Source: a virus
Taxonomy: Duplodnaviria > Caudoviricetes
Strand: one strand, 5' to 3'
IMG/VR virus record: IMGVR_UViG_3300019288_000050
Location: 3,150 to 67,149 of that record
Length of the DNA: 64,000 nucleotides
Made by a program: the position numbers and the translations under genes. The notes beneath the pieces were generated by a model. It was not told where the DNA came from, did not search any database, and worked only from the letters and a program-made list of their open reading frames with translations. Shown here piece by piece: positions 1 to 64,000 of the stretch. Positions within the stretch are counted from its first letter, which is position 1; the number at the start of each line of letters is the position of its first letter.

Positions 1-1203
1 GTTCAGGTAATACATATGACGCGTCTTGTTGGGTACGCACAAGCCTGTGACCTCCGATTTGACTACCTGTGTCATAGGCTCGTCTGTGAATACCTGTCTA
101 AGCAGTGTGCGTCCACCGTCGTAGAGGGCTACACGCGCTCCGGGTGTTTCCATATAGAAAGGCTTTCCACACTGAACGTCACCTATAATGCCGTCTGGCA
201 CATACACAAGCACATCGTCCTCAAACGAGGGGATTTCCTGAATTTCAATCTTTCGTGTGGTCGGATTGTATTTTTCATTAAACTCCTTGTTGTCGATTAC
301 TGTGATTGTCGCACCAATAGCGTCTTCGATGAATGCCTTGAGCGCGGTGTCTGAGATAGTTTTGCCGAAAGCGAGTCGCTGTGCAGCGTCTGATATATCA
401 GGTCGTGTCGAAATGACGTAGGCATTGCGAAAGTAGTCAAGCTTCGCAATGGTGCGCCAAGTCTTCTTAGAGCACTCCCAATGACCGGGGCCTGCGAAGT
501 CAACCTGTTCTGCGTTGTCTTTTACATCCTGCATGACCTCGATAGGGATTATGGTCTTGCCTACTGCGGTGTTCTGCGTCACAGTTCCGTCAGCCGCACG
601 TTTGTACCATTTGCTGTCCTTGATATTCTTTGTAGGAATACCGAAGTCAATCTCAAACGAGATTCCGAGCGGGTTGTTTTTCTTGTCGATGACAAGTTTA
701 CCCTTGTTGGAGACAATACGGTTACGCTGATTGCGGAAAGTGTTGTAGTTACCGCCAAGCAAATCGTCAACGCCGTTGAAAAGCAGCTGCATGACGATAT
801 TTTCCATTTCGGGAGTGGTTCGTCCAAGTTCTTTTGCGAGCAACGCCTTTTCGCGGATGATTTTGCGGTTGAGGACAATTTCGTGCTTGAAAATAGGCAG
901 GCCGCCAGTTTTCAGCGAGAATCCGTCAGTTGATTTGGTCGCACCGTCCGAATCCTCGTCGGTATAGGTCGCGATTGTGTACGGACGGATTGTAGCCTCC
1001 ACCTGCTCGAATGTCGGGTTGATAGGAATATTGGGGTTAAGCGCGAAGCCCATCTGTGCAAAAGTCGCTTCCGCATTGTATTTCTCCGCGAAAGAGTCCT
1101 CCACAAAGAGGTCGAAAGCGGAGCGGTCTCCACTATCCACATACCCCAACGAAGCAAGCCCTTTGGCTACAATGTCGTAGTATTCTTTACCTCGTGTGTA
1201 CAT
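1..1203 (-). CDS. Major capsid protein (partial; ORF runs off the left edge)
   Basis: Reading begins at ATG 1203 (MYTRGKEYYDIVAKGL...) and ends ...EVTGLCVPNKTRHMYYLN at position 1 with no stop seen. It is absent from the ORF track, which fits a stop outside the window. About 400 aa and downstream of scaffold and decoration genes. Confidence 0.72.
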   Translation of the reverse strand, partial: MYTRGKEYYDIVAKGLASLGYVDSGDRSAFDLFVEDSFAEKYNAEATFAQMGFALNPNIPINPTFEQVEATIRPYTIATYTDEDSDGATKSTDGFSLKTGGLPIFKHEIVLNRKIIREKALLAKELGRTTPEMENIVMQLLFNGVDDLLGGNYNTFRNQRNRIVSNKGKLVIDKKNNPLGISFEIDFGIPTKNIKDSKWYKRAADGTVTQNTAVGKTIIPIEVMQDVKDNAEQVDFAGPGHWECSKKTWRTIAKLDYFRNAYVISTRPDISDAAQRLAFGKTISDTALKAFIEDAIGATITVIDNKEFNEKYNPTTRKIEIQEIPSFEDDVLVYVPDGIIGDVQCGKPFYMETPGARVALYDGGRTLLRQVFTDEPMTQVVKSEVTGLCVPNKTRHMYYLN

Positions 1204-1227
1204 TGTTTGTCTGTTTTTAATTGTTGA

Positions 1228-1662
1228 TTATGCTCCTGTTCCGCCGGAAGCGGTGTATTCTCTGCCCTCGCGCATGAATGAAATCATGGGGAGGTTTGCT
1301 TCCACGGAGGGTGGGATGCCGTCGGCTCCGGCTCGGTCTGCGTAGATTTTGCCGGAGGTTACAATTGCGCCGGAAGCGAGAATAGGATTGGAGGGTATGC
1401 AGATGTCGTTGAAGATAAGTCCGTTTACCTTTGCGAGCTTGTCTGCCGCAGCGTCAGCCTTGACTATCTCGATGGTGTTTGCCTGCTGGTCGAAAATCGC
1501 CATAGAGCCTGCGGGAATCACATCGCCCGGTTGATACAGCGAAACATCGAGGTTCCCGCCGAAATGCTCAACGCGATAGGTGCGCACCCAAACGACAAGA
1601 TTTCCGCCGATTTCGGCAGAGTGGCCTCCGATGGTGTTGGATGTTCCGTTCTGATAAGCCAT
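1228..1662 (-). CDS. Head decoration protein
   Basis: 144 aa beta-rich protein between scaffold and capsid genes; call based on position and size. Confidence 0.5.
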   Translation of the reverse strand: MAYQNGTSNTIGGHSAEIGGNLVVWVRTYRVEHFGGNLDVSLYQPGDVIPAGSMAIFDQQANTIEIVKADAAADKLAKVNGLIFNDICIPSNPILASGAIVTSGKIYADRAGADGIPPSVEANLPMISFMREGREYTASGGTGA

Positions 1663-1682
1663 GTTTGTTTGGATTTTGATTG

Positions 1683-2318
1683 TTACTGTTTCTTAGGCAG
1701 TCGCCCGGCTCGTCGCTGTTGCTCTTTGAAAGCCTCGCGGCGGTCTGCCATCTCTTTTTCCGCCTCCTTGCTTGCGCCCTGCCTGCCGGAGCTTCCGTAA
1801 GGTGCTGCCCCATCGCCGTGATAGCGTTTGAGCAGCCTTTCATACTCCTTTTTGGCTTTGGCGGTAACATCTTCGGCGGTGTCGTTATCCCCGATTTGCA
1901 CAGCTTTCACAGCGTCCTCCCAAATCGCTTCATTCGCGACTTTCAGCGATTTGCCCTTTGCGGTCACTTCGGAGCGGAGGTTATTTGCGGTTGCGTTCTT
2001 CGCACTCTCTGCAAGCTTGCCTTCAAGCTGTTCAACACGCTTCAAAAGGTCGGGGTCTCCGCCCTTCGGCTGCGTTTCGGTTGTAGAGGGTTGAGGCTTA
2101 AAGGTTCTCTTGAAGTCCTCAATCCCGGCGGCTACATCTGTACGATACTGTCCTGTGAGCGATTTTAGGAACTTGGTGTGTTTCTCCCAATAAGCCTCGT
2201 CAGGCTCTGTTCCCTCCGCAGGGAGATTATCGCTGATGTAGCTGTCAAGTGTTCTCTGAGAAAGGGGTGTCTCCCCAAGTTTCTCTGTGAGAGTGGATAA
2301 AAGTGTCTCTTTTTCCAT
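1683..2318 (-). CDS. Capsid scaffolding protein
   Basis: 211 aa charged, helical/coiled-coil protein upstream of decoration and capsid genes. Confidence 0.6.
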   Translation of the reverse strand: MEKETLLSTLTEKLGETPLSQRTLDSYISDNLPAEGTEPDEAYWEKHTKFLKSLTGQYRTDVAAGIEDFKRTFKPQPSTTETQPKGGDPDLLKRVEQLEGKLAESAKNATANNLRSEVTAKGKSLKVANEAIWEDAVKAVQIGDNDTAEDVTAKAKKEYERLLKRYHGDGAAPYGSSGRQGASKEAEKEMADRREAFKEQQRRAGRLPKKQ

Positions 2319-2337
2319 TTGTCTATCAAATTGTTAA

Positions 2338-2395
2338 ATAAAAAAGAGCCTCAAATCGGAGCATTGCTGCTCGTCATTGAAGCTCTTTGGCTTTT
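2338..2395 (-). terminator. Conserved late-operon leader-terminator, copy 1
   Basis: Minus strand AAAAGCC AAAGAGCTTCAA..[GAGCA GCAA TGCTC]..TTGAGGCTCTTT TTTATTT; 12-bp stem plus T-tract about 20 nt before the scaffold ATG. Confidence 0.8.
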
Positions 2396-2419
2396 CTCCT
2401 TGCGGAGTTATGTAATTTG

Positions 2420-2493
2420 TGGATTGGGTAAGACTTGAACTTACGCCCCACGGATTAAAAATCCGTTGCTCTAACCTTCTGAGCTACCAATCC
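2420..2493 (-). tRNA. tRNA-Lys(UUU)
   Basis: Acceptor GGATTGG/CCAATCC, D arm AGCTCAGAAGGTTAGAGC, anticodon arm ACGGA-TTTTTAA-TCCGT, T arm GTAAG-TTCAAGT-CTTAC. Confidence 0.92.
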
Positions 2494-2498
2494 AATTG

Positions 2499-2571
2499 TG
2501 GCGCAGGGCGGACTCGAACCGCCGACCTCTTGGTTATGAGCCAAGTGAGCTACCAACTGCTCTACCGCGCT
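2499..2571 (-). tRNA. tRNA-Met(CAU), initiator-like
   Basis: Anticodon arm CTTGG-CTCATAA-CCAAG, T arm GGCGG-TTCGAGT-CCGCC, A1xC72 mismatch, A11-U24 pair. Confidence 0.9.
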
Positions 2572-2582
2572 ATTAACCTAAA

Positions 2583-2771
2583 TCAATCTTCCTTATCTAT
2601 GGCTGCTACCTTTATGTATTTCTTGCATCGGCGGCACTTGTGGCGGAATAAACCCTTTGTGTGCAGACTTTCTATTTCAAAAAGTTTCTGTCCGCAACAA
2701 GGGCATACCGCAAGCCTGTTGCGGTCGCTTCCGTCTGTCTGGTCAGTGTCTTTCTTTGCAATTATGTTCAT
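2583..2771 (-). CDS. Mu Com-like C4 zinc-finger protein
   Basis: 62 aa; CPCCGQKLFEI...RHKCRRCKKYIKV fits the Com-like pattern CxxCxKL...KCxRC. Confidence 0.6.
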   Translation of the reverse strand: MNIIAKKDTDQTDGSDRNRLAVCPCCGQKLFEIESLHTKGLFRHKCRRCKKYIKVAAIDKED

Positions 2772-2789
2772 ATCGGCGTATTATCACCG

Positions 2790-2797
2790 CAAAATTA
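2790..2797 (-). promoter_or_regulatory. Bacteroidetes -7 promoter (leftward head operon)
   Basis: TAATTTTG on the minus strand matches TAnnTTTG, upstream of the Com-like gene. Confidence 0.65.
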
Positions 2798-2862
2798 GGT
2801 TTATTTTCCTATAAAACAAAATAATTACACAAGAAAATAATGTTATTTTCCCGAAAATAGAC

Positions 2863-2870
2863 TAAATTTG
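2863..2870 (+). promoter_or_regulatory. Bacteroidetes -7 promoter (terminase operon)
   Basis: TAAATTTG followed by CA, about 75 nt before the TerL ATG. Confidence 0.65.
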
Positions 2871-2888
2871 CACTTAGATAACCACATT

Positions 2889-2944
2889 AGAGCTTTCATC
2901 AAGCCGGATTTTCGCTTCACAGCGGACTTCCGGCTTTTCTTTTT
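2889..2944 (+). terminator. Leader-terminator variant before TerL
   Basis: AGAGCTT, then AAGCCGGA..[CGCT TCAC AGCG]..TCCGGCTT TTCTTTTT directly abutting ATG 2945. Confidence 0.7.
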
Positions 2945-5686
2945 ATGAGAAAAGACACAGACATAATGACATTTCTTGACGGGCGCAAAGTTGTGTCCTA
3001 TGATGCCATTGTGTCTGTGAGGGAAGCGATAGACAGCAAGAAGTCTAATGACAAGGCTATACAGGCGGGAGGACAGGAAAATATACTCTCCTCTGATGCC
3101 GATATTGTGATTGGCGGCGGCTGTCGAGGCGGCGGCAAGGGAGAGCCGTACTCTGCTCCGATAGTCACTCCTTTCGGGTTGCGCAAGATGGGCGACCTAA
3201 AGCTCGGTAACATCATCACCTCTATTGACGGAGGTATGCAGAGAGTGATTAAAATCCATGAACTTGGGGTGACCGATGTTTTCCGGCTGAATTTTTCAGA
3301 TGGCACGCACGTGGACTGCACTGCTGACCATTTGTGGAAAATCAAGAAAACCAACGTCTCGCATAAACGCAGAAAATTGAACGGCACAGGGCAAGACGCG
3401 GATTGGGAGTTGTGGACTATGGAGATGATTATGTCCTACCTCGACCGCCAGAGCAACGGAGAGTTTAAGACAAAACAGCCGTCGCGACTCTTAGTGCCTC
3501 TTTGTGAACCTGTAAAATTCACTCGTTCTTTTGCGGGGTGGTATAAACCGCAATCCGACCCTTATATTATCGGGGCGATGCTCGGCGACGGCTGTATTAC
3601 AGATAAGGCCATGAAAGAGGCTTCAGATAGTGCCGGATTATTTTCCTCAACAGATGTCGAGTTGATTGAAAGTTTTATAAAGGCAGGCATATCATGCTCC
3701 AAAAGACGCAAATCAATGGATAATTGTTGCGACTATCAATTGAAAAGCGAAATACTGCGCAAGGATATATTTGGGTTGAAACTGAATGGTTGCGACTCCT
3801 ATACAAAGTTTATCCCAAATATCTATAAATACGCCCCGTTAGATACACGATGGGCGTTGGTTCAAGGCTTGATGGACACTGACGGTACTGTTGATAAGCG
3901 AGGTCACTGCTCATACTCAACCATAAGCCCGAATCTTGCTGAGGATATGGCGTTTGTGCTTCGTTCACTTGGTGCTTATGTCACCATTTCAAAGAACAAG
4001 GCTGGCTATAAGAAAAATGGCACATATATTGAGTGCGCTGATGTCTACGACCTATATATAAAAATAAAGGATAGTGACAGGCTTTTCCGCCTTAAACGCA
4101 AGAAAGAGCGCAGTAAGGATTATAATGGAGGTGTTTCCACTCCAACAAAACGCATAGTTAGTTACGAGTATGTCGGCAAAGATAAATGCAGATGTATCAG
4201 CGTGAGTCACCCATCTGCGTTGTATCTTACCAATGATTTCACCGTAACGCACAACTCATGGGTATTGCTTAATAGTGTACTCTATGACATTTACAACCCT
4301 AACTTCCGCTCTGTGATTCTCCGAGCCGGTACGGATGACCTTTCAGACCTTGTTGACGTGTCTTTCGATATTTTCCGTGATTTCGGAGAATACAACAAGT
4401 CGAAAGATGACATGACTTGGAATTACAAAAACGGCGGATGGCTCAAATTCTCATTCCATGCCGGAACGATGGAGAGCTTTCGCACACGCTTCCAAGGTAA
4501 GCAGTTTGCCTATATCGGTGTCGATGAGGTGACGCACATGGCATACGAGAAATTCAAGTATCTCATTACCTGTAACCGTAATGCCTTCGGAATCCGCAAC
4601 CGCTTCATAGGCACCTGTAACCCCGACCCGGATTCGTGGGTTGCCAAATTCATAGACTGGTGGATTGGTGAGGACGGACTGCCTATCCGTGAGCGAGATG
4701 GCAAAGTGCGCTATTGCTTCATGGACGGCGACACTCCTGACACTATCTATTGGGGCGATTCCCGCGAGGAAGTGTATGCGCAGTGTAAGGATATTATTGA
4801 CTCTTATTGGAAGCCGGAATATGAGCGTTACGGCACACCGCAGGAACTTTTCATCAAGTCTGTTGCGTTTGTGGAAGCCAAGCTCTCGGACAATGTAGCC
4901 CTTATGTCCTCTGACCCGACATACCTTGCAAACCTTGTCAATCAGTCCGACGAACAACGCGCCCGAGATCTTGACGGCAACTGGAAATTCAAGAGTGCCG
5001 GGGATGATATGATTAAGCTCGCCCACATGGATGCTTTTTACAGAAACACCATGCAGACAGGAGACAATCAGCTCCGGGCGACATGTGACGTTGCCGCAGA
5101 TGGTGGCGACAACCTTGTGCTTGTGAAATGGATTGGCAATCACATTGACGATATTTTCGTGTGCCGCATCGGAGTTGTCAATGCCGCCATGTCTGTGAAG
5201 GAGAAACTGCGATACTGGCAGGTGCGTGAGGAGAATTTCGCCTATGACCTACCGGGACTCGGACAGACATTCAAGGATATTTTCACCAAGGCGATTCCAT
5301 TTATCCCCAAACAGGCGGTTGACCCAAAACTGAAATTCATCTATGGCGACACCAAGAGCCAATGTGCATACGAGTTTGCCGATGGACTGATTAACGGCGC
5401 ATACTCCATAAATCCCAATTTGCTCCAGCGCAAGTATTCCGGCAATGGATATGAAAACGTGCCGCTGGAGCAGATTCTCAATTTAGAGCGCAAGGCGATA
5501 AGGCAGGACACAAGCCAATCAGACCGCTCATGGCAGATAATCAAGAAAAAAGACATGAAGCGATTCACACGACATTCGCCTGACTTTATCGAGGCAATAA
5601 TAATTCGCAGAATCTTCGACATAAAAGGCAAAAAGCATACAAAGCCGCGCTTAATGAAATATGTAAACCCGAACCGATATAGATAA
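2945..5686 (+). CDS. terL: Terminase large subunit, intein-containing
   Basis: Walker A GCRGGGK|S is restored after intein removal; Walker B YIGVDE, GTCNP motif and C-terminal nuclease CDVAADGGD are present. Confidence 0.93.
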   Translation: MRKDTDIMTFLDGRKVVSYDAIVSVREAIDSKKSNDKAIQAGGQENILSSDADIVIGGGCRGGGKGEPYSAPIVTPFGLRKMGDLKLGNIITSIDGGMQRVIKIHELGVTDVFRLNFSDGTHVDCTADHLWKIKKTNVSHKRRKLNGTGQDADWELWTMEMIMSYLDRQSNGEFKTKQPSRLLVPLCEPVKFTRSFAGWYKPQSDPYIIGAMLGDGCITDKAMKEASDSAGLFSSTDVELIESFIKAGISCSKRRKSMDNCCDYQLKSEILRKDIFGLKLNGCDSYTKFIPNIYKYAPLDTRWALVQGLMDTDGTVDKRGHCSYSTISPNLAEDMAFVLRSLGAYVTISKNKAGYKKNGTYIECADVYDLYIKIKDSDRLFRLKRKKERSKDYNGGVSTPTKRIVSYEYVGKDKCRCISVSHPSALYLTNDFTVTHNSWVLLNSVLYDIYNPNFRSVILRAGTDDLSDLVDVSFDIFRDFGEYNKSKDDMTWNYKNGGWLKFSFHAGTMESFRTRFQGKQFAYIGVDEVTHMAYEKFKYLITCNRNAFGIRNRFIGTCNPDPDSWVAKFIDWWIGEDGLPIRERDGKVRYCFMDGDTPDTIYWGDSREEVYAQCKDIIDSYWKPEYERYGTPQELFIKSVAFVEAKLSDNVALMSSDPTYLANLVNQSDEQRARDLDGNWKFKSAGDDMIKLAHMDAFYRNTMQTGDNQLRATCDVAADGGDNLVLVKWIGNHIDDIFVCRIGVVNAAMSVKEKLRYWQVREENFAYDLPGLGQTFKDIFTKAIPFIPKQAVDPKLKFIYGDTKSQCAYEFADGLINGAYSINPNLLQRKYSGNGYENVPLEQILNLERKAIRQDTSQSDRSWQIIKKKDMKRFTRHSPDFIEAIIIRRIFDIKGKKHTKPRLMKYVNPNRYR
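3140..4255 (+). mobile_element. Class-3 intein (372 aa) with LAGLIDADG homing endonuclease
   Basis: Starts GEPYSAPIVTPFG, block B CTADHLW, endonuclease motifs IIGAMLGDGC and LVQGLMDTDG, block F KCRCISV, ends THN|S. Confidence 0.92.
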
Positions 5687-7257
5687 TGAAAACGAGAGAC
5701 ATCAAGACACGCCGACCGTGGAGACTGATACGCCCGGAAGGTTACTACCGCCACGGAACTTTCAACTCGGAAAACGAGCCGCCGATGCCCGCCGACTCCA
5801 TAAAGTCAGACATAATGACACAGGCTGATATGCTTCGGCAGTATTATCCGTCGGGACATATCATAAATGACCCTACGGCATATCCTGACATATACCGCGA
5901 GCAGCAAGAGCCTGTTTACGACGAGCAGGGCAATGATACTGGCAAGACAATCCGCAGGGTGTATAAGGAGTGTGTGCCTCGCTTCGCTTTCGCTTTTCAA
6001 CAGATTATCGCCCTTAAACAGACGATACACCTTGTCGGCAATGATATTCAGTTTGAGATGAATACTGCCAATCCTACGGAGGCGCAACGTGGCACTTATG
6101 ACAAGTTCCGTGAGGGATGGCTTGAAAAGGATTCGGAGGTGTCTTTTTACGAGTGTGTGAAATCAGAGAAAATCACCGCCGACTGCGCTTGTGTGGGTTT
6201 CCTTGAAAATGGTGTTTTCGGGTGGCAGACCTATTCATATAAGACCGGCTCGACGCTCTATCCGCACTTTGACAACCGTGGACGGCTCAAACTGTTTGCC
6301 CGGTCATTCTACGACTATGACGAAAACGGAGAAATTGTTGTTGAGTGGTTGGAAATTTGGGATGACACATATCTTACACGCCTTAAAAAGACAGGCGAAA
6401 GGTATCAGAATGTGTATGAGAAGATATTAGGCTCTCTCGGCGCATCAAGCTATACAGTACAATCTCGCAAGCGGCATGGATTCCCGTTTGTCCCTGTGGC
6501 TTATAAACGGAATGAAGATGGCCCGTGCTGGCTCCCATCGCAGGATAGCTGCGACTCCTACGATATGTCGTTTTCGCAGATGGCGCAGAACAATCAAGCT
6601 TTTGGCGTGCCAACCATGATATTTCAGGGAGAGGGCGAGAACTTCGACTTTCAGCATGACCTCAACGGCACAATCCGCACCATCTCTATGGGTAAAGAGG
6701 ATAAGGTTTCCACCCTGCAAGCGGAATCGGCATCCGATAGCTATATGAAGCAGCTCGACACGCTCTATAAAATGATTTATGAGCAATCATTTGCCGTTAT
6801 TCCGCCTGAACTGCGAAGCGGTGATTTGCCGGGTGTGGCAATCAAACTCCTTTACTCTCCCGCAGTCGAAAAAGCGATGAGCGATGCACCCGAATGGCAG
6901 CCGTTTCTCAATGACATGGTTAAAATCTTCTCTTACGGCTATGGCATCGAAGTAGAGATGACTTCCGATTTCGCAACCTTGCCACTTAAATATTGGATTA
7001 AGCCTTATGTGCATATCAACGAAAGTGCGGTAATCAATGACCTCGCAACCGGTGTTAATGCTGGTTTTATATCTAAACAGACCGCCTCGGAACGTGCGCC
7101 GGAATACACGTCTGTCGGCGAATGGGAGAGAATTACAAAGGAAATGAAAGACCAGCAACAGTCTGATTTGCTTTTTCAGATAAAAAACAAACAAACCGCT
7201 ACAAACAATCAGTCCCAACAGAAAAATCAGAAAGTAACTAATGCGACAACCAAGTGA
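5686..7257 (+). CDS. Portal protein
   Basis: 523 aa, directly after TerL; size and position fit an SPP1-like portal. Confidence 0.8.
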   Translation: MKTRDIKTRRPWRLIRPEGYYRHGTFNSENEPPMPADSIKSDIMTQADMLRQYYPSGHIINDPTAYPDIYREQQEPVYDEQGNDTGKTIRRVYKECVPRFAFAFQQIIALKQTIHLVGNDIQFEMNTANPTEAQRGTYDKFREGWLEKDSEVSFYECVKSEKITADCACVGFLENGVFGWQTYSYKTGSTLYPHFDNRGRLKLFARSFYDYDENGEIVVEWLEIWDDTYLTRLKKTGERYQNVYEKILGSLGASSYTVQSRKRHGFPFVPVAYKRNEDGPCWLPSQDSCDSYDMSFSQMAQNNQAFGVPTMIFQGEGENFDFQHDLNGTIRTISMGKEDKVSTLQAESASDSYMKQLDTLYKMIYEQSFAVIPPELRSGDLPGVAIKLLYSPAVEKAMSDAPEWQPFLNDMVKIFSYGYGIEVEMTSDFATLPLKYWIKPYVHINESAVINDLATGVNAGFISKQTASERAPEYTSVGEWERITKEMKDQQQSDLLFQIKNKQTATNNQSQQKNQKVTNATTK

Positions 7258-8002
7258 AGCCGACATAGAAACGGCGAAAGCATATCTTCGGCAACGCCTC
7301 GATGCTGAAAGGTCAATGAGTTATAACCTTTCTATCGTTATGCGTGAGGCTGCGGAGCGCATTGTTGAAATTCTCTACTCGGCAAATATACACCCGACGG
7401 TTGCCTCCTATGGTGATTTGCCGTTGAGGGTGCAATGGGACATTGACGAGGTTGTGCAGTGGTTAAAAGAAACAATCGACGACTATTTCGTAACTCTTGC
7501 TATCGCCGACCATGAGGAAAATAGAAACACCATATTGCCTTTTATCCTCGGAGAGAATCATGGAGCAAATTTTGACGAGCGGTTGACCGATTATGTAGGA
7601 AAATACAAAAATGAGTTGTTGCTCCTTGTCGGTGCCGGTCTGTTGCTCGGAATTGGCAAATCGGCTCTTGCGAAGTCTATTGGCGACAATCTCAGACAGC
7701 CATACGCCAATCCGATGCTGAAAGATGGCATCGAAGCTCCCTTGACCTATGGGCGAGGGAAAAGTAACGCCATGTATAACGCAATAAGCAGTTTAACAAG
7801 AAACGGCATCGCTGGGGCATGGATGAAAAACTTCTACATTGAAACTCACAAGAATGGATGTATCGGTTGGCTCGTTCAACGTGGCAGTAGCTATCCGTGC
7901 GAGATTTGCCAAGCCTATGTGGGCTTACAGACCTCCGAGGAAAATCTTCCTCCTTTTCATTTGAATTGCGTATGCTATGCAGTACCAATATATCTGAAAT
8001 AA
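7241..8002 (+). CDS. Head morphogenesis (Mu F/SPP1 gp7-like) protein
   Basis: Follows portal; C-terminal CEIC...PPFHLNCVC motif. Confidence 0.75.
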   Translation: MRQPSEADIETAKAYLRQRLDAERSMSYNLSIVMREAAERIVEILYSANIHPTVASYGDLPLRVQWDIDEVVQWLKETIDDYFVTLAIADHEENRNTILPFILGENHGANFDERLTDYVGKYKNELLLLVGAGLLLGIGKSALAKSIGDNLRQPYANPMLKDGIEAPLTYGRGKSNAMYNAISSLTRNGIAGAWMKNFYIETHKNGCIGWLVQRGSSYPCEICQAYVGLQTSEENLPPFHLNCVCYAVPIYLK

Positions 8003-8105
8003 TATGCTCGGCTACTCCCTCATTCGCACAAAGAAACTTATGGCTATTTACGAGAAAATAGCTATATTTGCACTTGATAAGATAAGACATCAAAATAAAT
8101 TCAAT

Positions 8106-8459
8106 ATGACAATATCGGGAACTATCTCCGTTGTTCAACCCGAGCAATCAGGTACGAGCAAGAGTGGCAAGGTATGGCGCAAACGTGAATATGTATGTGT
8201 TTACGACAACTCCAACGCGAATTATCCAAAATCGGTTGTCTTTCAGGTTATGAATGACAACATCGACAAACTCAACATTCAGCAGGGTGTCGAATATGAC
8301 CTTGAACTCGATTTCGAGGCGAGAGAATGGAATGGCCGCTATTTCCTGCAAGCGTCTTGTTGGAAAGCGACTGCAAAGACTCAACCCGCACCTCAGCAGC
8401 CCGTCTATACGCAGCCGGCACCACCGACAGACGATTTGGGTAACGACTTGCCATTCTGA
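8106..8459 (+). CDS. DUF3127-like ssDNA-binding (OB-fold) protein
   Basis: SGTSKSGKVWRKREYV...AREWNGRYF with acidic tail DDLGNDLPF; own promoter TATATTTG at 8063-8070. Confidence 0.75.
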   Translation: MTISGTISVVQPEQSGTSKSGKVWRKREYVCVYDNSNANYPKSVVFQVMNDNIDKLNIQQGVEYDLELDFEAREWNGRYFLQASCWKATAKTQPAPQQPVYTQPAPPTDDLGNDLPF

Positions 8460-8492
8460 TATAAGCATCTTTCATCCGAAAGAAGGTAATCG

Positions 8493-8526
8493 AAGGGCGC
8501 AGGGGCTTGAATCCTTGCGCCCTTTG
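8493..8526. terminator. Hairpin terminator between convergent genes
   Basis: AAGGGCGCAGG / CCTTGCGCCCTT stem. Confidence 0.6.
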
Positions 8527-8533
8527 CTATGCG

Positions 8534-9457
8534 TCAGAATCCCGAAAAATACTCTTTTGCCTCTTGGGGTAGCTCTCGGATGCCGCAGCAGATGTATTTG
8601 GCTGTCATATCCGCGCTACTGTGACCCAAAAAGCGAGAGATTGTGTATAAATCCAAGCCTTTCAGGTATAGATTGGACGCACACGAGCGGCGGGCGGTAT
8701 GGCTCGACACATATTCCCATTTTTCACCCTCGCACTCCTTGCCCGCCTTGAACACCTTGACCTTATCCGTTATCCCGCATTTCTTGCAGATATTGCGTAT
8801 AATGCGGTTGTACGTTGTATCATCAATTGACACGTCCGTGCGGTTGAGTATATACTCCCGGACGATTGGTTTCAGCGGCACAATAGCCTGAATTTTCGTT
8901 TTTACAGACACATATTGCAGACTGTCGCCGTTGATGTTGCTTTCATTAAGTCTTACGGCGTCAGAGTGGCGCATGCCACAGAAAGCGCAGGTCACAAACA
9001 TATTGCGCACATAGCGCTCTCTTTCGTTTTTAGGAGTGTAGTCTATCAGTTTTTGCAGTTCCGACTCTGAAAGAAAAACAGCAGTAGATGTGACTTTCTT
9101 TGGCGTTAACACTTTTGCGTAGCCTCTTGGCAATAACACCTCATCGGCATACAGATTAAGCACCGATTTCAGCTTTGCGGCGTATTGGTTCACGCTGTTA
9201 GGCGACAGACGCTCGCCCATATAATCAATAAACTTTTGCAACCGCACCTTTGTCAGATTCTCCCATGTGGCATCACAAAGGTTTGCAGCCTCGAACATGT
9301 TAAGAATGTTCATATATGCCGGATATTTTTGGCTGAATGCCTCTTTTAGCGTGGTGGGCTGTGGGCTGGTCGGCTGTCCCTCCGTTGACCGAGATGCTTG
9401 TATGTGCGTAGGCTGTATTTGTCTGCCTCGGCTGAATAGCCGGTTAAAGATATTCAT
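8534..9457 (-). CDS. Tyrosine recombinase (phage integrase family)
   Basis: CGMRHSD (catalytic R), KTKI, SSHTARRS (HxxR), LGHSS...TAKY (H/Y). Confidence 0.9.
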   Translation of the reverse strand: MNIFNRLFSRGRQIQPTHIQASRSTEGQPTSPQPTTLKEAFSQKYPAYMNILNMFEAANLCDATWENLTKVRLQKFIDYMGERLSPNSVNQYAAKLKSVLNLYADEVLLPRGYAKVLTPKKVTSTAVFLSESELQKLIDYTPKNERERYVRNMFVTCAFCGMRHSDAVRLNESNINGDSLQYVSVKTKIQAIVPLKPIVREYILNRTDVSIDDTTYNRIIRNICKKCGITDKVKVFKAGKECEGEKWEYVSSHTARRSCASNLYLKGLDLYTISRFLGHSSADMTAKYICCGIRELPQEAKEYFSGF

Positions 9458-9463
9458 ATTTGT

Positions 9464-9616
9464 TTACTTTGAAAGTTTGTTTTGAATCCAGCTTACCAGA
9501 GCGAACACGGCGATACCGACAGGCAGAGCCACGCAGAAGAAGAATGTCAGGAAGCCGGGGCAGGCGCAAATGACGATGAAGATAATGAGGATTGCCCAAA
9601 GGATTATACCAATCAT
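9464..9616 (-). CDS. Small membrane protein (50 aa)
   Basis: MIGIILWAILIIFIVICACPGFLTFFFCVALPVGIAVFALVSW, two hydrophobic segments. Confidence 0.5.
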   Translation of the reverse strand: MIGIILWAILIIFIVICACPGFLTFFFCVALPVGIAVFALVSWIQNKLSK

Positions 9617-9696
9617 AATTTTGAAATGTTTAATTTTACTTTGTTCCCGGCGGCGGTGTCGCTCCGCTGTGGTTCTCCCTCGCCGGGATGGGTGGT

Positions 9697-9894
9697 TTAT
9701 AATGCGATTTCGATGATGTCTAATATGTTGTCCGTCCTCATGCTGTTTACTGAGAGTTGCGCGTATTTTACGCCGTTCTCTTTCATCCATCGTTTTGCAC
9801 GGTTGATGGCTGTTTGCTTGCTGCTGCCATCGGGTATTAACGCACCTAAATCGTCGTAACTCTCATTGAGGAGTTGAAAATAATATCGTTTCAT
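9697..9894 (-). CDS. Hypothetical protein
   Basis: 65 aa ORF in the leftward cluster. Confidence 0.6.
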   Translation of the reverse strand: MKRYYFQLLNESYDDLGALIPDGSSKQTAINRAKRWMKENGVKYAQLSVNSMRTDNILDIIEIAL

Positions 9895-9924
9895 CTTTCC
9901 TACTGTTTAAGCGTTGACAAATAA

Positions 9925-10044
9925 TTACATTGGTATTCCGGCATAATAGCACATCCACATAAATGCAATTACGATGTGCCAGAAGAGAAGCCCGGCGGCA
10001 AGCATGCCGATAATAGCCGCCGTGGCTTTTAGGGTGTGTTTCAT
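9925..10044 (-). CDS. Small membrane peptide (39 aa)
   Basis: MKHTLKATAAIIGMLAAGLLFWHIVIAFMWMCYYAGIPM; start overlaps the stop of the upstream gene. Confidence 0.5.
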   Translation of the reverse strand: MKHTLKATAAIIGMLAAGLLFWHIVIAFMWMCYYAGIPM

Positions 10045-10772
10045 TTGTAAGCCGCCATTTGGTTGTTATATTCGTCTTCCGCGTCAGAGATATACGACCA
10101 AGCCAAATAATTTGCAGCCTCTTTGCGTTCGGTGGCTTTCACTCTGGTGTTATCCTCCATCCATCCGGCGCAATACATTTCGGCGAGTGAGTTGGCAATT
10201 ATTGTACGCATTGCGGCGGATTGCGCAAGCCGTTTGCGGTCGGGCTTAATTCCGCGCTTAATCTTGTTGACAAGCGACAAGATAAGCGGCTGGACATGGC
10301 GGCGGTATATGTTGCCATCATTTTCGGCTGTCAGCACGATGTTAGTTGCAGTGTGTGACAGTTCCGAAAATTCGGGGGCGTTGATTTCGTTTGCGTTCAT
10401 GGTGGAAGGGGTGTTATCGGGGTTTGTGGGTTCGGGTTGTTCAGCCTCTTTGCGCTGTCTGCTGATGTATTCAGCGAGGAAAGCGGCGGCGCAAATCATG
10501 TCGATTTTACGGAGTTTGCGAGACACAAGAGCGGCGGCGCGTTCTGTCAGTTCGTTTGCGGCCTCTTCTGCTGTCATACCTTTGTTGATACCTCTAATAT
10601 AGGGATTTGAGAAATTGCCGGATTGCAGGGCGATAGCCTTTGCGCCCTCTGTCAGTGCTGCAAAGGTGTGGAGCATTGCGGGGTCGCTGTCTTCTGCCAT
10701 TGCAGACATTACGCGGTTATAGGTGTGCTTTGCCATGCCTTTGAGGTTTGAGGGGGTGTTATTTGCTTTCAT
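10041..10772 (-). CDS. Hypothetical protein (two helical domains)
   Basis: 243 aa with a Pro/Asn linker. Confidence 0.6.
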   Translation of the reverse strand: MKANNTPSNLKGMAKHTYNRVMSAMAEDSDPAMLHTFAALTEGAKAIALQSGNFSNPYIRGINKGMTAEEAANELTERAAALVSRKLRKIDMICAAAFLAEYISRQRKEAEQPEPTNPDNTPSTMNANEINAPEFSELSHTATNIVLTAENDGNIYRRHVQPLILSLVNKIKRGIKPDRKRLAQSAAMRTIIANSLAEMYCAGWMEDNTRVKATERKEAANYLAWSYISDAEDEYNNQMAAYK

Positions 10773-10846
10773 CGTGATGGGGTTTTGTGGGTGGGTGTTT
10801 GAGATTGTTTGCCCGGTCTGGTCGGATAGCGCAACCGTGGGAGGCG

Positions 10847-11083
10847 TTAAGCCTTTCCGATAAAGGCGTTAAATGTGCCTTCAAACTGAGTAAATCCAGC
10901 GTCTTTTATCTTCTTAAACTCGGAGTGAGTAACGTGGTAGGTGTAGAGTCCAAACATACCGGGCGTGTCTTTGCGTCCTTGGCTGGAGGTAACGAGATGT
11001 GCAAGCGATACGAATGCGTTCACCTCGATTTTGTTACGCCCTTTGTAGCTCTTTTCGGCGTAAATGATATTATACGTTTTCAT
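10847..11083 (-). CDS. Hypothetical protein
   Basis: First gene after the minus-strand promoter TACCTTTG at 11192-11199. Confidence 0.6.
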   Translation of the reverse strand: MKTYNIIYAEKSYKGRNKIEVNAFVSLAHLVTSSQGRKDTPGMFGLYTYHVTHSEFKKIKDAGFTQFEGTFNAFIGKA

Positions 11084-11435
11084 AATTGGGAATCTTAATT
11101 TATCTTTGTGGTACTTAATTTATCTTTGCCCCGGTCAAGTCTGTGAAGATGAACGGCCGGGGCTTTTCGTTTACCGTTCATTTCTGTATTACAAAGGTAC
11201 GGAAAATTTACGACATACCAAATATTTAAGCGGTTTATTTTCAATTACTTAAACCCAATAATTAACCTTTTCGACGCACCCAAATAAATCACACCGTATC
11301 ACTTAAATACAGCCCCGCCACACCACGCAAACACACCATTTGCCAAAATCCCCCGAAATGACTATCTTTGCAACAGAGAGCCTCAGAGCACCCGAAACAA
11401 GCATTACCAATAAAGTTAAAAAGAGTTAACATAAT

Positions 11436-12005
11436 ATGCAGTTTAGCAAGAGAGTTTCGGAGCTTTCCCGCCTGTATGGCATCGAGCCGAAAGACGTACT
11501 TTTCGCCATGCTCGCAACATGTCCCGGCGTGTCAACCGTGGAAGCCTTTGCAGTGATCTACAAACCAACCTCCACAACCAACAACGCAATATCAACCCGA
11601 GCAAGTCAATACATCGGACAACGCCCCGGACTTCGCAAGCTCATCGACGAGCTAAACGCACAGCAGTTCGACAACCCAGAGCAACCCACGCCGAGGAGAG
11701 GAAGACCACGCAAAGACCCACCGACAGACAGCCCTACTGAGCAGGATACGCCACGGCTGGACTATACCGATAAGGATGCAGTGTTACAGGAGCTGGCGAG
11801 GATTGCGGAACGCAGTGAAAAAGAATCCGATAAATTGGCGGCAATCCGTGAAATTAGCGCGCTCCAGAGAATGAAGCAGGAGGCAGCAGTGGAGGACGAA
11901 AAGCGGGTAACGTTTTGGATACCCTTAAACTACGAACGTGCCGAGGAACTAAGGCAATATTTAGCCCGATACTATGCCGAAAAAGACGGAAACACAGAGA
12001 GTTAG
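11436..12005 (+). CDS. Probable terminase small subunit
   Basis: N-terminal HTH-like region, then DKDAVLQELARIAE...DKLAAIREI helices typical of TerS; promoter TATCTTTG 11363-11370. Confidence 0.55.
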   Translation: MQFSKRVSELSRLYGIEPKDVLFAMLATCPGVSTVEAFAVIYKPTSTTNNAISTRASQYIGQRPGLRKLIDELNAQQFDNPEQPTPRRGRPRKDPPTDSPTEQDTPRLDYTDKDAVLQELARIAERSEKESDKLAAIREISALQRMKQEAAVEDEKRVTFWIPLNYERAEELRQYLARYYAEKDGNTES

Positions 12006-12306
12006 CCGCCTATTCTCCTGCCTTATTCGTATAATACGGCATTATCCACCGTTTAGCCGGTGCCAGGAGGGGAGGCGGGGCACCCCCTTTGAGGTCTGAA
12101 AATTTTGGCATGTCACCCCCTCTCGAAATTTTTATTTTAAAATTTTTCATTTTTCAGATTTGGCTGTCCTGTCATCGGGTCAGCCATTGATTTTATGTTA
12201 TACAACATATTTGTCAATCAGAGCCTTGCGGTTTCATTCGAAGCAGAGAAAACGGTTGTTGGAACTACTTGATTTGCAGACCAAACTTCTGATTTCCGAT
12301 AAAATG

Positions 12307-12561
12307 TGTAGGGTTTTAAGAGTAAATGTTGGAAAAAATTGAAGTTTGTGTAGATTTAACTACTTGATATATTGTTCATTGAATATTTTGTGGAACATAT
12401 GTAGGTATATTTTGTACACATAGAAGAAAATAGACATATATAAAGAGGCATATAAATAGAGAATATCGGCTGAAAACTTTTCGACCCCTTGATGCTCCAC
12501 ACCCTACACAGCATATGATTAACAACGAGTTAACTCTACATTTTATCCTTATTTAGCTACA
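12307..12561. repeat. Inverted array of TGTAG/CTACA motifs in AT-rich non-coding DNA (candidate origin)
   Basis: TGTAG at 12307, 12349, 12400; CTACA at 12504, 12536, 12557. Confidence 0.4.
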
Positions 12562-12826
12562 TAGACCATGCAGGGAGGCAGATAGGGGTAAAATAGGTTT
12601 CCACCACAACATCAGTATGTTGGGTGTGTTTTCGGGGGAAACGTGAGGGGTTGGTAAATATGTGTTTTTGAGTGTTTGGAGCATGGTTTTATATCCTATC
12701 GGGTTATTGCGGGCGCAGTTTCTCGCCATCCCTTATGCTGCCGGAGGTAGTAAAAACAAGTGCGATTTATGTTTATTTTCTCTAATTTATTTGCATTGTA
12801 TTAGAAAATAACTACCTTTGCGATGT

Positions 12827-12900
12827 GAAACGGACACACCGAGCCAGCTACTCGGTGGAAGGGCGAGCTGATGGCCTTTGTCCGTTTCTCTTTTCACTTT
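12827..12900 (+). ncRNA. Three-way-junction RNA with complementary loops (leader or sRNA)
   Basis: P1 12827-36/12879-88 (10 bp), P2 12837-43/12851-57 (7 bp), P3 12859-64/12873-78; loop CAGCT pairs with loop AGCTG; begins just after TACCTTTG (12813-12820) and ends in a T-rich tract. Confidence 0.6.
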
Positions 12901-12927
12901 TTCATCAGCGTAACTATAACATCAGCA

Positions 12928-13614
12928 ATGACAATAAAAACAAGCAATCAGATTCGGCTAATTCATGGTGACTGCATGGACTATATGCGGTCGTTGCCCG
13001 ACAATGCCTTTGATTTGGCTATTGTTGACCCGCCTTATGGAATTGGTGTCGATAAAGACATGAGGCGAAAAGCTAATACAAAAGCCGGGAAAAGTCTTGC
13101 AAAAAGAGCTGATTATCATTCCTCAGATTGGGACAAATGCGCCCCATCTGAAGTTTATTTTACAGAGTTAAGGCGTGTCAGTCTCAATCAAATTGTGTGG
13201 GGTGCGAACCACTTTATATCCCGACTTCCGTTTGATAGCTCTTGCTGGATTGTATGGGATAAAGACAACGGTGCCAATGATTTTGCGGACTGCGAATTGG
13301 CTTGGACCTCATTCAGAAAGGCTGTGCGCAAATTCAAGTGGCGTTGGCACGGAATGTTGCAGGAAGATATGAAGCACAAAGAAGTGCGCATACATCCCAC
13401 ACAGAAACCTGTTGCACTCTACAAATGGCTATTGGAGCGATATGCCAAAGAGGGTGATAAAATACTTGACACGCACCTCGGAAGCGGCAGTTCGGCAATA
13501 GCGGCTTACGACCTCGGATTCGAGTTTACGGGCATAGAGATTGACGACAAGTATTATGTCGATGCTCTCAGGCGTTTTGAATCTCATAAAATTCAACAAA
13601 AACTATACTTCTGA
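12928..13614 (+). CDS. DNA adenine methyltransferase (beta class)
   Basis: DPPY, HPTQKP, LDTHLGSGS; likely start MTIKT. Confidence 0.92.
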   Translation: MTIKTSNQIRLIHGDCMDYMRSLPDNAFDLAIVDPPYGIGVDKDMRRKANTKAGKSLAKRADYHSSDWDKCAPSEVYFTELRRVSLNQIVWGANHFISRLPFDSSCWIVWDKDNGANDFADCELAWTSFRKAVRKFKWRWHGMLQEDMKHKEVRIHPTQKPVALYKWLLERYAKEGDKILDTHLGSGSSAIAAYDLGFEFTGIEIDDKYYVDALRRFESHKIQQKLYF

Positions 13615-13616
13615 TT

Positions 13617-14096
13617 ATGTTTACACATCCTTGTTATATACAACGTAACACAAATCAACTTCGTTCGGAATTAGAACGGCTGAATTATCAGCTGTTTGCA
13701 AGTTATGATGCTGACGCAGACTGCATATATTGTTTTGACGGGTATTATTGGCCAAAGCATCTTTCTGACTGCATAAAGAGTGCAGTGTCCGTTAAAAGAG
13801 ACCTTGGAATTAATGTCGTGTTTTGCGGTGACAATAAAGATGCTTTCTTGTCTATTGCCGCGCTTTGCGATGACAGAGATATTTATCAAAAGTTTGTGAT
13901 AGAAGAAGACGGAGAGTATTATCCCGACTATGAACGCACCTCGGATTCTTACCCGGTATATTTCTCACAGGGGGATATGGTAGACTTTGATGACGCTGCC
14001 TTGGTACATTGCAGGCATCACAAGGCATCAGCTATGGAAATCATAGAATACTATGGTTTGGATAAAATTCAACCCACTGACCCCTCCAACCCTTAA
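13617..14096 (+). CDS. Hypothetical protein
   Basis: 159 aa in operon. Confidence 0.6.
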   Translation: MFTHPCYIQRNTNQLRSELERLNYQLFASYDADADCIYCFDGYYWPKHLSDCIKSAVSVKRDLGINVVFCGDNKDAFLSIAALCDDRDIYQKFVIEEDGEYYPDYERTSDSYPVYFSQGDMVDFDDAALVHCRHHKASAMEIIEYYGLDKIQPTDPSNP

Positions 14097-14107
14097 ACAT
14101 CAGCGAT

Positions 14108-14950
14108 ATGACAGAGGCATTACAGAAAAAGGTTGACTTCGCTATCAAGTTGCTCCGCTCGATACCGCAGGACAATGGGCCGATTGAGGTCTCATATTCC
14201 GGCGGTAAGGACTCTGACGTGATACTGGAGCTTGCGAAGATGGCAGGTATTCCGTATCGGGCTATCTACAAGAATACTACTTGCGATCCGCCAGGCACAA
14301 TAAAGCATTGCAAAGAAAATGGCGTTGAGGTGTTCGCTCCGACAATCAACTTCTTCGACTTGGTGAAGAAGGCCGGGATGCCAACTCGGTTTCGCCGTAT
14401 ATGCTGTTCTTATCTAAAAGAGTATAAAGTTCTCGACCGTGCAATTCAAGGCATACGCAGACACAAAAGCGTCAAAAGAAAAAAGCGATATAAAGAGCCG
14501 GAAGTGTGCCGTAGTTATCCGAAAGGGCAAAAGGCACGAATATATCTGCCTATACTTGAATGGACTGACGAAGATGTAGCACAGTTCATTGCTGAGCGCG
14601 GTATTAAATGCCATCCGCTCTACTATGACGAGCAAGGTAATTTCCACGTTGAGCGCAGATTGGGCTGCATAGGCTGTCCGCTTAGGAGCGATATTGGCAA
14701 ATCCGACTTTGTGAAATACCCGAAGTTTCTGAAAAGGCTAATTGCGTCTACTCAGATTTTCATTGACACGCACCCAGCTACCAAAACGGCAAAAGATTAT
14801 GGCAACGCATACAACCGAGTCTTTCGAGCCTTATTTTGCAACTCAACAGAACAATACAAATCGTTGACAACAGGCGGCATGTTCCCCGAAACCGCCATTG
14901 ACACCAAGAAATTTTTAGAGGATTACTTCAAAATAGACCTTACTATATGA
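14108..14950 (+). CDS. PAPS reductase family protein
   Basis: SYSGGKDS PP-loop, GIRRHKS, PILEWT, RLGCIGCP. Confidence 0.88.
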   Translation: MTEALQKKVDFAIKLLRSIPQDNGPIEVSYSGGKDSDVILELAKMAGIPYRAIYKNTTCDPPGTIKHCKENGVEVFAPTINFFDLVKKAGMPTRFRRICCSYLKEYKVLDRAIQGIRRHKSVKRKKRYKEPEVCRSYPKGQKARIYLPILEWTDEDVAQFIAERGIKCHPLYYDEQGNFHVERRLGCIGCPLRSDIGKSDFVKYPKFLKRLIASTQIFIDTHPATKTAKDYGNAYNRVFRALFCNSTEQYKSLTTGGMFPETAIDTKKFLEDYFKIDLTI

Positions 14951-15291
14951 CAACCGAAGAAAAAGCAAAGGCGTATGCCGAGAAAGCATATTATCCTGCA
15001 CCCGAATATGGGTGGTATGAGAGCGACCATGAAGCAATGACGGATGTGTTAGAGCAAGCCTACCTCACCGGAGCCACCGAAGCCCTCACCTCGCAGTGGA
15101 AAGACCCGGAGGTGGAGCTTCCGGAGGATGATAGACAGGTGCTTGTTGAGACCGATTGTGAGGATAAGGAGCTACGCCATGCAATCTCCTATTTCCTTGC
15201 AGGAGCATGGCATTTCCCGGATGATTGGTATTATGACTGCCGAGTGTTGAAATGGATGTCAATCCCGCCGCTGAAAGGAGGTGACGCATGA
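14947..15291 (+). CDS. DUF551-like protein
   Basis: WKDPEVELPEDDRQVLV...KWMSIP. Confidence 0.6.
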   Translation: MTTEEKAKAYAEKAYYPAPEYGWYESDHEAMTDVLEQAYLTGATEALTSQWKDPEVELPEDDRQVLVETDCEDKELRHAISYFLAGAWHFPDDWYYDCRVLKWMSIPPLKGGDA

Positions 15292-15641
15292 AAGCAATAC
15301 GAAAATCAGACGGCAAGGTGATTGAGGTAGAGCCTCAAAGATTTATGGAGCAGGACGGCTCGATGTATGCGCCCTCCGACCTTGACTTCAACGTGGAGGG
15401 AGCTGAGCAGACTGAGAGTGCCGTGACAAGCGGATGGGTGGCGAGAGACGAAGACGGCTTTATCAGTCTTTTCAACGACAAGCCGACAAGGGACTATTGC
15501 GACAAGAACGATATTCCTTACGGATTTTGGGATGAAGCCAACGGACATCATCTTGAACTTCCGATAACATCTTTCCCCTCCCTCACATGGCAATCCGACC
15601 CTCTGGAAGTAACCATCACCATTAAACCGAAGAAGCAATGA
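15288..15641 (+). CDS. Hypothetical protein
   Basis: Coupled ORF; WVARDEDG motif common in phage hypotheticals. Confidence 0.6.
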   Translation: MKAIRKSDGKVIEVEPQRFMEQDGSMYAPSDLDFNVEGAEQTESAVTSGWVARDEDGFISLFNDKPTRDYCDKNDIPYGFWDEANGHHLELPITSFPSLTWQSDPLEVTITIKPKKQ

Positions 15642-16000
15642 AAGCATATCGCAAATGGCTGGAATCATGTAAACAGGTAAATCTCCCTGCCATTACCACC
15701 GATACAGCGGCACGACTTATGGCTGTGCTGTATGAGTATGGCAACAACGAGGGGTTTACCTACAATCAGAAGTTTCTTGCCGACAAGGAGTATATCCAAG
15801 ACAAGTTCGGACTGCGTGAAATGAATACTCCTGAGCCTCATTTCCATGCGTTGCTGAAAGCATACATCAAAGAGTTGCAGGATTATCAAAAGGAACACAG
15901 AAACGACACGACAGACAAACAGCATCCACATAGGTCAATGGCTCCAGACTGGGCGCCGCAATTACTGAAAGAGCGTTATAACATGAAATTTATAGGATAA
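15638..16000 (+). CDS. Hypothetical protein
   Basis: Coupled ORF. Confidence 0.55.
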   Translation: MKAYRKWLESCKQVNLPAITTDTAARLMAVLYEYGNNEGFTYNQKFLADKEYIQDKFGLREMNTPEPHFHALLKAYIKELQDYQKEHRNDTTDKQHPHRSMAPDWAPQLLKERYNMKFIG

Positions 16001-16001
16001 C

Positions 16002-16868
16002 ATGATTTACGGATATTTAAGAGTCAGTTCAGACGAGCAGGATGTCAACTCCCAAAAGCAGGGTGTTGAACAGTTCGCTAAAGATAAGGGCTGGAGTATT
16101 GACAAATACATTACAGACGAGGGCGTGAGCGGCGGCAAAGACCCCGACAAACGTAACCTTGGACCGCTCCTAAAACTTGTCAATAAGGAAGATGTTATCA
16201 TCTGTTCCGAGATAAGCCGCCTTGGTCGCGACCTTTACATGGTGATGGATATACTTCATTTCTGCATGGAGCGAGGGTGTATCATTCACACGGTCAAAGA
16301 CCGCTTTACTCTTGGCGACGATATTCAGAGTAAGGTTCTTGCGTTTGCTTTTGGATTGTCAGCAGAGATAGAGCGTCAGATGATACGCCAACGCACGAAA
16401 GAGGGCTTACGGCTCAGAGTAAAGCAGGGTATATTATTGGGTAGACCTCCAATGACTCAACTCTCTGAGCCTATTACCGACCTATCCGAGAAGAAAAATC
16501 AGGTGATAGAGCAATTCAATTGGGGTGTACCAGAACGCAGACTCGCTCTGAATTTTGGAGTTGACCGCAATACAATAGCACGATGGCTACACCGATGGGG
16601 CGTTAAACACTCCAAATATATAGAGAAACTTGACAAAGGTCAGAATGAGAAGCCGACATCATATAAAGATGGAAATTTTGAGGTTGTAGAGAATATTGAC
16701 AAGGAGAAGCTCCGTCAACTGATAGAGTGTGATTTGACTATCCCTCAGATTGCCGAGCAGTTTGCCGAATACTCCTACGACCAGATATACGATACAATTT
16801 ACTGCGATAAAAAGCTTAATCCTTTGTATCGCAAGCATGGACAACTTAAAATCAAGAAGACAATATGA
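16002..16868 (+). CDS. Mpi-like serine recombinase/DNA invertase with extended C-terminal HTH region
   Basis: YGYLRVSS catalytic Ser, SEISRLGR, LGDDIQSKVLAFAFGLSAEIER. Confidence 0.88.
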   Translation: MIYGYLRVSSDEQDVNSQKQGVEQFAKDKGWSIDKYITDEGVSGGKDPDKRNLGPLLKLVNKEDVIICSEISRLGRDLYMVMDILHFCMERGCIIHTVKDRFTLGDDIQSKVLAFAFGLSAEIERQMIRQRTKEGLRLRVKQGILLGRPPMTQLSEPITDLSEKKNQVIEQFNWGVPERRLALNFGVDRNTIARWLHRWGVKHSKYIEKLDKGQNEKPTSYKDGNFEVVENIDKEKLRQLIECDLTIPQIAEQFAEYSYDQIYDTIYCDKKLNPLYRKHGQLKIKKTI

Positions 16869-17098
16869 AACACCTTACAACCATCCTCGCCGCCGTCCTC
16901 TGCGCCGTGTGCCTGAGCGGATGCGAGGGACAAAAGACACAAGAGCAGATTGATACTTATATGGAGTCGCATATAACCGAGTTCAATTATAAAGGGCATA
17001 AGTTTCTACTCTACAAACAAATGTATGCGAAAGGCGGCGTAGGCGGCATCACCCACGACCCCGACTGCCCCTGCCATAAGGAAGGAGGTGAGGAATGA
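16865..17098 (+). CDS. Small lipoprotein
   Basis: Signal peptide with lipobox LSGC. Confidence 0.6.
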   Translation: MKHLTTILAAVLCAVCLSGCEGQKTQEQIDTYMESHITEFNYKGHKFLLYKQMYAKGGVGGITHDPDCPCHKEGGEE

Positions 17099-17283
17099 GC
17101 AAGCCGTTGACAAAATATGACTGCCCCTTCTACATTTCAAGAGGCGGTCATTGTGAAAAGACTCGATTCAGCATCCAAGGCTACATGAGTCAAATTTATG
17201 GTTGCAACCACGCAAAGGATATATCCAAGTGCATGTGGGTGAAAAAACTAAGAGAAGAAAGTCCATTTTTTAATGACAAATGA
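17095..17283 (+). CDS. Cys-rich hypothetical protein
   Basis: Coupled 62 aa ORF. Confidence 0.45.
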   Translation: MSKPLTKYDCPFYISRGGHCEKTRFSIQGYMSQIYGCNHAKDISKCMWVKKLREESPFFNDK

Positions 17284-17284
17284 T

Positions 17285-17707
17285 ATGAACCGCACAATCA
17301 AATTCAGAGGCAAACGCCTTGACAACGGCGAGTGGGTGTATGGCGAACAATATACCCCAAGATTATTCGATAGTAAGAGAGGCTATTCCGGAGAATATGC
17401 GCCTTGTATTTTCTGTGACGAGGGAGGCGTTCCTGTTATCCCGGAAAGCATAGGCCAGTTCACCGGACTGCACGACAAGAACGGCAAGGAAATCTATGAG
17501 GGGGATATTCTCTTATTAAACACTACCGGATTGCGCGAACATTGCATTGTAGAGTGGAACAGTGAAAAAGCAGGATGGTGTATTTCTTTAAAAGTAGCTG
17601 GTAAGTGGGCTCTTGGTGTGCGTACTCTTGGGGCTTGGATGAATGAAGCCGATTTTTGTATTCAAGGCAACCGTTTTGACAACCCCGAACTGCTAAACGA
17701 GAAGTGA
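17285..17707 (+). CDS. YopX family protein
   Basis: IKFRGKRLDNGEWVYG, GQFTGLHDKNGKEIYEGDI, GNRFDNPELL. Confidence 0.9.
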   Translation: MNRTIKFRGKRLDNGEWVYGEQYTPRLFDSKRGYSGEYAPCIFCDEGGVPVIPESIGQFTGLHDKNGKEIYEGDILLLNTTGLREHCIVEWNSEKAGWCISLKVAGKWALGVRTLGAWMNEADFCIQGNRFDNPELLNEK

Positions 17708-17708
17708 G

Positions 17709-17966
17709 ATGAATAAAATAAAAACAGAATATAAAAAGGCAATAAAAGCACATGCCGATTTTACAACTCAACTTCAATTATTGGAAAAAGAGTTCGTTTT
17801 TACAGGCTTTGGCGGCTGCGAACCTCATGTAGATTACGTTCATAACGACATTTTTCTTGCTTGGGAAGATGATAAAGAGGGTATCATTCACGAACTCTCA
17901 ATAGAAGAAGCAATTGATGAAATGTCCAAAAACGGATGTATTACCCCTGATTGTTTTACGATATGA
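17709..17966 (+). CDS. Hypothetical protein
   Basis: Coupled ORF; resembles 21127-21393 in size and layout. Confidence 0.55.
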   Translation: MNKIKTEYKKAIKAHADFTTQLQLLEKEFVFTGFGGCEPHVDYVHNDIFLAWEDDKEGIIHELSIEEAIDEMSKNGCITPDCFTI

Positions 17967-18331
17967 AAACACAACTGACCGCCGAGGAATCGGCAAAGCT
18001 CATAGAGCTTGGAGTAAGCCCCGAAAGGGCGAGTGAAAGTAATTCATCCGTTGCTTATGGCAATGGAGCAAGAGGGATTATGAAAGTTCCCGAAACGCCT
18101 ATCTTCACTCTCGCCGACATTCTCGACATCCTGCCGAAAGAGATTAATGCATTCGGAATTCCCGCAAGATTACAGATGTATAATCATCCAGCAGAATATT
18201 GGATTGCATCGTATGTTACCTATGATGGTGGAACGCTAACTTATCAAAATCCATGTTCAGCAGAAAAAGAACTCATCGACGCTCTCTACTCGCTGCTTGT
18301 GTGGTGTCTGGAGAAAGGGTATGTGAAATAA
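17963..18331 (+). CDS. Hypothetical protein
   Basis: QLTAEESAKLIELGV...FTLADILDILP pattern typical of Bacteroidetes phage hypotheticals. Confidence 0.6.
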   Translation: MKTQLTAEESAKLIELGVSPERASESNSSVAYGNGARGIMKVPETPIFTLADILDILPKEINAFGIPARLQMYNHPAEYWIASYVTYDGGTLTYQNPCSAEKELIDALYSLLVWCLEKGYVK

Positions 18332-18828
18332 GGAGAAAAGGAAATGAAAAATCCATTCAGAACGAGATACAGAGCACGCAAGTATATGCTCGATGCTGTT
18401 CACCGTGTCGAATACAAGCGTTGGTGGCAACGCAAGTGGCGTACACATGGCATCTACGCTACCAAAGAAGAAGCTGTACTTGCTCTTAAAAGATTGAAAC
18501 AATGAAAAAGAAATACCGCAGAGCCGTGTGCAAGTGCCTTGTATGGCTCATAAAACCTTTTTGGTGGATATTCATGGTGATGGCTTCCCCTTTCGTGGTT
18601 ACATGGATGTGCCTGCAAGATTGGGAGTGTTGGCTATGTAAGAAATTCAGAACTTATGACTATGACCCCGACTGAACGGCCGCAGGAGTGCAAGTATCAT
18701 AAGAAATATGCAAGGAGGTTTTCCTATAATCTTTGCGCTAAATGTGGTTTGCCGATGAAATTATGTAGCTTCTATAACAATCCAACAAATTGCCCCGACT
18801 TCACCCCGAAAATAAAAGAGAAATAAAA

Positions 18829-18999
18829 ATGAAAGTAAAAGAACTAATCAAGGCTCTGATAGAGCTACCGCAGGACGCAGAAGTGTTCTTTCTGCCCGGC
18901 GACAGTGGCATGTATCAAATCAGCACTGTTAAAGCAACTACAGCCACAAATGACGAAGTTAAGGAAATCACCGGCAAAGAATTTATTGTGCTAACATAA
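18829..18999 (+). CDS. Hypothetical protein
   Basis: MKVKELIKALIELPQDAEV. Confidence 0.6.
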   Translation: MKVKELIKALIELPQDAEVFFLPGDSGMYQISTVKATTATNDEVKEITGKEFIVLT

Positions 19000-19044
19000 A
19001 AAAGGGAGCGGGTAGGACGCTCCCAAGGCGGAATATCTTACTGT

Positions 19045-19170
19045 TTACGCCGCCACCCAAAAGCAAAATACTTTGCCATGTTTGGGATAGATTGTTCTAC
19101 CATTCTTACGAATATAACGAGCGAAAACGAGTTTGAACTCCTTGCCATTTACCACTTTTGAAGTTTGCAT
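19045..19170 (-). CDS. Small basic protein (41 aa) in its own transcription unit
   Basis: MQTSKVVNGKEFKLVFARYIRKNGRTIYPKHGKVFCFWVAA; promoter TATCTTTG 19334-19341 (minus), terminator GGGAGCG/CGCTCCC 19004-19024. Confidence 0.55.
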   Translation of the reverse strand: MQTSKVVNGKEFKLVFARYIRKNGRTIYPKHGKVFCFWVAA

Positions 19171-19398
19171 GCACAACACCTCCTTTCTGACTGTAACCGG
19201 GTCACGGCTTGCCATTGTTGTAGGATGGGCAAGAAAAAACCCCGGCATCCTACCTCCGGGGTTAAGTCCTTTTTATGGACGGGCAAGGAGGGCATTGCGG
19301 AGATGTTGTGCAAGCTTTCCTCAAAGTGGTTTGCAAAGATAACAAAGGAAACCAAAAGAAAACAAAAATATTAACATTAAACAACACTTTTAACAAAT

Positions 19399-19818
19399 AT
19401 GACTACCGAAGACTACGTTTCCTACCCCCTCGCCCTCGCGCTGAAGAAGCATGGGTTTGATGAGCCGTGCCGAGATTTCTATTGGCCTTCTGACGGCACA
19501 TTCAAACATACTGATGCACCTGTGCATAAGAACAGTGAGCATTGTACGACAATGGTTGCGGCTCCGACTTTATGGCAAACTCAGAAGTGGTTGAGAGAGG
19601 AATGGGGAATACACGTAAACGTATGTATCTATTCCGACTATTCCACTGACGCAGATGGTAAAGTTTGTGACAGATGGGATTTTTGGGGATTTGATTTGTA
19701 TGCAGTTAGCGGAGGAGACATGATGGAGGAAGGCGATGGCGAGTATGACACCTACGAATCCGCCCTCTCAGCCGGAATCGCTGCTGCGTTGGAACTGATT
19801 GAAAAGAAAGGAGAGTGA
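19399..19818 (+). CDS. Hypothetical protein
   Basis: EDYVSYPLALALKKHGFDEPC...APTLWQTQKWLRE. Confidence 0.65.
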   Translation: MTTEDYVSYPLALALKKHGFDEPCRDFYWPSDGTFKHTDAPVHKNSEHCTTMVAAPTLWQTQKWLREEWGIHVNVCIYSDYSTDADGKVCDRWDFWGFDLYAVSGGDMMEEGDGEYDTYESALSAGIAAALELIEKKGE

Positions 19819-19819
19819 T

Positions 19820-20089
19820 ATGACACAAGAACAATTCAATACCGCTATCAAGCTCCACCATAGGCTTGAAGCACTGGCAAAAGTCAAGGAAGAAATCGCA
19901 AATACCAAGGAACATCGTCTTTGGTATGCGAAAAGATATGACCCCATGTGCGGCTCTACAAAATGGGACACAGTTAGTGAATGTGCAATGCGCGACATAT
20001 CAGACATCCTTGACCGTCACGACCAAATGATTCGTCAAGAAATAGACGAGGAAATAGCGAAAATTACAAAACAAATTGAAGAACTATGA
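19820..20089 (+). CDS. Hypothetical protein
   Basis: Coupled ORF. Confidence 0.55.
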   Translation: MTQEQFNTAIKLHHRLEALAKVKEEIANTKEHRLWYAKRYDPMCGSTKWDTVSECAMRDISDILDRHDQMIRQEIDEEIAKITKQIEEL

Positions 20090-20358
20090 CCAAGACGATA
20101 GAAGAAGCTGCGAGAAACTATGCGAAAGATAAAGTTGGAGATTACGACTATCTCGGAGTCGAATATGAGGCTTACCTTGATGGCAACGAAGATGCGGTAA
20201 AATGGGTAATGTCGCTCCCTCTCGCCTCGCGTCTGACCGCCGCCGAGAAAGAGAGGGTGAGAAAAATGTATTGGCAAGCCGCAATGGATTGGGTAGGGGT
20301 ATATGATGTGCTTGAAGAAATCTTCGGCAATGAGTTTTTCAGGGAGGGCGAGGTATGA
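20086..20358 (+). CDS. Hypothetical protein
   Basis: Coupled ORF. Confidence 0.55.
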   Translation: MTKTIEEAARNYAKDKVGDYDYLGVEYEAYLDGNEDAVKWVMSLPLASRLTAAEKERVRKMYWQAAMDWVGVYDVLEEIFGNEFFREGEV

Positions 20359-21125
20359 TAGTGCAACGTCAAGTGTGGCACGACTACACCAAGTATCTGA
20401 TTGCCGACAACTACGGCTCCGTGCAGTTGGAACTATATGATAAAGAACAGAACTTCGGTGGCACTGCGTTCATTTATGGACTATATGTCTGCCCCTCTTA
20501 TAGAGGTAACCATCTCGGAGATGCGCTACTTGACCAAGCGGAGTTTTGTGCAAAACACGCAGGACATAAAGCGGTATTCCTTGAATGGGAGGAAAAGGAT
20601 TCCCCAAAATGGGTACTTGAATGGTATCTGCGCTTAGGCTACAAAGAAGTCAAATCTGACAAGCAGGGGTGCTTGCTTAAAAAGGAATTGAAACAACAAG
20701 CAAAAAGACGTACAACTACCTCGGCGGATGGTTTGCCGAGGGGATATACGAAAACATTAAAAAGAAGTGATATGGCAATAGACATTTTATCTCTCCGCAT
20801 AGGCTCGCATATCCTTGTCAATGGCAAGCGTGAGCGAGTGCGAGGCTTAGACGAGGACAACGGACTGATAATCCGCTTTCCTGCGGAATATGTGCTTGCA
20901 AGCGAGGTAGAGCCAATCGCAATCACGCCCGAACTGCTGAAAGAGTTGGGGTTTGAGAATGGGCGTGTAGGAATCTGGTGGCATTGGTGGAAAGATGGAT
21001 TCCACCTACAGCACAGAGATGAAAGTGAGTATTGGCATTTCCATGGCGATATTGGATTTAGATACTTCCACGAGCTTGAAAGCCTCTACTATATGATTTA
21101 CGAAACCGAACTAATCCCCGACTGA
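20355..21125 (+). CDS. GNAT acetyltransferase fused to a second phage domain
   Basis: GLYVCPSYRGNHLGDALL (motif A) and WYLRLGY; unrelated C-terminal half from MAIDILS. Confidence 0.7.
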   Translation: MIVQRQVWHDYTKYLIADNYGSVQLELYDKEQNFGGTAFIYGLYVCPSYRGNHLGDALLDQAEFCAKHAGHKAVFLEWEEKDSPKWVLEWYLRLGYKEVKSDKQGCLLKKELKQQAKRRTTTSADGLPRGYTKTLKRSDMAIDILSLRIGSHILVNGKRERVRGLDEDNGLIIRFPAEYVLASEVEPIAITPELLKELGFENGRVGIWWHWWKDGFHLQHRDESEYWHFHGDIGFRYFHELESLYYMIYETELIPD

Positions 21126-21126
21126 T

Positions 21127-21393
21127 ATGGTAACACCTCGCAAAATTCCCTCATACGAGGAACTTAAAGCTGCTTTTACCGAAATAAAAGCACTACAAAG
21201 TCATATCCACGATTGCGCATCAGTAATTGAAAGAAACCTTGTATTCTGTGGCTTCCCTATGTATGACGAGCCAAAGGTTATCAGTGATGGCTATGCCGTG
21301 AAGCTCCGCTACAAGGATGTAGTGATTGATGACCGTGCCATTTTGACCGCAATAGCAAACAGAGGTTTCATAACCCCTTATGATTTCAGTTGA
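21127..21393 (+). CDS. Hypothetical protein
   Basis: Coupled ORF. Confidence 0.5.
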   Translation: MVTPRKIPSYEELKAAFTEIKALQSHIHDCASVIERNLVFCGFPMYDEPKVISDGYAVKLRYKDVVIDDRAILTAIANRGFITPYDFS

Positions 21394-21599
21394 CATGGAG
21401 AGCAAGGAGCGCGAAGCATATCGAAAAAGGTGTAAGCACTATGGTGTGGATGGAGTGTGTTGGAAGCTATCTCATAGCCTCGGACAATGGCACGGCATAG
21501 CATTTGTGCCTCATTGCGGACATATTACAAGTCGTTGCACTTCCGTCTGCAACTGCGCGAGAATGAAAAGGTATGATAAAATGGATAAACAAGATTGAT

Positions 21600-22121
21600 A
21601 TGAGCAAAATATACTTAGGCATAGACCCCGGCTCTGACGGGTATCTCGCCGTGATTGATAACGGTGAGTATCGCTTTTTGCCGATTGAGGACACTCCGAT
21701 GCTGGAGATTGGCAAGTTTGTGGGCGAGTTCAGAGATACGCAATGCGTGGCAGTTTTAGAGGATGTTCACTCTGTCTTTGGTTCGTCTGCGCAGGGAACT
21801 TTTAACTTCGGTCTTTCCAAAGGATTTCTCCTTGGGTTGCTGATTGCGCACAGAATCCCCTATGTGCTTGTCGCTCCCAAAGATTGGCAGAGCGGAGTGT
21901 GGATAAATGCCGATAAGGAATATACCACGCAGAAACAGAAACTCAAAAACGGTGGCGAGAAAACTGTGCGCAAGGTTGACACCAAACAGACTTCATACAA
22001 TGCGGCTCTGCGTCTTTTCCCCGATGTGGACTTTCGCAAGAGCGCACGTTGCACCAAACCGCATGACGGCAAGGTTGACGCTTTGTTGATGGCTGAATAC
22101 GGAAGGAGGATGAATTTATGA
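21600..22121 (+). CDS. RuvC-like Holliday junction resolvase
   Basis: IYLGIDPG, LEDV, C-terminal DGKVDALL. Confidence 0.85.
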   Translation: MSKIYLGIDPGSDGYLAVIDNGEYRFLPIEDTPMLEIGKFVGEFRDTQCVAVLEDVHSVFGSSAQGTFNFGLSKGFLLGLLIAHRIPYVLVAPKDWQSGVWINADKEYTTQKQKLKNGGEKTVRKVDTKQTSYNAALRLFPDVDFRKSARCTKPHDGKVDALLMAEYGRRMNL

Positions 22122-22477
22122 GCGAACAAAAGAAATTTAACATAGGCGACAGAGTGCGCAGTAAATTTTATGGGATTGTCGGCACAGTGATTGATGTAGA
22201 TACTGACGGCTACATAATAAATCCCGACCATGTAGAGGAAATGTGGATAGGCGAAGATGATGCCGAGGCATACGACCGCAGGACCGACTTCCTTACTCGC
22301 CTATCCGAACTTATGAGGGAGTTTGATGCGGAAATAGAATATCATATCGGGAGTGATGAAAAATCAGATTATAGCGAATACTATGCTATTACGATTGGGC
22401 GTGAACGATTGACTTACGATAATTGCGAGGGTGCTTCGCTCACCGCCGACAACTTAATGGACTACGACAAGGAATGA
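22118..22477 (+). CDS. Hypothetical protein
   Basis: KFNIGDRVR start; coupled ORF. Confidence 0.55.
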   Translation: MSEQKKFNIGDRVRSKFYGIVGTVIDVDTDGYIINPDHVEEMWIGEDDAEAYDRRTDFLTRLSELMREFDAEIEYHIGSDEKSDYSEYYAITIGRERLTYDNCEGASLTADNLMDYDKE

Positions 22478-22479
22478 GT

Positions 22480-22707
22480 ATGGCAAAGAAGATAATCAAA
22501 AAAGGAAACATACCCACTGTGACAAAAACTTGCGAGGTTTGTGGCTGTGAGTTTAGTTTTGAGTGTGGAGATGTTGAGTATAATTCTATTTGCAGTTGTG
22601 AGGGTTTTGTGGGTAGAAAATATTATACTTATTGCCCTTGCTGCAAAAAGAGAATAATAGTCACAGAAGATGATTCCATAAAACTGAAATTGTATCATTT
22701 TGACTAA
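22480..22707 (+). CDS. Zinc-ribbon protein
   Basis: CEVC...CPCC. Confidence 0.55.
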   Translation: MAKKIIKKGNIPTVTKTCEVCGCEFSFECGDVEYNSICSCEGFVGRKYYTYCPCCKKRIIVTEDDSIKLKLYHFD

Positions 22708-24503
22708 TGGCAAAAGATTACATAGACAGAATCGCAGGGAGCATCTACAATCTCATGAAAGGTGCGGAACTGGAGAAAGGTTTGGAGGAGAAGCGTCCGG
22801 CTGACCGCATAGGCGTGTTTCAGGAACTTCTGATAAAGGCTATCAAGAAGTCAACACTATGTTGCTTCAATGGCAGACCGTTCTATTTCAACGGTCGTAT
22901 CTACGTTCAGCTCGGCAAGGATTCGTGGGACGCTTTCAACTCGCTTGTACTTAGAGTTGCCGACAAGTGTATGCTTCCTCCGGGCGACAAGACCCGGCTG
23001 GAGGGTGTCAAGAAGGTGTGCCGGGGCGAAGTGTCGCTCAAAACCCTCGAACCCGACAGCTCGATAATCGTGCTTAATAACGGAGTGCTTGACTTGGAGA
23101 GCAACACTTTCCACAAGTTCAACAAGAAATTCAAGCAGGTCACGCAGATGGATTTCGACTACGACCCGAATGCCGTGCCTAACGTGTGGACTGACTACTT
23201 CCTTGATGCCGTACTCGACCAATCGGCTCAGAAAGTGTTGCAGGAGTTTATGGGTGCGATATTCATTGACCGCCGGAAAGTGAAGATTGAGAAGATGCTT
23301 ATACTCTACGGTGCCGGAAGCAACGGCAAGAGTGTTATCCAATCCACCCTAATAGGGCTGTTGGGCGAGGATAATGTAAAGACACTCGCAATCTCCGACC
23401 TCATAAGCGGCTCGGAGCGTAAGCAGAACATCGCATCTATCAACGGCAAGCGACTCAACTATTGCTCCGAGATTCAGACGAGGGAGTTCGGGCAGAACGC
23501 AGACGCACTGAAAGCCTTGATAAGCGGAGAGCCGTTTGAGGTGCGATTGGTCTACATCAACAACTTCACCGCACGTAATATCCCCCTGCTGATGGCAAAC
23601 GCCAACCGCATACCCTACATAAAGGATTTCAGCCACGGACTGTCACGCCGTCTGATAATACTCCCTTTTGAGCGGGTGATTGAGGAAAAGAATCAGAACA
23701 AACGCCTTGCGAAAGAGTTGCAGAAAGAATACTCCGGCATACTCAACTGGATATTGGCGGGACGGCAGAGGCTTATCGCCAACGGCTATCAGTTCTCCGT
23801 GCCTCAACGCTTGCAGGACTTGGTGGAGGAATACCAAGCCGAAAGCTCCACGGTGTTGCAGTTCATGAAAGCCAAGGATTACAACCGCTCCATACTCGAC
23901 ATGGAGCATGAGATACGTTGGCTCAAAGCACAGCAACTTTTCTTTGCCTACAACAAGTGGTGTGCCGAGAACGAGATTCGACCCGAAACCGAAAAGCGTT
24001 TCTACATGACGCTGAAAGAAGCCGGATATAGCAACAAGCGGACGCAGACAGGCAATCTCTACGGGGTCTATCAGCTCAACACCCGACCTATAAAGGAGGA
24101 GTACAAGAAACGTAACGAGAACAACCTTATTGACGGCATGGACAACCTCGCCCATTGGACGGGTGTCAGCCGTCAGACAATAGAGAAGATGGTGCGGTGC
24201 AATCTCTTGGAGGGTTGCTACACCAAAGAGGGGCGCAGATATTGGTTCATGCTCGACAAGTGCCGTGCGGCTATCAAGAAGTTCATGCGCAAGGACAAGC
24301 GCAAGAGTGACGGACGTGTGCCGATGGAGCTGAAAGCCGACCGCAGAGCCTTTAACAAGGACATGAAAGAGCGTGGATTGCCATACCGCAAGGCTGAGGC
24401 TCCCGACCCCCATGCCATCGGCATAATCTATGTGGCGGACGAGTTCAACTATCAACTCGATAAAGACAACTATAAGGACTTTATAAAATTCAAAGAGAAA
24501 TAA
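22707..24503 (+). CDS. P4/D5-type SF3 helicase (primase-associated) with C-terminal HTH
   Basis: GAGSNGKS Walker A, NYCSE Walker B, LLMANAN, RRLIILPF. Confidence 0.88.
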   Translation: MAKDYIDRIAGSIYNLMKGAELEKGLEEKRPADRIGVFQELLIKAIKKSTLCCFNGRPFYFNGRIYVQLGKDSWDAFNSLVLRVADKCMLPPGDKTRLEGVKKVCRGEVSLKTLEPDSSIIVLNNGVLDLESNTFHKFNKKFKQVTQMDFDYDPNAVPNVWTDYFLDAVLDQSAQKVLQEFMGAIFIDRRKVKIEKMLILYGAGSNGKSVIQSTLIGLLGEDNVKTLAISDLISGSERKQNIASINGKRLNYCSEIQTREFGQNADALKALISGEPFEVRLVYINNFTARNIPLLMANANRIPYIKDFSHGLSRRLIILPFERVIEEKNQNKRLAKELQKEYSGILNWILAGRQRLIANGYQFSVPQRLQDLVEEYQAESSTVLQFMKAKDYNRSILDMEHEIRWLKAQQLFFAYNKWCAENEIRPETEKRFYMTLKEAGYSNKRTQTGNLYGVYQLNTRPIKEEYKKRNENNLIDGMDNLAHWTGVSRQTIEKMVRCNLLEGCYTKEGRRYWFMLDKCRAAIKKFMRKDKRKSDGRVPMELKADRRAFNKDMKERGLPYRKAEAPDPHAIGIIYVADEFNYQLDKDNYKDFIKFKEK

Positions 24504-24901
24504 TGAGCAAGAAAAAGAACGTGATTGCCCGTGTAGGCAATTTTGAAATCACCAAGGATAGCGGTGCGGAACACGACTATATCCGCATCAAGGCTATCAG
24601 CGGAAGCTGGGGCATAACGCACCGTGACGATTCGCCTATGTATGGCGCATGGCTGATGATGTGCAAAGACCCGGAGTATCGCAAGGGCATGGAGGTGATA
24701 ATCACCATGTCGTACCACCTCACCAACTCTATTCTCGACAAGGAGTTTGTGGAGGACTTCTTCAACGCGCTCGATGCTATGGGTAAGCGCAGGGTTGCCA
24801 ACGCTCCCGTTCCGACCGAGCAGGAGGAAGCTGACGCTATAGCCGAGGTTCAGATGATGGAGGAGGTGAAGAAAACGCTGACAGATGAAAAACGAGATTG
24901 A
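24503..24901 (+). CDS. Hypothetical protein
   Basis: Coupled ORF. Confidence 0.6.
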   Translation: MSKKKNVIARVGNFEITKDSGAEHDYIRIKAISGSWGITHRDDSPMYGAWLMMCKDPEYRKGMEVIITMSYHLTNSILDKEFVEDFFNALDAMGKRRVANAPVPTEQEEADAIAEVQMMEEVKKTLTDEKRD

Positions 24902-25064
24902 GGTTTGGCTGAAAATCCCCGAAGGCTATTCGCTGAAAGGGTGCAGAACTGACGGTGATACAGCAATCGCTATCTTCGCCCCAAGAATCAATCATACCGT
25001 TATCGGCTTTGTCGCTCCACCTCCGGGCGAAATAGACGATGAAGAAGAAAGTGAGGAAGAATAA
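24885..25064 (+). CDS. Hypothetical protein (59 aa)
   Basis: MKNEIEVWLKIPEGY... with acidic tail; read by hand. Confidence 0.45.
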   Translation: MKNEIEVWLKIPEGYSLKGCRTDGDTAIAIFAPRINHTVIGFVAPPPGEIDDEEESEEE

Positions 25065-25111
25065 TTGCACTTACTATTGTTTCTTTCCTATAAAATAACT
25101 ATCTTTGCATC

Positions 25112-25256
25112 GTCGGAAACAATAGCGAGAGGTTCGGTTACTTCGTTTGGGACGACATGATATATAATCGTCTGGGTTCGAGTCCCGGTCAACGTCGAAA
25201 GACGTTTGATGGCGGAATTGGTAGTCGCGTGTAAAATACCGACCTCATTTTCTTTG
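25112..25256 (+). ncRNA. YrlA-type Y RNA 1 (permuted tRNA mimic)
   Basis: Bulged stem GAGGT(T)CGGT/ACCGACCTC, GGTTACTTC motif, T arm CTGGG-TTCGAGT-CCCGG, closed acceptor-like stem TCAACGTC-GAAA-GACGTTTGA, then D-arm-like TGGCGGAATTGGTAGTCGC; promoter TATCTTTG 25100-25107. Confidence 0.82.
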
Positions 25257-25278
25257 GTTCCCCTTTTTAAGAAATCAT

Positions 25279-25410
25279 CCGTAGCGATTGGCAGGGTTAC
25301 TTCTTTGCTAAAGACGGTGTCCTCGGTTCGAGTCCGAGTCCGCTCAATCTTCGGGTTGACGGATAGCTCAGTTGGTAGAGCACGAAAAACACCTTGCCTC
25401 ATTTTCTCGG
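25279..25410 (+). ncRNA. YrlA-type Y RNA 2 (permuted tRNA mimic)
   Basis: Stem GGCAGGGT/ACCTTGCC, GGTTACTTC, T arm CTCGG-TTCGAGT-CCGAG, acceptor-like stem closed by TTCG, D arm TAGCTCAGTTGGTAGAGC. Confidence 0.85.
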
Positions 25411-25420
25411 AAATCCTAAG

Positions 25421-25452
25421 AGGGTTAGCCATTGCGGTTGACCCTTTTTTTG
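25421..25452 (+). terminator. Intrinsic terminator between Y RNAs and TROVE gene
   Basis: AGGGTTAGCC-ATTGC-GGTTGACCCT followed by a T-tract. Confidence 0.75.
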
Positions 25453-25469
25453 TTTTAATACACACAGAT

Positions 25470-26882
25470 ATGCCTCATTTTAACGAAAAGAAACAGACTG
25501 GCACGACCAACCTTGCAGGTGGCGTAGCCTACAAAGAGTCAAAGGAGTTGCAGTTGGTGTCGCGTCTGCTGACCTCATTTGGCGATAACAAGTATTATCA
25601 GAGCGCAACCGACATTTTCAACCAACTTGATAGCCTCATATCGGCTTGCGACAAGCATTTCTGCGCAAAGGCGATAGTGTTTGCCCGAAAGCAGTTCGGT
25701 ATGCGCACTATCACGCATTATGCAGCCTCGGTGCTTGCCAAATATATCGGGGGCGAAGCGTGGGCGAAAGATTTTTACAACGCTGTTATCAACCGCCCCG
25801 ACGATATGACGGAGATTATCGCCTGTCACCTCAGTCGCAAGCAGAAAATCACCAATGCGATGCGCAAGGGCTTCGGCGAGGCTTTCGGACGCTTTGACGG
25901 CTATGCACTTGCCAAATACAAGGGCGAGGGCAACGTGGTTAAACTTGTCGATATAGCCAATATTTGCCACCCGAAAGAAACGGAGAAGAACGCCGGAGCG
26001 ATTACAAAACTTATCAACGGCGAGTTGAAATCGTTTGACACGTGGGAGAGCGAATTGTCGGCTGTCGGTTCAGATGTAAATGCTAAGAAAGAAGTATGGC
26101 GCAGATTGCTTGCTGAAAACAAACTCGGCTACTTCGCCCTGCTTCGCAACCTCCGCAACATTATCAACCTCGGTGACGCGGAGTTGAAAAAAACTGCATT
26201 GTCGGCATTGCTCAACGAGAATGCCATTCGTAAGTCGCTTGTGCTTCCTTTTCGTTTCTCCACTGCGTATAAGGAGTTGTCAGCAATCGATACAGACGCT
26301 ATGCGGAATATAAGCCGAGCTTGCGAAATCGCTTGCTCTAACGTACCAAAATTGCCGGGCAAGACTCTTGTGGCACTTGACGTGTCGGGGTCGATGGCAG
26401 AAGTCGCGGACATTGCCGCTCTGTTCTCTGCCGTGCTTGTCAAGTCAAACGACTGCGACATAATTACGTTTGCAGAAAGAGCGCAGTATAAGTTTATCAA
26501 TCCCGATGATAGCCTAATGACAATCAAGGACAATCTGCGATTCGCGGGAGGCGGCACGAACTTCATTGATATTTTCAATGTCGCCAACAAGAAGTATGAC
26601 CGTATCGTGCTTTTGTCGGATATGCAGGCGTGGAAGCCGCAGATGGGTTGGTGGGGGTTGACGCACGAATCGCCCTCGGCTGCATACAACGCCTACAAAC
26701 GCAGATATAACCCCGACTGTAAGATATACTCGCTTGACCTCGCAGGGTATGGCACTCTGCAAGTTCCCGAAAAGGATGTTTATTGCCTTGCCGGATTCAG
26801 CGAGAAAATCTTTGACCTTATGAAATTCTTTGAAGAAGATAAGGATGCACTCATAAACGCTATCAAGGCGGTTGAGCTGTAA
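25470..26882 (+). CDS. Ro60/TROVE ribonucleoprotein (TROVE + vWA)
   Basis: TTNLAGGVAY, YFALLRNLRNI, VLPFRF, vWA MIDAS LDVSGSM, GGGTN, LSDMQ; likely start MPHFNEKK (470 aa). Confidence 0.93.
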   Translation: MPHFNEKKQTGTTNLAGGVAYKESKELQLVSRLLTSFGDNKYYQSATDIFNQLDSLISACDKHFCAKAIVFARKQFGMRTITHYAASVLAKYIGGEAWAKDFYNAVINRPDDMTEIIACHLSRKQKITNAMRKGFGEAFGRFDGYALAKYKGEGNVVKLVDIANICHPKETEKNAGAITKLINGELKSFDTWESELSAVGSDVNAKKEVWRRLLAENKLGYFALLRNLRNIINLGDAELKKTALSALLNENAIRKSLVLPFRFSTAYKELSAIDTDAMRNISRACEIACSNVPKLPGKTLVALDVSGSMAEVADIAALFSAVLVKSNDCDIITFAERAQYKFINPDDSLMTIKDNLRFAGGGTNFIDIFNVANKKYDRIVLLSDMQAWKPQMGWWGLTHESPSAAYNAYKRRYNPDCKIYSLDLAGYGTLQVPEKDVYCLAGFSEKIFDLMKFFEEDKDALINAIKAVEL

Positions 26883-26920
26883 TACATACTCGCCGATGTG
26901 CAACCACATTCGGTTTCGAG

Positions 26921-26960
26921 GTGCGGATTACCACGGAGTAGTTCGCGCCTTGTGTTTTTT
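26921..26960 (+). terminator. Terminator after TROVE
   Basis: GGTGCGGA..TTCGCGCC stem followed by TTGTGTTTTTT. Confidence 0.55.
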
Positions 26961-27023
26961 ATCACTCCACTATTGCTATTTTATGTAAAATGAACTAACT
27001 TTGCAATAACATAATATTTTGGC

Positions 27024-27077
27024 AAAGCCACAAGAGCTTCATGACCCCGACAAGGGTTGTGAGGCTCTTTTTGTTTT
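27024..27077 (+). terminator. Conserved late-operon leader-terminator, copy 2
   Basis: AAAGCC AC AAGAGCTTCAT GACCCC GACAA GGGTT GTGAGGCTCTT TTTGTTTT; promoter TAACTTTG 26996-27003. Confidence 0.8.
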
Positions 27078-27088
27078 ACCCGACCGAT

Positions 27089-27565
27089 ATGGCAGTAGAA
27101 TACACCTTTTTGATGCAGAAAACCACGGACGGCAGTGCGGTGAAATCCTCGCTGTCGGATTTTGGGTTTGCCGTGCGTGATATTCCGTGGCCGGATGAGG
27201 AAACGGAAGATGTGGCTACAAGGACGTGGCCGGGGAAGCATGGCGAGGACGCATACATACCTCCAAGCGGTCTGAAACTGCAAGCCTATGATGTTGAGGT
27301 GGAGTTCTGTTACAAAGGCGATGTGGGTACAGCCGTAGACGCTTACGAGGCTTTGCGAGATTATCTGATTGGCGCAAACGGTGACGGGGCGGAGTTGCGT
27401 GTCTATGACCCTTATTGGAGGCGTGGGCGACAAGGATTGCATGTCAAGAAGATTGGCGACTTCGACCCTCACCGCTCGAATGTGGACGAGGTGCTGCCTC
27501 TTAAAGTGACATTTCGAGTAACTGACCCAAAAACTAAAATAACACTTGTGTATGTGGGAGATTAA
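27089..27565 (+). CDS. Tail protein (distal-tail-like)
   Basis: Start MAVEYTFLMQK after the leader; precedes the large tail protein; VTFRVTDP C-terminus. Confidence 0.6.
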   Translation: MAVEYTFLMQKTTDGSAVKSSLSDFGFAVRDIPWPDEETEDVATRTWPGKHGEDAYIPPSGLKLQAYDVEVEFCYKGDVGTAVDAYEALRDYLIGANGDGAELRVYDPYWRRGRQGLHVKKIGDFDPHRSNVDEVLPLKVTFRVTDPKTKITLVYVGD

Positions 27566-30500
27566 GGGGAAAGACAATCAATTAAAGGCTACCATCAATT
27601 CGCTTGAATACAACGGCGAGTGGATGGGCGAAAGCTATGTGACCGTCACTGTCGAGTCGCCCGCGCCTGTCAACTTCGAGATAGGCGATTACATCATCTA
27701 CCGTGACGAGCGGTTTGAGATAAACTACAACCCCGGCAAAATCAAGTCGGCTCCCCGATATGAAAAGGGGGATGCGTTCAAGTACGAGAACATCAAGTTC
27801 AACTCGCTTGCAGACGAGCTGACACGGTGCGACTTTCTTGACATAGTGCTTAACGACAATCAGCTTCACTTCACGGGATTGCCGAAGTTCAGCTTCTATG
27901 GGGGCGTGAAAGACCTTGCCAACCGTATGCAAGCCAACCTTGACCGCACCTATGGAAAAGGCTCATGGAGCGTTGTGGTGTCGCCCGAATTTCAAAGCAC
28001 CAAGGAGCTGAATGTGCAGGTTGACAATATTAAGGTTCAAGGAGCATTAGAGATACTTGTCAACCAATTTGAGACCTACTACACCATATCGGGGCGCACA
28101 ATCACAATCGGTGCGGCGGGCATTCCGGCAGGGCATCTGTTCAAGTATGGCAAGGGCAACGGACTCTACGAGATTGAGCAGAATGCCGAAGCAGACCAAG
28201 CCATTGTAACGAGAGTACGTGCCTACGGCTCTACCCGGAACCTGCCACACCGATACTATAACTCCCTTTCGGGCGCAGACGGTCAGAAACTCATACCCGA
28301 CAACATGGCGGTGCAGAACCTCATGTTGCCGGAGTTTCCATATACAACCCAAGACCCCTATATCGACAGCCCGAACATCGCCAAGCTCGGAATCCGAGAG
28401 GGGACGGTATTCTTTGACGGCAGTGGCGAGCTTGAAGAAATCTATCCCTCAATCGAGGGCATGACTGCGGAGCAACTGAAAGCCGCAGGAGTACCTTGTA
28501 ATTCTACGGGCGCACTTGACGAGATTGTGAGTGCGGAGCAGATGACCGACAACGGCGTTGGTGAAATCAACGAGGGTGAGACACAAACCACTGCCAAGCC
28601 TCCGACATTCAAGGTCACACTCAAAGACCTCGGCTTTGATATAAACGACCACAAAACGACTGAAACGGCTACAATATCATTCAAGACGGGTATGCTTGGC
28701 GGTCGTGACTTCGAGATTGTCGGCTGCAAGAAGATAGAATCGGGCGGCAAGGTCACGGGCTACGAGCTTGAACTGAATCGTGTGTATGACGATGGCATAA
28801 AGCTGTGGTTCCCATACTCGGCATACAACGCCAAAGCCGGCGACAAATTTGTGCTTCTCTACATCAAAATGCCGGAGGTGTATATCAAGGCTGCGGCTCA
28901 GAGGCTCAAAGAGGCTGCAACGGAATGGCTGTCGAAGAATGACTATTCCCGCTCTATTTATGCTCCGAAAGTCGATGAGATTTTTATGGCACGTCAGCAT
29001 GACCTCGCAATGGCTTCGGGCGGCAAAATCAAGAGTCTGCACGACACTCTCAAAGAGGGTATGCTTCTGCTGTTCGAGGACGAGGATTTGAACATTGACG
29101 CTTCCATCTTCATTGACCGCCTTACAATTAAGGAGGAGGGGACAGTGCCGACATACGAGGTCGTACTGAAAGAGGAAAAGACCGTAGGCCGTCTCGACAA
29201 GATGCAGAATCAGATTGATTCGCTTGCGGCAGGGAAAGGGCAGGGTGGCGGAGGCTACACCGCAGCGCAGATACGCTCGATGATTGAGGCGTATGGTGAT
29301 ACGCGGTTTCTGTCTAAACTCAAAGACGATAGAAGCCAAGGGCAGATAGCGTCGGACAAGGCATTCGAGGTGGGCGATTTTCTTGCGGGGGTGTCGGGCG
29401 CGAAAATCGGTAAGGATGCCGAGACCGGGCAGACGTTTGGCGAGATGGATAGGCTGTTTGTCCGCGTCAAGGCTTATTTTGATACTCTCACGATTATAAA
29501 CGCGGAATCTCTCGCCGGAGAACAGCGCATCGCTCCCGGCGGAGGTGTGAAGTGCACATCTGTCGAGGAACTTGACGATGCTTACCGATGCTACTTCCTC
29601 TCCGAACAGGACGGCGAGAAAACCGAAACGAAAATCATAGCGGGTGACCAAGCGATAGCGCAGATGTTCAACGCCAAGACCGGGACTTCCAACAAGGTAA
29701 GCAACCACCGCTACTGGAGACTCGTCACTGCGGTGAGCAATGACGCATATGCAGACAACTCCGGCAACCGTTACGGCTATATCGACCTCTCAAAGACCGA
29801 CTGCGAGAAAGGCAGCGACATACCTCAGGCAGGTGACACCATCGTACAGTTTGGCAACCGCACAGACCGCACGCGTCAGTCGGCGATGGTGTTCAGCACC
29901 GTGGATGCAGATGCGCCGTCCATCAAACTGTTTGCCGGCATAGACTCCTACACCATTGCGGACAAGGATATAATCTCATACGGCTACGACCCTGTAAAAG
30001 GCAACGCATATTTCAACTGTTATGGCGACACTTACATCGGGGACCGCGACGGGACTACTTTTATAAAATATGACCGTGCCACGAAGACGCTCGATGTTAA
30101 AGCGAGGATCTCCGTCACGTCCACAATCGGCGGTACCAACATAAACGATTTTGTAAACAACGCTGCTCAGTCGGCCGCCGACAAGGCAAAGGCGGAGCTG
30201 CAAGCGAATATCGACATCCTTCAGAATCAGGTTGACGGTGTTATCGAGAGCTTCAACGGGTTCGGGGCGCCCACGCTGACGAACTACCCTGCGAACGAAT
30301 GGACCGCCGACGCAGAGCGCAGTCGGCACGACCGCGACATATACACGGACATCACGCCTTACGTGGACGACGCGACGACGCCTACGAGCGGCCAGTCGTG
30401 GAAGTGGTACTACAACTCGCCAACCGACTACGGCTGGGTGAAGATAGCGGACTCGGACGCAGTGAAAGCGCTGCAGCTTGCCACGATGAGCGTGCGCGAC

Positions 30501-33500
30501 ACCGACGTGCTGTACATATCGCACGCTTCGCCGCTGCAGCAGGACGCGCCGGCGCTGCCGGCTGTCAGTCCGGACGGCGTCATCACCGACTCCAAAGGGT
30601 GGCAGACAAAGGCGCCGGAGTGGCAGGACGGCCGCTATATCTGGCAGACCACCTATGTGCGCCGTGGCGACGGCTCGGCGTCGTTCTCGGACCCCACGTG
30701 CATACAGGGCGCCGACGGGCGTCCCGCCCGTCGTATATACCTGCGTGGGACGCAGATGAACCATACGGGCGCACCCCAGCTCAAGGTCGACGGGGCGTAT
30801 ATATACAACTCGGCATCGGGCCGCGGTGTGAGGCTTGTCACCCTCGACCGTCAGACGCTGGCAAAGGTAGATGATACCACCTACGACACCTACAACTCCC
30901 CGGCCAACCGCGCCAGCCTCGCAGCCAGGCTCGAATCGCTTGACGATTCGGTGTTCGTGACGCTGACGTCGTGGGACGCGATAGGTATGGACGCGGCCCT
31001 CAACGCGGCCCTCAACAGGTTCGGCGGTATGTTCAGCGACGTGTTCGGGGGCGACCGTCGCGCCCTCGCCTTCATCGGCTACAAGGGGCTCGGCCAGGGC
31101 TACGCGCAGTGTGTAATGGACAAGTCCGCCGGAACGGCGGCATCGGCCTATGCCGAGGTGTCGGTCTACGTGGCCGACGGCATGTTCACTACGTCGAAGA
31201 CCGCCGTGGGCATCGACCGCATCACCGAGCAGTACTACCTGTCGACATCGCGCACGCAGCTCCAGGGCGGTTCGTGGAGCGACACGCGGCAGCCGTGGGT
31301 TGCGGGGCGCTTCTACTGGACGCGCACGAAAATCACCTACACCGACGGCTCCGTGGCCTACAAGGGGGAGATATGCGCCACCGGCGAGGCGGGCGCGGAC
31401 GCGCCGAACCTGCTGCAGCGCTTCTCGGCGACGGGCGGTGCTTACGCGTCGGAATGGCATCCGTCGTACCTCGACGGCGACGTGTGGATGCAGACGTCCG
31501 CGGACGGCGGGGCCACATGGAGCGCGCGCATGCCCGTGGGACGCGGCGGCTACAGCGCCAACCTGCTCGAAGGCACGTCGGACGAGTGGCATGAGTTCGC
31601 ACTGGGCATGTACGCTTTCATATACGCGCACATCCCGCTTTCCGACCTCGGGCTGGAAGCCGGCGACATGTTCACCTTTTCGGTGGATTACCGTACGGGT
31701 CCTTCCGGCAAAGGCCTGCGCGTGGGCGTCGAGGCCTACAACAGCGAGGCCGACAGGGTTCTGGTGGCCCGCGGCAACACCGTGCGCGACGGCGAGGGGC
31801 GCGCTTGGTGCTCGGGTACGGTCCCGTCCGGGTATGCCGAGCTGCGTCTGCGCCTTGAAAACGCCGACGCGGCCATCAACACCATGAGCACCGAGGAATA
31901 CCGCGGGCTGAAGCTGGAGAAGGGCAACAACCCGAACCCCGTGTGGACTCCCGCCGCCGGGGAGATGGTCGGCAGGGACGGGCAGTGGCAGAAGTTCCAG
32001 TGGGCCAAGGGCACCGACGCCACAAAAGAGCCGACCGGCGGATGGAGCGACACCCCCGTGTCCGCGCTCCCTGGCGAGTACGTGTGGATGCGCAGCGGCA
32101 CCGTGGTGCCCCCGGCCGCCGAACCCGCGAAGTGGGAGCGTGCGGTGAGACTGACGGGCGACACCGGAGCCGCCGGCGGCGACGTGTACCGCCTCGACCT
32201 GGACAACGAGCGCGCCGCCGTGGCGTGCGACGCCGCAGGCAACGTGACGGGCCCTTACCCGTCGGCCGTGGCTTCCGTCTACAAGGGTTCCGTGAAGCTC
32301 GCCGACGGGGTGGCGTTCAGCGTGGCGGGGCAGACGGGCATATCCGCGTCCGTGTCCGCGTCGGGAGTCCTGTCGCTGTCGGCCATGACGTCCGACACGG
32401 CCGAGGTGGTGTTGCAGGCCGTGGCGGACGGCGTCACGCTCCAGAGCCGCATGAACCTTTACAAGGTGAGGCCCGGCAGCAGCTACACCGAGAACCTCGT
32501 CCTCAAATCCGGCGAGGAGGTGTCGTCCGCGGACTACGGGTTCAGGGTGTACGAAGTCAGCGGGGAGCTCGTGGAGGGCGAGACCTACACGTGGACGATA
32601 TGGGGGACTCCCGGCGCCGGCCGTTGTTTCCGCATATACCCCACGGACTGGAACGGGCGCATAGGCGACCCGGCGCAGCTGTCCGAGGGCGTGTACTCGA
32701 TGACGGCCAAGTGGAAGCGCAACGCCGCAGCCCGCAAGGACGCCTTCATGGTGCTGGCCGCGCCGCACGACGCCACCACGGTGTCCACGATACACAGGAT
32801 AAAGGTCGAACGTGGCGCCAACACGTCGCCCGTGTGGAGCCCCGCGCCGTCGGAGATGACGGGCGAGGACGCCGTGACCTACGACCTCCAGCCGAGCGCG
32901 GGCGTGATAAAGCGCGGCATGACGGGCGAGCCGGACGTGCGGGAGGTCTCGTGCGGCGTCTACAAGAGCGTAGGTGCCTCCCGCAGCCTCACCGGCGAGA
33001 AGACCCTGCGCGTATGGCGCATAGGCGAGGACGCTGCCGAGTCTACCATAGCGCACACGGGCGGGCAGTGCGCCCCGGTGGCCGTGACGGCCAGGACCGG
33101 GCAGGTGGTGTTCTCGCTCTACGACAGCGACACGCTGTTCGACGAAAGCACCCTGCTTGACCGCGAGCGCGTGCCTGTGGTGTCCGACGCCTCCGACCTC
33201 GAAGTCGGCGGCACGAACATGCTGCCCGGGACGAAAGGGTGGGCAGGGTGGATAAAGCACGGCTACGCGCTGGCCGGAGGGACGTACAACGGCCTCGGGG
33301 TGGCGCACCTCGCATACCCCGCAGGCGCCGCCGCAGGCACCGCCTACGACCTTAAGATGACGGGCCTCGTCCTCGAGCCGGACACCGTGTACACGCTTTC
33401 CGTGTGGGCGTACGGCACGGGCAAGTTCATATCCTATGTGTGGCCGGACGTCGGCGGGCGGACGTATTCCGTCAACGGCGTGCCGTCTGAGGCCACAGGC

Positions 33501-35195
33501 GGCACCATAGAGGGGGTGAACACGCTGACGGCGAAGTGGCGCCGCTACTGGGTGGTGTTCCGCACGCGCGGCGGGTCCCTGACCGACAAGAGCGCCTTTT
33601 TCCGCCTGGAGCGTCACGGCTCGGATGTGTGGCTCGCCGGCGCGAAACTCGAGAAGGGCAACGTGCCCACGGACTGGAGCCCCGCGCCCGGGGACGTCGA
33701 GGCCGAAATCTCGAGTTTCGACTACCTGAAAGACGCCATAAGCAACGGGGCGACGCAGTTCCAGGGCGGACTCGGGCTGATGCAGATGCTGCGCCTCGGC
33801 TCGTGGAACACGGCGGACCCCGACAATCCCGTGATGGTGAACGTGATGGCGGGCATGAACGGCAAGTATGTCAACGGGCGCACGCCTGCCATATGGTGGG
33901 GCGGCGACATGGTGGACCGTTTCAACGACGACGACACCCTGAAAAACCCCGTGCCGTCCAATGCGGCGTCGGGCCTCGTGCGCATGGACGGCTCGGGCTA
34001 CATGTCGAACGGGCTGATATGGTGGCGCGCCAACGGCAGCGGGGGCGTGGCGGGCTCCAACATCACGTGGAACACGCTCGGGAGCGTGAGCCTGGGCGCG
34101 GGCATTACCATAGACGCAACAAGCGAGGCCGGCATACAGAACACGCTCGGCGACATACTCCAGTTCATAAACGGCATCACCAAGTTCCTCGTGCCTGCCA
34201 AGGCGGACGGGACGGAGCTTGCGTGGAAGGACTACAAGGAGGGCGTCCAGCTGAAGGCGCGCATGAGCCTCTTTTCCGCCGACGGCGTGGCCGCCCTCGG
34301 CATGGGTCCGGAGATTTCCGGCGGGGCAGTCGGCCAGTCCGTGGAGCTGCTGACCGACTGGAGGCACGACCCCGCCGGCAAGGCCCTGGGCGCCGTCCTC
34401 GGCGTCGAACTCCGCGACATCGCCGACCATGCCGACAGCACGGCCGCGTCGGCGGAACTGAAAGCTTCCAACGCCGGCGTACGCGTCACCGGCCTCGAGG
34501 GCAGGCTGTCGCGCCTGTCGCGCCGCACCGTCGACAGGCACGTGCGCCGCGGCATCATGCCGCTGAACGCGGAACCGGGCATAATCTACAGGAATCAAGG
34601 CATCGCCAAGATGCGCATTTCCAAACATCCGGGCAGGTACACAGTCGACCTCGGCGAATACCTGCCCCCGTCGGTGGCGGGCGCGGCCGAAGTGCATCTG
34701 CGGGCGGGCGCCGCCGCCGTCGACGCGCCCCCGTCGGTGGCGGTGTTTTCACGGAGCGGCAACAAGGTGACGGTCGACATCCTCAGCCAGTATGCCGTCG
34801 CGGGCTATCCGGCCTGCATCATGCTTCACGTGTCGTTCCGCATGGACTGCAGATACCTGACGCGCTCCGGGCGTACCGGATACATAGCGTCCGCGGACGG
34901 CAGCGGCGTGCTCGAGGAACCCCTGCCGCCAAAGCCCACGGCCGCCGAGATACAGGAGATTCTGACGGGGCAGGGCCCCATGCCGGCCGGCTTCGAGGTG
35001 CAGCGCAGGCGCAGGTTCCTCGGCGGCCGCAAGCCCGGCAACCACGGGGCGTACGTCTACAAATGGTGCCTGCCAATGAAAGGAGGATACGGCATAGGCC
35101 TGTGGCGCGTGAGGCGGCGCACGCACAACCACGGCTACGCGAGCGGATGGGTGTATGCTATGTGCGGTCGCGGGGAAATGAAGATACTGTGGTGA
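27552..35195 (+). CDS. Large tail hub/fibre protein (about 2550 aa)
   Basis: N-terminal hub region (IVTRVRAYGSTRNLP), collagen-like GxDG linkers, an ILEI/GG-like domain and three CBM-like repeats ending KxEKGN..W(S/T)PA. Confidence 0.85.
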   Translation: MWEIKGKDNQLKATINSLEYNGEWMGESYVTVTVESPAPVNFEIGDYIIYRDERFEINYNPGKIKSAPRYEKGDAFKYENIKFNSLADELTRCDFLDIVLNDNQLHFTGLPKFSFYGGVKDLANRMQANLDRTYGKGSWSVVVSPEFQSTKELNVQVDNIKVQGALEILVNQFETYYTISGRTITIGAAGIPAGHLFKYGKGNGLYEIEQNAEADQAIVTRVRAYGSTRNLPHRYYNSLSGADGQKLIPDNMAVQNLMLPEFPYTTQDPYIDSPNIAKLGIREGTVFFDGSGELEEIYPSIEGMTAEQLKAAGVPCNSTGALDEIVSAEQMTDNGVGEINEGETQTTAKPPTFKVTLKDLGFDINDHKTTETATISFKTGMLGGRDFEIVGCKKIESGGKVTGYELELNRVYDDGIKLWFPYSAYNAKAGDKFVLLYIKMPEVYIKAAAQRLKEAATEWLSKNDYSRSIYAPKVDEIFMARQHDLAMASGGKIKSLHDTLKEGMLLLFEDEDLNIDASIFIDRLTIKEEGTVPTYEVVLKEEKTVGRLDKMQNQIDSLAAGKGQGGGGYTAAQIRSMIEAYGDTRFLSKLKDDRSQGQIASDKAFEVGDFLAGVSGAKIGKDAETGQTFGEMDRLFVRVKAYFDTLTIINAESLAGEQRIAPGGGVKCTSVEELDDAYRCYFLSEQDGEKTETKIIAGDQAIAQMFNAKTGTSNKVSNHRYWRLVTAVSNDAYADNSGNRYGYIDLSKTDCEKGSDIPQAGDTIVQFGNRTDRTRQSAMVFSTVDADAPSIKLFAGIDSYTIADKDIISYGYDPVKGNAYFNCYGDTYIGDRDGTTFIKYDRATKTLDVKARISVTSTIGGTNINDFVNNAAQSAADKAKAELQANIDILQNQVDGVIESFNGFGAPTLTNYPANEWTADAERSRHDRDIYTDITPYVDDATTPTSGQSWKWYYNSPTDYGWVKIADSDAVKALQLATMSVRDTDVLYISHASPLQQDAPALPAVSPDGVITDSKGWQTKAPEWQDGRYIWQTTYVRRGDGSASFSDPTCIQGADGRPARRIYLRGTQMNHTGAPQLKVDGAYIYNSASGRGVRLVTLDRQTLAKVDDTTYDTYNSPANRASLAARLESLDDSVFVTLTSWDAIGMDAALNAALNRFGGMFSDVFGGDRRALAFIGYKGLGQGYAQCVMDKSAGTAASAYAEVSVYVADGMFTTSKTAVGIDRITEQYYLSTSRTQLQGGSWSDTRQPWVAGRFYWTRTKITYTDGSVAYKGEICATGEAGADAPNLLQRFSATGGAYASEWHPSYLDGDVWMQTSADGGATWSARMPVGRGGYSANLLEGTSDEWHEFALGMYAFIYAHIPLSDLGLEAGDMFTFSVDYRTGPSGKGLRVGVEAYNSEADRVLVARGNTVRDGEGRAWCSGTVPSGYAELRLRLENADAAINTMSTEEYRGLKLEKGNNPNPVWTPAAGEMVGRDGQWQKFQWAKGTDATKEPTGGWSDTPVSALPGEYVWMRSGTVVPPAAEPAKWERAVRLTGDTGAAGGDVYRLDLDNERAAVACDAAGNVTGPYPSAVASVYKGSVKLADGVAFSVAGQTGISASVSASGVLSLSAMTSDTAEVVLQAVADGVTLQSRMNLYKVRPGSSYTENLVLKSGEEVSSADYGFRVYEVSGELVEGETYTWTIWGTPGAGRCFRIYPTDWNGRIGDPAQLSEGVYSMTAKWKRNAAARKDAFMVLAAPHDATTVSTIHRIKVERGANTSPVWSPAPSEMTGEDAVTYDLQPSAGVIKRGMTGEPDVREVSCGVYKSVGASRSLTGEKTLRVWRIGEDAAESTIAHTGGQCAPVAVTARTGQVVFSLYDSDTLFDESTLLDRERVPVVSDASDLEVGGTNMLPGTKGWAGWIKHGYALAGGTYNGLGVAHLAYPAGAAAGTAYDLKMTGLVLEPDTVYTLSVWAYGTGKFISYVWPDVGGRTYSVNGVPSEATGGTIEGVNTLTAKWRRYWVVFRTRGGSLTDKSAFFRLERHGSDVWLAGAKLEKGNVPTDWSPAPGDVEAEISSFDYLKDAISNGATQFQGGLGLMQMLRLGSWNTADPDNPVMVNVMAGMNGKYVNGRTPAIWWGGDMVDRFNDDDTLKNPVPSNAASGLVRMDGSGYMSNGLIWWRANGSGGVAGSNITWNTLGSVSLGAGITIDATSEAGIQNTLGDILQFINGITKFLVPAKADGTELAWKDYKEGVQLKARMSLFSADGVAALGMGPEISGGAVGQSVELLTDWRHDPAGKALGAVLGVELRDIADHADSTAASAELKASNAGVRVTGLEGRLSRLSRRTVDRHVRRGIMPLNAEPGIIYRNQGIAKMRISKHPGRYTVDLGEYLPPSVAGAAEVHLRAGAAAVDAPPSVAVFSRSGNKVTVDILSQYAVAGYPACIMLHVSFRMDCRYLTRSGRTGYIASADGSGVLEEPLPPKPTAAEIQEILTGQGPMPAGFEVQRRRRFLGGRKPGNHGAYVYKWCLPMKGGYGIGLWRVRRRTHNHGYASGWVYAMCGRGEMKILW

Positions 35196-35303
35196 CGGCA
35201 CAAAAAAAGCGACCCTCAGAACGGGGATACTGCCTGTAGACACACAACCCGTCCGGATGTCGCAGTGCAAAGATAGCAATAAAAAACGTAACGGCAAAAC
35301 ATT

Positions 35304-36617
35304 ATGGCGCAGATGACAGACAAAGAATACGTGAGCGTGGCCGGCGTGGCGTCGGCGCTCGGGGTGGCGGCCGACACGCGTGCCCGCCAGGTGGGCTACC
35401 TGTGCGGCAACGCCCACGGACTCATAAACATGTGGGCGCGGGGCAAGCCCGTGCGCTACCCGTCCACCATGCCGCTTTCAGACGGGCAGAGAAGCAAGGC
35501 CGACCAGGGCCTCGTGCCGCCCGACGGCGGACAGGCAGGCACGCCCGTGTCCGGGGAGTGGATGGAAAAGGTGTGGCGGTACGCCCCTCCGCGCGGCGGC
35601 GCCGACGAGCCTTACAGGCTTTCGGACTTCCTGCATTACGACCCGGACGCGCGCCCTCCGGTGTCCACTCCCGGCACGCAGTACATAAGCCCGCTCGACA
35701 GCGGCTCCGCGCTTCGCTTCAGCTTCGGCGCCTCCCTGTCGTCTATTGCCGGCACCGGCGACCTGACGCTGGGAGACTTCGATTACCTCAAAAACTATTA
35801 CCCGTGCGTGGCGCTCAACTTCGGCGACGGCTTCGTGCGCTGCATCACTGGCACGCGCAGGTTCGGCGAGGCCGGGCCGTCCCTTGTCAACCTGCCCGTC
35901 AGCGCCCTGCTCGGGTTCGCCGCCGGGGAGTTCGAATACTTCATGTGCGGCTGCTCCGTGTGCCAGACGGCTCTCGGCGTCCCGCCGTCGGCCGCCTATG
36001 TGGTGCTGCCCTCGGAACGTCCGCTCAGAGACCGCATCGTCGTGTCTTCCGGACGTGTGCTGGACGTGTATTTCGAGCGCGTGACGCCCGGCATCCTCGG
36101 CAGCGCCCTTATGTTCCGCGGGGAGCCCGTCTCCGACTACAACCCCGCAGGAGGCATCGTGCCCGACCCCGGCACGGGCCCCGGCGGCCCCATGCCCGCT
36201 TACCGCTACCTGAACGTCGGCGGCACGTACGGCCGCTCCACGGCGTCGTTCAGCATGCGCGTCACCAACCCGAACATGAAGGCTGTCAGCATCCCCGCGT
36301 CGGCGCTGAAAGCGTCCGTGTCCGGCAACCTCGCCGGCAAGACCACCATCCCGGCCCCCGTGCCCGCCCTGAAGCGTTTCAAGGGCGAAGGCAGCGTGAT
36401 GGAGTCCGCCGGAAGCATATCCCTGGGTCCGGGCGAGTCCGCCCGTTACGCAGTGTCGTGGCCCGAGAACTGCTGCATCATGGACGAGCGCAACCACACC
36501 GTGCAGCTCGGCGACACCAGGAGATTCAACGCCGGCTTCAGCCTCCTTTACAACAGCGGCTCCACCACCGTGCGGCTCGGCAGCGTGGGCATCAACATAA
36601 GCAACTACGACGTATGA
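35304..36617 (+). CDS. Tail fibre-associated protein
   Basis: 437 aa; VSVAGVASALG...INMWARGKPVRY N-terminus typical of Bacteroidales phage fibre-associated proteins. Confidence 0.6.
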   Translation: MAQMTDKEYVSVAGVASALGVAADTRARQVGYLCGNAHGLINMWARGKPVRYPSTMPLSDGQRSKADQGLVPPDGGQAGTPVSGEWMEKVWRYAPPRGGADEPYRLSDFLHYDPDARPPVSTPGTQYISPLDSGSALRFSFGASLSSIAGTGDLTLGDFDYLKNYYPCVALNFGDGFVRCITGTRRFGEAGPSLVNLPVSALLGFAAGEFEYFMCGCSVCQTALGVPPSAAYVVLPSERPLRDRIVVSSGRVLDVYFERVTPGILGSALMFRGEPVSDYNPAGGIVPDPGTGPGGPMPAYRYLNVGGTYGRSTASFSMRVTNPNMKAVSIPASALKASVSGNLAGKTTIPAPVPALKRFKGEGSVMESAGSISLGPGESARYAVSWPENCCIMDERNHTVQLGDTRRFNAGFSLLYNSGSTTVRLGSVGINISNYDV

Positions 36618-36637
36618 CCATCAAAAAAACAACCATT

Positions 36638-36973
36638 ATGACAAACGTATCATTCAAAGACATCCTTAACGCCACCGTCCATGCCGACAACTCGTCGGAC
36701 ACCGGGCGCACGGCGGACGTTTCCGCCGACGTGCAGTTCTCCGGTCGCGAGGCCACGGGCTTCATCAACGGCATCGCGCAGCCCACCGGCAGCCCCGGCC
36801 CCGTGTGCCAGTTCTCGGAAAGCCGCGGACACAACCTGTCCCTGACATTCATCGGCTACCCCGACGCCGTCAGCCGTCTCGACACCCTGCGCGCCGTCGA
36901 CGCGTTCATCGCCGGGGTGCGCGAATCCGCGCCGTCCATACTCGGAATGGGGAGCGGCGAAGACAATAATTAA
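36638..36973 (+). CDS. Hypothetical protein (possible fibre chaperone)
   Basis: 111 aa between fibre and endolysin genes. Confidence 0.5.
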   Translation: MTNVSFKDILNATVHADNSSDTGRTADVSADVQFSGREATGFINGIAQPTGSPGPVCQFSESRGHNLSLTFIGYPDAVSRLDTLRAVDAFIAGVRESAPSILGMGSGEDNN

Positions 36974-36997
36974 ATAAAAAAACAGACTTGTAGAGAC

Positions 36998-37432
36998 ATG
37001 AGATATTTTACATTCACCGAGTTCGAGCGCTCGGAAACCGCGACAAAATATGCCATAGACAATTCTATCCCGGACAAACTGAAATACAATGTGGCCGCGC
37101 TTGTAGACAAGGTGCTCGACCCTCTGCGCGAGGCGTGGGGAAAGCCGATAACGGTTACAAGCGGCTACCGCTGCAGCGAGCTTAACGCTAAGACTCCGGG
37201 GGCATCACGCACATCACAGCACATGACTGGCGAAGCCGCCGACATCTCTGTAGGAAATCAGTTAGATAACCGCCGTCTCGCCCAAAAACTGCTTGACCTC
37301 AAACTGCCCTTTGACCAGCTCATCAACGAGCATGACTGGCAATGGGTACATGTGAGTTATCGCGACGGTCATAACCGTCACGAAATGCTCAAGACGGTGC
37401 CTGGAGGTTATGTTAAAATCAGCGCGTTATGA
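36998..37432 (+). CDS. Endolysin, peptidase M15A
   Basis: LDPLRE, TSGYRC..LN, SQHMTGEAAD, WVHVS. Confidence 0.9.
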   Translation: MRYFTFTEFERSETATKYAIDNSIPDKLKYNVAALVDKVLDPLREAWGKPITVTSGYRCSELNAKTPGASRTSQHMTGEAADISVGNQLDNRRLAQKLLDLKLPFDQLINEHDWQWVHVSYRDGHNRHEMLKTVPGGYVKISAL

Positions 37433-37980
37433 CTCCCCGCGACAAAACCAATCAGCCGGGAGTGTGTACAGCCCTGCTTGTAGCTATCCTCATGCTTCTT
37501 GCAGTGGCGGTCATGGTGTCGGGATGCTCGCCTACGAAGTATGTACCGGTGGAAACGGTGCGGACGGAATACGTCCATGCCGACACCACGGGGCTGTATG
37601 AGCGCCTGCGCAGCTACTTCGAGTCGATATACCGCAGGGAGACATCGACCGATTCAGTGATTGACCGCACAAAGGAAACTGTGGTGCTCAAAGAGAACGG
37701 CGACACCGCACGTCATGACAAGGAACGCATAGTGTATGTCGCATCCCACCGAGAAAAGGAGCTTGAACACAAGGTGCAGCAACAGGACAGCACAATCAAG
37801 TCCCTACGCCTGCAACTTGAATCGGTGAAGTCAGACTCCATCCCGGTGCCCTATCCGGTGGAGCGCGAACTGACGAAGTGGGAGCAGACCAAGATGGACT
37901 TCGGAGGCTTCGCACTCGGCGGACTCGTAATCGGGCTAAGTATCGTCGTATTATGGTTAATCAAGAAATTCAGAAAGTAA
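37429..37980 (+). CDS. Unimolecular spanin-like lipoprotein
   Basis: Lipobox VSGC and C-terminal TM GGFALGGLVIGLSIVVLWLIKK, located between endolysin and holin. Confidence 0.7.
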   Translation: MTPRDKTNQPGVCTALLVAILMLLAVAVMVSGCSPTKYVPVETVRTEYVHADTTGLYERLRSYFESIYRRETSTDSVIDRTKETVVLKENGDTARHDKERIVYVASHREKELEHKVQQQDSTIKSLRLQLESVKSDSIPVPYPVERELTKWEQTKMDFGGFALGGLVIGLSIVVLWLIKKFRK

Positions 37981-37989
37981 TATATTGTA

Positions 37990-38481
37990 ATGGAAACTTA
38001 TATCGAAATAATCAAACTCGGCATGGGCGACTACTCGCTTCATCATCTTGTATGGCATCTGACAATAGTGGCGTTCTGCATATTCGTTACAGGGCTGTTT
38101 TCTATCGCTGACACCGCAAGCGGTATTTACACAGCGAAAAAAACTGGAGAGAAGCTACGCTCGCACCGTCTGCGCAAGACCTTTGAGAAAATGGCGGTCT
38201 ACTGGTTCTTTCAGATACTCGTGGGTGTGGTGGGGGTTGTTTTCTCGCTGTTTCCGTGGTACAATCTGCCCTATATGTCAATCATATTCGCGGCGATGAT
38301 ATGTATCGCCGAGGGACGTTCCATGTGGGAGCATAGCCGACGGCGCAAGGACAATGTGGCGAAAGTCCCCGAAGCCGTGCAGGAGCTGATTGACCTTGTG
38401 GGCGGCGAGGAGGAACTAAAGCGCACGCTTATAACCCTCGTTCAGAAACGTCTCGGAGTGGAGGGCGGGACTCAGACGTAA
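37990..38481 (+). CDS. Holin
   Basis: Three hydrophobic segments; IADTASGIYTAKKTGEKLRSHRLRKT pattern. Confidence 0.75.
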   Translation: METYIEIIKLGMGDYSLHHLVWHLTIVAFCIFVTGLFSIADTASGIYTAKKTGEKLRSHRLRKTFEKMAVYWFFQILVGVVGVVFSLFPWYNLPYMSIIFAAMICIAEGRSMWEHSRRRKDNVAKVPEAVQELIDLVGGEEELKRTLITLVQKRLGVEGGTQT

Positions 38482-38542
38482 AAAATAGCCCTCATAAGCA
38501 CTTAGAACCGAAGCCTTGGCGGGATTTTTCGGTTGAGCATGA

Positions 38543-38606
38543 CGCTCTGCGTTACAAGGACTATATGGTGGATAATTCCTATCGTATAAACCTATAACGC
38601 AGAGCG
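38543..38606. repeat. 12-bp inverted repeat / long hairpin
   Basis: CGCTCTGCGTTA (38543-54) and TAACGCAGAGCG (38595-606), 40-nt spacer. Confidence 0.7.
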
Positions 38607-38646
38607 ACGCGCTCTGTTCATTTCCAACCGTTAAACTTCCCGAATA

Positions 38647-38961
38647 ATGCCACGAATCTTAGAATACGCATCATCCGTGATTGACCTTGTTGCCGACGAG
38701 CTTGAAGTCTCCCGTGAACTTATCCTTTCCAAATCCCGCACAGCCGAGGCGGTCGATGCTCGGCATCTCGCCATAAAGCTGCTCCACTCAAAAGACATAT
38801 ATCCGTCACGGATAGCTGCGATATTCAGAATGTCGCCAAGAAGCGTCAGACATGTAATAACAGCCTTTGACGCTCGTGTTCAGGCAAATAAATCATTGGG
38901 ATATAACTTGGCAAAAATCAGGAAACAGCTCGGAGAAAGTTCGGACATAACGCGGAAATAA
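38647..38961 (+). CDS. DnaA/TrpR-like HTH protein
   Basis: VADELEVSRELILSKSRTAEAVDARHLAI...SRIAAIFRMSPRSV resembles the DnaA C-terminal HTH. Confidence 0.65.
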   Translation: MPRILEYASSVIDLVADELEVSRELILSKSRTAEAVDARHLAIKLLHSKDIYPSRIAAIFRMSPRSVRHVITAFDARVQANKSLGYNLAKIRKQLGESSDITRK

Positions 38962-39040
38962 TTCCTTTTGAACCAATACGTTGAGAGGTAATTTTGCATC
39001 ACGGAGCAATGTTTCTCCGCAATGTAAAACTAATCTCAAT

Positions 39041-40000
39041 ATGGGAGAGAATAAGACTTCTATTTTCACTTTTCCTGACGCGGGCGCGGCTGCCACGAAC
39101 AACAGCCTTGCCGCGATGCTTCCCGCCCTGTTGCAGAACCGAGGCATAGACAGCGCCGCCCTCATGGGCATGATGGCCAACGGCAACAACGGCTTCTTCG
39201 GCAACAACGGAGGCTTTCAGGACATCATCGCCCTTATCGTGATTGCCGCAATCTTCGGCAACGGTAATTTCGGCTTCGGCGGCAACGGCAATGGTCGCGG
39301 CGACACCGAGCGCCAGATGCTCATGGACGCTATCCAGCGCAACGGCATCGACATCAGTCAGCTCGCAAGCTCCGTAGGATGCTCAAAAGACCAGATTCTC
39401 GCGGGCATCAACGGTGTGTCAAGCGCAATATGCGGTCTCGGCAATCAGATGGGTCAGAACACCAACCAAATCATCACCACGCTCATGCAGGGCAACAACG
39501 CGCTCGCAAGCCAACTCGCTCAGTGCTGCTGCGAGAACCGCCTTGCAATCTGCCAGCAGACCAACACCCTCACCAACTCCATCAACGGAATCAACACAGG
39601 CGTTGAGCGCGGTTTCTCCGCACTCGGTTATGCGCTCGCCGAACAGAGCTGTCAGAGCCGTCAGAACGCGGACGCCAACACCCGCGCCGTCCTTGCAAAG
39701 CTCGACGCGATGGAAGACAGCCGCAAAGACCGAGAAATCGCGACCCTCACCGCACAGCTCACCGCAGCCAACAGCCGCGCGGAGCGCCAGGCAGAACTTG
39801 CGCCCATCTATCAGCAGTTGAGCGAAATCGCATGTAACCAGCCCCCGGTGAAGAAAATCTGCTGCCCCGAACAGTACGTGCCGGTGAACACAGGCATCAA
39901 CGCCATGTACGGGCTTATCCCAACCGGTTGCGGCAACGTGTTCGCGGGCGCTTTCAATCCGTTCGTAGGTTTCGGCAACGGCACAGGGTCATTCTTTTAA
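39041..40000 (+). CDS. Gly/Asn/Gln-rich coiled-coil protein (spore-coat-like hypothetical)
   Basis: 319 aa; NGNNGFFGNNGG low complexity, hydrophobic IIALIVIAAIF, QCCCENRLA; promoter TAATTTTG 38989-96. Confidence 0.7.
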   Translation: MGENKTSIFTFPDAGAAATNNSLAAMLPALLQNRGIDSAALMGMMANGNNGFFGNNGGFQDIIALIVIAAIFGNGNFGFGGNGNGRGDTERQMLMDAIQRNGIDISQLASSVGCSKDQILAGINGVSSAICGLGNQMGQNTNQIITTLMQGNNALASQLAQCCCENRLAICQQTNTLTNSINGINTGVERGFSALGYALAEQSCQSRQNADANTRAVLAKLDAMEDSRKDREIATLTAQLTAANSRAERQAELAPIYQQLSEIACNQPPVKKICCPEQYVPVNTGINAMYGLIPTGCGNVFAGAFNPFVGFGNGTGSFF

Positions 40001-40018
40001 TTTAGGGAGGGCTGTGAT

Positions 40019-40345
40019 ATGGTAAACATAAATGGCATCCCATGCATCAACTCTACCGGCGTGGCTGTGTCAACGGCCAACGTGACGTACTCGTTCGACA
40101 ATTCGCGCGAGATTCCGTTTGCCGGGCTTGTCCTTGTGAGGTTGCAACAGGCAGTCCCGACGGGGACAACCGCCACCCTCCCGGTATTGTTCGGCAACGC
40201 GCCTCTGACCGGCTTTAACGGAGAGCCTGTGACTGCCGCCAACCTCAGCGGCACGGGCATATACGTGGTCTATTACAACAGCCGCTCGAAATTGCTCCAG
40301 CTGCTGACGGGCATCACGCCCACGGCCACAGCCCCGACAACTTAA
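40019..40345 (+). CDS. Small beta-rich protein
   Basis: 108 aa with alternating hydrophobic strands. Confidence 0.65.
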   Translation: MVNINGIPCINSTGVAVSTANVTYSFDNSREIPFAGLVLVRLQQAVPTGTTATLPVLFGNAPLTGFNGEPVTAANLSGTGIYVVYYNSRSKLLQLLTGITPTATAPTT

Positions 40346-40366
40346 CAATAATCAAAAGTAACAACA

Positions 40367-40915
40367 ATGAGTTTTTCCAACCTTAGGGGTTCTTCCCTTT
40401 TGTACATCCTCAACAAGGAGGGCGTGCCGAGCGTCAATGTCGGCACGGTGATCAACGTGACCGCGCCCTATGGCAAATACGGCAATATGGCCATGGCTTT
40501 CGGGCAGCAACCGGAGCAGGTCGTTGACCTCACAGTGAAAGTCGATGACAAGCAGGGTCAGTTCTTCAAAGTTCCCGCCAATGCAGACGTTTGGGAATAC
40601 GAGAACAACGGCATCAAGACGCAGTATGTTCTCGCCACAAGCAAGGACGCAATAAACGCGGCTGTCAACAACCTGCGCCAACAGGCCGTGGACATCATCA
40701 ATTCGGTCGACCACAACAGACAGGTGGTGGCCGCGTGCGACGAGATGCTGAAACAGCTCAACCCCGAATTTGCCGAGAAACAGCGGCAGGAGCAGGAGAT
40801 AAGCGAGCTGAAACAGCAGCTTGCCACCCAGCAATCGCAGATGGCGGAGCTTATCGCCCTGCTAAAAGGTGGTAAGGAGTCCCCTAAGGAGGAAAGACCC
40901 GCTAAAAACAAGTAA
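40367..40915 (+). CDS. Hypothetical protein with C-terminal coiled coil
   Basis: 182 aa. Confidence 0.65.
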   Translation: MSFSNLRGSSLLYILNKEGVPSVNVGTVINVTAPYGKYGNMAMAFGQQPEQVVDLTVKVDDKQGQFFKVPANADVWEYENNGIKTQYVLATSKDAINAAVNNLRQQAVDIINSVDHNRQVVAACDEMLKQLNPEFAEKQRQEQEISELKQQLATQQSQMAELIALLKGGKESPKEERPAKNK

Positions 40916-40918
40916 ACT

Positions 40919-41251
40919 ATGGGTTACATGATACAGATAGAAGAAGATTCCGCCATGGAGCTGAAAGAGCACGCCAAGAAAGCGTTGAAGCACATGGGCA
41001 AGCTCATGGAGTGCGTCGAAGAACTCTGTGAGGAATCCCAGATGGGCGAGCGCGGCGGCTACGGCAATCGCGGTGGTGGCGGCAGCGGTTACGGAAGCCG
41101 CTACGGCAACCGTGGTGGCTACTCCGGCGGTTCGGACGGTGGCTACGGCAACCGCATGGGTTACCGCGACGAGGAATGGGATGATGAGGATGACGACTTC
41201 GGCGAGCGCAGAGGTCGTAGTTCTCGTACCGGGCGTTACGTGCGCCGATAA
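40919..41251 (+). CDS. Gly/Arg/Tyr-rich low-complexity protein
   Basis: RGGYGNRGGGGSGYGSRYGNRGGYSGG...RRGRSSRTGRYVRR. Confidence 0.7.
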   Translation: MGYMIQIEEDSAMELKEHAKKALKHMGKLMECVEELCEESQMGERGGYGNRGGGGSGYGSRYGNRGGYSGGSDGGYGNRMGYRDEEWDDEDDDFGERRGRSSRTGRYVRR

Positions 41252-41316
41252 TTAACCGTGGGGCAACTTGTCGAAAATATCGATAGGTTGCCCCTTTATT
41301 CCTAAACTGAAAGAAT

Positions 41317-41742
41317 ATGAAAAGAACCCCACTTGATATGTTTGAGATAAACCTGCCCGACGGCATGAGGTCTTACCTGCGCAATTATGGGTACTCATTC
41401 GGGAAAAAGGCTTGCATGGAAGCGGTCAAAAAACTCAAGCGTCTTAATCCTGCTACTGGCAAGATGGAAACTCTTGAAGCTCTAAATAAAGAGCAGGTCG
41501 AAGAAATGCTGACGAAACATGGCATTAAGTTGGAGCATAACGTCGGCTACGATTTCGTCTATGCCGCCAACTACGGAAAGGCTGTGCATTATAAGTCAAG
41601 CATCACTGACGAGAAGCAGCTTGCCCTCTATGTGAAAGACCGTATTGACAACCCTCTAATGCCGGGTGGCAATGAGTTTCGCGAGTGGCTTGTAAGGTGT
41701 GATGCTCTTGGCATTCCTGTTGACTGGGACGAAATCTTATGA
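41317..41742 (+). CDS. Hypothetical protein
   Basis: 141 aa helical. Confidence 0.65.
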   Translation: MKRTPLDMFEINLPDGMRSYLRNYGYSFGKKACMEAVKKLKRLNPATGKMETLEALNKEQVEEMLTKHGIKLEHNVGYDFVYAANYGKAVHYKSSITDEKQLALYVKDRIDNPLMPGGNEFREWLVRCDALGIPVDWDEIL

Positions 41743-42149
41743 TACGCCAAAACATCTACCTTGAACGTGCGCACGGCTGGCGGGTGACTTGTTACTTCGC
41801 CGTGACGCATTATGAGGTGGAGGAAATCATGCAGCGGCTTATCGAGGCTGGCTGTGAGGGCGATAACCTGCAAACCGCCTACGACAACCTTTGCTCGGAC
41901 AGTCTCAATACGGGGCTGTGCTATTCGGGTAACGGCGAAAGCGTGTTGGTGGTGAGTTGCGCCACGTCGCCCTCTCAGCTACTCAATAGTATTTTCCACG
42001 AAAGCCATCATCTTAGCTCTATGATAGCCAAAGCGCTTGGCTGGGACTTGATGGGCGAGGAAGTGTGCTATCTGTCGGGCGAGATAGGACAACAGATGCA
42101 CCCCGTCGTGAGCCACTATCTGTGTGGGCATTGCCGAAGCAACGTGTAA
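41739..42149 (+). CDS. HExxH zincin-like metalloprotein
   Basis: IFHESHHL followed by GEEVCYL. Confidence 0.6.
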   Translation: MIRQNIYLERAHGWRVTCYFAVTHYEVEEIMQRLIEAGCEGDNLQTAYDNLCSDSLNTGLCYSGNGESVLVVSCATSPSQLLNSIFHESHHLSSMIAKALGWDLMGEEVCYLSGEIGQQMHPVVSHYLCGHCRSNV

Positions 42150-42202
42150 AGAAAACTGCAAATTCTTTACACATAAATCAAACATATAAAAATTCTTTAC
42201 AT

Positions 42203-42448
42203 ATGAACTCAAAAATCGAAGCAAGGATAGAGGCGGTGAAGCTCGCCCTTAACGTGGAGGGTGTCACCTCTGAAAACATCATTGAAGTCAGCGAGAAAAT
42301 CGCCTCATTCATTATCGGTAATGCGGAGTTGCCCGACAAAGACCCCTCCGATGACATGCAGAAACGCATGATGGATATGGTGACTGGGGCTTACAACAAT
42401 CTCTCCGCATCAAAAGTATCAACCGAAACACCCTCAGAGAATGGATAA
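42203..42448 (+). CDS. Hypothetical protein
   Basis: Start MNSKIEAR; preceded by TTCTTTACA repeats. Confidence 0.55.
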   Translation: MNSKIEARIEAVKLALNVEGVTSENIIEVSEKIASFIIGNAELPDKDPSDDMQKRMMDMVTGAYNNLSASKVSTETPSENG

Positions 42449-42555
42449 GACTCAAAGAATCGCGACACGTCGCGCCCTGCTTTTCGACATTCCCAAGCAG
42501 AAACCGTTGTTAGACTTTACACCTCTTATGGCACTCGTAACTCTTTTCAAATCTT

Positions 42556-42759
42556 ATGGCATCCGCAAATAGACGCAATCGCCGGGCCAATGGCATGAAA
42601 GGTTCGACCGTCCGTAAGGCTCTGGAGAGCGGAACATCGCTCAACTCGCTCTATGCCCTTATACCTGAAAACCGCCACAAGGCTCTCGACCTATTCCTGC
42701 GGATGTTTGGAAAAAGTCCCGCAGATTTGCATGAGGCGTTGGAGAGGGAACGGTCATAA
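42556..42759 (+). CDS. Hypothetical protein
   Basis: 67 aa. Confidence 0.45.
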   Translation: MASANRRNRRANGMKGSTVRKALESGTSLNSLYALIPENRHKALDLFLRMFGKSPADLHEALERERS

Positions 42760-42831
42760 ACGACAAACGCGCCTGCCCTTTTGGGACAGACGCGCATATC
42801 TGTGTGAGCCGCGAGGAAACTTGCGGCTCTT

Positions 42832-43716
42832 TTATTCAACATTCTCTTTGAGCCATTGCTGAAAATACCACAACTGGCCACAGCCGCCTCCAATGTCATC
42901 CTGCCCTGCGGGGTTGAACACTCGCAGTGAGAAACCTTTGTCAAGCATGAGCCTTTGAAAACCACTTATCAGGTCAAGTTGCCTTTCGATAGAGCTTTTC
43001 ACACTCTCTGACTTCTGACATATTACGGAAAGAGTCACTTCCCACACATCGGGGTTGAATATCTTTGCAAGCCGTTCCGCATCCTCGGGCGTTGAGTTGT
43101 TCGCATGGACGCAGTAGTTGAAGAATGGTCTACGCCCCGTGAATGCCGCCCACATTTCGCCGAGGGATGCGATTTGGCGCAGTGTGCAGGTGTCGGTGGG
43201 TATCAGTTTTGCCCTTGCTTCATTGGTAGATTCATGCACGGAGAATTGGATGCCTACTTGGGGCAATCTCTGACTTAGGGCTATGAAGTCGCTCCAATGC
43301 TGTTCCGTACCAAATGGAGCTGATGTTGACACAAGAAGCTGTGCGTTTGAATATTCATTAGCTAATAAGGCTATAGCTATACGCAGTTCGTCATAGTTAT
43401 CCATTGGCTCTCCCATTGACATGAACATTATCTGGAATTTCTCGATTTCAGATGTGTCACAGTCAATGGTTGATAGAACTGTCCTGACCTGTCTTTGTAT
43501 CTCAAACCATTTCAGATTTCGCACAAAGAACTTGCCCGTTCCGCAGAACTTACAGCCGACCTTGCAGCCGGACTGAACGGAGCAGCATATCACCGTGCGC
43601 TTACGGTATTCGCCATAGCGGTAAAGGACGGTCTCGGCTATCGCCTTAGGCTCGTCGAATTCGAACACGAATTTCTTCACATTGGTGTCCGAACTTTCAA
43701 AAACTTGGTATTTCAT
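42832..43716 (-). CDS. RlmN/Cfr-like radical SAM methyltransferase
   Basis: ICCSVQSGCKVGCKFC (CxxxCxxC), MGEP, FSVH, DIGGGCGQL. Confidence 0.85.
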   Translation of the reverse strand: MKYQVFESSDTNVKKFVFEFDEPKAIAETVLYRYGEYRKRTVICCSVQSGCKVGCKFCGTGKFFVRNLKWFEIQRQVRTVLSTIDCDTSEIEKFQIMFMSMGEPMDNYDELRIAIALLANEYSNAQLLVSTSAPFGTEQHWSDFIALSQRLPQVGIQFSVHESTNEARAKLIPTDTCTLRQIASLGEMWAAFTGRRPFFNYCVHANNSTPEDAERLAKIFNPDVWEVTLSVICQKSESVKSSIERQLDLISGFQRLMLDKGFSLRVFNPAGQDDIGGGCGQLWYFQQWLKENVE

Positions 43717-44060
43717 TTTGTTTTCGGGATTATTTCATCAATAGGCATCATATCCGAGAACGTGTAGAACCTCTCCAAGCCGTATCTTACAGCTATGTCA
43801 TGTTCTGTGCTACACCCTTTGCTTTTAGTCCATTCAGGATGGAAATATGCGGCATCGCACATCAACAGACGCTTTATGTCCTCGCCCATGTAGTAGGCAT
43901 ACGACTCTTTATACGACATTTCGAGTGGGGCAAGAGGTGTGTCAAAAGGGTTGACGGGTTCGTGGCCAAGAGCCTTGATTTTCTCGGCTATTTCTAATGC
44001 CTTGCCTGTCTGTGTCATTAAGTCTTTGCCACTTATTGGGATGCTAATATATATTTTCAT
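43713..44060 (-). CDS. DUF4406 / nucleoside deoxyribosyltransferase-like protein
   Basis: KIYISIPISG, LLMCDAAYFHPEWTKSKGCSTE. Confidence 0.75.
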   Translation of the reverse strand: MKIYISIPISGKDLMTQTGKALEIAEKIKALGHEPVNPFDTPLAPLEMSYKESYAYYMGEDIKRLLMCDAAYFHPEWTKSKGCSTEHDIAVRYGLERFYTFSDMMPIDEIIPKTK

Positions 44061-44235
44061 TACTTGTTTTGTTTGATTCGTTTACTCCATACATTGTAGC
44101 AGAAATGGTTTATGGAGCAGGTCACTACACAGAATATCGTGTAACCATAATCCTTGTTAAGGAAGCTCCCCAATGCCGCCCCTATTGAAGCGGACATCCA
44201 TGCGAGGCTCCAGTATTTCATGAATAGGTAGAATT

Positions 44236-44472
44236 TCATTCCTCAATTGCTTCGAGTGTTATACGGACTTTCTCCACAAGGCAATAGCGTTGGAGCAGGA
44301 AGCGTAGGAATCCCTCAAAGTCTTTTGTTTGCTCAGCCGTGACTTCGCTTAGAGCGTTCCGCATTAAGTCTGCTATCATTTTTCGCTTCGGGATAGTCTT
44401 TAAGCTGATCGCAGGGTTTATTTCCTCCGCATACTCGCGGGCTGTGTCGGTGATTTGTTCTTCGGTCAGCAT
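44236..44472 (-). CDS. Hypothetical protein
   Basis: 78 aa in the leftward operon. Confidence 0.5.
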   Translation of the reverse strand: MLTEEQITDTAREYAEEINPAISLKTIPKRKMIADLMRNALSEVTAEQTKDFEGFLRFLLQRYCLVEKVRITLEAIEE

Positions 44473-44629
44473 GGCTCGTCGGTTATGCTCCCGTCGGAAA
44501 TATCTATGACTTCTTCCGGCGGTATGTCTATTATTTCTCTCGGTTCTTCAGGCGCCGCGTAGACGCTGTCGATAAAATCCCAAAAATCTTCAATTTGCAT
44601 TTTTTTGTTTGAAATTCCGGTGTTTTACG

Positions 44630-45208
44630 TTATTTCGGGGATGGGATTTCCATCCAGTATTCTATTTCAGACTTTTCCGCGATTCCGTCACTGTAGACCC
44701 TGTGCCACACACCGCATACGTCGTTCCATACGGCCGGTTCCATCTGAGGGTATGCGAGGACCACCTGTCCGTTTTTCGGTACGGCAATGGCTGTCTCATG
44801 CCAAAATTCCGCCATGGAGCGGACGGCCACGGACGGAGCCGAATCAAGCCCTTGTTCTTTGGCGTACATTTTCATGATTTTGGACGCCATGCCTAAGCGC
44901 TCCATGATGCCGCACAGCATGCCGTAGCAGTCGGATATGAATTTGGCTCTGCCGGGATGGCTCTCACGCAGTGTTTTGCTACCCCATGCCCATACAGGAT
45001 AATATGGTACGGCATCTTTTCCGGCATACTTGATATGTGTGTCGATTCCATAGGTGCCGCCGAAACATTTTGCGGTGTTGTGCATGTCGAATTTGCCCGC
45101 CGCGAAATTCGCGCAGTCCTCCAGGCAGTGTGCGGTGTATACGAGCTGTTCTTCTGTGAGTTCGACGACCCATTTGGCCTGTCTCTGTGGTTTGTTAATA
45201 TCTTGCAT
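44630..45208 (-). CDS. Hypothetical protein with DUF551-like C-terminus
   Basis: WHETAIAVPKNGQVVLA...YWMEIP. Confidence 0.5.
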   Translation of the reverse strand: MQDINKPQRQAKWVVELTEEQLVYTAHCLEDCANFAAGKFDMHNTAKCFGGTYGIDTHIKYAGKDAVPYYPVWAWGSKTLRESHPGRAKFISDCYGMLCGIMERLGMASKIMKMYAKEQGLDSAPSVAVRSMAEFWHETAIAVPKNGQVVLAYPQMEPAVWNDVCGVWHRVYSDGIAEKSEIEYWMEIPSPK

Positions 45209-45379
45209 ATCCTGAATAATGTGACGGGTCCACTAAAATTGTCTGCCGGCCTTTGCCGTAGTTTTGCATGAATCTCACCGATAGCCTCATGGCATTGGCC
45301 ATCATGCGTTCCTCGCGGCCGGTGAAGCTCCATCCGAGCGGCCCGCGCCGTGGTTTTTCCTGTGATGAATTTTGGGTTG

Positions 45380-46102
45380 TCATTGCTGTTTTCTGTAGGT
45401 GTCTCCTTTGAATGCTATTTTGTGGAACATTTCATTGAACCGGTCGGCGGTGCGGTCCTTGTATTTGTTGCGTATGTCTTTGCCGACAAGGTTGGTGGTT
45501 ATGAAAGTGAAAAGCTGGTGGTTGTATCGGTAGTCGATAAGGTCCACGACGGGCGTGTTGATGTTAAGGTAGTCGTGCACTTCCGCCGGCTCCGTGCCGA
45601 GGTCGTCTATGGCAAGCATGGGGCGTGACTTTATCTCGTTGAACCTTTTGAGGTCTTTGGAGTACATCGCCAGTTCTTTCGCCCTGAAAATCTCCATGGA
45701 GGCTTTGAACGGCCTGTTTTCTCCGTTGAGGAAAGAAAAATGCTTTCGGTCTTCCAGATAGTTGACGACGCGTTGGAACGCATAAAGCAGGGTCGTTTTG
45801 CCGTTGCCGCAGCTTCCCGAACATATTATTCCGAACATGGGAGTGGCCTGCGTGATATATACGGCGAGGCTGACAAGGCAGCTTTCGGTGTTGGCGTCAA
45901 GTATGAACCGGCGTTGGCGCCGCTCGACCTCGAATCTATATGCTGCCGCGAGCATGTCGAGCGCATCCTGCACCGGCATGTCGAACCTAAAACGCCCCTT
46001 CGTAGTCGTCCGGGGTGTGATTTCCGACATCAGTTCCCCGACGCGCCGAGTATTTATCTTCAGTCTGTGTTTGGGTGTTTCTGTTGTCATAATTGCCTTC
46101 AA
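45380..46102 (-). CDS. DnaC/IstB-like AAA+ helicase loader
   Basis: GSCGNGKTT, LAIDDLG, ITTNL, DRFNEM. Confidence 0.85.
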   Translation of the reverse strand: MKAIMTTETPKHRLKINTRRVGELMSEITPRTTTKGRFRFDMPVQDALDMLAAAYRFEVERRQRRFILDANTESCLVSLAVYITQATPMFGIICSGSCGNGKTTLLYAFQRVVNYLEDRKHFSFLNGENRPFKASMEIFRAKELAMYSKDLKRFNEIKSRPMLAIDDLGTEPAEVHDYLNINTPVVDLIDYRYNHQLFTFITTNLVGKDIRNKYKDRTADRFNEMFHKIAFKGDTYRKQQ

Positions 46103-46697
46103 GTATTTTTATGAAGTTGGCTTTCTTGAATATCCAGTCGAAACCGACCTTGACCCATTCCCTTGCGAGAAAGTCGGATGCAACCACTTTATGTACTACG
46201 GTCTCCACGGTCTCTCTGTCATATTCTTTGAAGATAGAGCGTAAAGCGTTTTTGCGTGCGTCGGTCAACTTTATCAGTCGCGGAATCCCGGTGCTGCTGA
46301 TTACATCGTTGAACCATTCACGGAAACGTTCAAATCCGTCTTGCGGCTGCGTTGTTCTTTTTGTAGCTTTTGTTGGTTGGCTTTTGGTTGGCTTTTGGTT
46401 GCTTATTGGTTGGTGAGTATTATTAACACGCTGAAAATCAAATGTGATATTGGTTGACTTTTGGTTGCTTGCTGGTTGGATGCTGGTTGCCAGCCCGTTT
46501 TTTTGCATTTTGCCGAGCATAGTGCGCAACCTTTGCCGGGAGATACCGAAACGCATCTCTATATCGGCGGCGGTGAATGTCGCGACTCCGCGATGGTCGG
46601 TTCTTGAAAGTAAAAACCATAACAGGCAACCATACTCTTTGTTTCGCCACAACTCGTCGCCGAGCGCCGAGCGCGGAAGCCGGATGAAGTCGCTCAT
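45987..46697 (-). CDS. Replication initiator (lambda O-like organisation)
   Basis: N-terminal winged HTH, central QP repeats, C-terminal FDWIFKKANFIKILEGNY; adjacent to the loader gene. Confidence 0.8.
   Translation of the reverse strand: MSDFIRLPRSALGDELWRNKEYGCLLWFLLSRTDHRGVATFTAADIEMRFGISRQRLRTMLGKMQKNGLATSIQPASNQKSTNITFDFQRVNNTHQPISNQKPTKSQPTKATKRTTQPQDGFERFREWFNDVISSTGIPRLIKLTDARKNALRSIFKEYDRETVETVVHKVVASDFLAREWVKVGFDWIFKKANFIKILEGNYDNRNTQTQTEDKYSARRGTDVGNHTPDDYEGAF
46373..46491. repeat. Iteron-like TGGTTG repeats within the initiator gene (candidate origin)
   Basis: About 8 copies at 11-12 nt spacing in two groups separated by an AT-rich gap. Confidence 0.65.
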
Positions 46698-47188
46698 GGC
46701 TTCTCGTTGAGCATGTCGGCGCGTTCCTGCGCCCATATCAGTTTGTATTCTCGGTCGTCGGGGTCGGACGGGGCGTAGGCGACGCGGAGGATGTCTATCC
46801 TGCGGGATATGCCTTTGCGGAACACGGCGAAGTGGGGGACGGGGTCGTCGCGGTGCTCGACATACGCCTTGGACTGTGCGCTGGCTGCAAAATCGGTTTC
46901 AAATGACAGGGCTTCGCCAAGCGCTTTCTGCATGCGCTCCAGCTTCCGACGTGTCCTGCGGATAACGGCCGCTTCCGCCACGGCCACCGCCGTGATGATG
47001 GATAATAATGTGATTGTCATTTTTGATGGTGTTGCGGCGCGCCGCGTCATGGCGCGCCCTGTTCGTCGTATAGTTCGTGCTTTATTTTTTCTGCGAGTTT
47101 CCTCATCAGTTTGGCGCGCCATTTGTGTTTGGGCTTCGGCATCGCTTCGTAAGTTTTGGCCGCGTCGTTGAGATAGGCCACGGCTTTT

Positions 47189-47377
47189 CTAAGGTCGGTC
47201 TTCGTCGGCATGGTCGGATATTGCTTCGTCAAGGCAGTGCAGGCGCCGCGCCATGTCCAGAAGTTCTTTCTTCGCTTCTGCCGTGTCGGCCTGTTCTGCG
47301 AGTTTCATCGGTATGTCCCAGTCATAGTTGCGCGCCAGCCCGGCCTGCCGTATCAGTTCTTTGTCTCTGTCTGTCAT
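47189..47377 (-). CDS. Hypothetical protein
   Basis: 62 aa. Confidence 0.5.
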   Translation of the reverse strand: MTDRDKELIRQAGLARNYDWDIPMKLAEQADTAEAKKELLDMARRLHCLDEAISDHADEDRP

Positions 47378-47548
47378 CCGGTATCTTTAAAAAACCGCCC
47401 GTATCCTCACGGACGGGGCGGCATGGTGCAAATAAAATTAGAGTTACACTGGTATGTTCTCATAGGGGTAGGGGCATCCCGTGCCCCAGCGTCCCTGCGA
47501 CAGAGGATGCGCAGGGTGTTTCGCGCACTCTTGCGCAGGGATTGCAAC

Positions 47549-48043
47549 CTAAATTCCGGTACTGCCATATCCACCTGAGCCTCGGTCTGTTTCAGACAAT
47601 TCGTCGGTCTCAACAAAGGACACTTGTGGTATAGGCATTATAACGAGCTGTGCGACTCTTTCGCCCACGTTATAGGAGTCTGGAATGCTATCTGTCGTTG
47701 ATTTGAATTTGGCAGTGACCTCGCCTCTGTAATGGGCATCGATTACTCCTACGCAGTTTGTAAGAAACAAATCCTTGCGGTAGATTGAAGAACGGGGGAA
47801 TATCAGCCCTACATACCCTTCGGGTATTTCAAAGGACAGTCCGAAGCCATACTCAAATACCTTGTGGGTGTTGCTCCATCCGCTCCATACTGCCGTAAGG
47901 TCAAATCCGGCATCTGTCGGATAAGCCTTGGTCGGTATCACTGCATCAGGACGCAGCTTCTTGACTTTGATTCTTATACTTGTCTTGGGAGCTTCGACAA
48001 TATATGTCGGCTCGTCACCGTATATTGAAACTTCTTCACTCAT
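47549..48043 (-). CDS. dut: dUTPase
   Basis: DAGFDL, PRSS, GVIDAHYRGE, RVAQLV, RGSGGYGSTG. Confidence 0.95.
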   Translation of the reverse strand: MSEEVSIYGDEPTYIVEAPKTSIRIKVKKLRPDAVIPTKAYPTDAGFDLTAVWSGWSNTHKVFEYGFGLSFEIPEGYVGLIFPRSSIYRKDLFLTNCVGVIDAHYRGEVTAKFKSTTDSIPDSYNVGERVAQLVIMPIPQVSFVETDELSETDRGSGGYGSTGI

Positions 48044-48047
48044 ATTG

Positions 48048-48563
48048 TTATCCGGGATTATGTAAAGCCATAAATAGACCTACGCTGCTCACCTCTGCGT
48101 CCATGCTGTCAAAGATGATGGGATTGCCAACTCCTTTGAATGTTGCGATACAACTGTCACTCTGATAAAGAGCCTTGTTGAGTCGTTGTATAAGCTTCAT
48201 GTCGAAGCTAAACTGCGGAAGTGGCACAGTCTGCTTGTTTAAGGCGTCTTGCAGGACTTTTTCTGCATTGGGATATTTCTCAAATGTCGAGAAGTAGAAG
48301 AACGCCTTGTCGTTGCCTTTGCTGCACTCTATGCCGTCTTCCGCAATCATGATGCTGTCGTATTTCAACATATCCTTGTAGAAGTCGGCGTGCAGGAATT
48401 TGCCGTTCAGTGCCCCTATCTCACTCTCGTTTAGCCCGGATATTTCTGAGATACGGTTTCTCACGAGCATGTGGGTGTCAGTTGCGTAGGCATACCCATT
48501 GTTGAAAAAGATGCACTCTGTTTCCCTGCGGAACTCGTTATCCTTTGAGCAAGCCAAGTGCAT
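48048..48563 (-). CDS. DNA polymerase III beta-clamp-like protein
   Basis: CSKD..R, YAYATDTHML, KYPNAEKV. Confidence 0.55.
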   Translation of the reverse strand: MHLACSKDNEFRRETECIFFNNGYAYATDTHMLVRNRISEISGLNESEIGALNGKFLHADFYKDMLKYDSIMIAEDGIECSKGNDKAFFYFSTFEKYPNAEKVLQDALNKQTVPLPQFSFDMKLIQRLNKALYQSDSCIATFKGVGNPIIFDSMDAEVSSVGLFMALHNPG

Positions 48564-48607
48564 CTGGACTTTTTGTCAAAGTTGTTTTTAGTTTCGTTTG
48601 CCATATC

Positions 48608-49588
48608 TTACTCCTTTATTTCCTCATATTCAACTTCGTCCTCGTCAAAGCGGTTGGAACTTGCAGAGGGTTGCTTCTGTTCGGCAATCCAGTTCTGCTC
48701 TGCTTTATCCTCGTAATCGAAAAGCGATTCAAGAACCCGTAACTTGTCCTCGCTGATACCGTCTTTGGGTATCGCCTTGAAAGCACGGTGAACGAGTGTC
48801 TTTCTTGCCATTTCCGTGTAGTCAGAAACCCACGGCGACTGCTTGGGCTTACCGTCCTTGCCTATACCTGTTGACGGAGAACGTTCTTTGACCGCATCTA
48901 TCTCAGCTTTATTCATGAAGTCAAACATCTCAGTGCCGTCCGTAAGTATGGCGAAGTAATATGCTCCGAGCAATGTGCTTTCAGAACGTTCCGCCCAACA
49001 GTCGGGTGTATGCACAAGCTCTTCCTTTGAGCCGTGGGAAATTTTGAAATCATCGCCCTTGTACACGCAATGCGCCTCAATCTTCTTTACAAGCCCTGTA
49101 TTGACAAGCATACTGATTTCTCCCATATAGGATTGGAAAAGCACGACTGTCGGCACTTTCTTAATAGTGAAAGGCACAAGATACGCCTGTTTCAGTATTG
49201 GATTGAGAGTAGTTCCGGCGAGCGCGATATTCTTTATCGCATTGACAAGCGAGAGAGGATTTTGTGTCGCTACCGTGATAAGGTAGGGGTTCGCCATCAT
49301 CGCCTGTGCCGCGAAGTCAATCTCTTTTGCCATGATGCGGTCTGCCTCGTTTGGGTCTTTGAATGCCTTGCGGAACGATTCAAAGGGTTTGGCGAAAGCG
49401 TTGGCGATTCCATGGAGCGGTGCAAGTGCGGGGTCGCTCTTTATTTTGCTGATTGTAGCCGAGCAAAGTTGTGGTGTGAAAGCCTCCTTGACTTTCGCTA
49501 CCGCCGTGGTCTGTGCCTCGGCTTTCGGCTGTTCCGTCTGCGGAGCGGTCTGCTCCAGCGGGAGCTGATTGGTCTGTTCTGTTGACAT
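48608..49588 (-). CDS. RecT-like recombinase
   Basis: TLNPILKQAYLVPF, SYMGEI, PWVSDYTEMARKT. Confidence 0.88.
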   Translation of the reverse strand: MSTEQTNQLPLEQTAPQTEQPKAEAQTTAVAKVKEAFTPQLCSATISKIKSDPALAPLHGIANAFAKPFESFRKAFKDPNEADRIMAKEIDFAAQAMMANPYLITVATQNPLSLVNAIKNIALAGTTLNPILKQAYLVPFTIKKVPTVVLFQSYMGEISMLVNTGLVKKIEAHCVYKGDDFKISHGSKEELVHTPDCWAERSESTLLGAYYFAILTDGTEMFDFMNKAEIDAVKERSPSTGIGKDGKPKQSPWVSDYTEMARKTLVHRAFKAIPKDGISEDKLRVLESLFDYEDKAEQNWIAEQKQPSASSNRFDEDEVEYEEIKE

Positions 49589-49607
49589 CGTTATATAAGT
49601 TTATTCG

Positions 49608-50039
49608 TTAATCGTCTTCGTTTTTGGAAATCTCAACCTTGACATCGGCTCTCCAGCTCTTTTCAAAGCAACCTGTAACGCAATCTATAACTGCGTCCGC
49701 AAATCTATCGCCTTTACTGCGCATCAATGACCGCTTGACGGCATCTCTGATTTGGTCTTTGTTTTCAGTTAAAGCCTCCTTTATGGCTGCTTGCACCGAG
49801 TCTGTCAAGAGTTTATTGAAATAGTAGTTGAAAAGAGAGGTCGTATTATAATCGGTCCTACTTGTTGAGACCTTACCGTTGTCCTTATCCACTTTTGCGG
49901 CAAGGAAACCCTCTACTGCGTTGTTTACAAGCTCCTGTGTACCGCCGAGAGCTTCCACTATAAGAGCCTTGATGTGGGTATCAACTATCGGCTTGATTAA
50001 CTCAGGCGAAATACCAAGGTTGATTAAGTCTTGTGCCAT
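49608..50039 (-). CDS. Hypothetical protein
   Basis: 143 aa. Confidence 0.55.
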   Translation of the reverse strand: MAQDLINLGISPELIKPIVDTHIKALIVEALGGTQELVNNAVEGFLAAKVDKDNGKVSTSRTDYNTTSLFNYYFNKLLTDSVQAAIKEALTENKDQIRDAVKRSLMRSKGDRFADAVIDCVTGCFEKSWRADVKVEISKNEDD

Positions 50040-50040
50040 A

Positions 50041-51003
50041 TTATTCTAATTCTAAAAATTTGTTGCTATAATATCTCGGCGGTTGGATTTCAAGCATCCT
50101 CACGCCGTTGTTGTCGGGGATGAATGTTTCTGCGCCGGGCCAATGGTTTTCTTTCGAGCATTTGATGTGCAGGTCAAGAAGCCGTTTGAACTCCATCGCT
50201 CCGGGACCGGATATCACCATATCCACATCGGGCAGGTATCGGTAGCCGTAGTTCGACATATCCACCATCACGCAGTCATACGGAGCAACCTTGCTGACAA
50301 GTACAAGAATGAACTGCTTCCATATTCCCGTGCGCTCATGCTCGAAGAATTGGTAGAACGCAGCCGATATGTGGTAGCCGTATTTGAGAATGATGCGGTT
50401 GATGCTTTCCTCGCTCAAATCGTCAGTGGCAACCGTTTTCCAATCCACAATCTTGCGTTTGGTTTCAAGGTCGGGACGGTATTTGAACTTGCATCCCTCG
50501 TACTCAACAAAGTGGCTTACTTCGGGCTTGCCCCATCTGAGCAGCTTGCGGACTTGCTCGGAAGTCGAGCCGCTGTTGAGTATCAAGGAACGCCCCATTG
50601 CTATAAGGGTGTCATATTCCGCTTGGTTAACAATAGAATAAAGACAATATTTTTCTTCAAATTCCTTGTAAGCCTCCTTATAGGGGTTTGATGTTACTCC
50701 GTATGCTTTGCCCGTAGATTTATTTATCGGTGGCTCAAATACGGCAAGATTGCAATGCGCCCAGCTTCTAATTTGTTCCTCCTTGTCTCCATCGACTCTT
50801 GAACACCATTCCATCAAGTCATGGAACAGCGAGCCAAATTGCAGGGCATCGGACTTGGTTTCTTCGGGATTGTCGAGCGAGAACTTGAATGCCTTGGGAG
50901 AAATCAAGTATTTCTTCAACTGTGAGCTTGACAGATATTGTCGGTAAGGCTCTGAGTTGTGGTAGTCCTCGTTCGACAATCCGTGGATGGTGTGGTCAGT
51001 CAT
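50041..51003 (-). CDS. PD-(D/E)XK exonuclease (RecE/DUF3799-like)
   Basis: NEDYH, LSSSQLK, FGSLFH, KYRPD, IVDWKT, YHISAAFY. Confidence 0.88.
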   Translation of the reverse strand: MTDHTIHGLSNEDYHNSEPYRQYLSSSQLKKYLISPKAFKFSLDNPEETKSDALQFGSLFHDLMEWCSRVDGDKEEQIRSWAHCNLAVFEPPINKSTGKAYGVTSNPYKEAYKEFEEKYCLYSIVNQAEYDTLIAMGRSLILNSGSTSEQVRKLLRWGKPEVSHFVEYEGCKFKYRPDLETKRKIVDWKTVATDDLSEESINRIILKYGYHISAAFYQFFEHERTGIWKQFILVLVSKVAPYDCVMVDMSNYGYRYLPDVDMVISGPGAMEFKRLLDLHIKCSKENHWPGAETFIPDNNGVRMLEIQPPRYYSNKFLELE

Positions 51004-51316
51004 TCAAATTTAAGTTTTCTGATTTTCGTTTCGTGATATTCGCCGGAGAGCTGTATGACATAGCCCCGGCTTTCGAGCCACTTCTTTGCGCGACCCATCA
51101 TGCGCATGACCTCGCCGGGTTCCTTGCCGTCGAAGTCCGGGTCGTAAAAGGGAGTCTGTTTACCCCCCCCCCCTCAGTTTTACGTTGGAAGGCGGCTTCT
51201 TTCAGTGCCTCTGAGATGCACTCCTTGCAGGTGCTGCCATACCCTCCGCCTTTTACCTTGCGGAAGCTCGTCTCAGGCAGTTCGCGCCCGCAGACTTTGC
51301 ATGTTTTCGTTTCCAT
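51000..51316 (-). pseudogene. Zinc-finger protein frameshifted at a G11 tract
   Basis: METKTCKVC...CKEC; with G9 or G12 the frame continues GKQTPFYDPDFDGKEPGEVMRMMGRAKKWLESRGYVIQLSGEY...KFE* and its stop overlaps the exonuclease ATG. Confidence 0.7.
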
Positions 51317-51317
51317 G

Positions 51318-51557
51318 TTATTCCTTTTCTTGATTAGTAAGCTCGGGTATCTTTCCCTCGCGCTCCCACTTCTTGGTGAGTTTTCCGAGTACATAGAAGC
51401 ACGGCACGGCGACGCAGAGGGATAGGAACGTCTGCCACAGCCATTCTACATGGCTCATGGGTTTAACAGGGTCGCCGAAAATACGTGCGACTGCGAGCGC
51501 CCCTACGCAAAAAAGGAGGAACTGCACATAGTGGCGCCAGTTTAGAAATGTTTTCAT
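51318..51557 (-). CDS. Small membrane protein
   Basis: Two TM segments. Confidence 0.55.
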   Translation of the reverse strand: MKTFLNWRHYVQFLLFCVGALAVARIFGDPVKPMSHVEWLWQTFLSLCVAVPCFYVLGKLTKKWEREGKIPELTNQEKE

Positions 51558-51580
51558 GTCGTTGATGTTTGATTGATTTG

Positions 51581-51651
51581 TTGCCACACAAGGGTTTGAA
51601 CCTTGGATTTCAGAATCAAAGTCTGACGTGTTTCCACTACACCATGTGGCA
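51581..51651 (-). tRNA. tRNA-Gln(UUG)
   Basis: Acceptor TGCCACA/TGTGGCA, anticodon arm TCAGA-CTTTGAT-TCTGA, T arm CAAGG-TTCAAAC-CCTTG. Confidence 0.9.
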
Positions 51652-51749
51652 GAATAGCCGGGGCTGGGCGGCCTAACTTTAAATAATCACGAAATATGAG
51701 TAAAGGGTGTCACCGCCGCTCTGTGGTGACCTTGCGCCCCGGCTTGCAA

Positions 51750-52070
51750 TTAATCTTCTTCTACCGAAATTTCGGCATTGAGGTCAGCCTTGATTTCAGC
51801 AATAGCCTCAATGGTGGCCTTGGCTGAAATGATGGTCTGCTTGTGCTCAATCATCTGCGAGATGATGCGCTGATAGTCGGCATCGTCCTCGGCCATACGT
51901 GAGAACAGTTGCTCGTAGGCGATTGCGGCCTCCTCTTTCTGCTTCTCGGCGTTGTCGGCAGCGGCTTCGAGAGCGCGACGAATCTGTTTCTTTTTGAGGC
52001 CGAAAAGAGCCTCGGTAAACTTGCGGCCTTTGATGATGGCCTCGATGCGTTTCATTTTCTTTTCTTTCAT
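51750..52070 (-). CDS. Coiled-coil hypothetical protein
   Basis: 106 aa helical. Confidence 0.55.
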   Translation of the reverse strand: MKEKKMKRIEAIIKGRKFTEALFGLKKKQIRRALEAAADNAEKQKEEAAIAYEQLFSRMAEDDADYQRIISQMIEHKQTIISAKATIEAIAEIKADLNAEISVEED

Positions 52071-52071
52071 T

Positions 52072-52602
52072 TTAATCTAATTTTATGGTGGTTAATAACT
52101 TGGTTTTGCTGATTAATGGGAGTTTTGCGACTGACTCTTTGGACTTGCTGACACCGAAAAAGTCTTTTATCGCATCAATGTGGGGAGTTGATATTCGCAT
52201 CGGTTCAACACAGCTTGGAGTCACATGCTCAACATCGTCTTTTCTATACCACCAACCTCCAGCACGGTAAGGAAGGTACGGGTCATTTGAATCAACTTTT
52301 TCGATAATAAGAGCGGTCCCCATCGGATGATAGTCTCTATTCCTTAGTACTTTTATACAGTCACCGACTTTGAGCAAGGGAGTATCTTCTGTTGGGACGG
52401 GTGTTAGCCAAGATGGCTTGTAGTTGTAATAAGAACCATCCTCAAATATAACCCCGACACGGGCTTTGCCTATGGATAAAACTATTCCCTCTTTCCCAGC
52501 AGATTTATCCATTGAGTCAGTCCAGATGGGGGACTCGACCCAATCGGCAGGTCGCGAGCCGATGACTCTGACTCTATCGCCAATCTTAAATTGATGTTCC
52601 AT
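52072..52602 (-). CDS. Hypothetical protein with SH3/KOW-like repeats
   Basis: FKIGDRVRV and LKVGDCIKV. Confidence 0.55.
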   Translation of the reverse strand: MEHQFKIGDRVRVIGSRPADWVESPIWTDSMDKSAGKEGIVLSIGKARVGVIFEDGSYYNYKPSWLTPVPTEDTPLLKVGDCIKVLRNRDYHPMGTALIIEKVDSNDPYLPYRAGGWWYRKDDVEHVTPSCVEPMRISTPHIDAIKDFFGVSKSKESVAKLPLISKTKLLTTIKLD

Positions 52603-52623
52603 GTTTTTTTTGAATTTGATTAG

Positions 52624-52737
52624 TTGCGGCAGGAGGGCTTGAACCTCCATGGACTTACGAGGGCTTTATCATCCGGAATCTCAACCCTCTGCCACCTTGT
52701 TTTGACAAGGCGCGTCTACCAATTCCGCCATGCCGCT
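52624..52737 (-). ncRNA. tRNA-Leu-like RNA with 6-nt anticodon loop and 46-nt extra arm
   Basis: D arm TGGCGGAATTGGTAGACGC, CCTTG-TCAAAA-CAAGG, T arm GGAGG-TTCAAGC-CCTCC, acceptor (A)GCGGCA/TGCCGC(A). Confidence 0.7.
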
Positions 52738-52799
52738 TCCGTTTGGCTTATCGCCGATTTTCACTAACTTTGTGGTTGCAATACTATAGATAGTGAATA

Positions 52800-53258
52800 A
52801 TGGATTTAAATTTCTTGGTTCAAATAACCAAAGACGAGGAAAGGACATTGATGAAAGCATTCGCGATACTCGCACCGCTCTTATATTCATCCTTTTGGCT
52901 TTACGTACCGCTGTTCAAAACGGCAGACATCATTTTGCGCTGCGCATTGCTTGCAAGCGCAATAATTGCAATCCTGTATTTTGAGCGTGGTTTCATGGGC
53001 TTGATTTCCATGAGCAAAGGCCTGGAATTAAAGATTCCACTTTCTGTTTATGTCGGATTCCCTATTGCGGCGACTGTTATTCTTTTGCTTACACCGTGGG
53101 ATTTTGGCTCTGGGATAAAACTGCCTCTCGTCTACTATTCGGCGGCGATCGTTCTCAATGCGCTGTTTTTTCGCAAGGCTGTTCGTCTTGCAAGCGTTGT
53201 TCTTACTGACGAACCAAAGACAGAAAGGGTAAAACCCAAAACAAAACACGGTAAGTAA
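52800..53258 (+). CDS. Multi-pass membrane protein (moron)
   Basis: About 4 hydrophobic segments; opposite strand to its neighbours; promoter-like TAACTTTG upstream. Confidence 0.6.
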   Translation: MDLNFLVQITKDEERTLMKAFAILAPLLYSSFWLYVPLFKTADIILRCALLASAIIAILYFERGFMGLISMSKGLELKIPLSVYVGFPIAATVILLLTPWDFGSGIKLPLVYYSAAIVLNALFFRKAVRLASVVLTDEPKTERVKPKTKHGK

Positions 53259-53306
53259 TATCTGCCATAATGTTTTGTACAACATACAGTGTTAAATTTG
53301 ATTAGC

Positions 53307-53377
53307 AGCACACACCCGGACTCGAACCGGGGACGCGCCTGTTTCGCAGGCCGCTCTACCAACTGAGCTATGTGGCT
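53307..53377 (-). ncRNA. tRNA-like RNA with 5-nt anticodon loop
   Basis: TAGCTCAGTTGGTAGAGC D arm, GCCTG-CGAAA-CAGGC, CCCGG-TTCGAGT-CCGGG, bulged acceptor stem. Confidence 0.7.
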
Positions 53378-53568
53378 TCCCATTGCAAAATTTATATTCG
53401 ACACCCCGAGGCAATGACAGGGGTGATTTCGTTCCTCCCCGCGTCCGCGTTGCACGGCTGCGCAGGGGTGGTTAATCGTTATTCACTTTAAATGTATGGA
53501 CTTTCCATACAAGTCCGCGATGTCAATGTGCGATTTTGAAGTTTCAGACTCTCAGCGTCTGCGGGCTG

Positions 53569-53820
53569 TTAGAGTTTCATGTTCCGTATCACGTCACCCC
53601 CGTTGCAGTACCATTTCCCGTTCTGTTTGCCGGAGGCTTTCTTCTCGACCCTTACCAATCCTCGCTCTATCAGCTTTCCGAGTTTTCCGCGCCCTCCTAC
53701 GAGTTTTGCGGCAGTGGTCTTGCTGAACACAACATTGTGCCTGTTGAACATTAGCGGTATCGCTTCAAGTCGGTATTCGGGGGATTGGGGGTCTATGCCA
53801 TTGGAGAGAGCTGTATTCAT
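53569..53820 (-). CDS. Excisionase-like winged-helix protein
   Basis: FSKTTAAKLVGGRGKLGKLIERGLV...GKWY. Confidence 0.6.
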   Translation of the reverse strand: MNTALSNGIDPQSPEYRLEAIPLMFNRHNVVFSKTTAAKLVGGRGKLGKLIERGLVRVEKKASGKQNGKWYCNGGDVIRNMKL

Positions 53821-53984
53821 TGTCGTTTCTCCCTTTTGAGGTAGACCACAATCTTATCTTCGTGAGGCACTGCCGCAAACGCTTCCCAACCAGCTTTGCC
53901 AAGTTTGTCAAGATGTTCGTTGGTGGTGTCGCCGTGAATTCCGAAGAACGAGTAGTATTCAAACTTTTTCATTGTTGCAAAATC

Positions 53985-54206
53985 TTAGTTGTTGCTTGGC
54001 ACTACGCTCACGGTGACGGTCATTGTCTTCGCAGAGCGTTGGACTTTATAGGTATATCCGTCCTCTCTCGGATGCTTGCGGCGTACATGGAGGGCATTGT
54101 GATAGGCATTGTCAAGCTCTGCGGCGGTTGCGCATTGTATTGGCAAAACCGCACCTATCGGCAGCCGTGTCATTGTTTCCTTCGTCAATCGTGGTTTATT
54201 TTCCAT
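53985..54206 (-). CDS. Cro-like/early DNA-binding protein
   Basis: 73 aa, first gene divergent from the repressor. Confidence 0.5.
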   Translation of the reverse strand: MENKPRLTKETMTRLPIGAVLPIQCATAAELDNAYHNALHVRRKHPREDGYTYKVQRSAKTMTVTVSVVPSNN

Positions 54207-54247
54207 AAATTCTCACTTAAAAATTTTGAAAACAAAGGAGAACATTG

Positions 54248-54343
54248 TATCTTTGCGGTTGAGAAATATGTAGATAGCGCAGAAACGCTGTCCTCCTTTG
54301 TTATTGCTCTAAGTGTTCGTTTCACTTAGATGATGCAAAGGTA
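54248..54343. promoter_or_regulatory. Face-to-face promoters of the genetic switch
   Basis: TATCTTTG (+) 54248-55 and TACCTTTG (-) 54336-43. Confidence 0.6.
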
Positions 54344-54409
54344 ATACGAGATTTTGAATAAACTGCGATATATCGTTGTTTTTAACATTGTTTTAACACT
54401 TTGCATTAT

Positions 54410-54931
54410 ATGGTAGATATTGCTCTGCAAATACAAAACATTATAGATAAGCGGTTTAATCACAATAAAGCCGCTTTTGCGAGAGCCGTAGAAATTTCGC
54501 CTACGACACTTGCAAGCTATCTTAACCCCAAAAAGGCGTCTAAGCCTACGTCCGACTTTCTATGTGATGTCGTTGAGAAATTAGGCATAAATGCTGTGTG
54601 GCTGTTGACAGGGCAAGGTGAAATGGAGGAAAAACAAAAGCCTCAAGGCGATGATGTCGACACTCATGGTGCAAATTCATCCGGCAAAATTGTTGGCAAC
54701 GTCAAATACGACCAAAGACAACAAACCAAGGAGTTGGTTGAGGAAGAAACAACAAAAGAAGTGGTTGAAATACATTGCCCCGAAGATTTGCATAAGATTG
54801 ATGTGCTAACCGTAAAATTAGACAGCCTTACTACTGAAAACAGAAAGCAAGAAGAAACCATTGCTGATTTGCGAGATAGGATTAAAGACCTTAAGGAGCA
54901 GGTTAAAGAGCTTAAAGCGAAATTGAAATGA
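54410..54931 (+). CDS. CI-like HTH repressor
   Basis: NKAAFARAVEISPTTLASYL...INAVWLLTGQGEM. Confidence 0.85.
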   Translation: MVDIALQIQNIIDKRFNHNKAAFARAVEISPTTLASYLNPKKASKPTSDFLCDVVEKLGINAVWLLTGQGEMEEKQKPQGDDVDTHGANSSGKIVGNVKYDQRQQTKELVEEETTKEVVEIHCPEDLHKIDVLTVKLDSLTTENRKQEETIADLRDRIKDLKEQVKELKAKLK

Positions 54932-55698
54932 ACGAGGTATATTTAGGTATATTGATTGTGCTTAATCTTGCATTGGCGATTTGCGTATTATTTGTTTTGT
55001 GCAGGCATCATAAGTTTGTGAAGCAACAATCTGGGCTAAAAGAAAACCTCAAAACAGAGATAAGAGGTATTGGCTTTTATGTGCGAATCATTGCTTATAT
55101 AGCGATATTCTTTTGTGTATGCGTTGCGATACATTACTTGGCATATATGTTGCCACGACAACTTGACGCACAAGCGCAGAATACCCACATCCAAAATCTT
55201 GGCGTGGATTATCTCGGGCTAATAGTAGCGATATTTGCTATTATAGTGACATTGCTTGTGGGGTGGCAGATATATAATACCATAAAAGTCAAAGATGAAT
55301 TTGATGATTTGAAGAAGTTAAAAAACGAAACGAAGCAAGAGGTTGATAAAGCCGTAAATCGCATATCAAGAGAGCTATGGCATTTATCTCCTGTGTTTTT
55401 ATCTGCACATAATGATTTTCTTCATAGATTTGAGGTAAATTTAAATATATTTAGCGCTACGGATAATGATAGCATATTGGCAAAATCACTATCCAGGGAA
55501 TTTTTGCTACAAAGTATGATGGAGATTGTCAAACTGTCACAATTGGAGCAAAAAGGGCTGATTAAATCCATAAAAGAAAAGTGCGATAAAAAGTCCATTG
55601 AAAGTCTATATTTGGAATTTCATACTTATTCCGATAAAGAGCGAAATGACACGTATAAAGGACTCAACAACCTCTTTTTAGAATTACTAAAAGACTAA
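54928..55698 (+). CDS. Membrane protein (immunity region)
   Basis: Three TM segments; AT-rich. Confidence 0.65.
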   Translation: MNEVYLGILIVLNLALAICVLFVLCRHHKFVKQQSGLKENLKTEIRGIGFYVRIIAYIAIFFCVCVAIHYLAYMLPRQLDAQAQNTHIQNLGVDYLGLIVAIFAIIVTLLVGWQIYNTIKVKDEFDDLKKLKNETKQEVDKAVNRISRELWHLSPVFLSAHNDFLHRFEVNLNIFSATDNDSILAKSLSREFLLQSMMEIVKLSQLEQKGLIKSIKEKCDKKSIESLYLEFHTYSDKERNDTYKGLNNLFLELLKD

Positions 55699-55703
55699 CC
55701 CCA

Positions 55704-56057
55704 ATGGAACTGAAAGAAAATAACACCACCCCCATCCAACGCCTCCGGGAGTTTGTCAAATGGGCGCAGGGTCAGGGACTCTGCAAGAGTGAGTACGACT
55801 TCGAGCGGATATGCAGCCTCTCGCCAAAGTACATATCCAACAATATGCACACCGGCAAGGGCAATATCGGCACTGAAATGCTCGGACGCATCATCAAGGC
55901 GTTCCCGCAGCTCAACCTTGCGTGGATATGCACCGGTGAGGGAGCGATGACTATGCAGGGAGGCGGCGACCTCAACGCTGACTACAAGTTGGCATACGAG
56001 GGAGCAATGATGCAGGTGGAGGCACTTAATAGGATAATCAAACAACTTAATCAATAA
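55704..56057 (+). CDS. Second XRE-like HTH protein
   Basis: FPQLNLAWICTGEGAM. Confidence 0.75.
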   Translation: MELKENNTTPIQRLREFVKWAQGQGLCKSEYDFERICSLSPKYISNNMHTGKGNIGTEMLGRIIKAFPQLNLAWICTGEGAMTMQGGGDLNADYKLAYEGAMMQVEALNRIIKQLNQ

Positions 56058-56061
56058 CAAC

Positions 56062-56595
56062 ATGAAAAAGTTTTTACTCATGCTGACACTGATTGTGCCG
56101 ATGCTCTTGCAAGCGGAAATAACAAGAGAAAACATAGCTATTTCGGATTATGATTTGACGCTTTCAGGCGTTGAAAAGGTTGATAGTCTAACTGCCAAAG
56201 ATTTGTATAATGCTGCTTTGGTTTGGATTGCCAAAGAGTATGCACAACCGCAGGATTATATAAAGGAAAACTCCTTTGACAAAATCATCCTCAACGGAAG
56301 ACTCGGAGCACAAATTAATGGAGATAAGTGCATCAACTGCACGTTGATTTTGCAATTCAAAGATGGTAGATACAAATGGAACATTCAAGATTGCTTCTAC
56401 CTTGAAGATGAATTAGGTTTAATTATGGGGCATAGCGACCGACCTCTAATGGCCTTGCCTCGCTATAACAGACCGAGTAGGTTCAGTGATATAATTAATG
56501 ATTTTTCTTCAATGGTTGATTCATTTAGGAAATCAATTTCAGAATATCAACCTGGCATTACGCCAATTCCTGAAAATTTATCCGCAGATTGGTAA
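56062..56595 (+). CDS. Secreted DUF4468-like protein
   Basis: Signal peptide; LYNAALVWIA, ILQFKDGRYK. Confidence 0.7.
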   Translation: MKKFLLMLTLIVPMLLQAEITRENIAISDYDLTLSGVEKVDSLTAKDLYNAALVWIAKEYAQPQDYIKENSFDKIILNGRLGAQINGDKCINCTLILQFKDGRYKWNIQDCFYLEDELGLIMGHSDRPLMALPRYNRPSRFSDIINDFSSMVDSFRKSISEYQPGITPIPENLSADW

Positions 56596-56666
56596 TCTAA
56601 AGATTTCCCATTTCCCACAAAATAACTACCTTTGCAGTAGTTTATAAACCATAGGGCATATCGCCT

Positions 56667-56720
56667 AAAGCCAAAAGAGCTTATTTCAGACTTCGGTCTG
56701 CGATAGGCTCTTTTAATTTT
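56667..56720 (+). terminator. Conserved late-operon leader-terminator, copy 3
   Basis: AAAGCC AAAAGAGCTTAT..[CAGAC TTCG GTCTG]..ATAGGCTCTTTT AATTTT; promoter TACCTTTG 56627-34. Confidence 0.82.
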
Positions 56721-56727
56721 TAGGAAT

Positions 56728-59700
56728 ATGCCGGAACTTGGCTCGCTGTGGTATTCGGTCGGTCTGAAAGACCTCACCGATGCCGACATCAAGAAGATAA
56801 ACGAAAAGCTGAAAAGCTTAGGCTCGGACTTGTTTCTCAATCCGAAGCTCGCAAAGTCTGTCACAGAGATACTGCCGAAAGGGATTAAGCTGGAACTTGA
56901 ACCCCAACTAAAAGCAGTGTCAAACGAAGCCCTCGCAAAAGCCGTCGAGGGCAAGGTGATGAGAGTGGAGATTGCTCCACTGCTCACCAATCTGCGCAAG
57001 GCCCTTAAAGCCGCAACAAAGGACAATCCGCCGGAGGTTGAGGTTGGGGTGCAGGCTGCCAAGCTGCGCACAATAATTCAGAATGTCCTGAACAAACAGG
57101 GCTTCATGCTCAACATTTCCACCGTCAACGACAACTATTCAAAGGTAGTCCAGCAGAAGCTCAACGGCACCCGATATACAGTCAAAATCCATGCCGACGC
57201 AAAGGAGATAACCCGGAGCGTGCAAGCCTCGCTAATGCAGGTGCAGAGCCGGGCGTTCGGCTTGCAGATAAGCCGCGATATTCTCTACCGCTCGATTGAC
57301 GATGCGTTGGGACATAAGCGGTTTATCATTAACGTTGCAGTGCAGCACGACCAAGCGAGAAAAGCCGTGCAGGACGCACTGCTGAGGGCGCAGGTGATTG
57401 GCAAAGACCAGGCACTTGCCTATCAGCGTTTGCAGACAGGCGAACTGAAAGCGGCGCAGGCGGAACTTGCAAGGCTCAAAGCAGCCCACATGGGAGCCGC
57501 AGATGCGGCAAAAGCACACGCTACTGCCTCAATCAACCTCGGCGGCGCACTCGGAAGCAACATCAAGATTGCCGGTGAACTAAGCTCGGCAATGGCTTCG
57601 CTGTATTCAGTCCATGCTGCCAAGGAATTTCTCTCGCAGGTGATTGAGATTGGCGGTGAACTGGAGCATCAGAAAATCGCTATGGACACTATCTTTGGCG
57701 ACAAGGGCAAGACCTCGGAACTGTTCGGACAAATCAAAGGGCTGGCGCGTCAATCGCCTTTCGGTGTGATGGAGCTTACCAAGTCAGTCAAAGCTCTGTC
57801 AGCATACGGCGTACAATACAACGAGATTTACGACACCGCCAAGCGGCTTGCCGACATATCGGCTGCGACCTCGGTTGACATCAATCGTCTTATCCTCGCT
57901 TTCGGTAAAACCAAATCACGCGGATTCCTCGACGGTTTGGAGGCGAAGCAGTTTGCCTATGCCAACATTCCTATCTATGAAATGGTGCGCCGGAAGCTGG
58001 AGGAATTGGAGGGACAGGCTGTCACCACGGCGCAGGTGATGGAGCGCATGAAGAAGCGTGAAATCGGCTTCGACATCGTGAAAGACGTGCTGTGGGATAT
58101 GACCGATGAGGGCGGCAAGTTCTACAACATGCAGGAAGCCCTCGCTGGTTCGGTCAAGACCTCATGGAAACTCGTGCGTGACAACATCGAGCTTATGTTC
58201 GGCGAGATTGCGGAGTCAAGTGTGGGTGGTGCGTTAAAAGACGTTGCTGAAACTTTGCAGGTACTCACCCGTAACTGGAGAGCAATGGGAACAATGATTG
58301 GTGCTTCGGCGGCTGCATTTGGGGTGTATAAGGTTGCTGTGGCTGCATCAAATGCCATGATGGGGCAAGCCAACGTCCTTGCATTGCAGAAAGCCACAGC
58401 CTCAAACAAGGTTGCTGCGGCTAATGCGATGGAGGCGGCTTCTTATCGTGTATTGACACAAGCGGAAGACTATGCGATACTTGCGAAAAGCGGATTAGCG
58501 AAGCTCAATCGGTCGCTATTATTATCTCATAGAGCTTTGACCGAGGCTGAGTGGGATGCGGTATTAGCGAGCAAGGCGGTTAGCAATGATTACATACTGC
58601 GTCGGATAGCGTTAGGCAGACTTACTCAGGCTGAAATTGACTACCTTATTTCCATTGAGGCTGTAAGCGCAGCAGAGGTTCAAACAGCTATGAGAGCGCA
58701 AGGATTGAAAGTTTCCCTCGCCTCACTATACGCCACAATGAAAGCCGGAGCAGCTTCCGCATGGGCTTCCACATTGAACTTCTTTACTCGCATTAAGGCT
58801 GGGATAGTCGGAGTGGGTGTTAGTGTGCAAAAGCTAAATTTCGCATCTTTCACAGCGTCCATCCGCAACGCTTTTGCAAATGCTTTGACGTGGATAAGAA
58901 CACTTCCAACACGCATTGCACATGCGGAGGTCAGTGTGACCCGCCTTAAACTCGCATTTAGCGGACTTGGGCGGGCGATGTCAAGCATCGGCGCATTCCT
59001 GCTTAATCCTGTGACAATCGCAATGGCTGCAATCGGCGGTCTTATGTACGCATGGCAGAAAAACAACGAGCAAATGGAGAAAGCCAAGGAGATTGGGGAT
59101 AACATATTCACCAAAGCCTCCGAGGGAGCGAACAATCTCAAACAGACGCTAAAAGAGATAAAACCCTCTGCCGGACTTTCAGATCACGAACTTTCACAGG
59201 GCATTGAGCAACTGGAACAAGCCATCAAGGACTATTCGCCAAGGCCTTTGCAGGATATTAACGACACCCTTATTGCGCAGGACGGTCATGTGCTGACCCT
59301 TGCCGAAAGATACGAAGCCCTTAAAAAGAAAGTCGAGGAGGTCAAGGCCGCATACGACTTGATGGGCGATTTGGAGAATGGTGACGTTGGCACTATGGTA
59401 TCGGATGCCATCAAATCAACCGGCGGACTTCTTAACGACGTTGTGACGGTTAACGCAAAAGACTACACCGAAGCAATAAAGCGTCGTAGCGATGCTATCC
59501 GTGAAGCCACGGTAGAGGATGCACGCTGGGTGAAAAAAGCCGTTGATGCAGCCATAAAGGCTGACGGAGAGTTCGCAAAAGTCGCTGCCGGAATGAAAAA
59601 CACCGCAGCAATGTTTAATGAACTTGCGTCAAATCCCGAAAAATACGGCATGGAGTATGCCCTGCCGGAAGTCAGTGTTATCTTGACAACATCCGATATT

Positions 59701-62700
59701 CTTGGTATTAATCGTAGCATTGATGAAGATAGGGCAAAGTTTGAGTCTGATGTGCAGGATTTCATAAAAGACCTTACCGCAAACATCCGCATTACATGGG
59801 ACAAGGAGATAAAAGACCTTGACAATAGCCAAAAAGATGCCCTTGCCATCTCTCTGAAAAATATGCTCGACCAAGCCGAGGGAGTGAGTGAGGAAGTCAA
59901 AATGCAGTGGGCTAAAATCCTTGAAAAAGCATTTGGCTTAGATTTAGGCTTTAAGGTTGATGCAACATCCCTTATTGGCGATGATTTTGCTGCCAATATG
60001 GAGAAAAGTCTTGGTAAAGAACTTGCCGACAAGGTGCGCCGAGGTGTCACGCTGACACCCGAAGAAAAAGCAAAGGTTCGCAAGGCTATATATGAGTCCT
60101 ATAAATCGGTTTTTGAGCGCTCCGATGAAGATGTGCGTCGTGCGCTTAACGACGTGATGCGTGGCAAAGATGCGCAGTTAAAAACCTCTGGACTTATTAT
60201 CAACAAGCTCAACAGAAACGTCAATGCTACTGATTGGCAACAGCAGATACTTGATGCTCTTGGTGATACCGACCTAACGGGAATTGAGATAAAAATTACA
60301 GGACACTCCGACATCAACTCATTTATCGATGAGGCTCGAAAAGGCTACAAGGCGGCTAATGAGGCTATAAAAGAGTTAAAGCCGATACTCATTAAGGCTG
60401 GGATTGATTTTACAGACGGCGAGGAAATCACCGCAGTGCCATTATCGCTCAAAGGTAATGATATTGCCCTGCAAGCCATTGATGAATACAATAAGAAGAT
60501 ACAAGCCACAAAAGCGATTAAGGAAGCCTTGAAAGCACAAGGCATAGACCTTGACGTCGACCCAAACAAAAATCAGCGCGCCTCGCAGAAAGACCCCCTC
60601 GCCGAATCCCTCAAACAACGCTTCAAGGACATCAAGGACGCATGGAGCGAGTTCCAGAAGTGGAGCAAGACCGAGGGTAGGGAGGCAGCGGCAACTCGCA
60701 TCGGCGAGAGCGGGCTGTTCTCCACGTTGTCGGCTGACAAGATTCCGCAGACGGTTGAGGAGTACCGCGCATTGGTCGTGGAGCTTGAAAACGAGCTACG
60801 CCAAGCCGGAGTGAAAGGCACGGCAAGGGAAAGTCTGCTCAACGACCTGCTGAAACAGTTGCTCGACATTGACAAGACGGTGGTTGACGAACAGCTCAAA
60901 CTCGCCCTCGACAAGGTGAGCAAGGAGGCGGAGCGTCAGCTTGCCGACTGGAATCTCTTTGACAAAATCCGCAAGGCGACCGGCAACCAAGGCCTCGCCA
61001 TGAGCATCGCCTTCGGAATGAACACCACAGCCGAGACGGACTATCCGGCGATGATTAAGCAGCAGCTTCAAAAAACGGTTGAGGCTGCGGAGTCCGCGCT
61101 GTCGAAAGCGATACCCAAAGAGGGCGAATCGCCATACAAGGTTCAAGGCTACACCTACGACAAACTGAAAGAACTATATGATGCCCGCGACACCGACAAA
61201 GGTATGCAGGAATGGGTGGCAGTCCCCGAAGACATCCGCAAGGCGTGGGAGAAAGCCAACGGCGACATCCTTAAATATTTCGACCAGCAGAGGGAGTCGG
61301 TAGCTAATATCCTCAACGAATATCAGACGTTACAGGACAAGATAAGTGCAATTAATGCCAAGCGCAACCTCGCCCTCGAAACCATAAACGCAAAGAATGA
61401 GCGAGGAGAATACATCCTTTCGGATGAGGAGCGTGCCAAAAGGGCAAGCGTTGTCAACACGCAAGCTGATTATGATATTTTCACGCAGTCCAACGACTAC
61501 CTGCGTTTCTTTAATGATATATATGGTCTGACTATGGATGAGGCAAACCGAATCGGCGACCTTATCCAGCTCAACCTTAACCGAAAGCTGCAAGATGGGC
61601 TTATAACCATCTATGATTATGAGCAGCAGATGGAGAAAGTGCGCAAACAGTTGGAGGCTCTGCGCAACGTCAAGTCTGATGCCATGACTTTCCTTACAGG
61701 AGGTCTGAAAGGTCTTAATCAGAAAAAGCTGCAAAAAGCTGAGGGAGAACTCGCAAACAACGCTGACTACCAAAAGGCACTCAAAAAACAGATTGCCGCC
61801 CAAAATGCTCTTAATAAGGCGCAGGAAGATGGTGATGAAGAAGCTATTAAGGCTGCGGAAGCACAGCTTGCCCTTGCCAATCAATCTGTCAAGGTGTTTA
61901 CCAAAATTCGGGATGCGATTATTGCTGACCAAGAGAAAATGCAGAATATTCTCGATGTCACCAATATTGCCGCCAACATTGCCGGAGGCATGTCGGACGC
62001 ATTCAACACCCTGCGCGACATGGCAGACTCTTTCGGATTCGACACGGAAAGCAACGCATGGGAGACTGCGGCGGCTGTAATGGATACGCTTACCACTGTC
62101 ACAAGCGGGGTGTCTAAGGTCGTACAATCTGCAATGAATGGCGACATAGGTGGAGTAATATCCGGCACATTCGACACGTTGCTGACTCCCTTTACCATCT
62201 GGAATAAACTCCATGACAAGAAATTGCAGAAGATGATCGAACGCTCCAAGGAGGCAGCTCAGATTATGCAGAACCAATACGACATATTGGAGAAGCAGAT
62301 GGCTAACTTCCTGGGCAACGCAGCCAATATGAAAGTCGAGGGCTATTCCGGCGAGGGCGGTGCATACGGCAAGCAACTCGAACTTATGAAAGGTCAGCTT
62401 GCTGAGCTGGAGAAGCAGCGGCAACTGGAAATAGACAAGAAGAAAACTGATGACTCCGTTGTCGAGGACTACAACAAGCAGATTGAGGAAATGAAAATTG
62501 CCATACAGGACTTCGCCATTGAAGCGGCAAATGCCCTTTATGGTATCGACCTCAACGGCTGGGCGCAGCAGATAGGCGATGCGCTTGTGGATGCTTTTGC
62601 CAAAGGAGAGGATGCAGCCGAGGCGTTTGACAAGACGGTTGCAGACATCATGCGCTCCGTTGTTAAGAGCATTATTGCCACGGAAGTTATAGCTCCGGCT

Positions 62701-63228
62701 ATGGAGAGATTGAGAGATTATCTCTTTGGCGACAATGGCGTGTTTGCTAATTACAAGACTGGTGGTGACTTCAAACTATCGGCACAGGACGCTGTTGGTC
62801 TTGCGAATGAATTGAACGGAGTTAAAGACGAAATCGCTGCCGCAAAAGATATTTGGGATTATATCAATGACAGTTTGGGCGGGATGCTTGATGATACAGA
62901 AAGTACAAAGAGCGGACTATCTGCCGGAATACAATCCCTCACCGAAGACACGGGTAGTCTTGTAGCCTCCTACTGCAACGGCATACGTGGGGATGTATCG
63001 GTGCAGACCCATGACTATTGGCCCCGCTTGCTTGACGATGCTCTCCCGCAGATGAACATCATAGCGCAGTCACAGCTCGACACTCAGCGTCAGATAGCGG
63101 AGAATACCCTGCGCAATGCCGTGGCGGCTGAGGCAATACAAGCGTCAACCGCCAAGCTGGTAGAGCTTAATGACCAGATGGGACGCTCATGGCGCAGAAT
63201 AGCAGAAAGGAATTGGGGATATTCATAA
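56728..63228 (+). CDS. Tape measure protein (2166 aa)
   Basis: Ala-rich helical protein with tape-measure domain (SPFGVMELT...AYG, DINRLILAFGK, GGKFYNM). Confidence 0.92.
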   Translation: MPELGSLWYSVGLKDLTDADIKKINEKLKSLGSDLFLNPKLAKSVTEILPKGIKLELEPQLKAVSNEALAKAVEGKVMRVEIAPLLTNLRKALKAATKDNPPEVEVGVQAAKLRTIIQNVLNKQGFMLNISTVNDNYSKVVQQKLNGTRYTVKIHADAKEITRSVQASLMQVQSRAFGLQISRDILYRSIDDALGHKRFIINVAVQHDQARKAVQDALLRAQVIGKDQALAYQRLQTGELKAAQAELARLKAAHMGAADAAKAHATASINLGGALGSNIKIAGELSSAMASLYSVHAAKEFLSQVIEIGGELEHQKIAMDTIFGDKGKTSELFGQIKGLARQSPFGVMELTKSVKALSAYGVQYNEIYDTAKRLADISAATSVDINRLILAFGKTKSRGFLDGLEAKQFAYANIPIYEMVRRKLEELEGQAVTTAQVMERMKKREIGFDIVKDVLWDMTDEGGKFYNMQEALAGSVKTSWKLVRDNIELMFGEIAESSVGGALKDVAETLQVLTRNWRAMGTMIGASAAAFGVYKVAVAASNAMMGQANVLALQKATASNKVAAANAMEAASYRVLTQAEDYAILAKSGLAKLNRSLLLSHRALTEAEWDAVLASKAVSNDYILRRIALGRLTQAEIDYLISIEAVSAAEVQTAMRAQGLKVSLASLYATMKAGAASAWASTLNFFTRIKAGIVGVGVSVQKLNFASFTASIRNAFANALTWIRTLPTRIAHAEVSVTRLKLAFSGLGRAMSSIGAFLLNPVTIAMAAIGGLMYAWQKNNEQMEKAKEIGDNIFTKASEGANNLKQTLKEIKPSAGLSDHELSQGIEQLEQAIKDYSPRPLQDINDTLIAQDGHVLTLAERYEALKKKVEEVKAAYDLMGDLENGDVGTMVSDAIKSTGGLLNDVVTVNAKDYTEAIKRRSDAIREATVEDARWVKKAVDAAIKADGEFAKVAAGMKNTAAMFNELASNPEKYGMEYALPEVSVILTTSDILGINRSIDEDRAKFESDVQDFIKDLTANIRITWDKEIKDLDNSQKDALAISLKNMLDQAEGVSEEVKMQWAKILEKAFGLDLGFKVDATSLIGDDFAANMEKSLGKELADKVRRGVTLTPEEKAKVRKAIYESYKSVFERSDEDVRRALNDVMRGKDAQLKTSGLIINKLNRNVNATDWQQQILDALGDTDLTGIEIKITGHSDINSFIDEARKGYKAANEAIKELKPILIKAGIDFTDGEEITAVPLSLKGNDIALQAIDEYNKKIQATKAIKEALKAQGIDLDVDPNKNQRASQKDPLAESLKQRFKDIKDAWSEFQKWSKTEGREAAATRIGESGLFSTLSADKIPQTVEEYRALVVELENELRQAGVKGTARESLLNDLLKQLLDIDKTVVDEQLKLALDKVSKEAERQLADWNLFDKIRKATGNQGLAMSIAFGMNTTAETDYPAMIKQQLQKTVEAAESALSKAIPKEGESPYKVQGYTYDKLKELYDARDTDKGMQEWVAVPEDIRKAWEKANGDILKYFDQQRESVANILNEYQTLQDKISAINAKRNLALETINAKNERGEYILSDEERAKRASVVNTQADYDIFTQSNDYLRFFNDIYGLTMDEANRIGDLIQLNLNRKLQDGLITIYDYEQQMEKVRKQLEALRNVKSDAMTFLTGGLKGLNQKKLQKAEGELANNADYQKALKKQIAAQNALNKAQEDGDEEAIKAAEAQLALANQSVKVFTKIRDAIIADQEKMQNILDVTNIAANIAGGMSDAFNTLRDMADSFGFDTESNAWETAAAVMDTLTTVTSGVSKVVQSAMNGDIGGVISGTFDTLLTPFTIWNKLHDKKLQKMIERSKEAAQIMQNQYDILEKQMANFLGNAANMKVEGYSGEGGAYGKQLELMKGQLAELEKQRQLEIDKKKTDDSVVEDYNKQIEEMKIAIQDFAIEAANALYGIDLNGWAQQIGDALVDAFAKGEDAAEAFDKTVADIMRSVVKSIIATEVIAPAMERLRDYLFGDNGVFANYKTGGDFKLSAQDAVGLANELNGVKDEIAAAKDIWDYINDSLGGMLDDTESTKSGLSAGIQSLTEDTGSLVASYCNGIRGDVSVQTHDYWPRLLDDALPQMNIIAQSQLDTQRQIAENTLRNAVAAEAIQASTAKLVELNDQMGRSWRRIAERNWGYS

Positions 63229-63265
63229 ATAACAGAGGGAGGCGATTTGTGCCTCCCTCAAACCG

Positions 63266-63505
63266 TTACCCAACTCTTACAAGTTTCAAAACAAGAGTTA
63301 GCTGTTCTTTTCTGTCGCTGTCTCTATCCCAAGCCACATACTCAGAAGCAACTTCATCAACGCCGAGAACGATGCGCCCTCGCACCTCATACGAATTGCC
63401 TTTGTGCATAACTATCGTGCCGGGAACGGACAAGGCTCTCTCAGTGGAGAATCCAGCAGGGATTTCAAGCTGCTCACCCTCAAAGTCTAAAATTAGTTTA
63501 TCCAT
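63266..63505 (-). CDS. Hypothetical protein (moron)
   Basis: Start MDKLILDF; own minus-strand TAATTTTG promoter; hairpin GAGGGAGGC/GCCTCCCTC downstream. Confidence 0.5.
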   Translation of the reverse strand: MDKLILDFEGEQLEIPAGFSTERALSVPGTIVMHKGNSYEVRGRIVLGVDEVASEYVAWDRDSDRKEQLTLVLKLVRVG

Positions 63506-63550
63506 ATAGTTCTGAATTGGTTTTTCAAAATTACAAATAAAACTCGAAAT

Positions 63551-64000
63551 ATGAACAATCTTAGCGAAACACTCAAACAGCAAGCCGTGGATTTGGGGCT
63601 GTGCCGTCCTTGGACGGAGGCATGGGGCGACTGCGACCAGCAGGAGTTGATTGACAAGTATAAAAAAGGCATCGACTTCTGCATTGACAAGCAGTACCCC
63701 TCAAACGAGTTTATCAAGGCAAACTTCGACCGGGCACTGCTCAACGCCAACCTTATCTTCGTCGACGAGCATATACGGCTTGACGATGCTCCGAGCGGAA
63801 TCTATATCCTCAACGGCGAATGCTCCGGCTCTATTCGCTTCGCTCCGTGGACTGCGGCGACCGTCTATGTCCGGCATACCTCCAACGTCAGAATCATCGC
63901 CGGAGACTTTGCCAAGGTGTTCGTGCGGCTCTATGATGAGGCTGAGGTCAAGACCGAGGCTGAGGAGAGTGCGGTTGTGAGGGTGTACGATAGGAGATAA
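63551..64000 (+). CDS. Tail-associated protein following tape measure
   Basis: 149 aa, LKQQAVDLGLCRPWTEAW. Confidence 0.6.
   Translation: MNNLSETLKQQAVDLGLCRPWTEAWGDCDQQELIDKYKKGIDFCIDKQYPSNEFIKANFDRALLNANLIFVDEHIRLDDAPSGIYILNGECSGSIRFAPWTAATVYVRHTSNVRIIAGDFAKVFVRLYDEAEVKTEAEESAVVRVYDRR

Follow-up and report, generated by a model that had tools for sequence, protein, structure and literature searches.

A Com-like zinc-ribbon protein probably switches on the virion late genes of a Bacteroidales gut phage. In the window, i.e. the whole 64,000-nt stretch of DNA analysed, three copies of one leader RNA element precede dispersed virion operons, and a gene for a 62-aa protein that is a remote homolog of Com from phage Mu lies next to one of them. 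The Com relative encoded adjacent to the element and the match of the element to the published Com site together point to the zinc-ribbon protein as the late-gene switch, a role not described for the Com family. The architecture of the leaders fits a programme in which transcription would terminate by default and read through once a phage factor is bound, both steps being predicted from sequence.

Three leader elements in the window

A scan of the window with the pattern AAGAGCTT-N15-45-AGGCTCTT finds exactly three copies of AAGAGCTT-N22-28-AGGCTCTT followed by a U-tract, with motif cores at 2344-2387 (-), 27032-27069 (+) and 56675-56712 (+). In 100 dinucleotide shuffles of the window, used as control, the motif is found 0 times; the three elements with a shared consensus reported in the first-pass annotation are thus real. 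The whole 67,149-bp (67-kb) IMG/VR provirus record that holds the window contains no fourth exact copy. AAAGCC and 1-2 further nt stand in front of each copy, 4-6 U follow it, and start codons lie 12-25 nt downstream. The elements and the genes that they precede are as follows.

2338-2395 (-): leader element copy 1, before scaffold/capsid genes
2387-2344 (-): terminator stem of copy 1, with U-tract at 2343-2338 and the downstream ATG at 2318
1-2318 (-): operon behind copy 1, predicted to be gated; scaffold-like ORF (1683-2318), 144-aa ORF (1228-1662) and major head protein
1-1203 (-): major head protein (PHROGs), continuing beyond the window
26996-27003 (+): TAacTTTG promoter-like box, 20 nt upstream of copy 2
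27024-27077 (+): leader element copy 2, before a 158-aa ORF (27089-27565) and a 2549-aa tail protein
27025-27029, 27032-27039 and 27062-27069 (+): flank AAGCC, 5' arm and 3' arm of copy 2
27546-35195 (+): tail protein, 2549 aa (PHROGs)
56627-56634 (+): TAccTTTG promoter-like box, 32 nt upstream of copy 3
56667-56720 (+): leader element copy 3, before the tape measure gene (56728-63228)
56668-56672, 56675-56682 and 56705-56712 (+): flank AAGCC, 5' arm and 3' arm of copy 3
56728-63228 (+): tape measure (PHROGs)

The three copies fold as hairpins of 16-18 bp (-23 to -30 kcal/mol, z -3.3 to -6.7). On the transcribed strand, each is a stable G+C-containing hairpin directly 5' of a U-tract, the arrangement that characterizes intrinsic terminators. 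The U-tract measures 5-11 nt across 57 unique elements; in copy 3, it is short and interrupted (4 U, then AAUUUUU). Two copies had been described as sitting behind TAnnTTTG boxes, and these are present at 26996-27003 and 56627-56634, while copy 1 is preceded by two tRNA genes and not by a promoter-like box. In Rfam 15, only tRNAs reach the gathering threshold in the window, and the elements score nothing at E<=5.

A single metatranscriptome contig of 636 nt (1778-2413), the only RNA evidence, spans the U-tract of copy 1 and stops beside the 3' end of a tRNA. The metatranscriptomes are available as assembled contigs that carry neither ends, strand nor levels, with possible carry-over of DNA, and stretches that they leave uncovered are uninformative. 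A contig from run X15 joins 16925 to 17047, omitting 121 nt next to an invertase-like gene (16002-16868); the gap is either a strain indel or an excised segment.

Other features of the window merit mention. An ordinary AAGAGGG...CCCUUUUUUU terminator at 25406-25458 (+), before an ORF starting at 25471, has no AAGCC flank and is a weak match (18.7 bits) of the covariance model R1 described below. At 30000-36000, within and after the 2549-aa tail protein, GC content is 0.64-0.68 versus 0.41-0.53 elsewhere; the region may be receptor-binding and either foreign in composition or rich in repeats. Among the early/middle genes are those for a DUF3127 protein and a protein with a PAPS-reductase domain (8004-8459 and 14108-14950). 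Near their counterparts, the annotation of the related Dulem virus lists radical-SAM-type enzymes, and the neighbourhood may be a DNA-modification module.

Conservation of the element in other phages

The only phage relative in GenBank is Dulem virus 40 (73 kb, from lemur faeces, with ∼79% identity in patches), which has the element at 3/3 homologous sites with different inner hairpins. A 21-base pattern search of IMG/VR yields at least 112 loci with the exact motif, and about 20 distinct inner hairpins occur among the matches listed. In an alignment of 20 representatives, compensatory changes are seen at all 8 inner pairs of the terminator hairpin (P1), in agreement with the earlier view that selection acts on structure and a few specific bases. 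The outer stem of diverged copies covaries as well (AAGAGUC/GACUCUU, AUAGAGCUG/CAGCUCUAU and AAGAGCC/GGCUCUU). A U-G wobble is kept in the three copies of the window, as stated earlier, but relatives have U-A (6 unique canonical elements) or C-G (others) at this position.

A covariance model of the element, R1, finds exactly three copies in the window, three in Dulem virus 40 and 1-3 in 13/14 other phage records. Every R1 copy is located 9-40 nt upstream of a scaffold-like, tail-proximal, tape-measure or TerL-like gene, and some relatives have a copy upstream of the lysis cassette. The proposal that one conserved leader-terminator stands before each of the dispersed virion operons therefore holds beyond the window, the same genes being preceded in relatives. 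A TAnnTTTG box lies 11-33 nt before 14 of the 15 unique non-scaffold copies; 31/32 scaffold copies are without such a box and are located behind an ORF or tRNA genes. These relatives were recovered via the DNA pattern and a zinc-ribbon profile rather than by single-protein queries: as a query of IMG/VR, the tail-proximal ORF returns no relatives and the scaffold ORF only two.

The lower stem of the element is shaped like that of ordinary host terminators. A search of 141 Bacteroidaceae genomes gives only eight weak matches, all generic AAAAGAGC...GCUCUUUU terminators without the flank. This indicates that the element is phage-specific, and the possibility of a known host element, raised beforehand, falls away; a known family is likewise missing from Rfam.

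A competing mini-hairpin with the features of a Com site

A mini-hairpin of 3-4 bp, termed P0, arises when (A)AGC of the 5' flank base-pairs with GCUU, which is nt 5-8 of the 5' arm of the terminator. In copy 1, it reads AAGC-CAAAGA-GCUU.

2393-2390, 2389-2384 and 2383-2380 (-): flank AAGC, loop CAAAGA and shared GCUU of copy 1 P0

P0 is kept in 56/57 unique elements, the exception being element L230, in which it is broken. Flank and arm covary, with AAGC-C found with GCUU or GCUG, AGAGC-C with GCUC, AAGGC-C with GCC and AAGAC-C with GUC; G-U intermediates also exist (AAGGCC with GUC, AAGACC with GUU). The pair types AGC/GCU, GAC/GUC, GGC/GCC and GAGC/GCUC occur in lineages whose inner hairpins differ. 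At the three inner positions, 170/171 cells are standard pairs, against 0-47% in slid registers, and 2000 shuffles of the flanks among elements never reach the observed pairing. These statistics were computed by script; a MAFFT alignment could not place the variable spacer. Four distinct inner hairpins accompany the GGC/GCC state; for two of them, close relatives are canonical, so the A-U to G-C double change arose several times. A different fold, between AAAGCC and the 3' GGCU, had been suggested before; it is intact in 35 of the 57 unique elements and broken in 22, and the covarying helix is AAGC/GCUU.

Because P0 takes nt 5-8 of the arm and leaves nt 1-4 in its loop, P0 and P1 are mutually exclusive. 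P0 is less stable than P1 by 13-15 kcal/mol (the cost of forcing P0). Thus, the terminator would be the default, and P0 would need a stabilizing factor. The P0 loop, C-N0-2-(A/U)AGA, and the C-G closing pair together make up the motif CC(N)2-4GAG, in which N is 2-3 in 44/56 unique elements and 4 in 12/56. CC and (A)GAG are the only invariant bases in the 5' half of the element.

Recognition by Com has been defined by SELEX, EMSA and SHAPE (Nowacka et al., PMC6483171). The Com site has a stem of 3-4 bp whose sequence varies, closed by an invariable C-G pair, and the loop CC(N)2-3GAG, and the natural site, AUGC-CUGCGA-GCAU, adjoins an inhibitory structure of mom mRNA (PMC6483171). P0 was derived from covariation prior to this comparison and has the published features: the C-G pair is invariant, the stem covaries and most elements have CC(N)2-3GAG. 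Roughly one in a thousand random small hairpins would be expected to have the matching closing pair together with the first loop C and the terminal GA. The first-pass statement that the motif belongs to no described family is correct as regards Rfam, but needs qualification, since the conserved bases reproduce the Com-binding hairpin of Mu mom mRNA (PMC6483171).

The window contains no excess of generic Com-box-like hairpins (12 observed versus 11.1 +/- 3.4 expected), which argues that specificity resides in the combination of box and terminator. The string GAGCCTCAGAGC in the TerS leader (11378-89), previously taken for a variant, does not qualify: no terminator accompanies it, and such boxes occur in the window at chance frequency. 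In the 3' arm of the element, GCUCUUU presumably resembles the NusB/E boxA; a boxA reading was dropped, the U-tract terminator and P0 already accounting for the conservation.

The zinc-ribbon protein as candidate factor

The candidate trans factor is encoded by the first gene of the unit to which copy 1 belongs; tRNA-Met, tRNA-Lys, copy 1 and the scaffold/capsid genes follow.

2790-2797 (-): TAatTTTG promoter-like box of the zinc-ribbon gene, seen in the sequence and divergent from the TerL promoter
2583-2771 (-): 62-aa C4 zinc-ribbon gene (C-x2-C...C-x2-C), distant relative of Com and candidate trans factor
2419-2571 (-): tRNA-Lys(UUU) and tRNA-Met(CAU), between the zinc-ribbon gene and copy 1

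Homologs share the invariant motif CPxCGQK...R..CRRC and have an identical location in every relative examined. Among 80 IMG/VR loci picked by the zinc-ribbon protein alone, 78 have an R1 match downstream on the same strand and the remaining two are truncated; the element is therefore downstream in 78/78 untruncated loci. Eight distant homologs from NCBI, ENA and Logan assemblies display the order portal<-TerL<-|->Zn-ribbon->(tRNAs)->element->scaffold->MCP. In genome contigs, the zinc-ribbon profile finds only two MAG loci. In one distant relative (L233:3207-3449), short repeats of GTGAGT and AACT(T/C)A types fill the 240 nt from the zinc-ribbon gene to the element.

Relatedness of the 62-aa protein to Com is remote. 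The Pfam Com model PF10122 has no match at E<=10 in a six-frame search of the whole record, hmmscan of the protein returns generic zinc ribbons only and a PDB sequence search with the family profile gives only chance zinc-finger matches. Comparison by hhalign of 26 family members with 15 PF10122 Com proteins reaches Prob 90.6% and E 1.3e-6 over 37 columns, with all four Cys aligned; as a single sequence against Mu Com, the probability is 13%. One homolog bears the JGI name 'phage FluMu protein Com', and an ESM-atlas neighbour cluster is named 'Mu-like prophage protein Com' (0.94).

A permuted element in the TerL leader

The TerL/portal operon, divergent from the zinc-ribbon gene, has a leader with the same parts in another order.

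2863-2870 (+): TAaaTTTG promoter-like box of the TerL/portal operon
2889-2944 (+): permuted element of the TerL leader, with AGA[GCUU] at 2889-2895, loop UCAUC and [AAGC]C at 2901-2905
2901-2908 and 2929-2936 (+): terminator 5' arm AAGCCGGA, which opens with AAGC, and 3' arm UCCGGCUU, followed by a U-rich tract to the ATG at 2945
2945-7257 (+): TerL with intein (2945-5686) and portal (5686-7257), behind the permuted leader and predicted to be gated (PHROGs)

The duplex and the unpaired AGA and C are those of the canonical element, joined at the other end; the TerL leader is therefore a circular permutation. The arrangement is kept in TerL leaders across the phage family and covaries (GCC/GGC in L228, GCA/UGC in L230). 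The variant noticed earlier in this leader is thus real and conserved, but its arrangement is permuted. In two relatives (G004 and G005), the TerL-like gene has the canonical element and not the permuted one. The permuted form is the counterpart of the 'open-end' half of the bipartite motif obtained for Com by SELEX. In a diverged relative (L231:3183-3293), the leader has a tandem GAGAGCC-GGA-GAGCC before the terminator and is closer to this bipartite motif than the canonical element. The TerL protein itself (913 aa) consists of two TerL-homologous halves split by a Hint/LAGLIDADG-type insertion, i.e. an intein, and a distant homolog (L229) has a 911-aa TerL with a weak LAGLIDADG_3 match.

An orphan element in an unrelated phage

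The most abundant exact-motif class among the IMG/VR matches listed, type A, comprises about 50 loci and belongs to a different phage family with a Phage_portal-type (HK97-type) portal. The element is present as a single copy in the leader of a lysis cassette made of a Bro-N or T5orf172 gene, a holin-like gene and an M15 or GH108 endolysin.

Type A orphan element, examples: G002 (L124, L248-L250); L010, L011, L048

The complete 56.9-kb type A record G002 encodes no zinc-ribbon homolog, and none of its small C4 proteins is Com-like. Hence, the element can exist without the zinc-ribbon protein. A Com-encoding relative (G006) has a similar copy ahead of its own lysis genes, so that phage families have probably swapped the lysis cassette together with its leader. 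Contigs differ in sequence downstream of the type A element, indicating a mosaic junction. As the type A cassette would be gated by the same element in a phage devoid of a Com-like gene of its own, it may rely, or eavesdrop, on a Com-like protein made by a co-resident or superinfecting phage. If so, lysis or induction could ride piggy-back on another phage, or the late activator of an invader could set off abortive infection. This whole reading, in which Com-box terminators constitute a 'late signal' common to unrelated gut phages, is quite improbable.

Proposed mechanism and alternatives

The leader RNA would have two states. By default, P1 (16-18 bp) and the U-tract would form an intrinsic terminator. 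Host RNA polymerase (RNAP) would start at the TAnnTTTG promoters of the tail, tape-measure and TerL operons and halt at the leader terminator; in the capsid operon, P1 would halt transcripts arriving from the zinc-ribbon/tRNA unit. The 62-aa Com-like protein, whose gene is the promoter-proximal one in the capsid unit, would bind P0 while it emerges. Bound P0 would tie up the lower 8 bp of P1 and split the upper hairpin from the U-tract, so that RNAP would read through. Expression of the capsid operon would thereby be turned on in cis, and that of the tail, tape-measure and TerL/portal operons in trans.

It is reasonably likely that a Com-like protein locks P0 in this manner and prevents termination at the late-operon leaders. 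Several observations count against this reading, namely the silence of PF10122, the type A phage without zinc-ribbon gene, the broken P0 of L230 and a P0 of only 3-4 bp. Generic Com boxes at chance level, the short U-tract of copy 3 and a lone RNA contig, possibly derived from DNA, weigh in the same direction.

The leaders could also be ordinary constitutive terminators or insulators, possibly 5' stabilizing hairpins too, that were copied among operons, with a non-switching flank and partial read-through. Host Bacteroidaceae terminators do share the AAAAGAGC...GCUCUUUU shape, another plain terminator of like form is found at 25406-25458 and type A elements occur without the zinc-ribbon gene. 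Such an account is nevertheless unlikely. It leaves the invariant CC and AGAG unexplained, as well as the covariation of flank and arm with several independent double changes, the exclusivity with P1 and the permuted TerL form with its identical duplex and unpaired bases. Moreover, a strong terminator between a promoter and essential virion genes makes little sense without release.

Alternatively, a real switch could be operated by a host protein or another phage protein in place of the zinc-ribbon protein, e.g. a processive antiterminator that modifies RNAP and is loaded at the leader. The long operons (8 kb for tail, 6.5 kb for TMP) would profit from processive antitermination, the orphan element resides in a phage without zinc-ribbon gene and the homology to Com is remote. 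This is distinctly unlikely in view of an RNA motif that equals the experimentally defined Com site at every invariant base, a strict synteny of zinc-ribbon gene and element (78/78) and a profile-profile probability of 90.6% to Com. The scanned part of the proteome also holds no NusG-, Q- or N-like gene.

Initiation in Bacteroidetes depends on unstructured A/U-rich leaders. This general requirement would suit a Com-like protein that binds P0 and acts, as in Mu, on translation of the first gene or on mRNA stability, and start codons are just 9-40 nt behind the hairpin. Such action is the sole function known for Com (PMC6483171). A role of this type is very unlikely here: in all copies, the start codon and the A-rich stretch before it are outside the hairpin, the inhibitory structure is a canonical terminator with a U-tract of 5-11 nt and the scaffold copies are located inside a transcription unit. 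A DNA-level site (operator, cruciform, recombination or packaging site), suggested by the inverted repeat with conserved arms, is scarcely credible, given that orientation always follows the downstream gene with the U-tract on the coding strand, that the spacer varies in length and sequence yet pairs with G-U pairs tolerated, and that the distance to the promoter is variable.

Significance

Antitermination by a Com-like protein would provide a testable switch for the timing of Bacteroidales phage late genes, constituted of one ∼60-aa protein and an RNA of ∼55 nt. Hundreds of phage contigs from gut samples of mouse, pig, lemur and probably human contain the protein/RNA pair, and hosts of phages with the pair include Bacteroides and Paraprevotella. 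If true, the Com family, so far known for activating translation of a single DNA-modification gene, would also include a master antiterminator of virion operons. The known kinds of attenuation would then gain a very small terminator switch that depends on a protein and also exists in circularly permuted form. In practical terms, the pair could serve as a compact inducible terminator/antiterminator for Bacteroides genetics, and the sequence signature could mark late operons in uncultivated gut phages.

Comparison with known systems

Literature searches retrieved no description of Com-controlled late genes or of a late antitermination system in Bacteroides phages. Generic Bacteroidaceae terminators (AAAAGAGC-stem-GCUCUUUU) have the lower stem and the U-tract shape in common with the phage element. 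In contrast, they lack the (A)AGCC flank and P0 pairing, and are single, scattered and unlinked to phage late genes.

In phage lambda N/nut and Q/qut and in HK022 put, late or delayed genes transcribed by host RNAP are likewise gated by terminators and released via a phage-specified leader element. N, Q and put act by modifying RNAP, which then passes distant terminators processively, whereas here the recognition hairpin overlaps the terminator itself, and no N- or Q-like (or NusG-like) gene is found in the scanned part of the proteome. The fixed geometry of lambda Q-type systems is not seen either: a variable stretch of 11-33 nt separates TAnnTTTG box and element, and scaffold copies are not next to a promoter. 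This variable distance makes a Q-type DNA site a poor fit.

The logic is shared with LicT/SacY-RAT and other protein-dependent attenuators, where a weak 5' hairpin overlaps the 5' arm of a terminator and wins only when held by protein. The proteins are unrelated (CAT-PRD versus zinc ribbon), RAT is larger and the operons concerned are sugar-responsive host operons, not a phage late programme.

The closest parallels are Mu Com/mom and the FluMu-type Com-methyltransferase pairs (PMC6483171, PMC3299994), in which, as here, a C4 zinc finger of ∼60 aa is encoded by the first gene of the operon. The binding hairpin of Mu Com adjoins or overlaps an inhibitory RNA structure, just as P0 overlaps the 5' arm of the terminator. 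Binding of Mu Com is thought to shift the RNA to an active fold, and the same switch logic is proposed for the leaders described here. The differences concern the protein, the inhibitory structure and the targets. Compared with Mu Com, the zinc-ribbon protein has a 20-aa N-terminal extension, lacks the Com C-terminal tail and is missed by PF10122; its hosts, Bacteroidales, are from a phylum different from that of the Mu host. The inhibitory structure in Mu is a TIS that sequesters the start codon, whereas here it is a predicted intrinsic terminator with start codons 9-40 nt downstream. Finally, the target of Mu Com is one DNA-modification gene in cis (mom or a methyltransferase gene directly downstream of com), whereas the proposed targets in the present phage are 3-4 dispersed virion operons (scaffold/capsid, tail, TMP and TerL) controlled in trans.

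Follow-up and report, generated by a model that had tools for sequence, protein, structure and literature searches.

A long-form Mpi-like serine recombinase of Bacteroidales phages and its candidate substrates

The master serine DNA invertase of Bacteroides fragilis, Mpi, reportedly inverts promoter segments at many separate places, all bounded by one kind of inverted repeat. A relative of this enzyme encoded by a mouse-gut Bacteroidales phage raises the question of which DNA such a recombinase acts on: the host chromosome in trans, as the original prediction proposed for capsule promoters, or the phage's own genome. The phage is represented by an IMG/VR provirus record (67,149 nt, 96% complete), from which a stretch of 64,000 nt, hereafter the window, was analysed. 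The gene is indeed phage-encoded, as had been claimed, since the window also carries terminase, portal, integrase, primase and endolysin genes.

Identity and architecture of the recombinase

The open reading frame at 16002..16868 (+) encodes a 288-aa protein containing LGDDIQSKVLAFAFGLSAEIER, which from its Pfam, NCBIfam and PHROG matches is a long-form Mpi-like small serine recombinase, catalytically intact. Pfam places a Resolvase domain at residues 2-143 (E 2.1e-32) and HTH_23 at residues 175-199 (24.8 bits against a cut-off of 24.6), and the protein belongs to PHROG 125, "DNA invertase" (E 9.4e-39, residues 1-232 on profile positions 21-239 of 254). Within NCBIfam the Mpi family NF009949 is by far the best match, with 227.5 bits (228.3 bits when scored on the genome) against 41.6 bits for the next family, and residues 1-203 align to positions 1-200 of its 203-position profile; matches to CcrA/B/C and XisF (23-42 bits) lie only within the catalytic domain. 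However, NF009949 is an equivalog family with a curated cut-off of 272 bits, which the recombinase does not reach. Eight further long forms score 218-235 bits and chromosomal Mpi members 318-346 bits, and by its score the recombinase is not an Mpi equivalog. The Mpi-like catalytic domain of the original prediction is thus upheld as the best family match, and a chromosomal Mpi-family protein of a Muribaculaceae MAG (L124, 343 bits) repeats the 22-residue motif quoted there letter for letter, but the likeness stops short of equivalence. Sequence identity is 50% over 196 residues to a Muribaculaceae chromosomal Mpi and 28-29% to invertases of the Gin/Cin/Pin/Hin type.

The catalytic domain (residues 1-143; 16002..16430, +) carries R7, S9, R73, R76, E122, E124 and R125, none of which varies among the long forms, short viral forms and chromosomal Mpi proteins of our alignments A1 and A3. 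Its fold matches gamma-delta/Tn3 resolvase, Sin and Gin, and S9 aligns with chain residue 10 of gamma-delta resolvase, presumably the nucleophile. A canonical Mpi-type helix-turn-helix follows (model helices 162-198; 16485..16595, +), where the putative recognition helix reads VDRNTIARWL, and VDRNTLARFI stands in the same columns of the Muribaculaceae Mpi (A1). Mpi proteins end here, being built of a catalytic domain and one C-terminal helix-turn-helix in about 200 aa, whereas the phage protein continues with an extension (residues 204-288; 16611..16865, +) that is missing from Mpi proteins (A1) and conserved in long forms (A3). The predicted structure of the extension consists of a charged variable linker and a conserved helical bundle at 234-285, with pLDDT 83-90 over residues 231-280. 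An extra C-terminal region had been foreseen, and with two HTH-like segments; we find the single helix-turn-helix in the Mpi-homologous part and one modelled bundle in the extension. Pfam contains no match to the extension, and leads towards HTH-type folds are weak, an ESM Atlas look-up of residues 225-288 giving scores of 0.83-0.86 that count as leads only. A search of 1.84 billion representative proteins returned 41 hits, all matched at or near the protein C-terminal end, and the seven inspected were long forms, their fragments or chimeras; the C-terminal helical domain is family-specific to the long-form clade. A large serine integrase was considered and rejected, as at least 400 aa with recombinase and zinc-ribbon domains would be expected, against 288 aa with only Resolvase and HTH_23 in Pfam.

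A phage-only clade within an early operon

In a tree obtained by a quick search, with branches supported by SH-aLRT values and not by bootstrap, all 27 of 27 sampled long forms fall into one clade (SH-aLRT 100) that is sister to a clade of short viral forms (88). Both lie within a 58-row Mpi-like group (95), apart from Gin-like, P2-like and Tn21 outgroups, and the recombinase stands outside the sets that hold the nine over-cut-off chromosomal Mpi proteins. Phylogeny with Mpi had been suggested as a check, with clustering among plain resolvases as the outcome that would speak against the idea; since the recombinase groups with Mpi and Bacteroidales relatives and not with Gin, P2-type invertases or Tn21 resolvase, that outcome is not what we see. 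We counted 78 long-form loci in IMG/VR and 43 in MAGs, and the five further loci that were annotated are all phage (5/5). None of the 93 plasmid records with a match reaches 80% coverage of the recombinase protein, and the long form was not found among 50,697 GenBank phage records. The closest relatives of the gene are mostly in Muribaculaceae MAGs. The long-form clade is therefore large, confined to Bacteroidales phages and prophages, placed inside the Mpi-like group and distinct from chromosomal Mpi, and we are highly confident in the identity of the recombinase and its clade assignment taken together.

The surroundings of the gene are conserved as well. In the window and in four of the five annotated loci, the order is an integrase and/or repressor on the minus strand, early genes on the plus strand, the recombinase with or without a small partner gene, and primase/helicase; in the fifth (L008) the recombinase follows a helicase-primase and a tyrosine integrase lies 1 kb downstream. 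The gene junctions around the recombinase measure 1 nt and 4 nt, leaving no flanking non-coding DNA in the window phage. Its most likely driver is a promoter motif at 12790..12820 (+), which lies shortly before the first gene of the operon (12871). The motif follows the pattern TTTG-N17-23-TAnnTTTG, which we take to be the Bacteroidetes-type promoter consensus and which has 12 matches against 1.29 expected; there is no other plus-strand match between 12790-12820 and the recombinase, and the first strong plus-strand terminator-like hairpin (at least 13 pairs) is at 25418. As far as can be read from these signals, transcription of the recombinase belongs to the early/replication operon of a temperate phage, and the gene is no moron with expression of its own, so that the "middle genes" of the original prediction are better described by this name.

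Immediately upstream, a type B accessory gene of 120 aa (15638..16000, +) ends 1 nt 5' of the recombinase start codon. Two types of partner occur in the family, A of about 87 aa and B of about 121 aa, and in 80 of 102 long-form loci one or the other adjoins the recombinase directly and on its strand; a further 12 have one nearby, but no partner stands beside the recombinase in any of 17 short-form loci. The partner proteins are unmatched in Pfam and PHROGs. A confident model of type B (pLDDT 86.5) is all-alpha, and fold searches gave nothing clear (Foldseek best E 2.1; VIA-align best Z 5.2, to a helical protein). The two types are unrelated to each other (hhalign probability 0.3). They switch at least 10 times along the recombinase tree, thus the partner is not a strictly co-evolving subunit; no partner-recombinase fusions were found among longer proteins, which is weak evidence.

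Compared with Mpi, then, the phage enzyme matches the whole NF009949 profile with about 50% identity to Bacteroidales chromosomal members, shares an identical E-helix motif and a near-identical recognition helix and, like Mpi, has no adjacent substrate. It differs in its sub-cut-off score, its separate phage-only clade, its 85 extra C-terminal residues, its accessory neighbour and its place in a phage early operon, whereas Mpi is a conserved chromosomal gene.

Search for an invertible segment or a recombination site

Gin, Cin, Pin and Hin have the phage-encoded small serine recombinase fold in common with our protein, but they form a tree outgroup and adjoin a repeat-flanked segment (L149, L151), which the recombinase does not. 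The same arrangement occurs much closer in the tree. The short viral Mpi-family invertases of IMG/VR (L112-L123), likewise phage-encoded, are 215-aa proteins with neither extension nor partner that score 275-278 bits, above the Mpi cut-off. Five of the 12 loci (L117, L119, L120, L122, L123) have inverted repeats of 57-123 nt directly downstream, 0.9-1.8 kb apart, which bracket the 5' ends of two opposed genes; these have no match in Pfam or PHROGs and are presumably tail-fibre-like, judging by an N-terminal motif. From its sequence layout, this sister clade works as a cis switch of the classical kind, inverting a neighbouring segment bounded by repeats.

The repeat search that finds these elements, and so serves as a positive control, returned inverted repeats only at chance level, both in the window and in the whole 67-kb record, where three inverted pairs of at least 19 nt compare with 0-3 in ten mononucleotide shuffles and two of the three are tRNA-like. 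No strand-changing joint occurs over 6001-26000 in contigs from four metagenome studies, a comparison that covers 20 of 64 kb and in which contigs drop rare variants. The earlier statement that no invertible segment flanks the gene agrees with both results, and with no inverted-repeat substrate in its own genome the recombinase is not a Gin/Cin-type cis switch. One inverted repeat, 10665-10686 / 12482-12503 (19/22 nt), was rejected as a crossover pair, as about one such pair is expected by chance on our own estimate and the contigs of the four studies are colinear; the sequence common to both arms, GGTGTGGAGCAT, looks like an operator. A direct repeat at 14948 and 60053 (23/24 nt) encodes a similar Glu/Lys-rich peptide at both places and was not taken as a recombination site.

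Other long-form phages give a similar picture. Within 10 kb on either side, most long-form loci have no strong inverted repeat, and among those that do, many show iteron-like arrays 3-10 kb from the recombinase gene. Their short-spaced repeats, built of 8-9-nt units that differ from phage to phage, were rejected as crossover sites and are probably origins. The sister-clade dyad CCAAAC-N8-GTTTGG is not present in the window, in line with chance, and occurs in only 2 of 156 loci. No DNA motif is common to the module flanks, since a shared k-mer search of 74 upstream and 78 downstream dereplicated flanks returned only the first and last codons of the gene itself; a res- or lox-like site was not found either, in a k-mer search that divergent sites elsewhere in the genome would escape. 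The window shows no excess of ARACGTWCGT, which we take to be the repeat motif of Mpi (no exact match, and 7 one-mismatch matches against 11.6 expected). No common repeat lies within 1.5 kb of eight chromosomal Mpi genes, and hence no Muribaculaceae Mpi target is definable from them.

Candidate roles on phage and host DNA

The reading we favour, tentatively and at a probability of roughly 0.35, is that the recombinase acts on the DNA of the phage itself as it replicates, at one site in each genome. In a resolvase- or Cre/lox-like step, it would produce monomer circles from dimers or from DNA with terminal redundancy, for instance before the tyrosine integrase of the phage carries out integration, and the DNA-binding-like extra domain and the accessory protein would shape the synapse so as to permit no other reaction. 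If each genome had just one site, precisely the picture described above would result, with no inverton and no repeats in the phage. Place and operon membership of the gene, beside primase/helicase, point the same way, as does the position of a homologue in the cultured B. fragilis phage B124-14. This homologue, ORF65 "DNA invertase" (NC_016770, YP_005102530), is likewise a phage-borne Mpi relative in an early replication/recombination module, between a nuclease gene and genes for a replication initiator and a Holliday-junction resolvase. The clustering with replication genes is circumstantial. Solved structures also agree, with gamma-delta/Tn3 resolvases as top matches, but the recombinase is unlike resolvases in that the search found no res site with subsites beside the gene and in that it groups with invertases. 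Cre of phage P1 is a tyrosine recombinase and a functional analogue only. Against single-site action stand the search for a res- or lox-like site, which found none, the lack of flanking non-coding DNA and of a shared flank motif, the repeated change of partner type, and the company the enzyme keeps: the sister clade, whose substrate is readable, consists of invertases and not resolvases, and chromosomal Mpi is an invertase as well. Nor is a need for a resolvase known in temperate phages.

Action in trans on the host, a sharpened form of the original prediction, is somewhat unlikely. Here the early enzyme would bind Mpi-type inverted repeats in the host chromosome and, in a cell that is infected or has just become a lysogen, flip the promoter invertons of capsule loci, of further surface genes or of phase-variable defence; the direction of flipping could be biased by the extra domain and the partner. 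The evidence is mixed. Membership of the Mpi-like group, the level of identity to the Muribaculaceae Mpi, the nearly unchanged putative recognition helix and the lack of any inverton-arranged substrate in the phage all argue for it. B124-14 adds to this, since its ORF65 belongs to the Mpi family proper (343 bits, 217 aa), shares 70-74% identity with homologues in 6 of 41 sampled genomes of the genus of G001, and no inverted repeat above chance was found in its 47-kb genome. Unlike our recombinase, to which it is 46-47% identical, ORF65 groups with chromosomal Mpi, lacks the extension and has no type A or B partner annotated beside it. In MAGs carrying long-form phages, a chromosomal Mpi over the cut-off occurs in 6 of 19, compared with 9 of 151 order-wide, a difference confounded by taxonomy; however, 13 of the 19, incomplete as MAGs are, have none over the cut-off. 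The long-form clade stands apart, having an extra domain and a partner gene, and its gene is co-transcribed with lytic early genes. Moreover, the sister clade works in cis and still passes the Mpi cut-off, so that Mpi-likeness does not imply trans action. In six pairs of phage recombinase and host Mpi the recognition helices resemble each other only loosely and track the lineage of the host, in a sample that is small and lineage-confounded; the non-enrichment of the presumed Mpi motif in the window also fails to favour the idea, and says nothing on host sites. The literature searched contains no phage-encoded invertase acting on host invertons, and no paper that links B124-14 to "invertase".

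Quite improbable is an accessory or alternative integration-excision enzyme, working with or instead of the tyrosine integrase and with the small neighbour as something like a directionality factor. The recombinase does lie near an integrase and immunity region in several phages, as in L008, and the small adjacent gene is reminiscent of directionality factors. Yet wherever the region is visible in the annotated phages, it includes a tyrosine integrase or repressor module belonging to the phage, the recombinase gene is not at a prophage end and has none of the domains of large serine integrases, and partner types A and B are related to no known family. Least of all do we expect a cis invertase on a cryptic phage segment, with short degenerate sites or a location outside 6001-26000 and low-frequency inversion, for although the sister clade has its repeats beside the gene and rare variants would drop out of contigs covering 20 of 64 kb, the inverted pairs of the record lie within the shuffle range, most long-form loci have no strong repeat and the sister-clade dyad is missing from the window.

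Capsule and surface phase variation is described as the main known route by which gut Bacteroidales escape phages (PMC8375218, PMC12118408, PMC12068327), which makes a phage-borne relative of the switch enzyme an obvious candidate counter-move. What is new here is the phage-only long-form clade with its C-terminal domain, partner gene and conserved operon place, together with the cis switch of the sister clade and the recognition that cultured B124-14 carries a gene of the Mpi family proper and no inverton. In its widest form, the idea that gut Bacteroidales phages reprogram host phase variation hit-and-run with Mpi-type recombinases of their own is one we think unlikely: the enzyme, made from the early promoter when the phage infects, would switch Mpi-type invertons of capsule, surface proteins or phase-variable defence, with the C-terminal domain and the small partner imposing the direction. 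If it were true, the phage would choose the surface state passed on to cells that survive or become lysogens, and the idea could be tested first in B124-14, which has no inverton and carries a bona fide Mpi-family gene. Long-form recombinase genes are very common in uncultured Bacteroidales phages, and if the enzyme serves phage DNA replication, they would represent a site-specific recombinase that has an accessory protein and, unusually, an extra domain, of interest to those who study or engineer serine recombinases.

An intact enzyme of a phage-only Mpi-like clade

The ORF at 16002..16868 (+) is present in the sequence together with the catalytic motif quoted for it, and its 288-aa product is an intact enzyme of a phage-only clade of Mpi-like recombinases with a C-terminal extension, termed here "long forms". 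Pfam places the serine-recombinase catalytic domain on residues 2-143 (E 2.1e-32) and, as a borderline match, HTH_23 on residues 175-199. The top NCBIfam match is the 'master DNA invertase' (Mpi) family NF009949, whose full profile is spanned by residues 1-203 at 227.5 bits, below the curated cut-off of 272 bits, while the runner-up family scores 41.6 bits. PHROGs assigns the protein to phrog_125, 'DNA invertase', and the nearest solved structures by sequence are the gamma-delta and Tn3 resolvases and Gin (E 1e-10 to 1e-12). The closeness of the catalytic domain to Mpi, part of the original prediction, is borne out by the alignments: the 22-residue motif is letter-identical in an Mpi-family protein of a Muribaculaceae MAG chromosome (L124, 343 bits), and R7, S9, R73, R76, E122, E124 and R125 are invariant in long forms, short viral forms and chromosomal Mpi (alignments A1 and A3).

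The extra C-terminal region is likewise real, residues 204-288 having no counterpart in Mpi proteins (A1). Across the long forms it comprises a charged linker, which varies, and a conserved stretch of ~50 residues (A3). In the AlphaFold model (mean pLDDT 77.5) the catalytic domain is followed by the HTH helices (162-198), a linker of low confidence and a helical bundle at 234-285 (pLDDT 83-90). No Pfam family matches the extension, and an Atlas look-up gave weak leads of HTH type. When the last 64 residues were used as the sole query against 1.84 billion representative proteins, 41 were matched, always at or near their C-terminal end, and the seven inspected were long forms, their fragments or chimeras.

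A protein search with the whole recombinase gave at least 7,999 scored candidates, all at E ≤0.001, the best 120 of which have lengths of 258-295 aa and share 69-99% identity with the query; 43 MAG and 78 IMG/VR loci were fetched. The gene's closest relatives come from MAGs that mostly carry a Muribaculaceae label. GenBank phage records hold no long forms (274 match, all below 60% identity, and the only two matches covering at least 80% are E. coli phages at 27.8% identity), nor do the PLSDB plasmids (93 records match, none covering at least 80%). In a quick IQ-TREE of 63 rows and 214 columns (every fourth long form, 27 of the 102 fetched, all short forms, 18 chromosomal proteins and three outgroups; short search, no bootstrap, several rows long-branched), the long forms make up one clade (SH-aLRT 100), whose sister (88) is a clade of short viral forms, L112-L123. 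These two clades fall within an Mpi-like group of 58 rows (95) and well away from the Gin-like, P2-like and Tn21 proteins; clustering with plain resolvases, named at the outset as the refuting outcome, is not what the tree shows. The invertase of the Bacteroides phage B124-14 clusters with chromosomal Mpi proteins (94). NF009949 scores agree with the tree: 218-235 bits for long forms, 275-278 for the short viral clade (two members tested), 343 for B124-14 and 318-346 for chromosomal Mpi. A decayed copy of the module at G155:C31:41623-42806 (loci L044, L154 and L155) retains only recombinase residues 1-52 and 256-286, their order swapped around the partner gene, and further remnants and chimeras occur among representative proteins.

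A conserved partner gene within an early operon

Long forms are directly adjoined by a small same-strand gene, a conserved accessory neighbor, while the remaining neighbors vary between loci. We surveyed 119 loci including the window (102 long-form, 17 short-form) and found two kinds of partner, type A (~87 aa) and type B (~121 aa), which never co-occur. The partner is directly adjacent in 80 of the 102 long-form loci (A upstream 33, A downstream 11, B upstream 12, B downstream 24), and in 12 more it lies within a few hundred bases or is masked by the ORF-start rule; it was not found at 10, of which L036, L028, L043 and L032 are at or near a contig end, nor at any of the 17 short-form loci. 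Relatedness of A and B was not detectable (hhalign probability 0.3), neither has a Pfam or PHROG family, and the recombinase tree shows 10 or more switches of partner type. For type B a confident, all-alpha model was obtained (pLDDT 86.5, pTM 0.80); fold searches with it gave no clear match.

The window makes up nearly all of a 67,149-nt 'provirus' record in IMG/VR (CheckV completeness 96%), and this DNA recurs in mouse-gut metagenomes from five or more DNA studies as well as in two metatranscriptome studies. Its annotation includes a tyrosine integrase gene (8534-9457, -) along with terminase-like, portal, DNA methyltransferase, PAPS-reductase-like, Holliday-junction resolvase, primase and endolysin genes and two giant ORFs. 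The type B partner (120 aa, 15638-16000, +) ends 1 nt before the recombinase start, and a 77-aa ORF (16865-17098, +) overlaps the recombinase stop by 4 nt. A Bacteroidetes-type promoter pattern has 12 matches in the window against 1.29 expected, nine of them outside called genes; one at 12790-12820 (+) precedes the first gene of the operon, none lies between it and the recombinase, and the first strong (at least 13 pairs) plus-strand terminator-like hairpin comes only at 25418. These junctions, the promoter and the distant hairpin therefore place the recombinase inside the early/replication operon beside the immunity region, as an internal member and not an independently expressed moron. Four of five other long-form loci annotated with PHROG follow the same order: minus-strand genes for a tyrosine integrase and/or repressor come first, then early plus-strand genes, recombinase and partner, and a primase/helicase; at L008 the recombinase comes after the helicase-primase, and a tyrosine integrase is 1 kb downstream.

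Several other features of this phage were recorded. The 77-aa ORF, which has no match in PHROG or Pfam, starts by eye with a lipoprotein-like signal peptide (a hydrophobic stretch, then LSGC). The motif GGTGTGGAGCAT occurs three times in both orientations (10665-10686, 12482-12503 and about 12673-12684), in the stretch separating the lysogeny genes (minus strand) from the early operon, and looks like an operator. A 67-aa minus-strand ORF (19045-19248) embedded in the plus-strand operon has a moron-like layout, with two Bacteroidetes-type promoter motifs (19334-19397) and a strong terminator (19024-19004), all on the minus strand. A TROVE-domain (Ro60/Rsr-like) protein is encoded at 25206-26882 (+; PF05731, E 9.5e-18; PHROG 850), its listed TTG start being probably too far upstream; a YrlA-type Y-RNA-like match at 25293-25403 (+; 30.2 bits, E 1.8e-4, below the gathering score of 69) overlaps the 5' region of this ORF, tRNA-like repeats lie at 25123-25190 and 25282-25340, and the region looks like a phage Ro/Y-RNA module. 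Two tRNA-like genes on the minus strand, at 53307-53376 (Rfam 34.4 bits) and, unusually long at 114 nt, at 52624-52737 (31 bits), are not listed by ARAGORN. G+C reaches 64-68% at 30000-36000, inside a giant ORF (27546-35195, 2549 aa) with PHROG matches to tail and unknown-function families, against ~46% elsewhere. A direct repeat (23 of 24 nt) at 14948-14971, at the start of ORF 14947, and 45 kb away at 60053-60076, within a 2166-aa ORF, probably reflects a shared Glu/Lys-rich peptide.

Inverted repeats in this phage and its relatives

No evidence for a cis inverton was found in this phage. As first observed, no invertible segment flanks the recombinase, inverted repeats in the window being at chance level: the longest inverted pair within 12 kb found by script is 18 nt with two mismatches, and the whole record holds three pairs of at least 19 nt at ≥85% (two of them tRNA-like), as against 0-3 in ten mononucleotide-shuffled versions. 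A script of this kind does pick up the long repeats of the sister clade, which served as a positive control. Logan contigs, which hide rare variants, were compared over 6001-26000 (20 of 64 kb) in four DNA runs from four studies; three runs are colinear as single contigs with 0-1 differences, and no strand-changing joints were seen in this interval. Contigs of the remaining run, X7, break at 16067-16096, within the recombinase gene's conserved 5' end; the higher depth of 16067-18017 in this run indicates that a second phage in the sample shares that stretch, which accounts for the breaks, and 16067-16096 is a mosaic boundary within the gene. No DNA motif is common to the flanks of recombinase/partner modules. 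Many of the recurrent short-spaced inverted repeats in other long-form phages are arrays of 8-9-nt iterons that differ by phage and lie 3-10 kb from the recombinase, after the primase gene (inverted tandem-unit arrays 100-300 bp apart, e.g., L034 17541-17779, L071 8438-8669, L085 10075-10333 and L104 6839-7173); these are probably replication origins.

In the short viral clade, five loci out of 12 (L117, L119, L120, L122, L123) carry inverted repeats of 57-123 nt, 0.9-1.8 kb apart and directly downstream of the invertase (in L117, 11149-11232 and 12135-12218), which enclose the 5' ends of a pair of opposed genes and form a classical cis switch for swapping genes, here in uncultured phages. The opposed genes have no Pfam or PHROG match and are presumably tail-fiber-like, judging by their N-terminal motif. 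Since this cis-switching clade also exceeds the NF009949 cut-off, passing the Mpi HMM does not imply action in trans. B124-14, a cultured B. fragilis phage, carries a bona fide Mpi-family invertase (44660-45313 in L162), 70-74% identical to homologs in 6 of 41 sampled genomes of the genus of G001; like the window gene it sits in an early replication/recombination module, and inverted repeats in the 47-kb genome are not above chance.

What the long forms may act on

We tentatively favor, at a probability of roughly one in three, a recombinase whose substrate would be a single site in phage DNA undergoing replication, for resolution or circularization. Such a substrate fits the conserved place among replication genes in temperate phages and B124-14, lytic-phase expression and the absence of any repeated site; the invertase ancestry and the lack of a found candidate site stand against it. 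The proposed rewiring of host switches in trans is doubtful, at about one chance in four. Mpi itself acts in trans on 13 target regions. The Mpi-like DNA-binding domain and the missing cis substrate are consistent with such a role. The putative recognition helix, VDRNTIARWL, resembles VDRNTLARFI of Muribaculaceae Mpi; six phage/host pairs show a resemblance that is loose and tracks lineage. In host MAGs the long form (218-235 bits) and any chromosomal Mpi are separate genes, the latter over cut-off in two of the first four (a third at 267 bits), none of the next five, two of a further five and two of the last five. Mpi is thus commoner in host MAGs (6/19) than in an order-wide Bacteroidales sample (9/151), a comparison confounded by taxonomy, and the 13 host MAGs without it are incomplete and so weak evidence either way. 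Against action in trans, an early lytic gene would have no selective rationale for it, and the literature searched offers no precedent: the search, which included PMC8375218, PMC12118408, PMC12068327 and PMC12823448, found no mention of a phage-encoded Mpi-like enzyme. A helper role in integration or excision is improbable, and cryptic inversion in cis slightly more so; the rest of the probability is given to none of these readings.

A phage-borne Mpi-family gene is already known from GenBank, in B124-14, where it is annotated 'DNA invertase'. The long-form clade, marked by the additional domain and the partner gene, appears to be undescribed in the literature searched.

Follow-up and report, generated by a model that had tools for sequence, protein, structure and literature searches.

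A cassette of six to eight tightly packed genes, all on the + strand and lying 3′ of the lysis genes in the 64,000-nucleotide stretch of gut prophage DNA analysed here (the window), is supported as one co-conserved module with its own predicted promoter. The single order c2-c3-c4-(c5)-c6-c7 recurs in about 40 independent loci among viral contigs and Bacteroidales MAGs, and the module is a self-contained accessory operon moving between Bacteroidales phages, neither a core part of the virion nor a set confined to lysogens. Its products look non-enzymatic and assembly-prone (c2-c5), followed by a putative zinc protease. The first-pass annotation of this DNA had proposed comparing gene neighbourhoods, and had named a lack of co-conservation or a known function as grounds for abandoning the idea of a linked cassette; the genes are co-conserved beyond chance, and searches of Pfam, PHROGs, NCBIfam, and PADLOC gave no match to a characterised system for any module protein. 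All the genes it described are present, and together with the upstream lysis genes and regulatory features they are as follows.

36998-37432, + strand: endolysin (Peptidase_M15_3; Pfam E 1.4e-19, above cut-off)
37429-37980, + strand: unimolecular-spanin-like protein: lipoprotein signal (..VSGC) at the N-terminus, then a helical stretch, then a membrane segment at the C-terminus
37990-38481, + strand: holin (Phage_holin_4_1; Pfam 25.6 bits, cut-off 22.2)
38647-38961, + strand: c1, small helix-turn-helix protein like DnaA domain IV (Bac_DnaA_C profile)
38967-38996, + strand: Bacteroidota-type promoter-like site by sequence motif (TTTG, 18 nt, TAATTTTG)
39041-40000, + strand: c2, 319-aa Gly/Asn/Gln-rich protein (phrog_16490)
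40019-40345, + strand: c3, stand-alone protein of 108 aa, its tail rich in Thr and Ala (phrog_31654)
40367-40915, + strand: c4, predicted SH3/KOW-like beta-barrel with a helical hairpin and Lys-rich tail (phrog_28898, AlphaFold2)
40919-41251, + strand: c5, [YMF]GxR-repeat protein (family alignment, motif count)
41260-41294, + strand: 15-bp GC-rich hairpin followed by TTTATT, a candidate terminator or attenuator in the c5-c6 gap (from the sequence)
41317-41742, + strand: c6, DUF7841 protein (Pfam)
41739-42149, + strand: c7, putative minimal zincin-type metallopeptidase (invariant HExxH...E), its start overlapping the c6 stop
42203-42448, + strand: c8, small protein of close relatives only (loci L001, L003, and L005)
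42556-42759, + strand: c9, small basic protein of close relatives only (loci L001 and L003)
42767-42829, unstranded: terminator hairpins placed back to back, which end the + strand operon and a convergent - strand operon

The cassette had been placed after the lysis genes, and Pfam matches and sequence features agree, with the endolysin, spanin-like gene, and holin directly upstream. The product of 37429-37980 would be a spanin by function, and in L001, L003, and L011 its homologues likewise precede the cassette, while the homologue of the 37990-38481 protein in Dulem virus 40 is annotated as a holin. Besides the window, the cassette is near lysis genes in Dulem virus 40, L003, L011, cr116_1, cr52_1, cr4_1, cr53_1, cr109_1, and cr273_1 (with the endolysin downstream of the module in the last), such that a holin, endolysin, or LysB-like gene is its neighbour in at least four phage lineages. 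Other settings occur: in Bacteroides phage C3_41T2LP the module lies 3′ of recombination genes and in csAssE-Sib 3′ of an antirepressor, in both cases with no annotated lysis gene near, and several prophages have uncharacterised genes on its 5′ side and an integrase on its 3′ side, the module adjoining the integrase in four prophage loci. Nearness to lysis genes may be a mere matter of late-operon ends, where accessory genes collect. Ahead of the module there is often a small DNA-binding protein.

At least three Crassvirales families include carriers of the module, and at least one carrier, C3_41T2LP, is in culture on B. uniformis. The Loutivirinae crAss-like phages have the order DUF7841-c2-c3-c4, lack c7, and encode a DUF7841 protein with a fused c5-like acidic, Arg/Tyr/Gly-rich tail; this rearrangement of the same parts suggests that function, not ancestry alone, binds them together. 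The virion structure of phiCrAss001 has been solved, and neither c2 nor c4 is present anywhere in its genome, yet in cr116_1, which belongs to that subfamily too, the module stands between the capsid gene and the lysis genes; on this basis the module is accessory and not core virion. Carriers also differ in their tail-gene sets, as between crAss-like phages and the window phage with its tape-measure gene.

Motifs around the genes suggest an autonomous transcription unit. The promoter that had been noted before c2 corresponds to the promoter-like site at 38967-38996, and of 25 loci, 19 have a Bacteroidota-type -7 box, TAnnTTTG, between -120 and +30 relative to where c2 begins, with about 8% expected. 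A hairpin with z below -2 occupies the c5-c6 gap in 18 of 20 loci (median z -4.8), with sequences unrelated between loci, and would fit abundant c2-c5 and scarcer c6-c7. The c1 product is likely a regulator: its match to Bac_DnaA_C (E 2.8e-7, 30.9 bits) falls slightly under the Pfam cut-off of 31.5, NCBIfam DnaA models match it at the C-terminus only, and about half of the loci have a homologue 5′ of c2, with in-frame c1-c2 fusions in P0146 and P0155.

The c2 protein is 30% N+G+Q with 11 Cys and has a hydrophobic, glycine-flanked segment at residues 58-73 that is nearly invariant in the homologue alignment, followed by a long helical region and a tail rich in Gly, Asn, and Phe; eight Cys are conserved (CCC at 162-164). 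Its AlphaFold2 model is all helical at low confidence (pLDDT 44). The c1-c2 fusions suggest an N-in orientation, as the c2 N-terminus would then be cytoplasmic. More than 5900 homologues exist, every one without a name. In GenBank, c2 homologues are called 'spike protein/glycoprotein' and 'outer capsid protein/viral fiber'. These labels probably derive from weak profile matches to class I viral fusion subunits (influenza HA2/HEF2) and reovirus sigma-1, in which, as in c2, a hydrophobic Gly-rich stretch precedes a helix of heptad repeats; the matches (E 0.03-0.2) are not significant and cover composition-biased and coiled-coil parts only, and they were rejected as evidence of homology. The resemblance of c2 to spore-coat proteins claimed in the first-pass annotation found no counterpart: no Cot, exosporium, or Ena/DUF3992 family matched in Pfam or NCBIfam at E up to 1, and no spore-coat name occurs among the listed c2 homologues or cluster members. 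Nor does any holin family in Pfam, PHROGs, or NCBIfam match c2.

Among lysis accessory proteins, the spanins (lambda Rz/Rz1, T1 gp11) and the single-pass T4 holin T with its antiholins RI and RIII offer the closest comparison. Like the i-spanins and T4 T, c2 has one N-terminal hydrophobic segment and then a long Cys-bearing helical region, but it is about twice their size and has no sequence or profile similarity to them. Unlike spanin systems, no module partner carries a lipoprotein signal; c3, c4, and c5 show neither a signal peptide nor a conserved lipobox Cys in the alignments, and the lipobox protein of the window is the separate gene at 37429-37980. A further difference is that a metallopeptidase and four to five additional proteins of the cytoplasm are conserved along with c2.

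The remaining non-enzymatic proteins are diverse. The c3 family comprises 340 representative clusters, all of 66-191 aa and with zero fusions, and is the most variable of the module, with a mean pairwise identity of 34% compared with 49% for c2; a homologue in the crAss-like cr109_1 is recovered by hhalign at 98%. The c3 protein looks small and may be strand-rich, as had been noted; the other sequence features noted for the genes were borne out. The c4 model (pLDDT 84) places a barrel at residues 11-90 and a helical hairpin at 93-169, then the Lys-rich tail, with EF-P domain I as the top fold match (Z 7.4, rmsd 1.7 Å over 59 residues). The N-terminal domain shares its fold with EF-P domain I, the eIF5A N-domain, and Tudor-like small barrels, although a Z under 8 indicates a common arrangement, sequence similarity is absent, and the hairpin and Lys-rich tail have no counterpart in those proteins. 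The c5 protein has an N-terminal helix with a conserved Cys, an acidic patch, seven [YMF]GxR motifs, and a basic C-terminus with a conserved GRYxR(R), at 22% Gly, 13 Arg, and 8 Tyr; the repeat and the C-terminal GRYxR are kept in the homologue alignment. Its low-complexity Arg/Gly/Tyr region recalls the FUS-like RGG/YG phase-separating proteins by composition only.

The c6 protein belongs to DUF7841 (Pfam E 2.1e-15, 57.4 bits, cut-off 25.2), as do all 28 of its homologues that were compared, and the DUF7841 protein of cr109_1 matches at E 1.7e-43. The HExxH motif that had been noted in c7 is invariant: H87, E88, H91, and E107 are kept in all 28 homologous sequences, which average about 40% identity, and the family-wide HExxH with a downstream third-ligand Glu is the pattern of a zincin or gluzincin. 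The HExxH, the Glu 15 residues downstream, and the length of about 135 aa are shared with the zincins of mobile elements, namely Peptidase_M78 (ImmA/IrrE), DUF6782, SprT-like, and MPTase-PolyVal proteins. The window c7 matches none of these four Pfam families, and the 28 homologues give weak matches that are all below cut-off (best E 0.0019-0.11) and restricted to 6, 4, 3, and 1 of the 28 by family, with none common to most. The C3_41T2LP homologue is annotated 'PolyVal metallopeptidase'. In contrast to other zincins, the c7 family has specific N-terminal strands and a C-terminal CxxC-like motif.

Morons, which are self-contained genes set into phage genomes, and lysogenic-conversion cassettes at late-operon ends, of which lambda bor and lom are examples, resemble the module in layout. 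They and the module have a host-type promoter of their own and a terminator-like hairpin, present here at motif level as the -7 box and the hairpins after c5 and c9; both are accessory and horizontally mobile; and both occur 3′ of lysis genes, with an integrase as neighbour in several prophages. The module differs in having six co-conserved genes rather than one or two, and in being carried by crAss-like phages too.

It is possible, and is the reading tentatively preferred here, that c2-c5 form a membrane-anchored assembly during lytic growth that is tied to lysis or egress. The host-type promoter 5′ of c2 would drive the four non-enzymatic proteins c2-c5, and the c5-c6 hairpin would lower read-through into c6 (DUF7841) and c7 (the small zinc metallopeptidase). 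The c2 protein may enter the cytoplasmic membrane via its glycine-flanked hydrophobic segment and carry the long Cys-bearing coiled coil, joined by c5, which is putatively disordered and combines its [YMF]GxR repeats with a basic, conserved peptide at the C-terminus. Acting at the envelope, the resulting assembly would take part in lysis and egress or affect when they occur; c7 may process a host target or one of the module's own products, and regulation of the whole may fall to c1 or to a different small DNA-binding protein. Several observations stand against this reading. None of the module proteins looks like a known holin, antiholin, spanin, or endolysin, and the phage already has a complete lysis set of holin, endolysin, and spanin-like gene. 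Proteins c3 to c7, having no signal peptides, would have no access to any part of c2 in the periplasm. The c2 model is of low quality, and the modules of C3_41T2LP and csAssE-Sib lie away from annotated lysis genes.

The same composition might instead serve a filament, lattice, or condensate of c2-c5 in or on the cell, expressed from the prophage, with c7 as maturation protease and c1 as regulator. The N/G/Q and Cys content of c2, the [YMF]GxR repeats of c5, and the predicted Tudor/SH3-like barrel of c4 with its helical hairpin fit this explanation, as do the moron-like promoter and hairpin, the integrase in four prophage loci, and, as a weak hint, one RNA run of a related phage in which c2-c5 contigs had a word depth of 25-29 compared with 3-4 elsewhere. 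It is nevertheless improbable: no module protein is homologous to spore-coat, bactofilin, R-body, or other known assembling families, crAss-like phages carry the module among lysis and virion genes, and c4 occurs in only 2 of 301 sampled Bacteroidales genomes. The last two results also tell against activity in lysogens, as the first-pass annotation had it; no lysogen-specific RNA was found in any run, these being assembled gut metatranscriptome contigs in which lysogen and lytic RNA are indistinguishable. Superinfection exclusion, phage competition, or anti-host-defence at the membrane, made early or constitutively, would account for an accessory set that moves between unrelated phage families under its own host-type promoter, with a predicted membrane protein and protease among its parts and with c3 as variable as an arms-race component should be. 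The site near tail-fibre and lysis genes is also one where conflict genes often sit in T-even, lambdoid, and HK97-like phages. Such a role is distinctly doubtful given a module without nuclease, ATPase, or NTase, for which PADLOC defence models gave only two coiled-coil-level matches to c4 (E 0.0017 and 0.013) and none to other module proteins; six co-conserved genes are many for an exclusion system, and c2 is unusually conserved for a conflict gene.

Optional decoration, internal, or ejection proteins of the virion, with c4 scaffold-like, c5 a basic internal protein, and c7 a maturation protease, make a quite improbable explanation. The module does lie inside late or structural gene blocks, c4 has weak matches to PHROG scaffolding and minor head families (E 0.01-0.09), and phage ejection proteins are likewise helical, Gly-rich, and membrane-inserting; but phiCrAss001 does without it, its carriers have different tail genes, in C3_41T2LP it lies among recombination genes, and a host-type promoter with an internal hairpin is unusual within a structural operon. 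Least credible, and very improbable, is a control of induction in which c1 and c7 act as a repressor-protease pair like ImmR/ImmA or IrrE/DdrO and the other genes are passengers. The small DNA-binding protein often found 5′ of the module and weak Peptidase_M78 (IrrE-like) matches in 4 of 28 c7 homologues (best E 0.002) point that way, against which c1 is absent from about half of the loci and c7 from Loutivirinae, no locus has the two side by side, constancy is greatest for c2-c4, and the module occurs in crAss-like phages, which are not known to lysogenise other than rarely.

A more novel reading, considered unlikely, would be an undescribed kind of machine specific to Bacteroidales phages, in which a membrane-anchored, Cys-linked c2 assembly loaded with c3, c4, and c5 and matured by its own zinc protease controls the manner and timing of virion exit. 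If this were true, it could mean, for example, virion release without full lysis, or delayed lysis, and might have consequences for how crAss-like phages and their hosts coexist over long periods. The crAss-like and other Bacteroidales phages are among the most abundant mammalian gut viruses, and their lysis, persistence, and release are poorly understood. The module is large, strongly syntenic, common to unrelated phage families, and usually near lysis genes, and its core proteins have no characterised relative; the growth of C3_41T2LP on B. uniformis makes its function accessible to deletion testing. If it acts at the envelope or affects when lysis occurs, the lysis paradigm of Bacteroidota phages would gain a new element, and should it do otherwise, it would still be a new conserved system and provide a role for DUF7841.

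The window covers most of its source record, a 67-kb provirus that CheckV rates as 96% complete. A giant tail-protein gene on the plus strand is followed by a gene for a 437-aa protein, three lysis genes, and a cassette of small genes, c1 to c9:

35304-36617, plus strand, 437-aa protein with no PHROG match
36998-37432, plus strand, endolysin (Peptidase_M15_3)
37429-37980, plus strand, lipoprotein with a C-terminal membrane segment, read here as spanin-like
37990-38481, plus strand, holin (Phage_holin_4_1)
38647-38961, plus strand, c1, DnaA-domain-IV-like helix-turn-helix, slightly below the Pfam cut-off
39041-40000, plus strand, c2, 30% Asn+Gly+Gln, hydrophobic residues 58-73, 11 Cys including a CCC run
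40019-40345, plus strand, c3, small, variable, stand-alone protein
40367-40915, plus strand, c4, SH3/KOW/Tudor-kind barrel and helical hairpin (model)
40919-41251, plus strand, c5, seven [YMF]GxR motifs, acidic patch, basic C-terminus
41317-41742, plus strand, c6, DUF7841
41739-42149, plus strand, c7, HExxH, start overlapping the c6 stop
after c7, plus strand, c8 and c9, small genes seen in close relatives only

The cassette genes lie where the first-pass annotation had placed them and carry the features it described, strand-richness of c3 aside. In the spacer between holin and c1, an inverted repeat with 11-bp arms (GCTCTGCGTTA / TAACGCAGAGC) around a 40-nt loop occupies 38544-38605, and an RNA contig over the lysis genes from metatranscriptome run X10 ends within it, at 38587; Rfam had no match to this repeat or elsewhere within 36900-43000. 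Outside the cassette, a radical-SAM gene at 42832-43716 on the minus strand (Pfam Radical_SAM, E 4.7e-7) opens a convergent minus-strand block.

Virion genes of this phage are split into several blocks on both strands, namely a probable capsid gene (1-1203, minus), a 913-aa terminase with the portal (2945-7257, plus), the giant tail protein with the lysis genes (27546-35195, plus), and a 2166-aa tape-measure protein (56728-63228, plus), with replication, methylase, and Ro60 genes between them. The capsid gene was assigned by synteny with the complete relative Dulem virus 40, whose minus-strand capsid gene lies immediately upstream of the terminase gene, the two being separated by the ends of the record; c2-c5 were considered as the missing capsid genes and ruled out, the capsid gene being elsewhere. 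GC content climbs to 0.64-0.68 at 30000-36000, within the gene for the 2549-aa tail protein and the gene after it, whereas most other parts of the window have 0.41-0.53. At 46373-46490, in the minus-strand early region, short direct repeats are clustered (TTGGTTGG/CTTTTGGTTGC units, four 30-nt copies); they resemble iterons and could mark an origin or an array of regulator-binding sites.

The core of the cassette is a widespread module. The c2 family has more than 5900 homologues, none of them named, and loci were fetched from viral contigs (14) and from species-representative genomes (23), the latter mostly Bacteroidales MAGs (Alistipes, Prevotella, Paludibacteraceae, Bacteroidaceae), a few of which are probably mis-binned. 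When these loci were searched with cassette-derived profile models, essentially all that were long enough kept the order c2-c3-c4-(c5)-c6-c7, which bears out the co-conservation that the first-pass annotation had proposed to check, and in Dulem virus 40 the module is likewise placed downstream of the holin. Sequence identities indicate that c2 is the most constrained protein and c3 and c4 the least. One c4 homologue, in a Bacteroidaceae MAG (G002:C6:147938-148432), has an in-frame TAA, for which a pseudogene, a sequencing error, and stop-codon recoding are each possible.

Mean pairwise identity of module proteins across nine shared loci (seven for c7)
c2, 49%
c3, 34%
c4, 35%
c5, 45.5%
c6, 45.5%
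c7, 40%

Carriers extend well into the crAss-like phages. Searching GenBank phages by tblastn with c2 gave 30 records, among them Crassvirales of the families Steigviridae, Suoliviridae, and Intestiviridae, one epsilon crAss-like phage, and a phage in culture, Bacteroides phage C3_41T2LP. Four Loutivirinae genomes (cr4_1, cr52_1, cr53_1, and cr109_1) share the order holin, LysB-like gene, 200-aa protein, c2, c3, c4, virion genes. The 200-aa protein of cr109_1, the only one of the four checked, is DUF7841 (E 1.7e-43) fused to a c5-like, acidic, Arg/Tyr/Gly-rich tail ending in GRSVRYIRY, and a homologue of c3 (hhalign probability 98%) occupies the c3 position in that genome. That these parts stay linked despite a changed order and the fusion of two of them makes a stronger case for shared function than synteny alone. 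The same cr109_1 gene (L053:3108-3713) is annotated as "RNA polymerase sigma factor/ubiquitin-like protein", with the same arrangement in cr4_1, cr52_1, and cr53_1; no sigma-factor signal was found among 28 sipho-type c6 homologues scanned.

Structural models and family searches tie the module to no known kind of system. In the c4 model (pLDDT 84), residues 11-90 form a six-stranded barrel of the SH3/KOW/Tudor kind and residues 93-169 a helical hairpin; its best match, EF-P domain I (Z 7.4, rmsd 1.7 Å over 59 residues), may reflect a common arrangement only, according to the tool's own calibration. Foldseek with this model found no PDB match at E up to 0.001 and, among viral models, uncharacterised phage proteins only, and the c4 profile gave a non-significant match to CdvA (E 0.29) among solved structures. 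AlphaFold2 with 36 sequences rendered c2 as all helical, including one helix of about 100 residues, at pLDDT 44. The c2 profile matched only coiled coils of HA2, HEF2, and sigma-1 weakly (E 0.03-0.2), which probably explains the GenBank labels on c2 homologues, some of which carry PF28217. Profiles of c3, c6, and c7 yielded nothing useful against solved structures. In c7, H87, E88, H91, and E107 are invariant across 28 sequences; the protein fell below every Pfam family threshold, with a few weak matches (DUF6782, Peptidase_M78, SprT-like, and MPTase-PolyVal), and c2 and c3 retrieved unnamed viral clusters only from the ESM Atlas; the sole NCBIfam match was the DnaA-like C-terminus of c1. A complex prediction combining c2(85-300), c3, c5(1-50), and c4 returned "no answer" with a score of 0.00, which is evidence neither way. 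No literature on the module was found.

Domain fusions were also sought. A profile search for c3 gave 340 representative clusters and stand-alone proteins only, c3 being about 105-170 aa long. For c2, the search for longer proteins with a fused partner came up empty, which counts as weak evidence. Among c2 cluster members, P0146 (465 aa, 3 contigs) and P0155 (437 aa, 2 contigs), which come from different lineages, have c1 fused in frame to c2 by read-through of the spacer (window 38647-40000). If real, such fusions would tether a DNA-binding domain to the c2 N-terminus and put that end in the cytoplasm; alternatively, they could be assembly or gene-calling artefacts.

Primary-sigma promoters of Bacteroides consist of a -33 TTTG and a -7 TAnnTTTG. 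A promoter before c2 had been proposed at first pass, and a site of this form, TTTG, 18 nt, and TAATTTTG, is present at 38967-38996; 19 of 25 partly interdependent loci have the -7 box within -120 to +30 of the c2 start, against the 8% that its background rate in this DNA predicts (binomial tail 2e-16). After c5, a 15-bp GC-rich hairpin at 41260-41294 lies only 22 nt upstream of the c6 start, leaving no space for a promoter before c6. In 18 of 20 loci a hairpin of z below -2 sits between c5 and c6 (median z -4.8), and these hairpins are unrelated to one another in sequence. From this layout, c2-c7 are read as one putative transcription unit with an internal attenuator, which would yield more c2-c5 than c6-c7. 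A search upstream of the cassette for a copy of the late-operon leader (27024-27077) found none.

The first-pass annotation envisaged a self-assembling filament, condensate, or envelope module active in lysogens. A convergent integrase lies downstream of the module in four prophage loci, and the module has the look of a moron. A lysogen-only role is opposed by the presence of the module in crAss-like phages amid lysis and virion genes and by a solid c4 match in just 2 of 301 evenly sampled Bacteroidales genomes, so a self-assembling structure expressed in lysogens is unlikely. RNA data consist of assembled contigs, in which gaps prove nothing and depth cannot rank genes: contigs from a mouse-gut metatranscriptome (X7) are identical to the window over the lysis genes and parts of c2, c4, and c5, those from X10 cover tail and lysis genes and none of c2-c5, and those of a relative in another run span 39437-41257, stopping just short of the c5-c6 hairpin, with a depth higher than elsewhere on the phage that is a weak hint only.

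Three other explanations were weighed. In cr116_1 (Steigviridae), c2, c4, and c7 are present, small unmatched genes fill the c3 and c5 positions, and the module stands between holin/L,D-carboxypeptidase genes and gp31-like and capsid genes. In phiCrAss001, of the same subfamily, gp30, gp31, and the capsid gene follow directly in succession, and profile searches of the entire 102.7-kb genome found neither c2 nor c4; its virion structure has reportedly been solved, so the module is no core virion part, and a role as optional virion proteins is quite unlikely. An exclusion or counter-defence system is improbable; PADLOC returned two coiled-coil-level c4 matches and nothing else. A regulatory switch formed by c1 and c7 is highly improbable; a c1 homologue lies upstream of the module in about half of the loci.

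Nearness to lysis genes is the only functional lead found. In the window phage, Dulem virus 40, the loci L003 and L011, cr116_1, the four Loutivirinae genomes, and cr273_1 (with its endolysin downstream), the module has a holin, endolysin, or LysB-like gene no more than about 3 kb away, which makes at least four separate lineages. Exceptions are C3_41T2LP, with RecT and a Holliday-junction resolvase before the module, and csAssE-Sib, with an antirepressor; eight further loci, whose upstream genes mostly lack a PHROG match, were left out of this count. The association could alternatively reflect a tendency of accessory genes to gather at the ends of late operons. The module is real, widespread, and uncharacterised, and the tentatively favoured reading is that it forms a membrane-anchored assembly that may act in lytic growth and be tied to lysis or egress.
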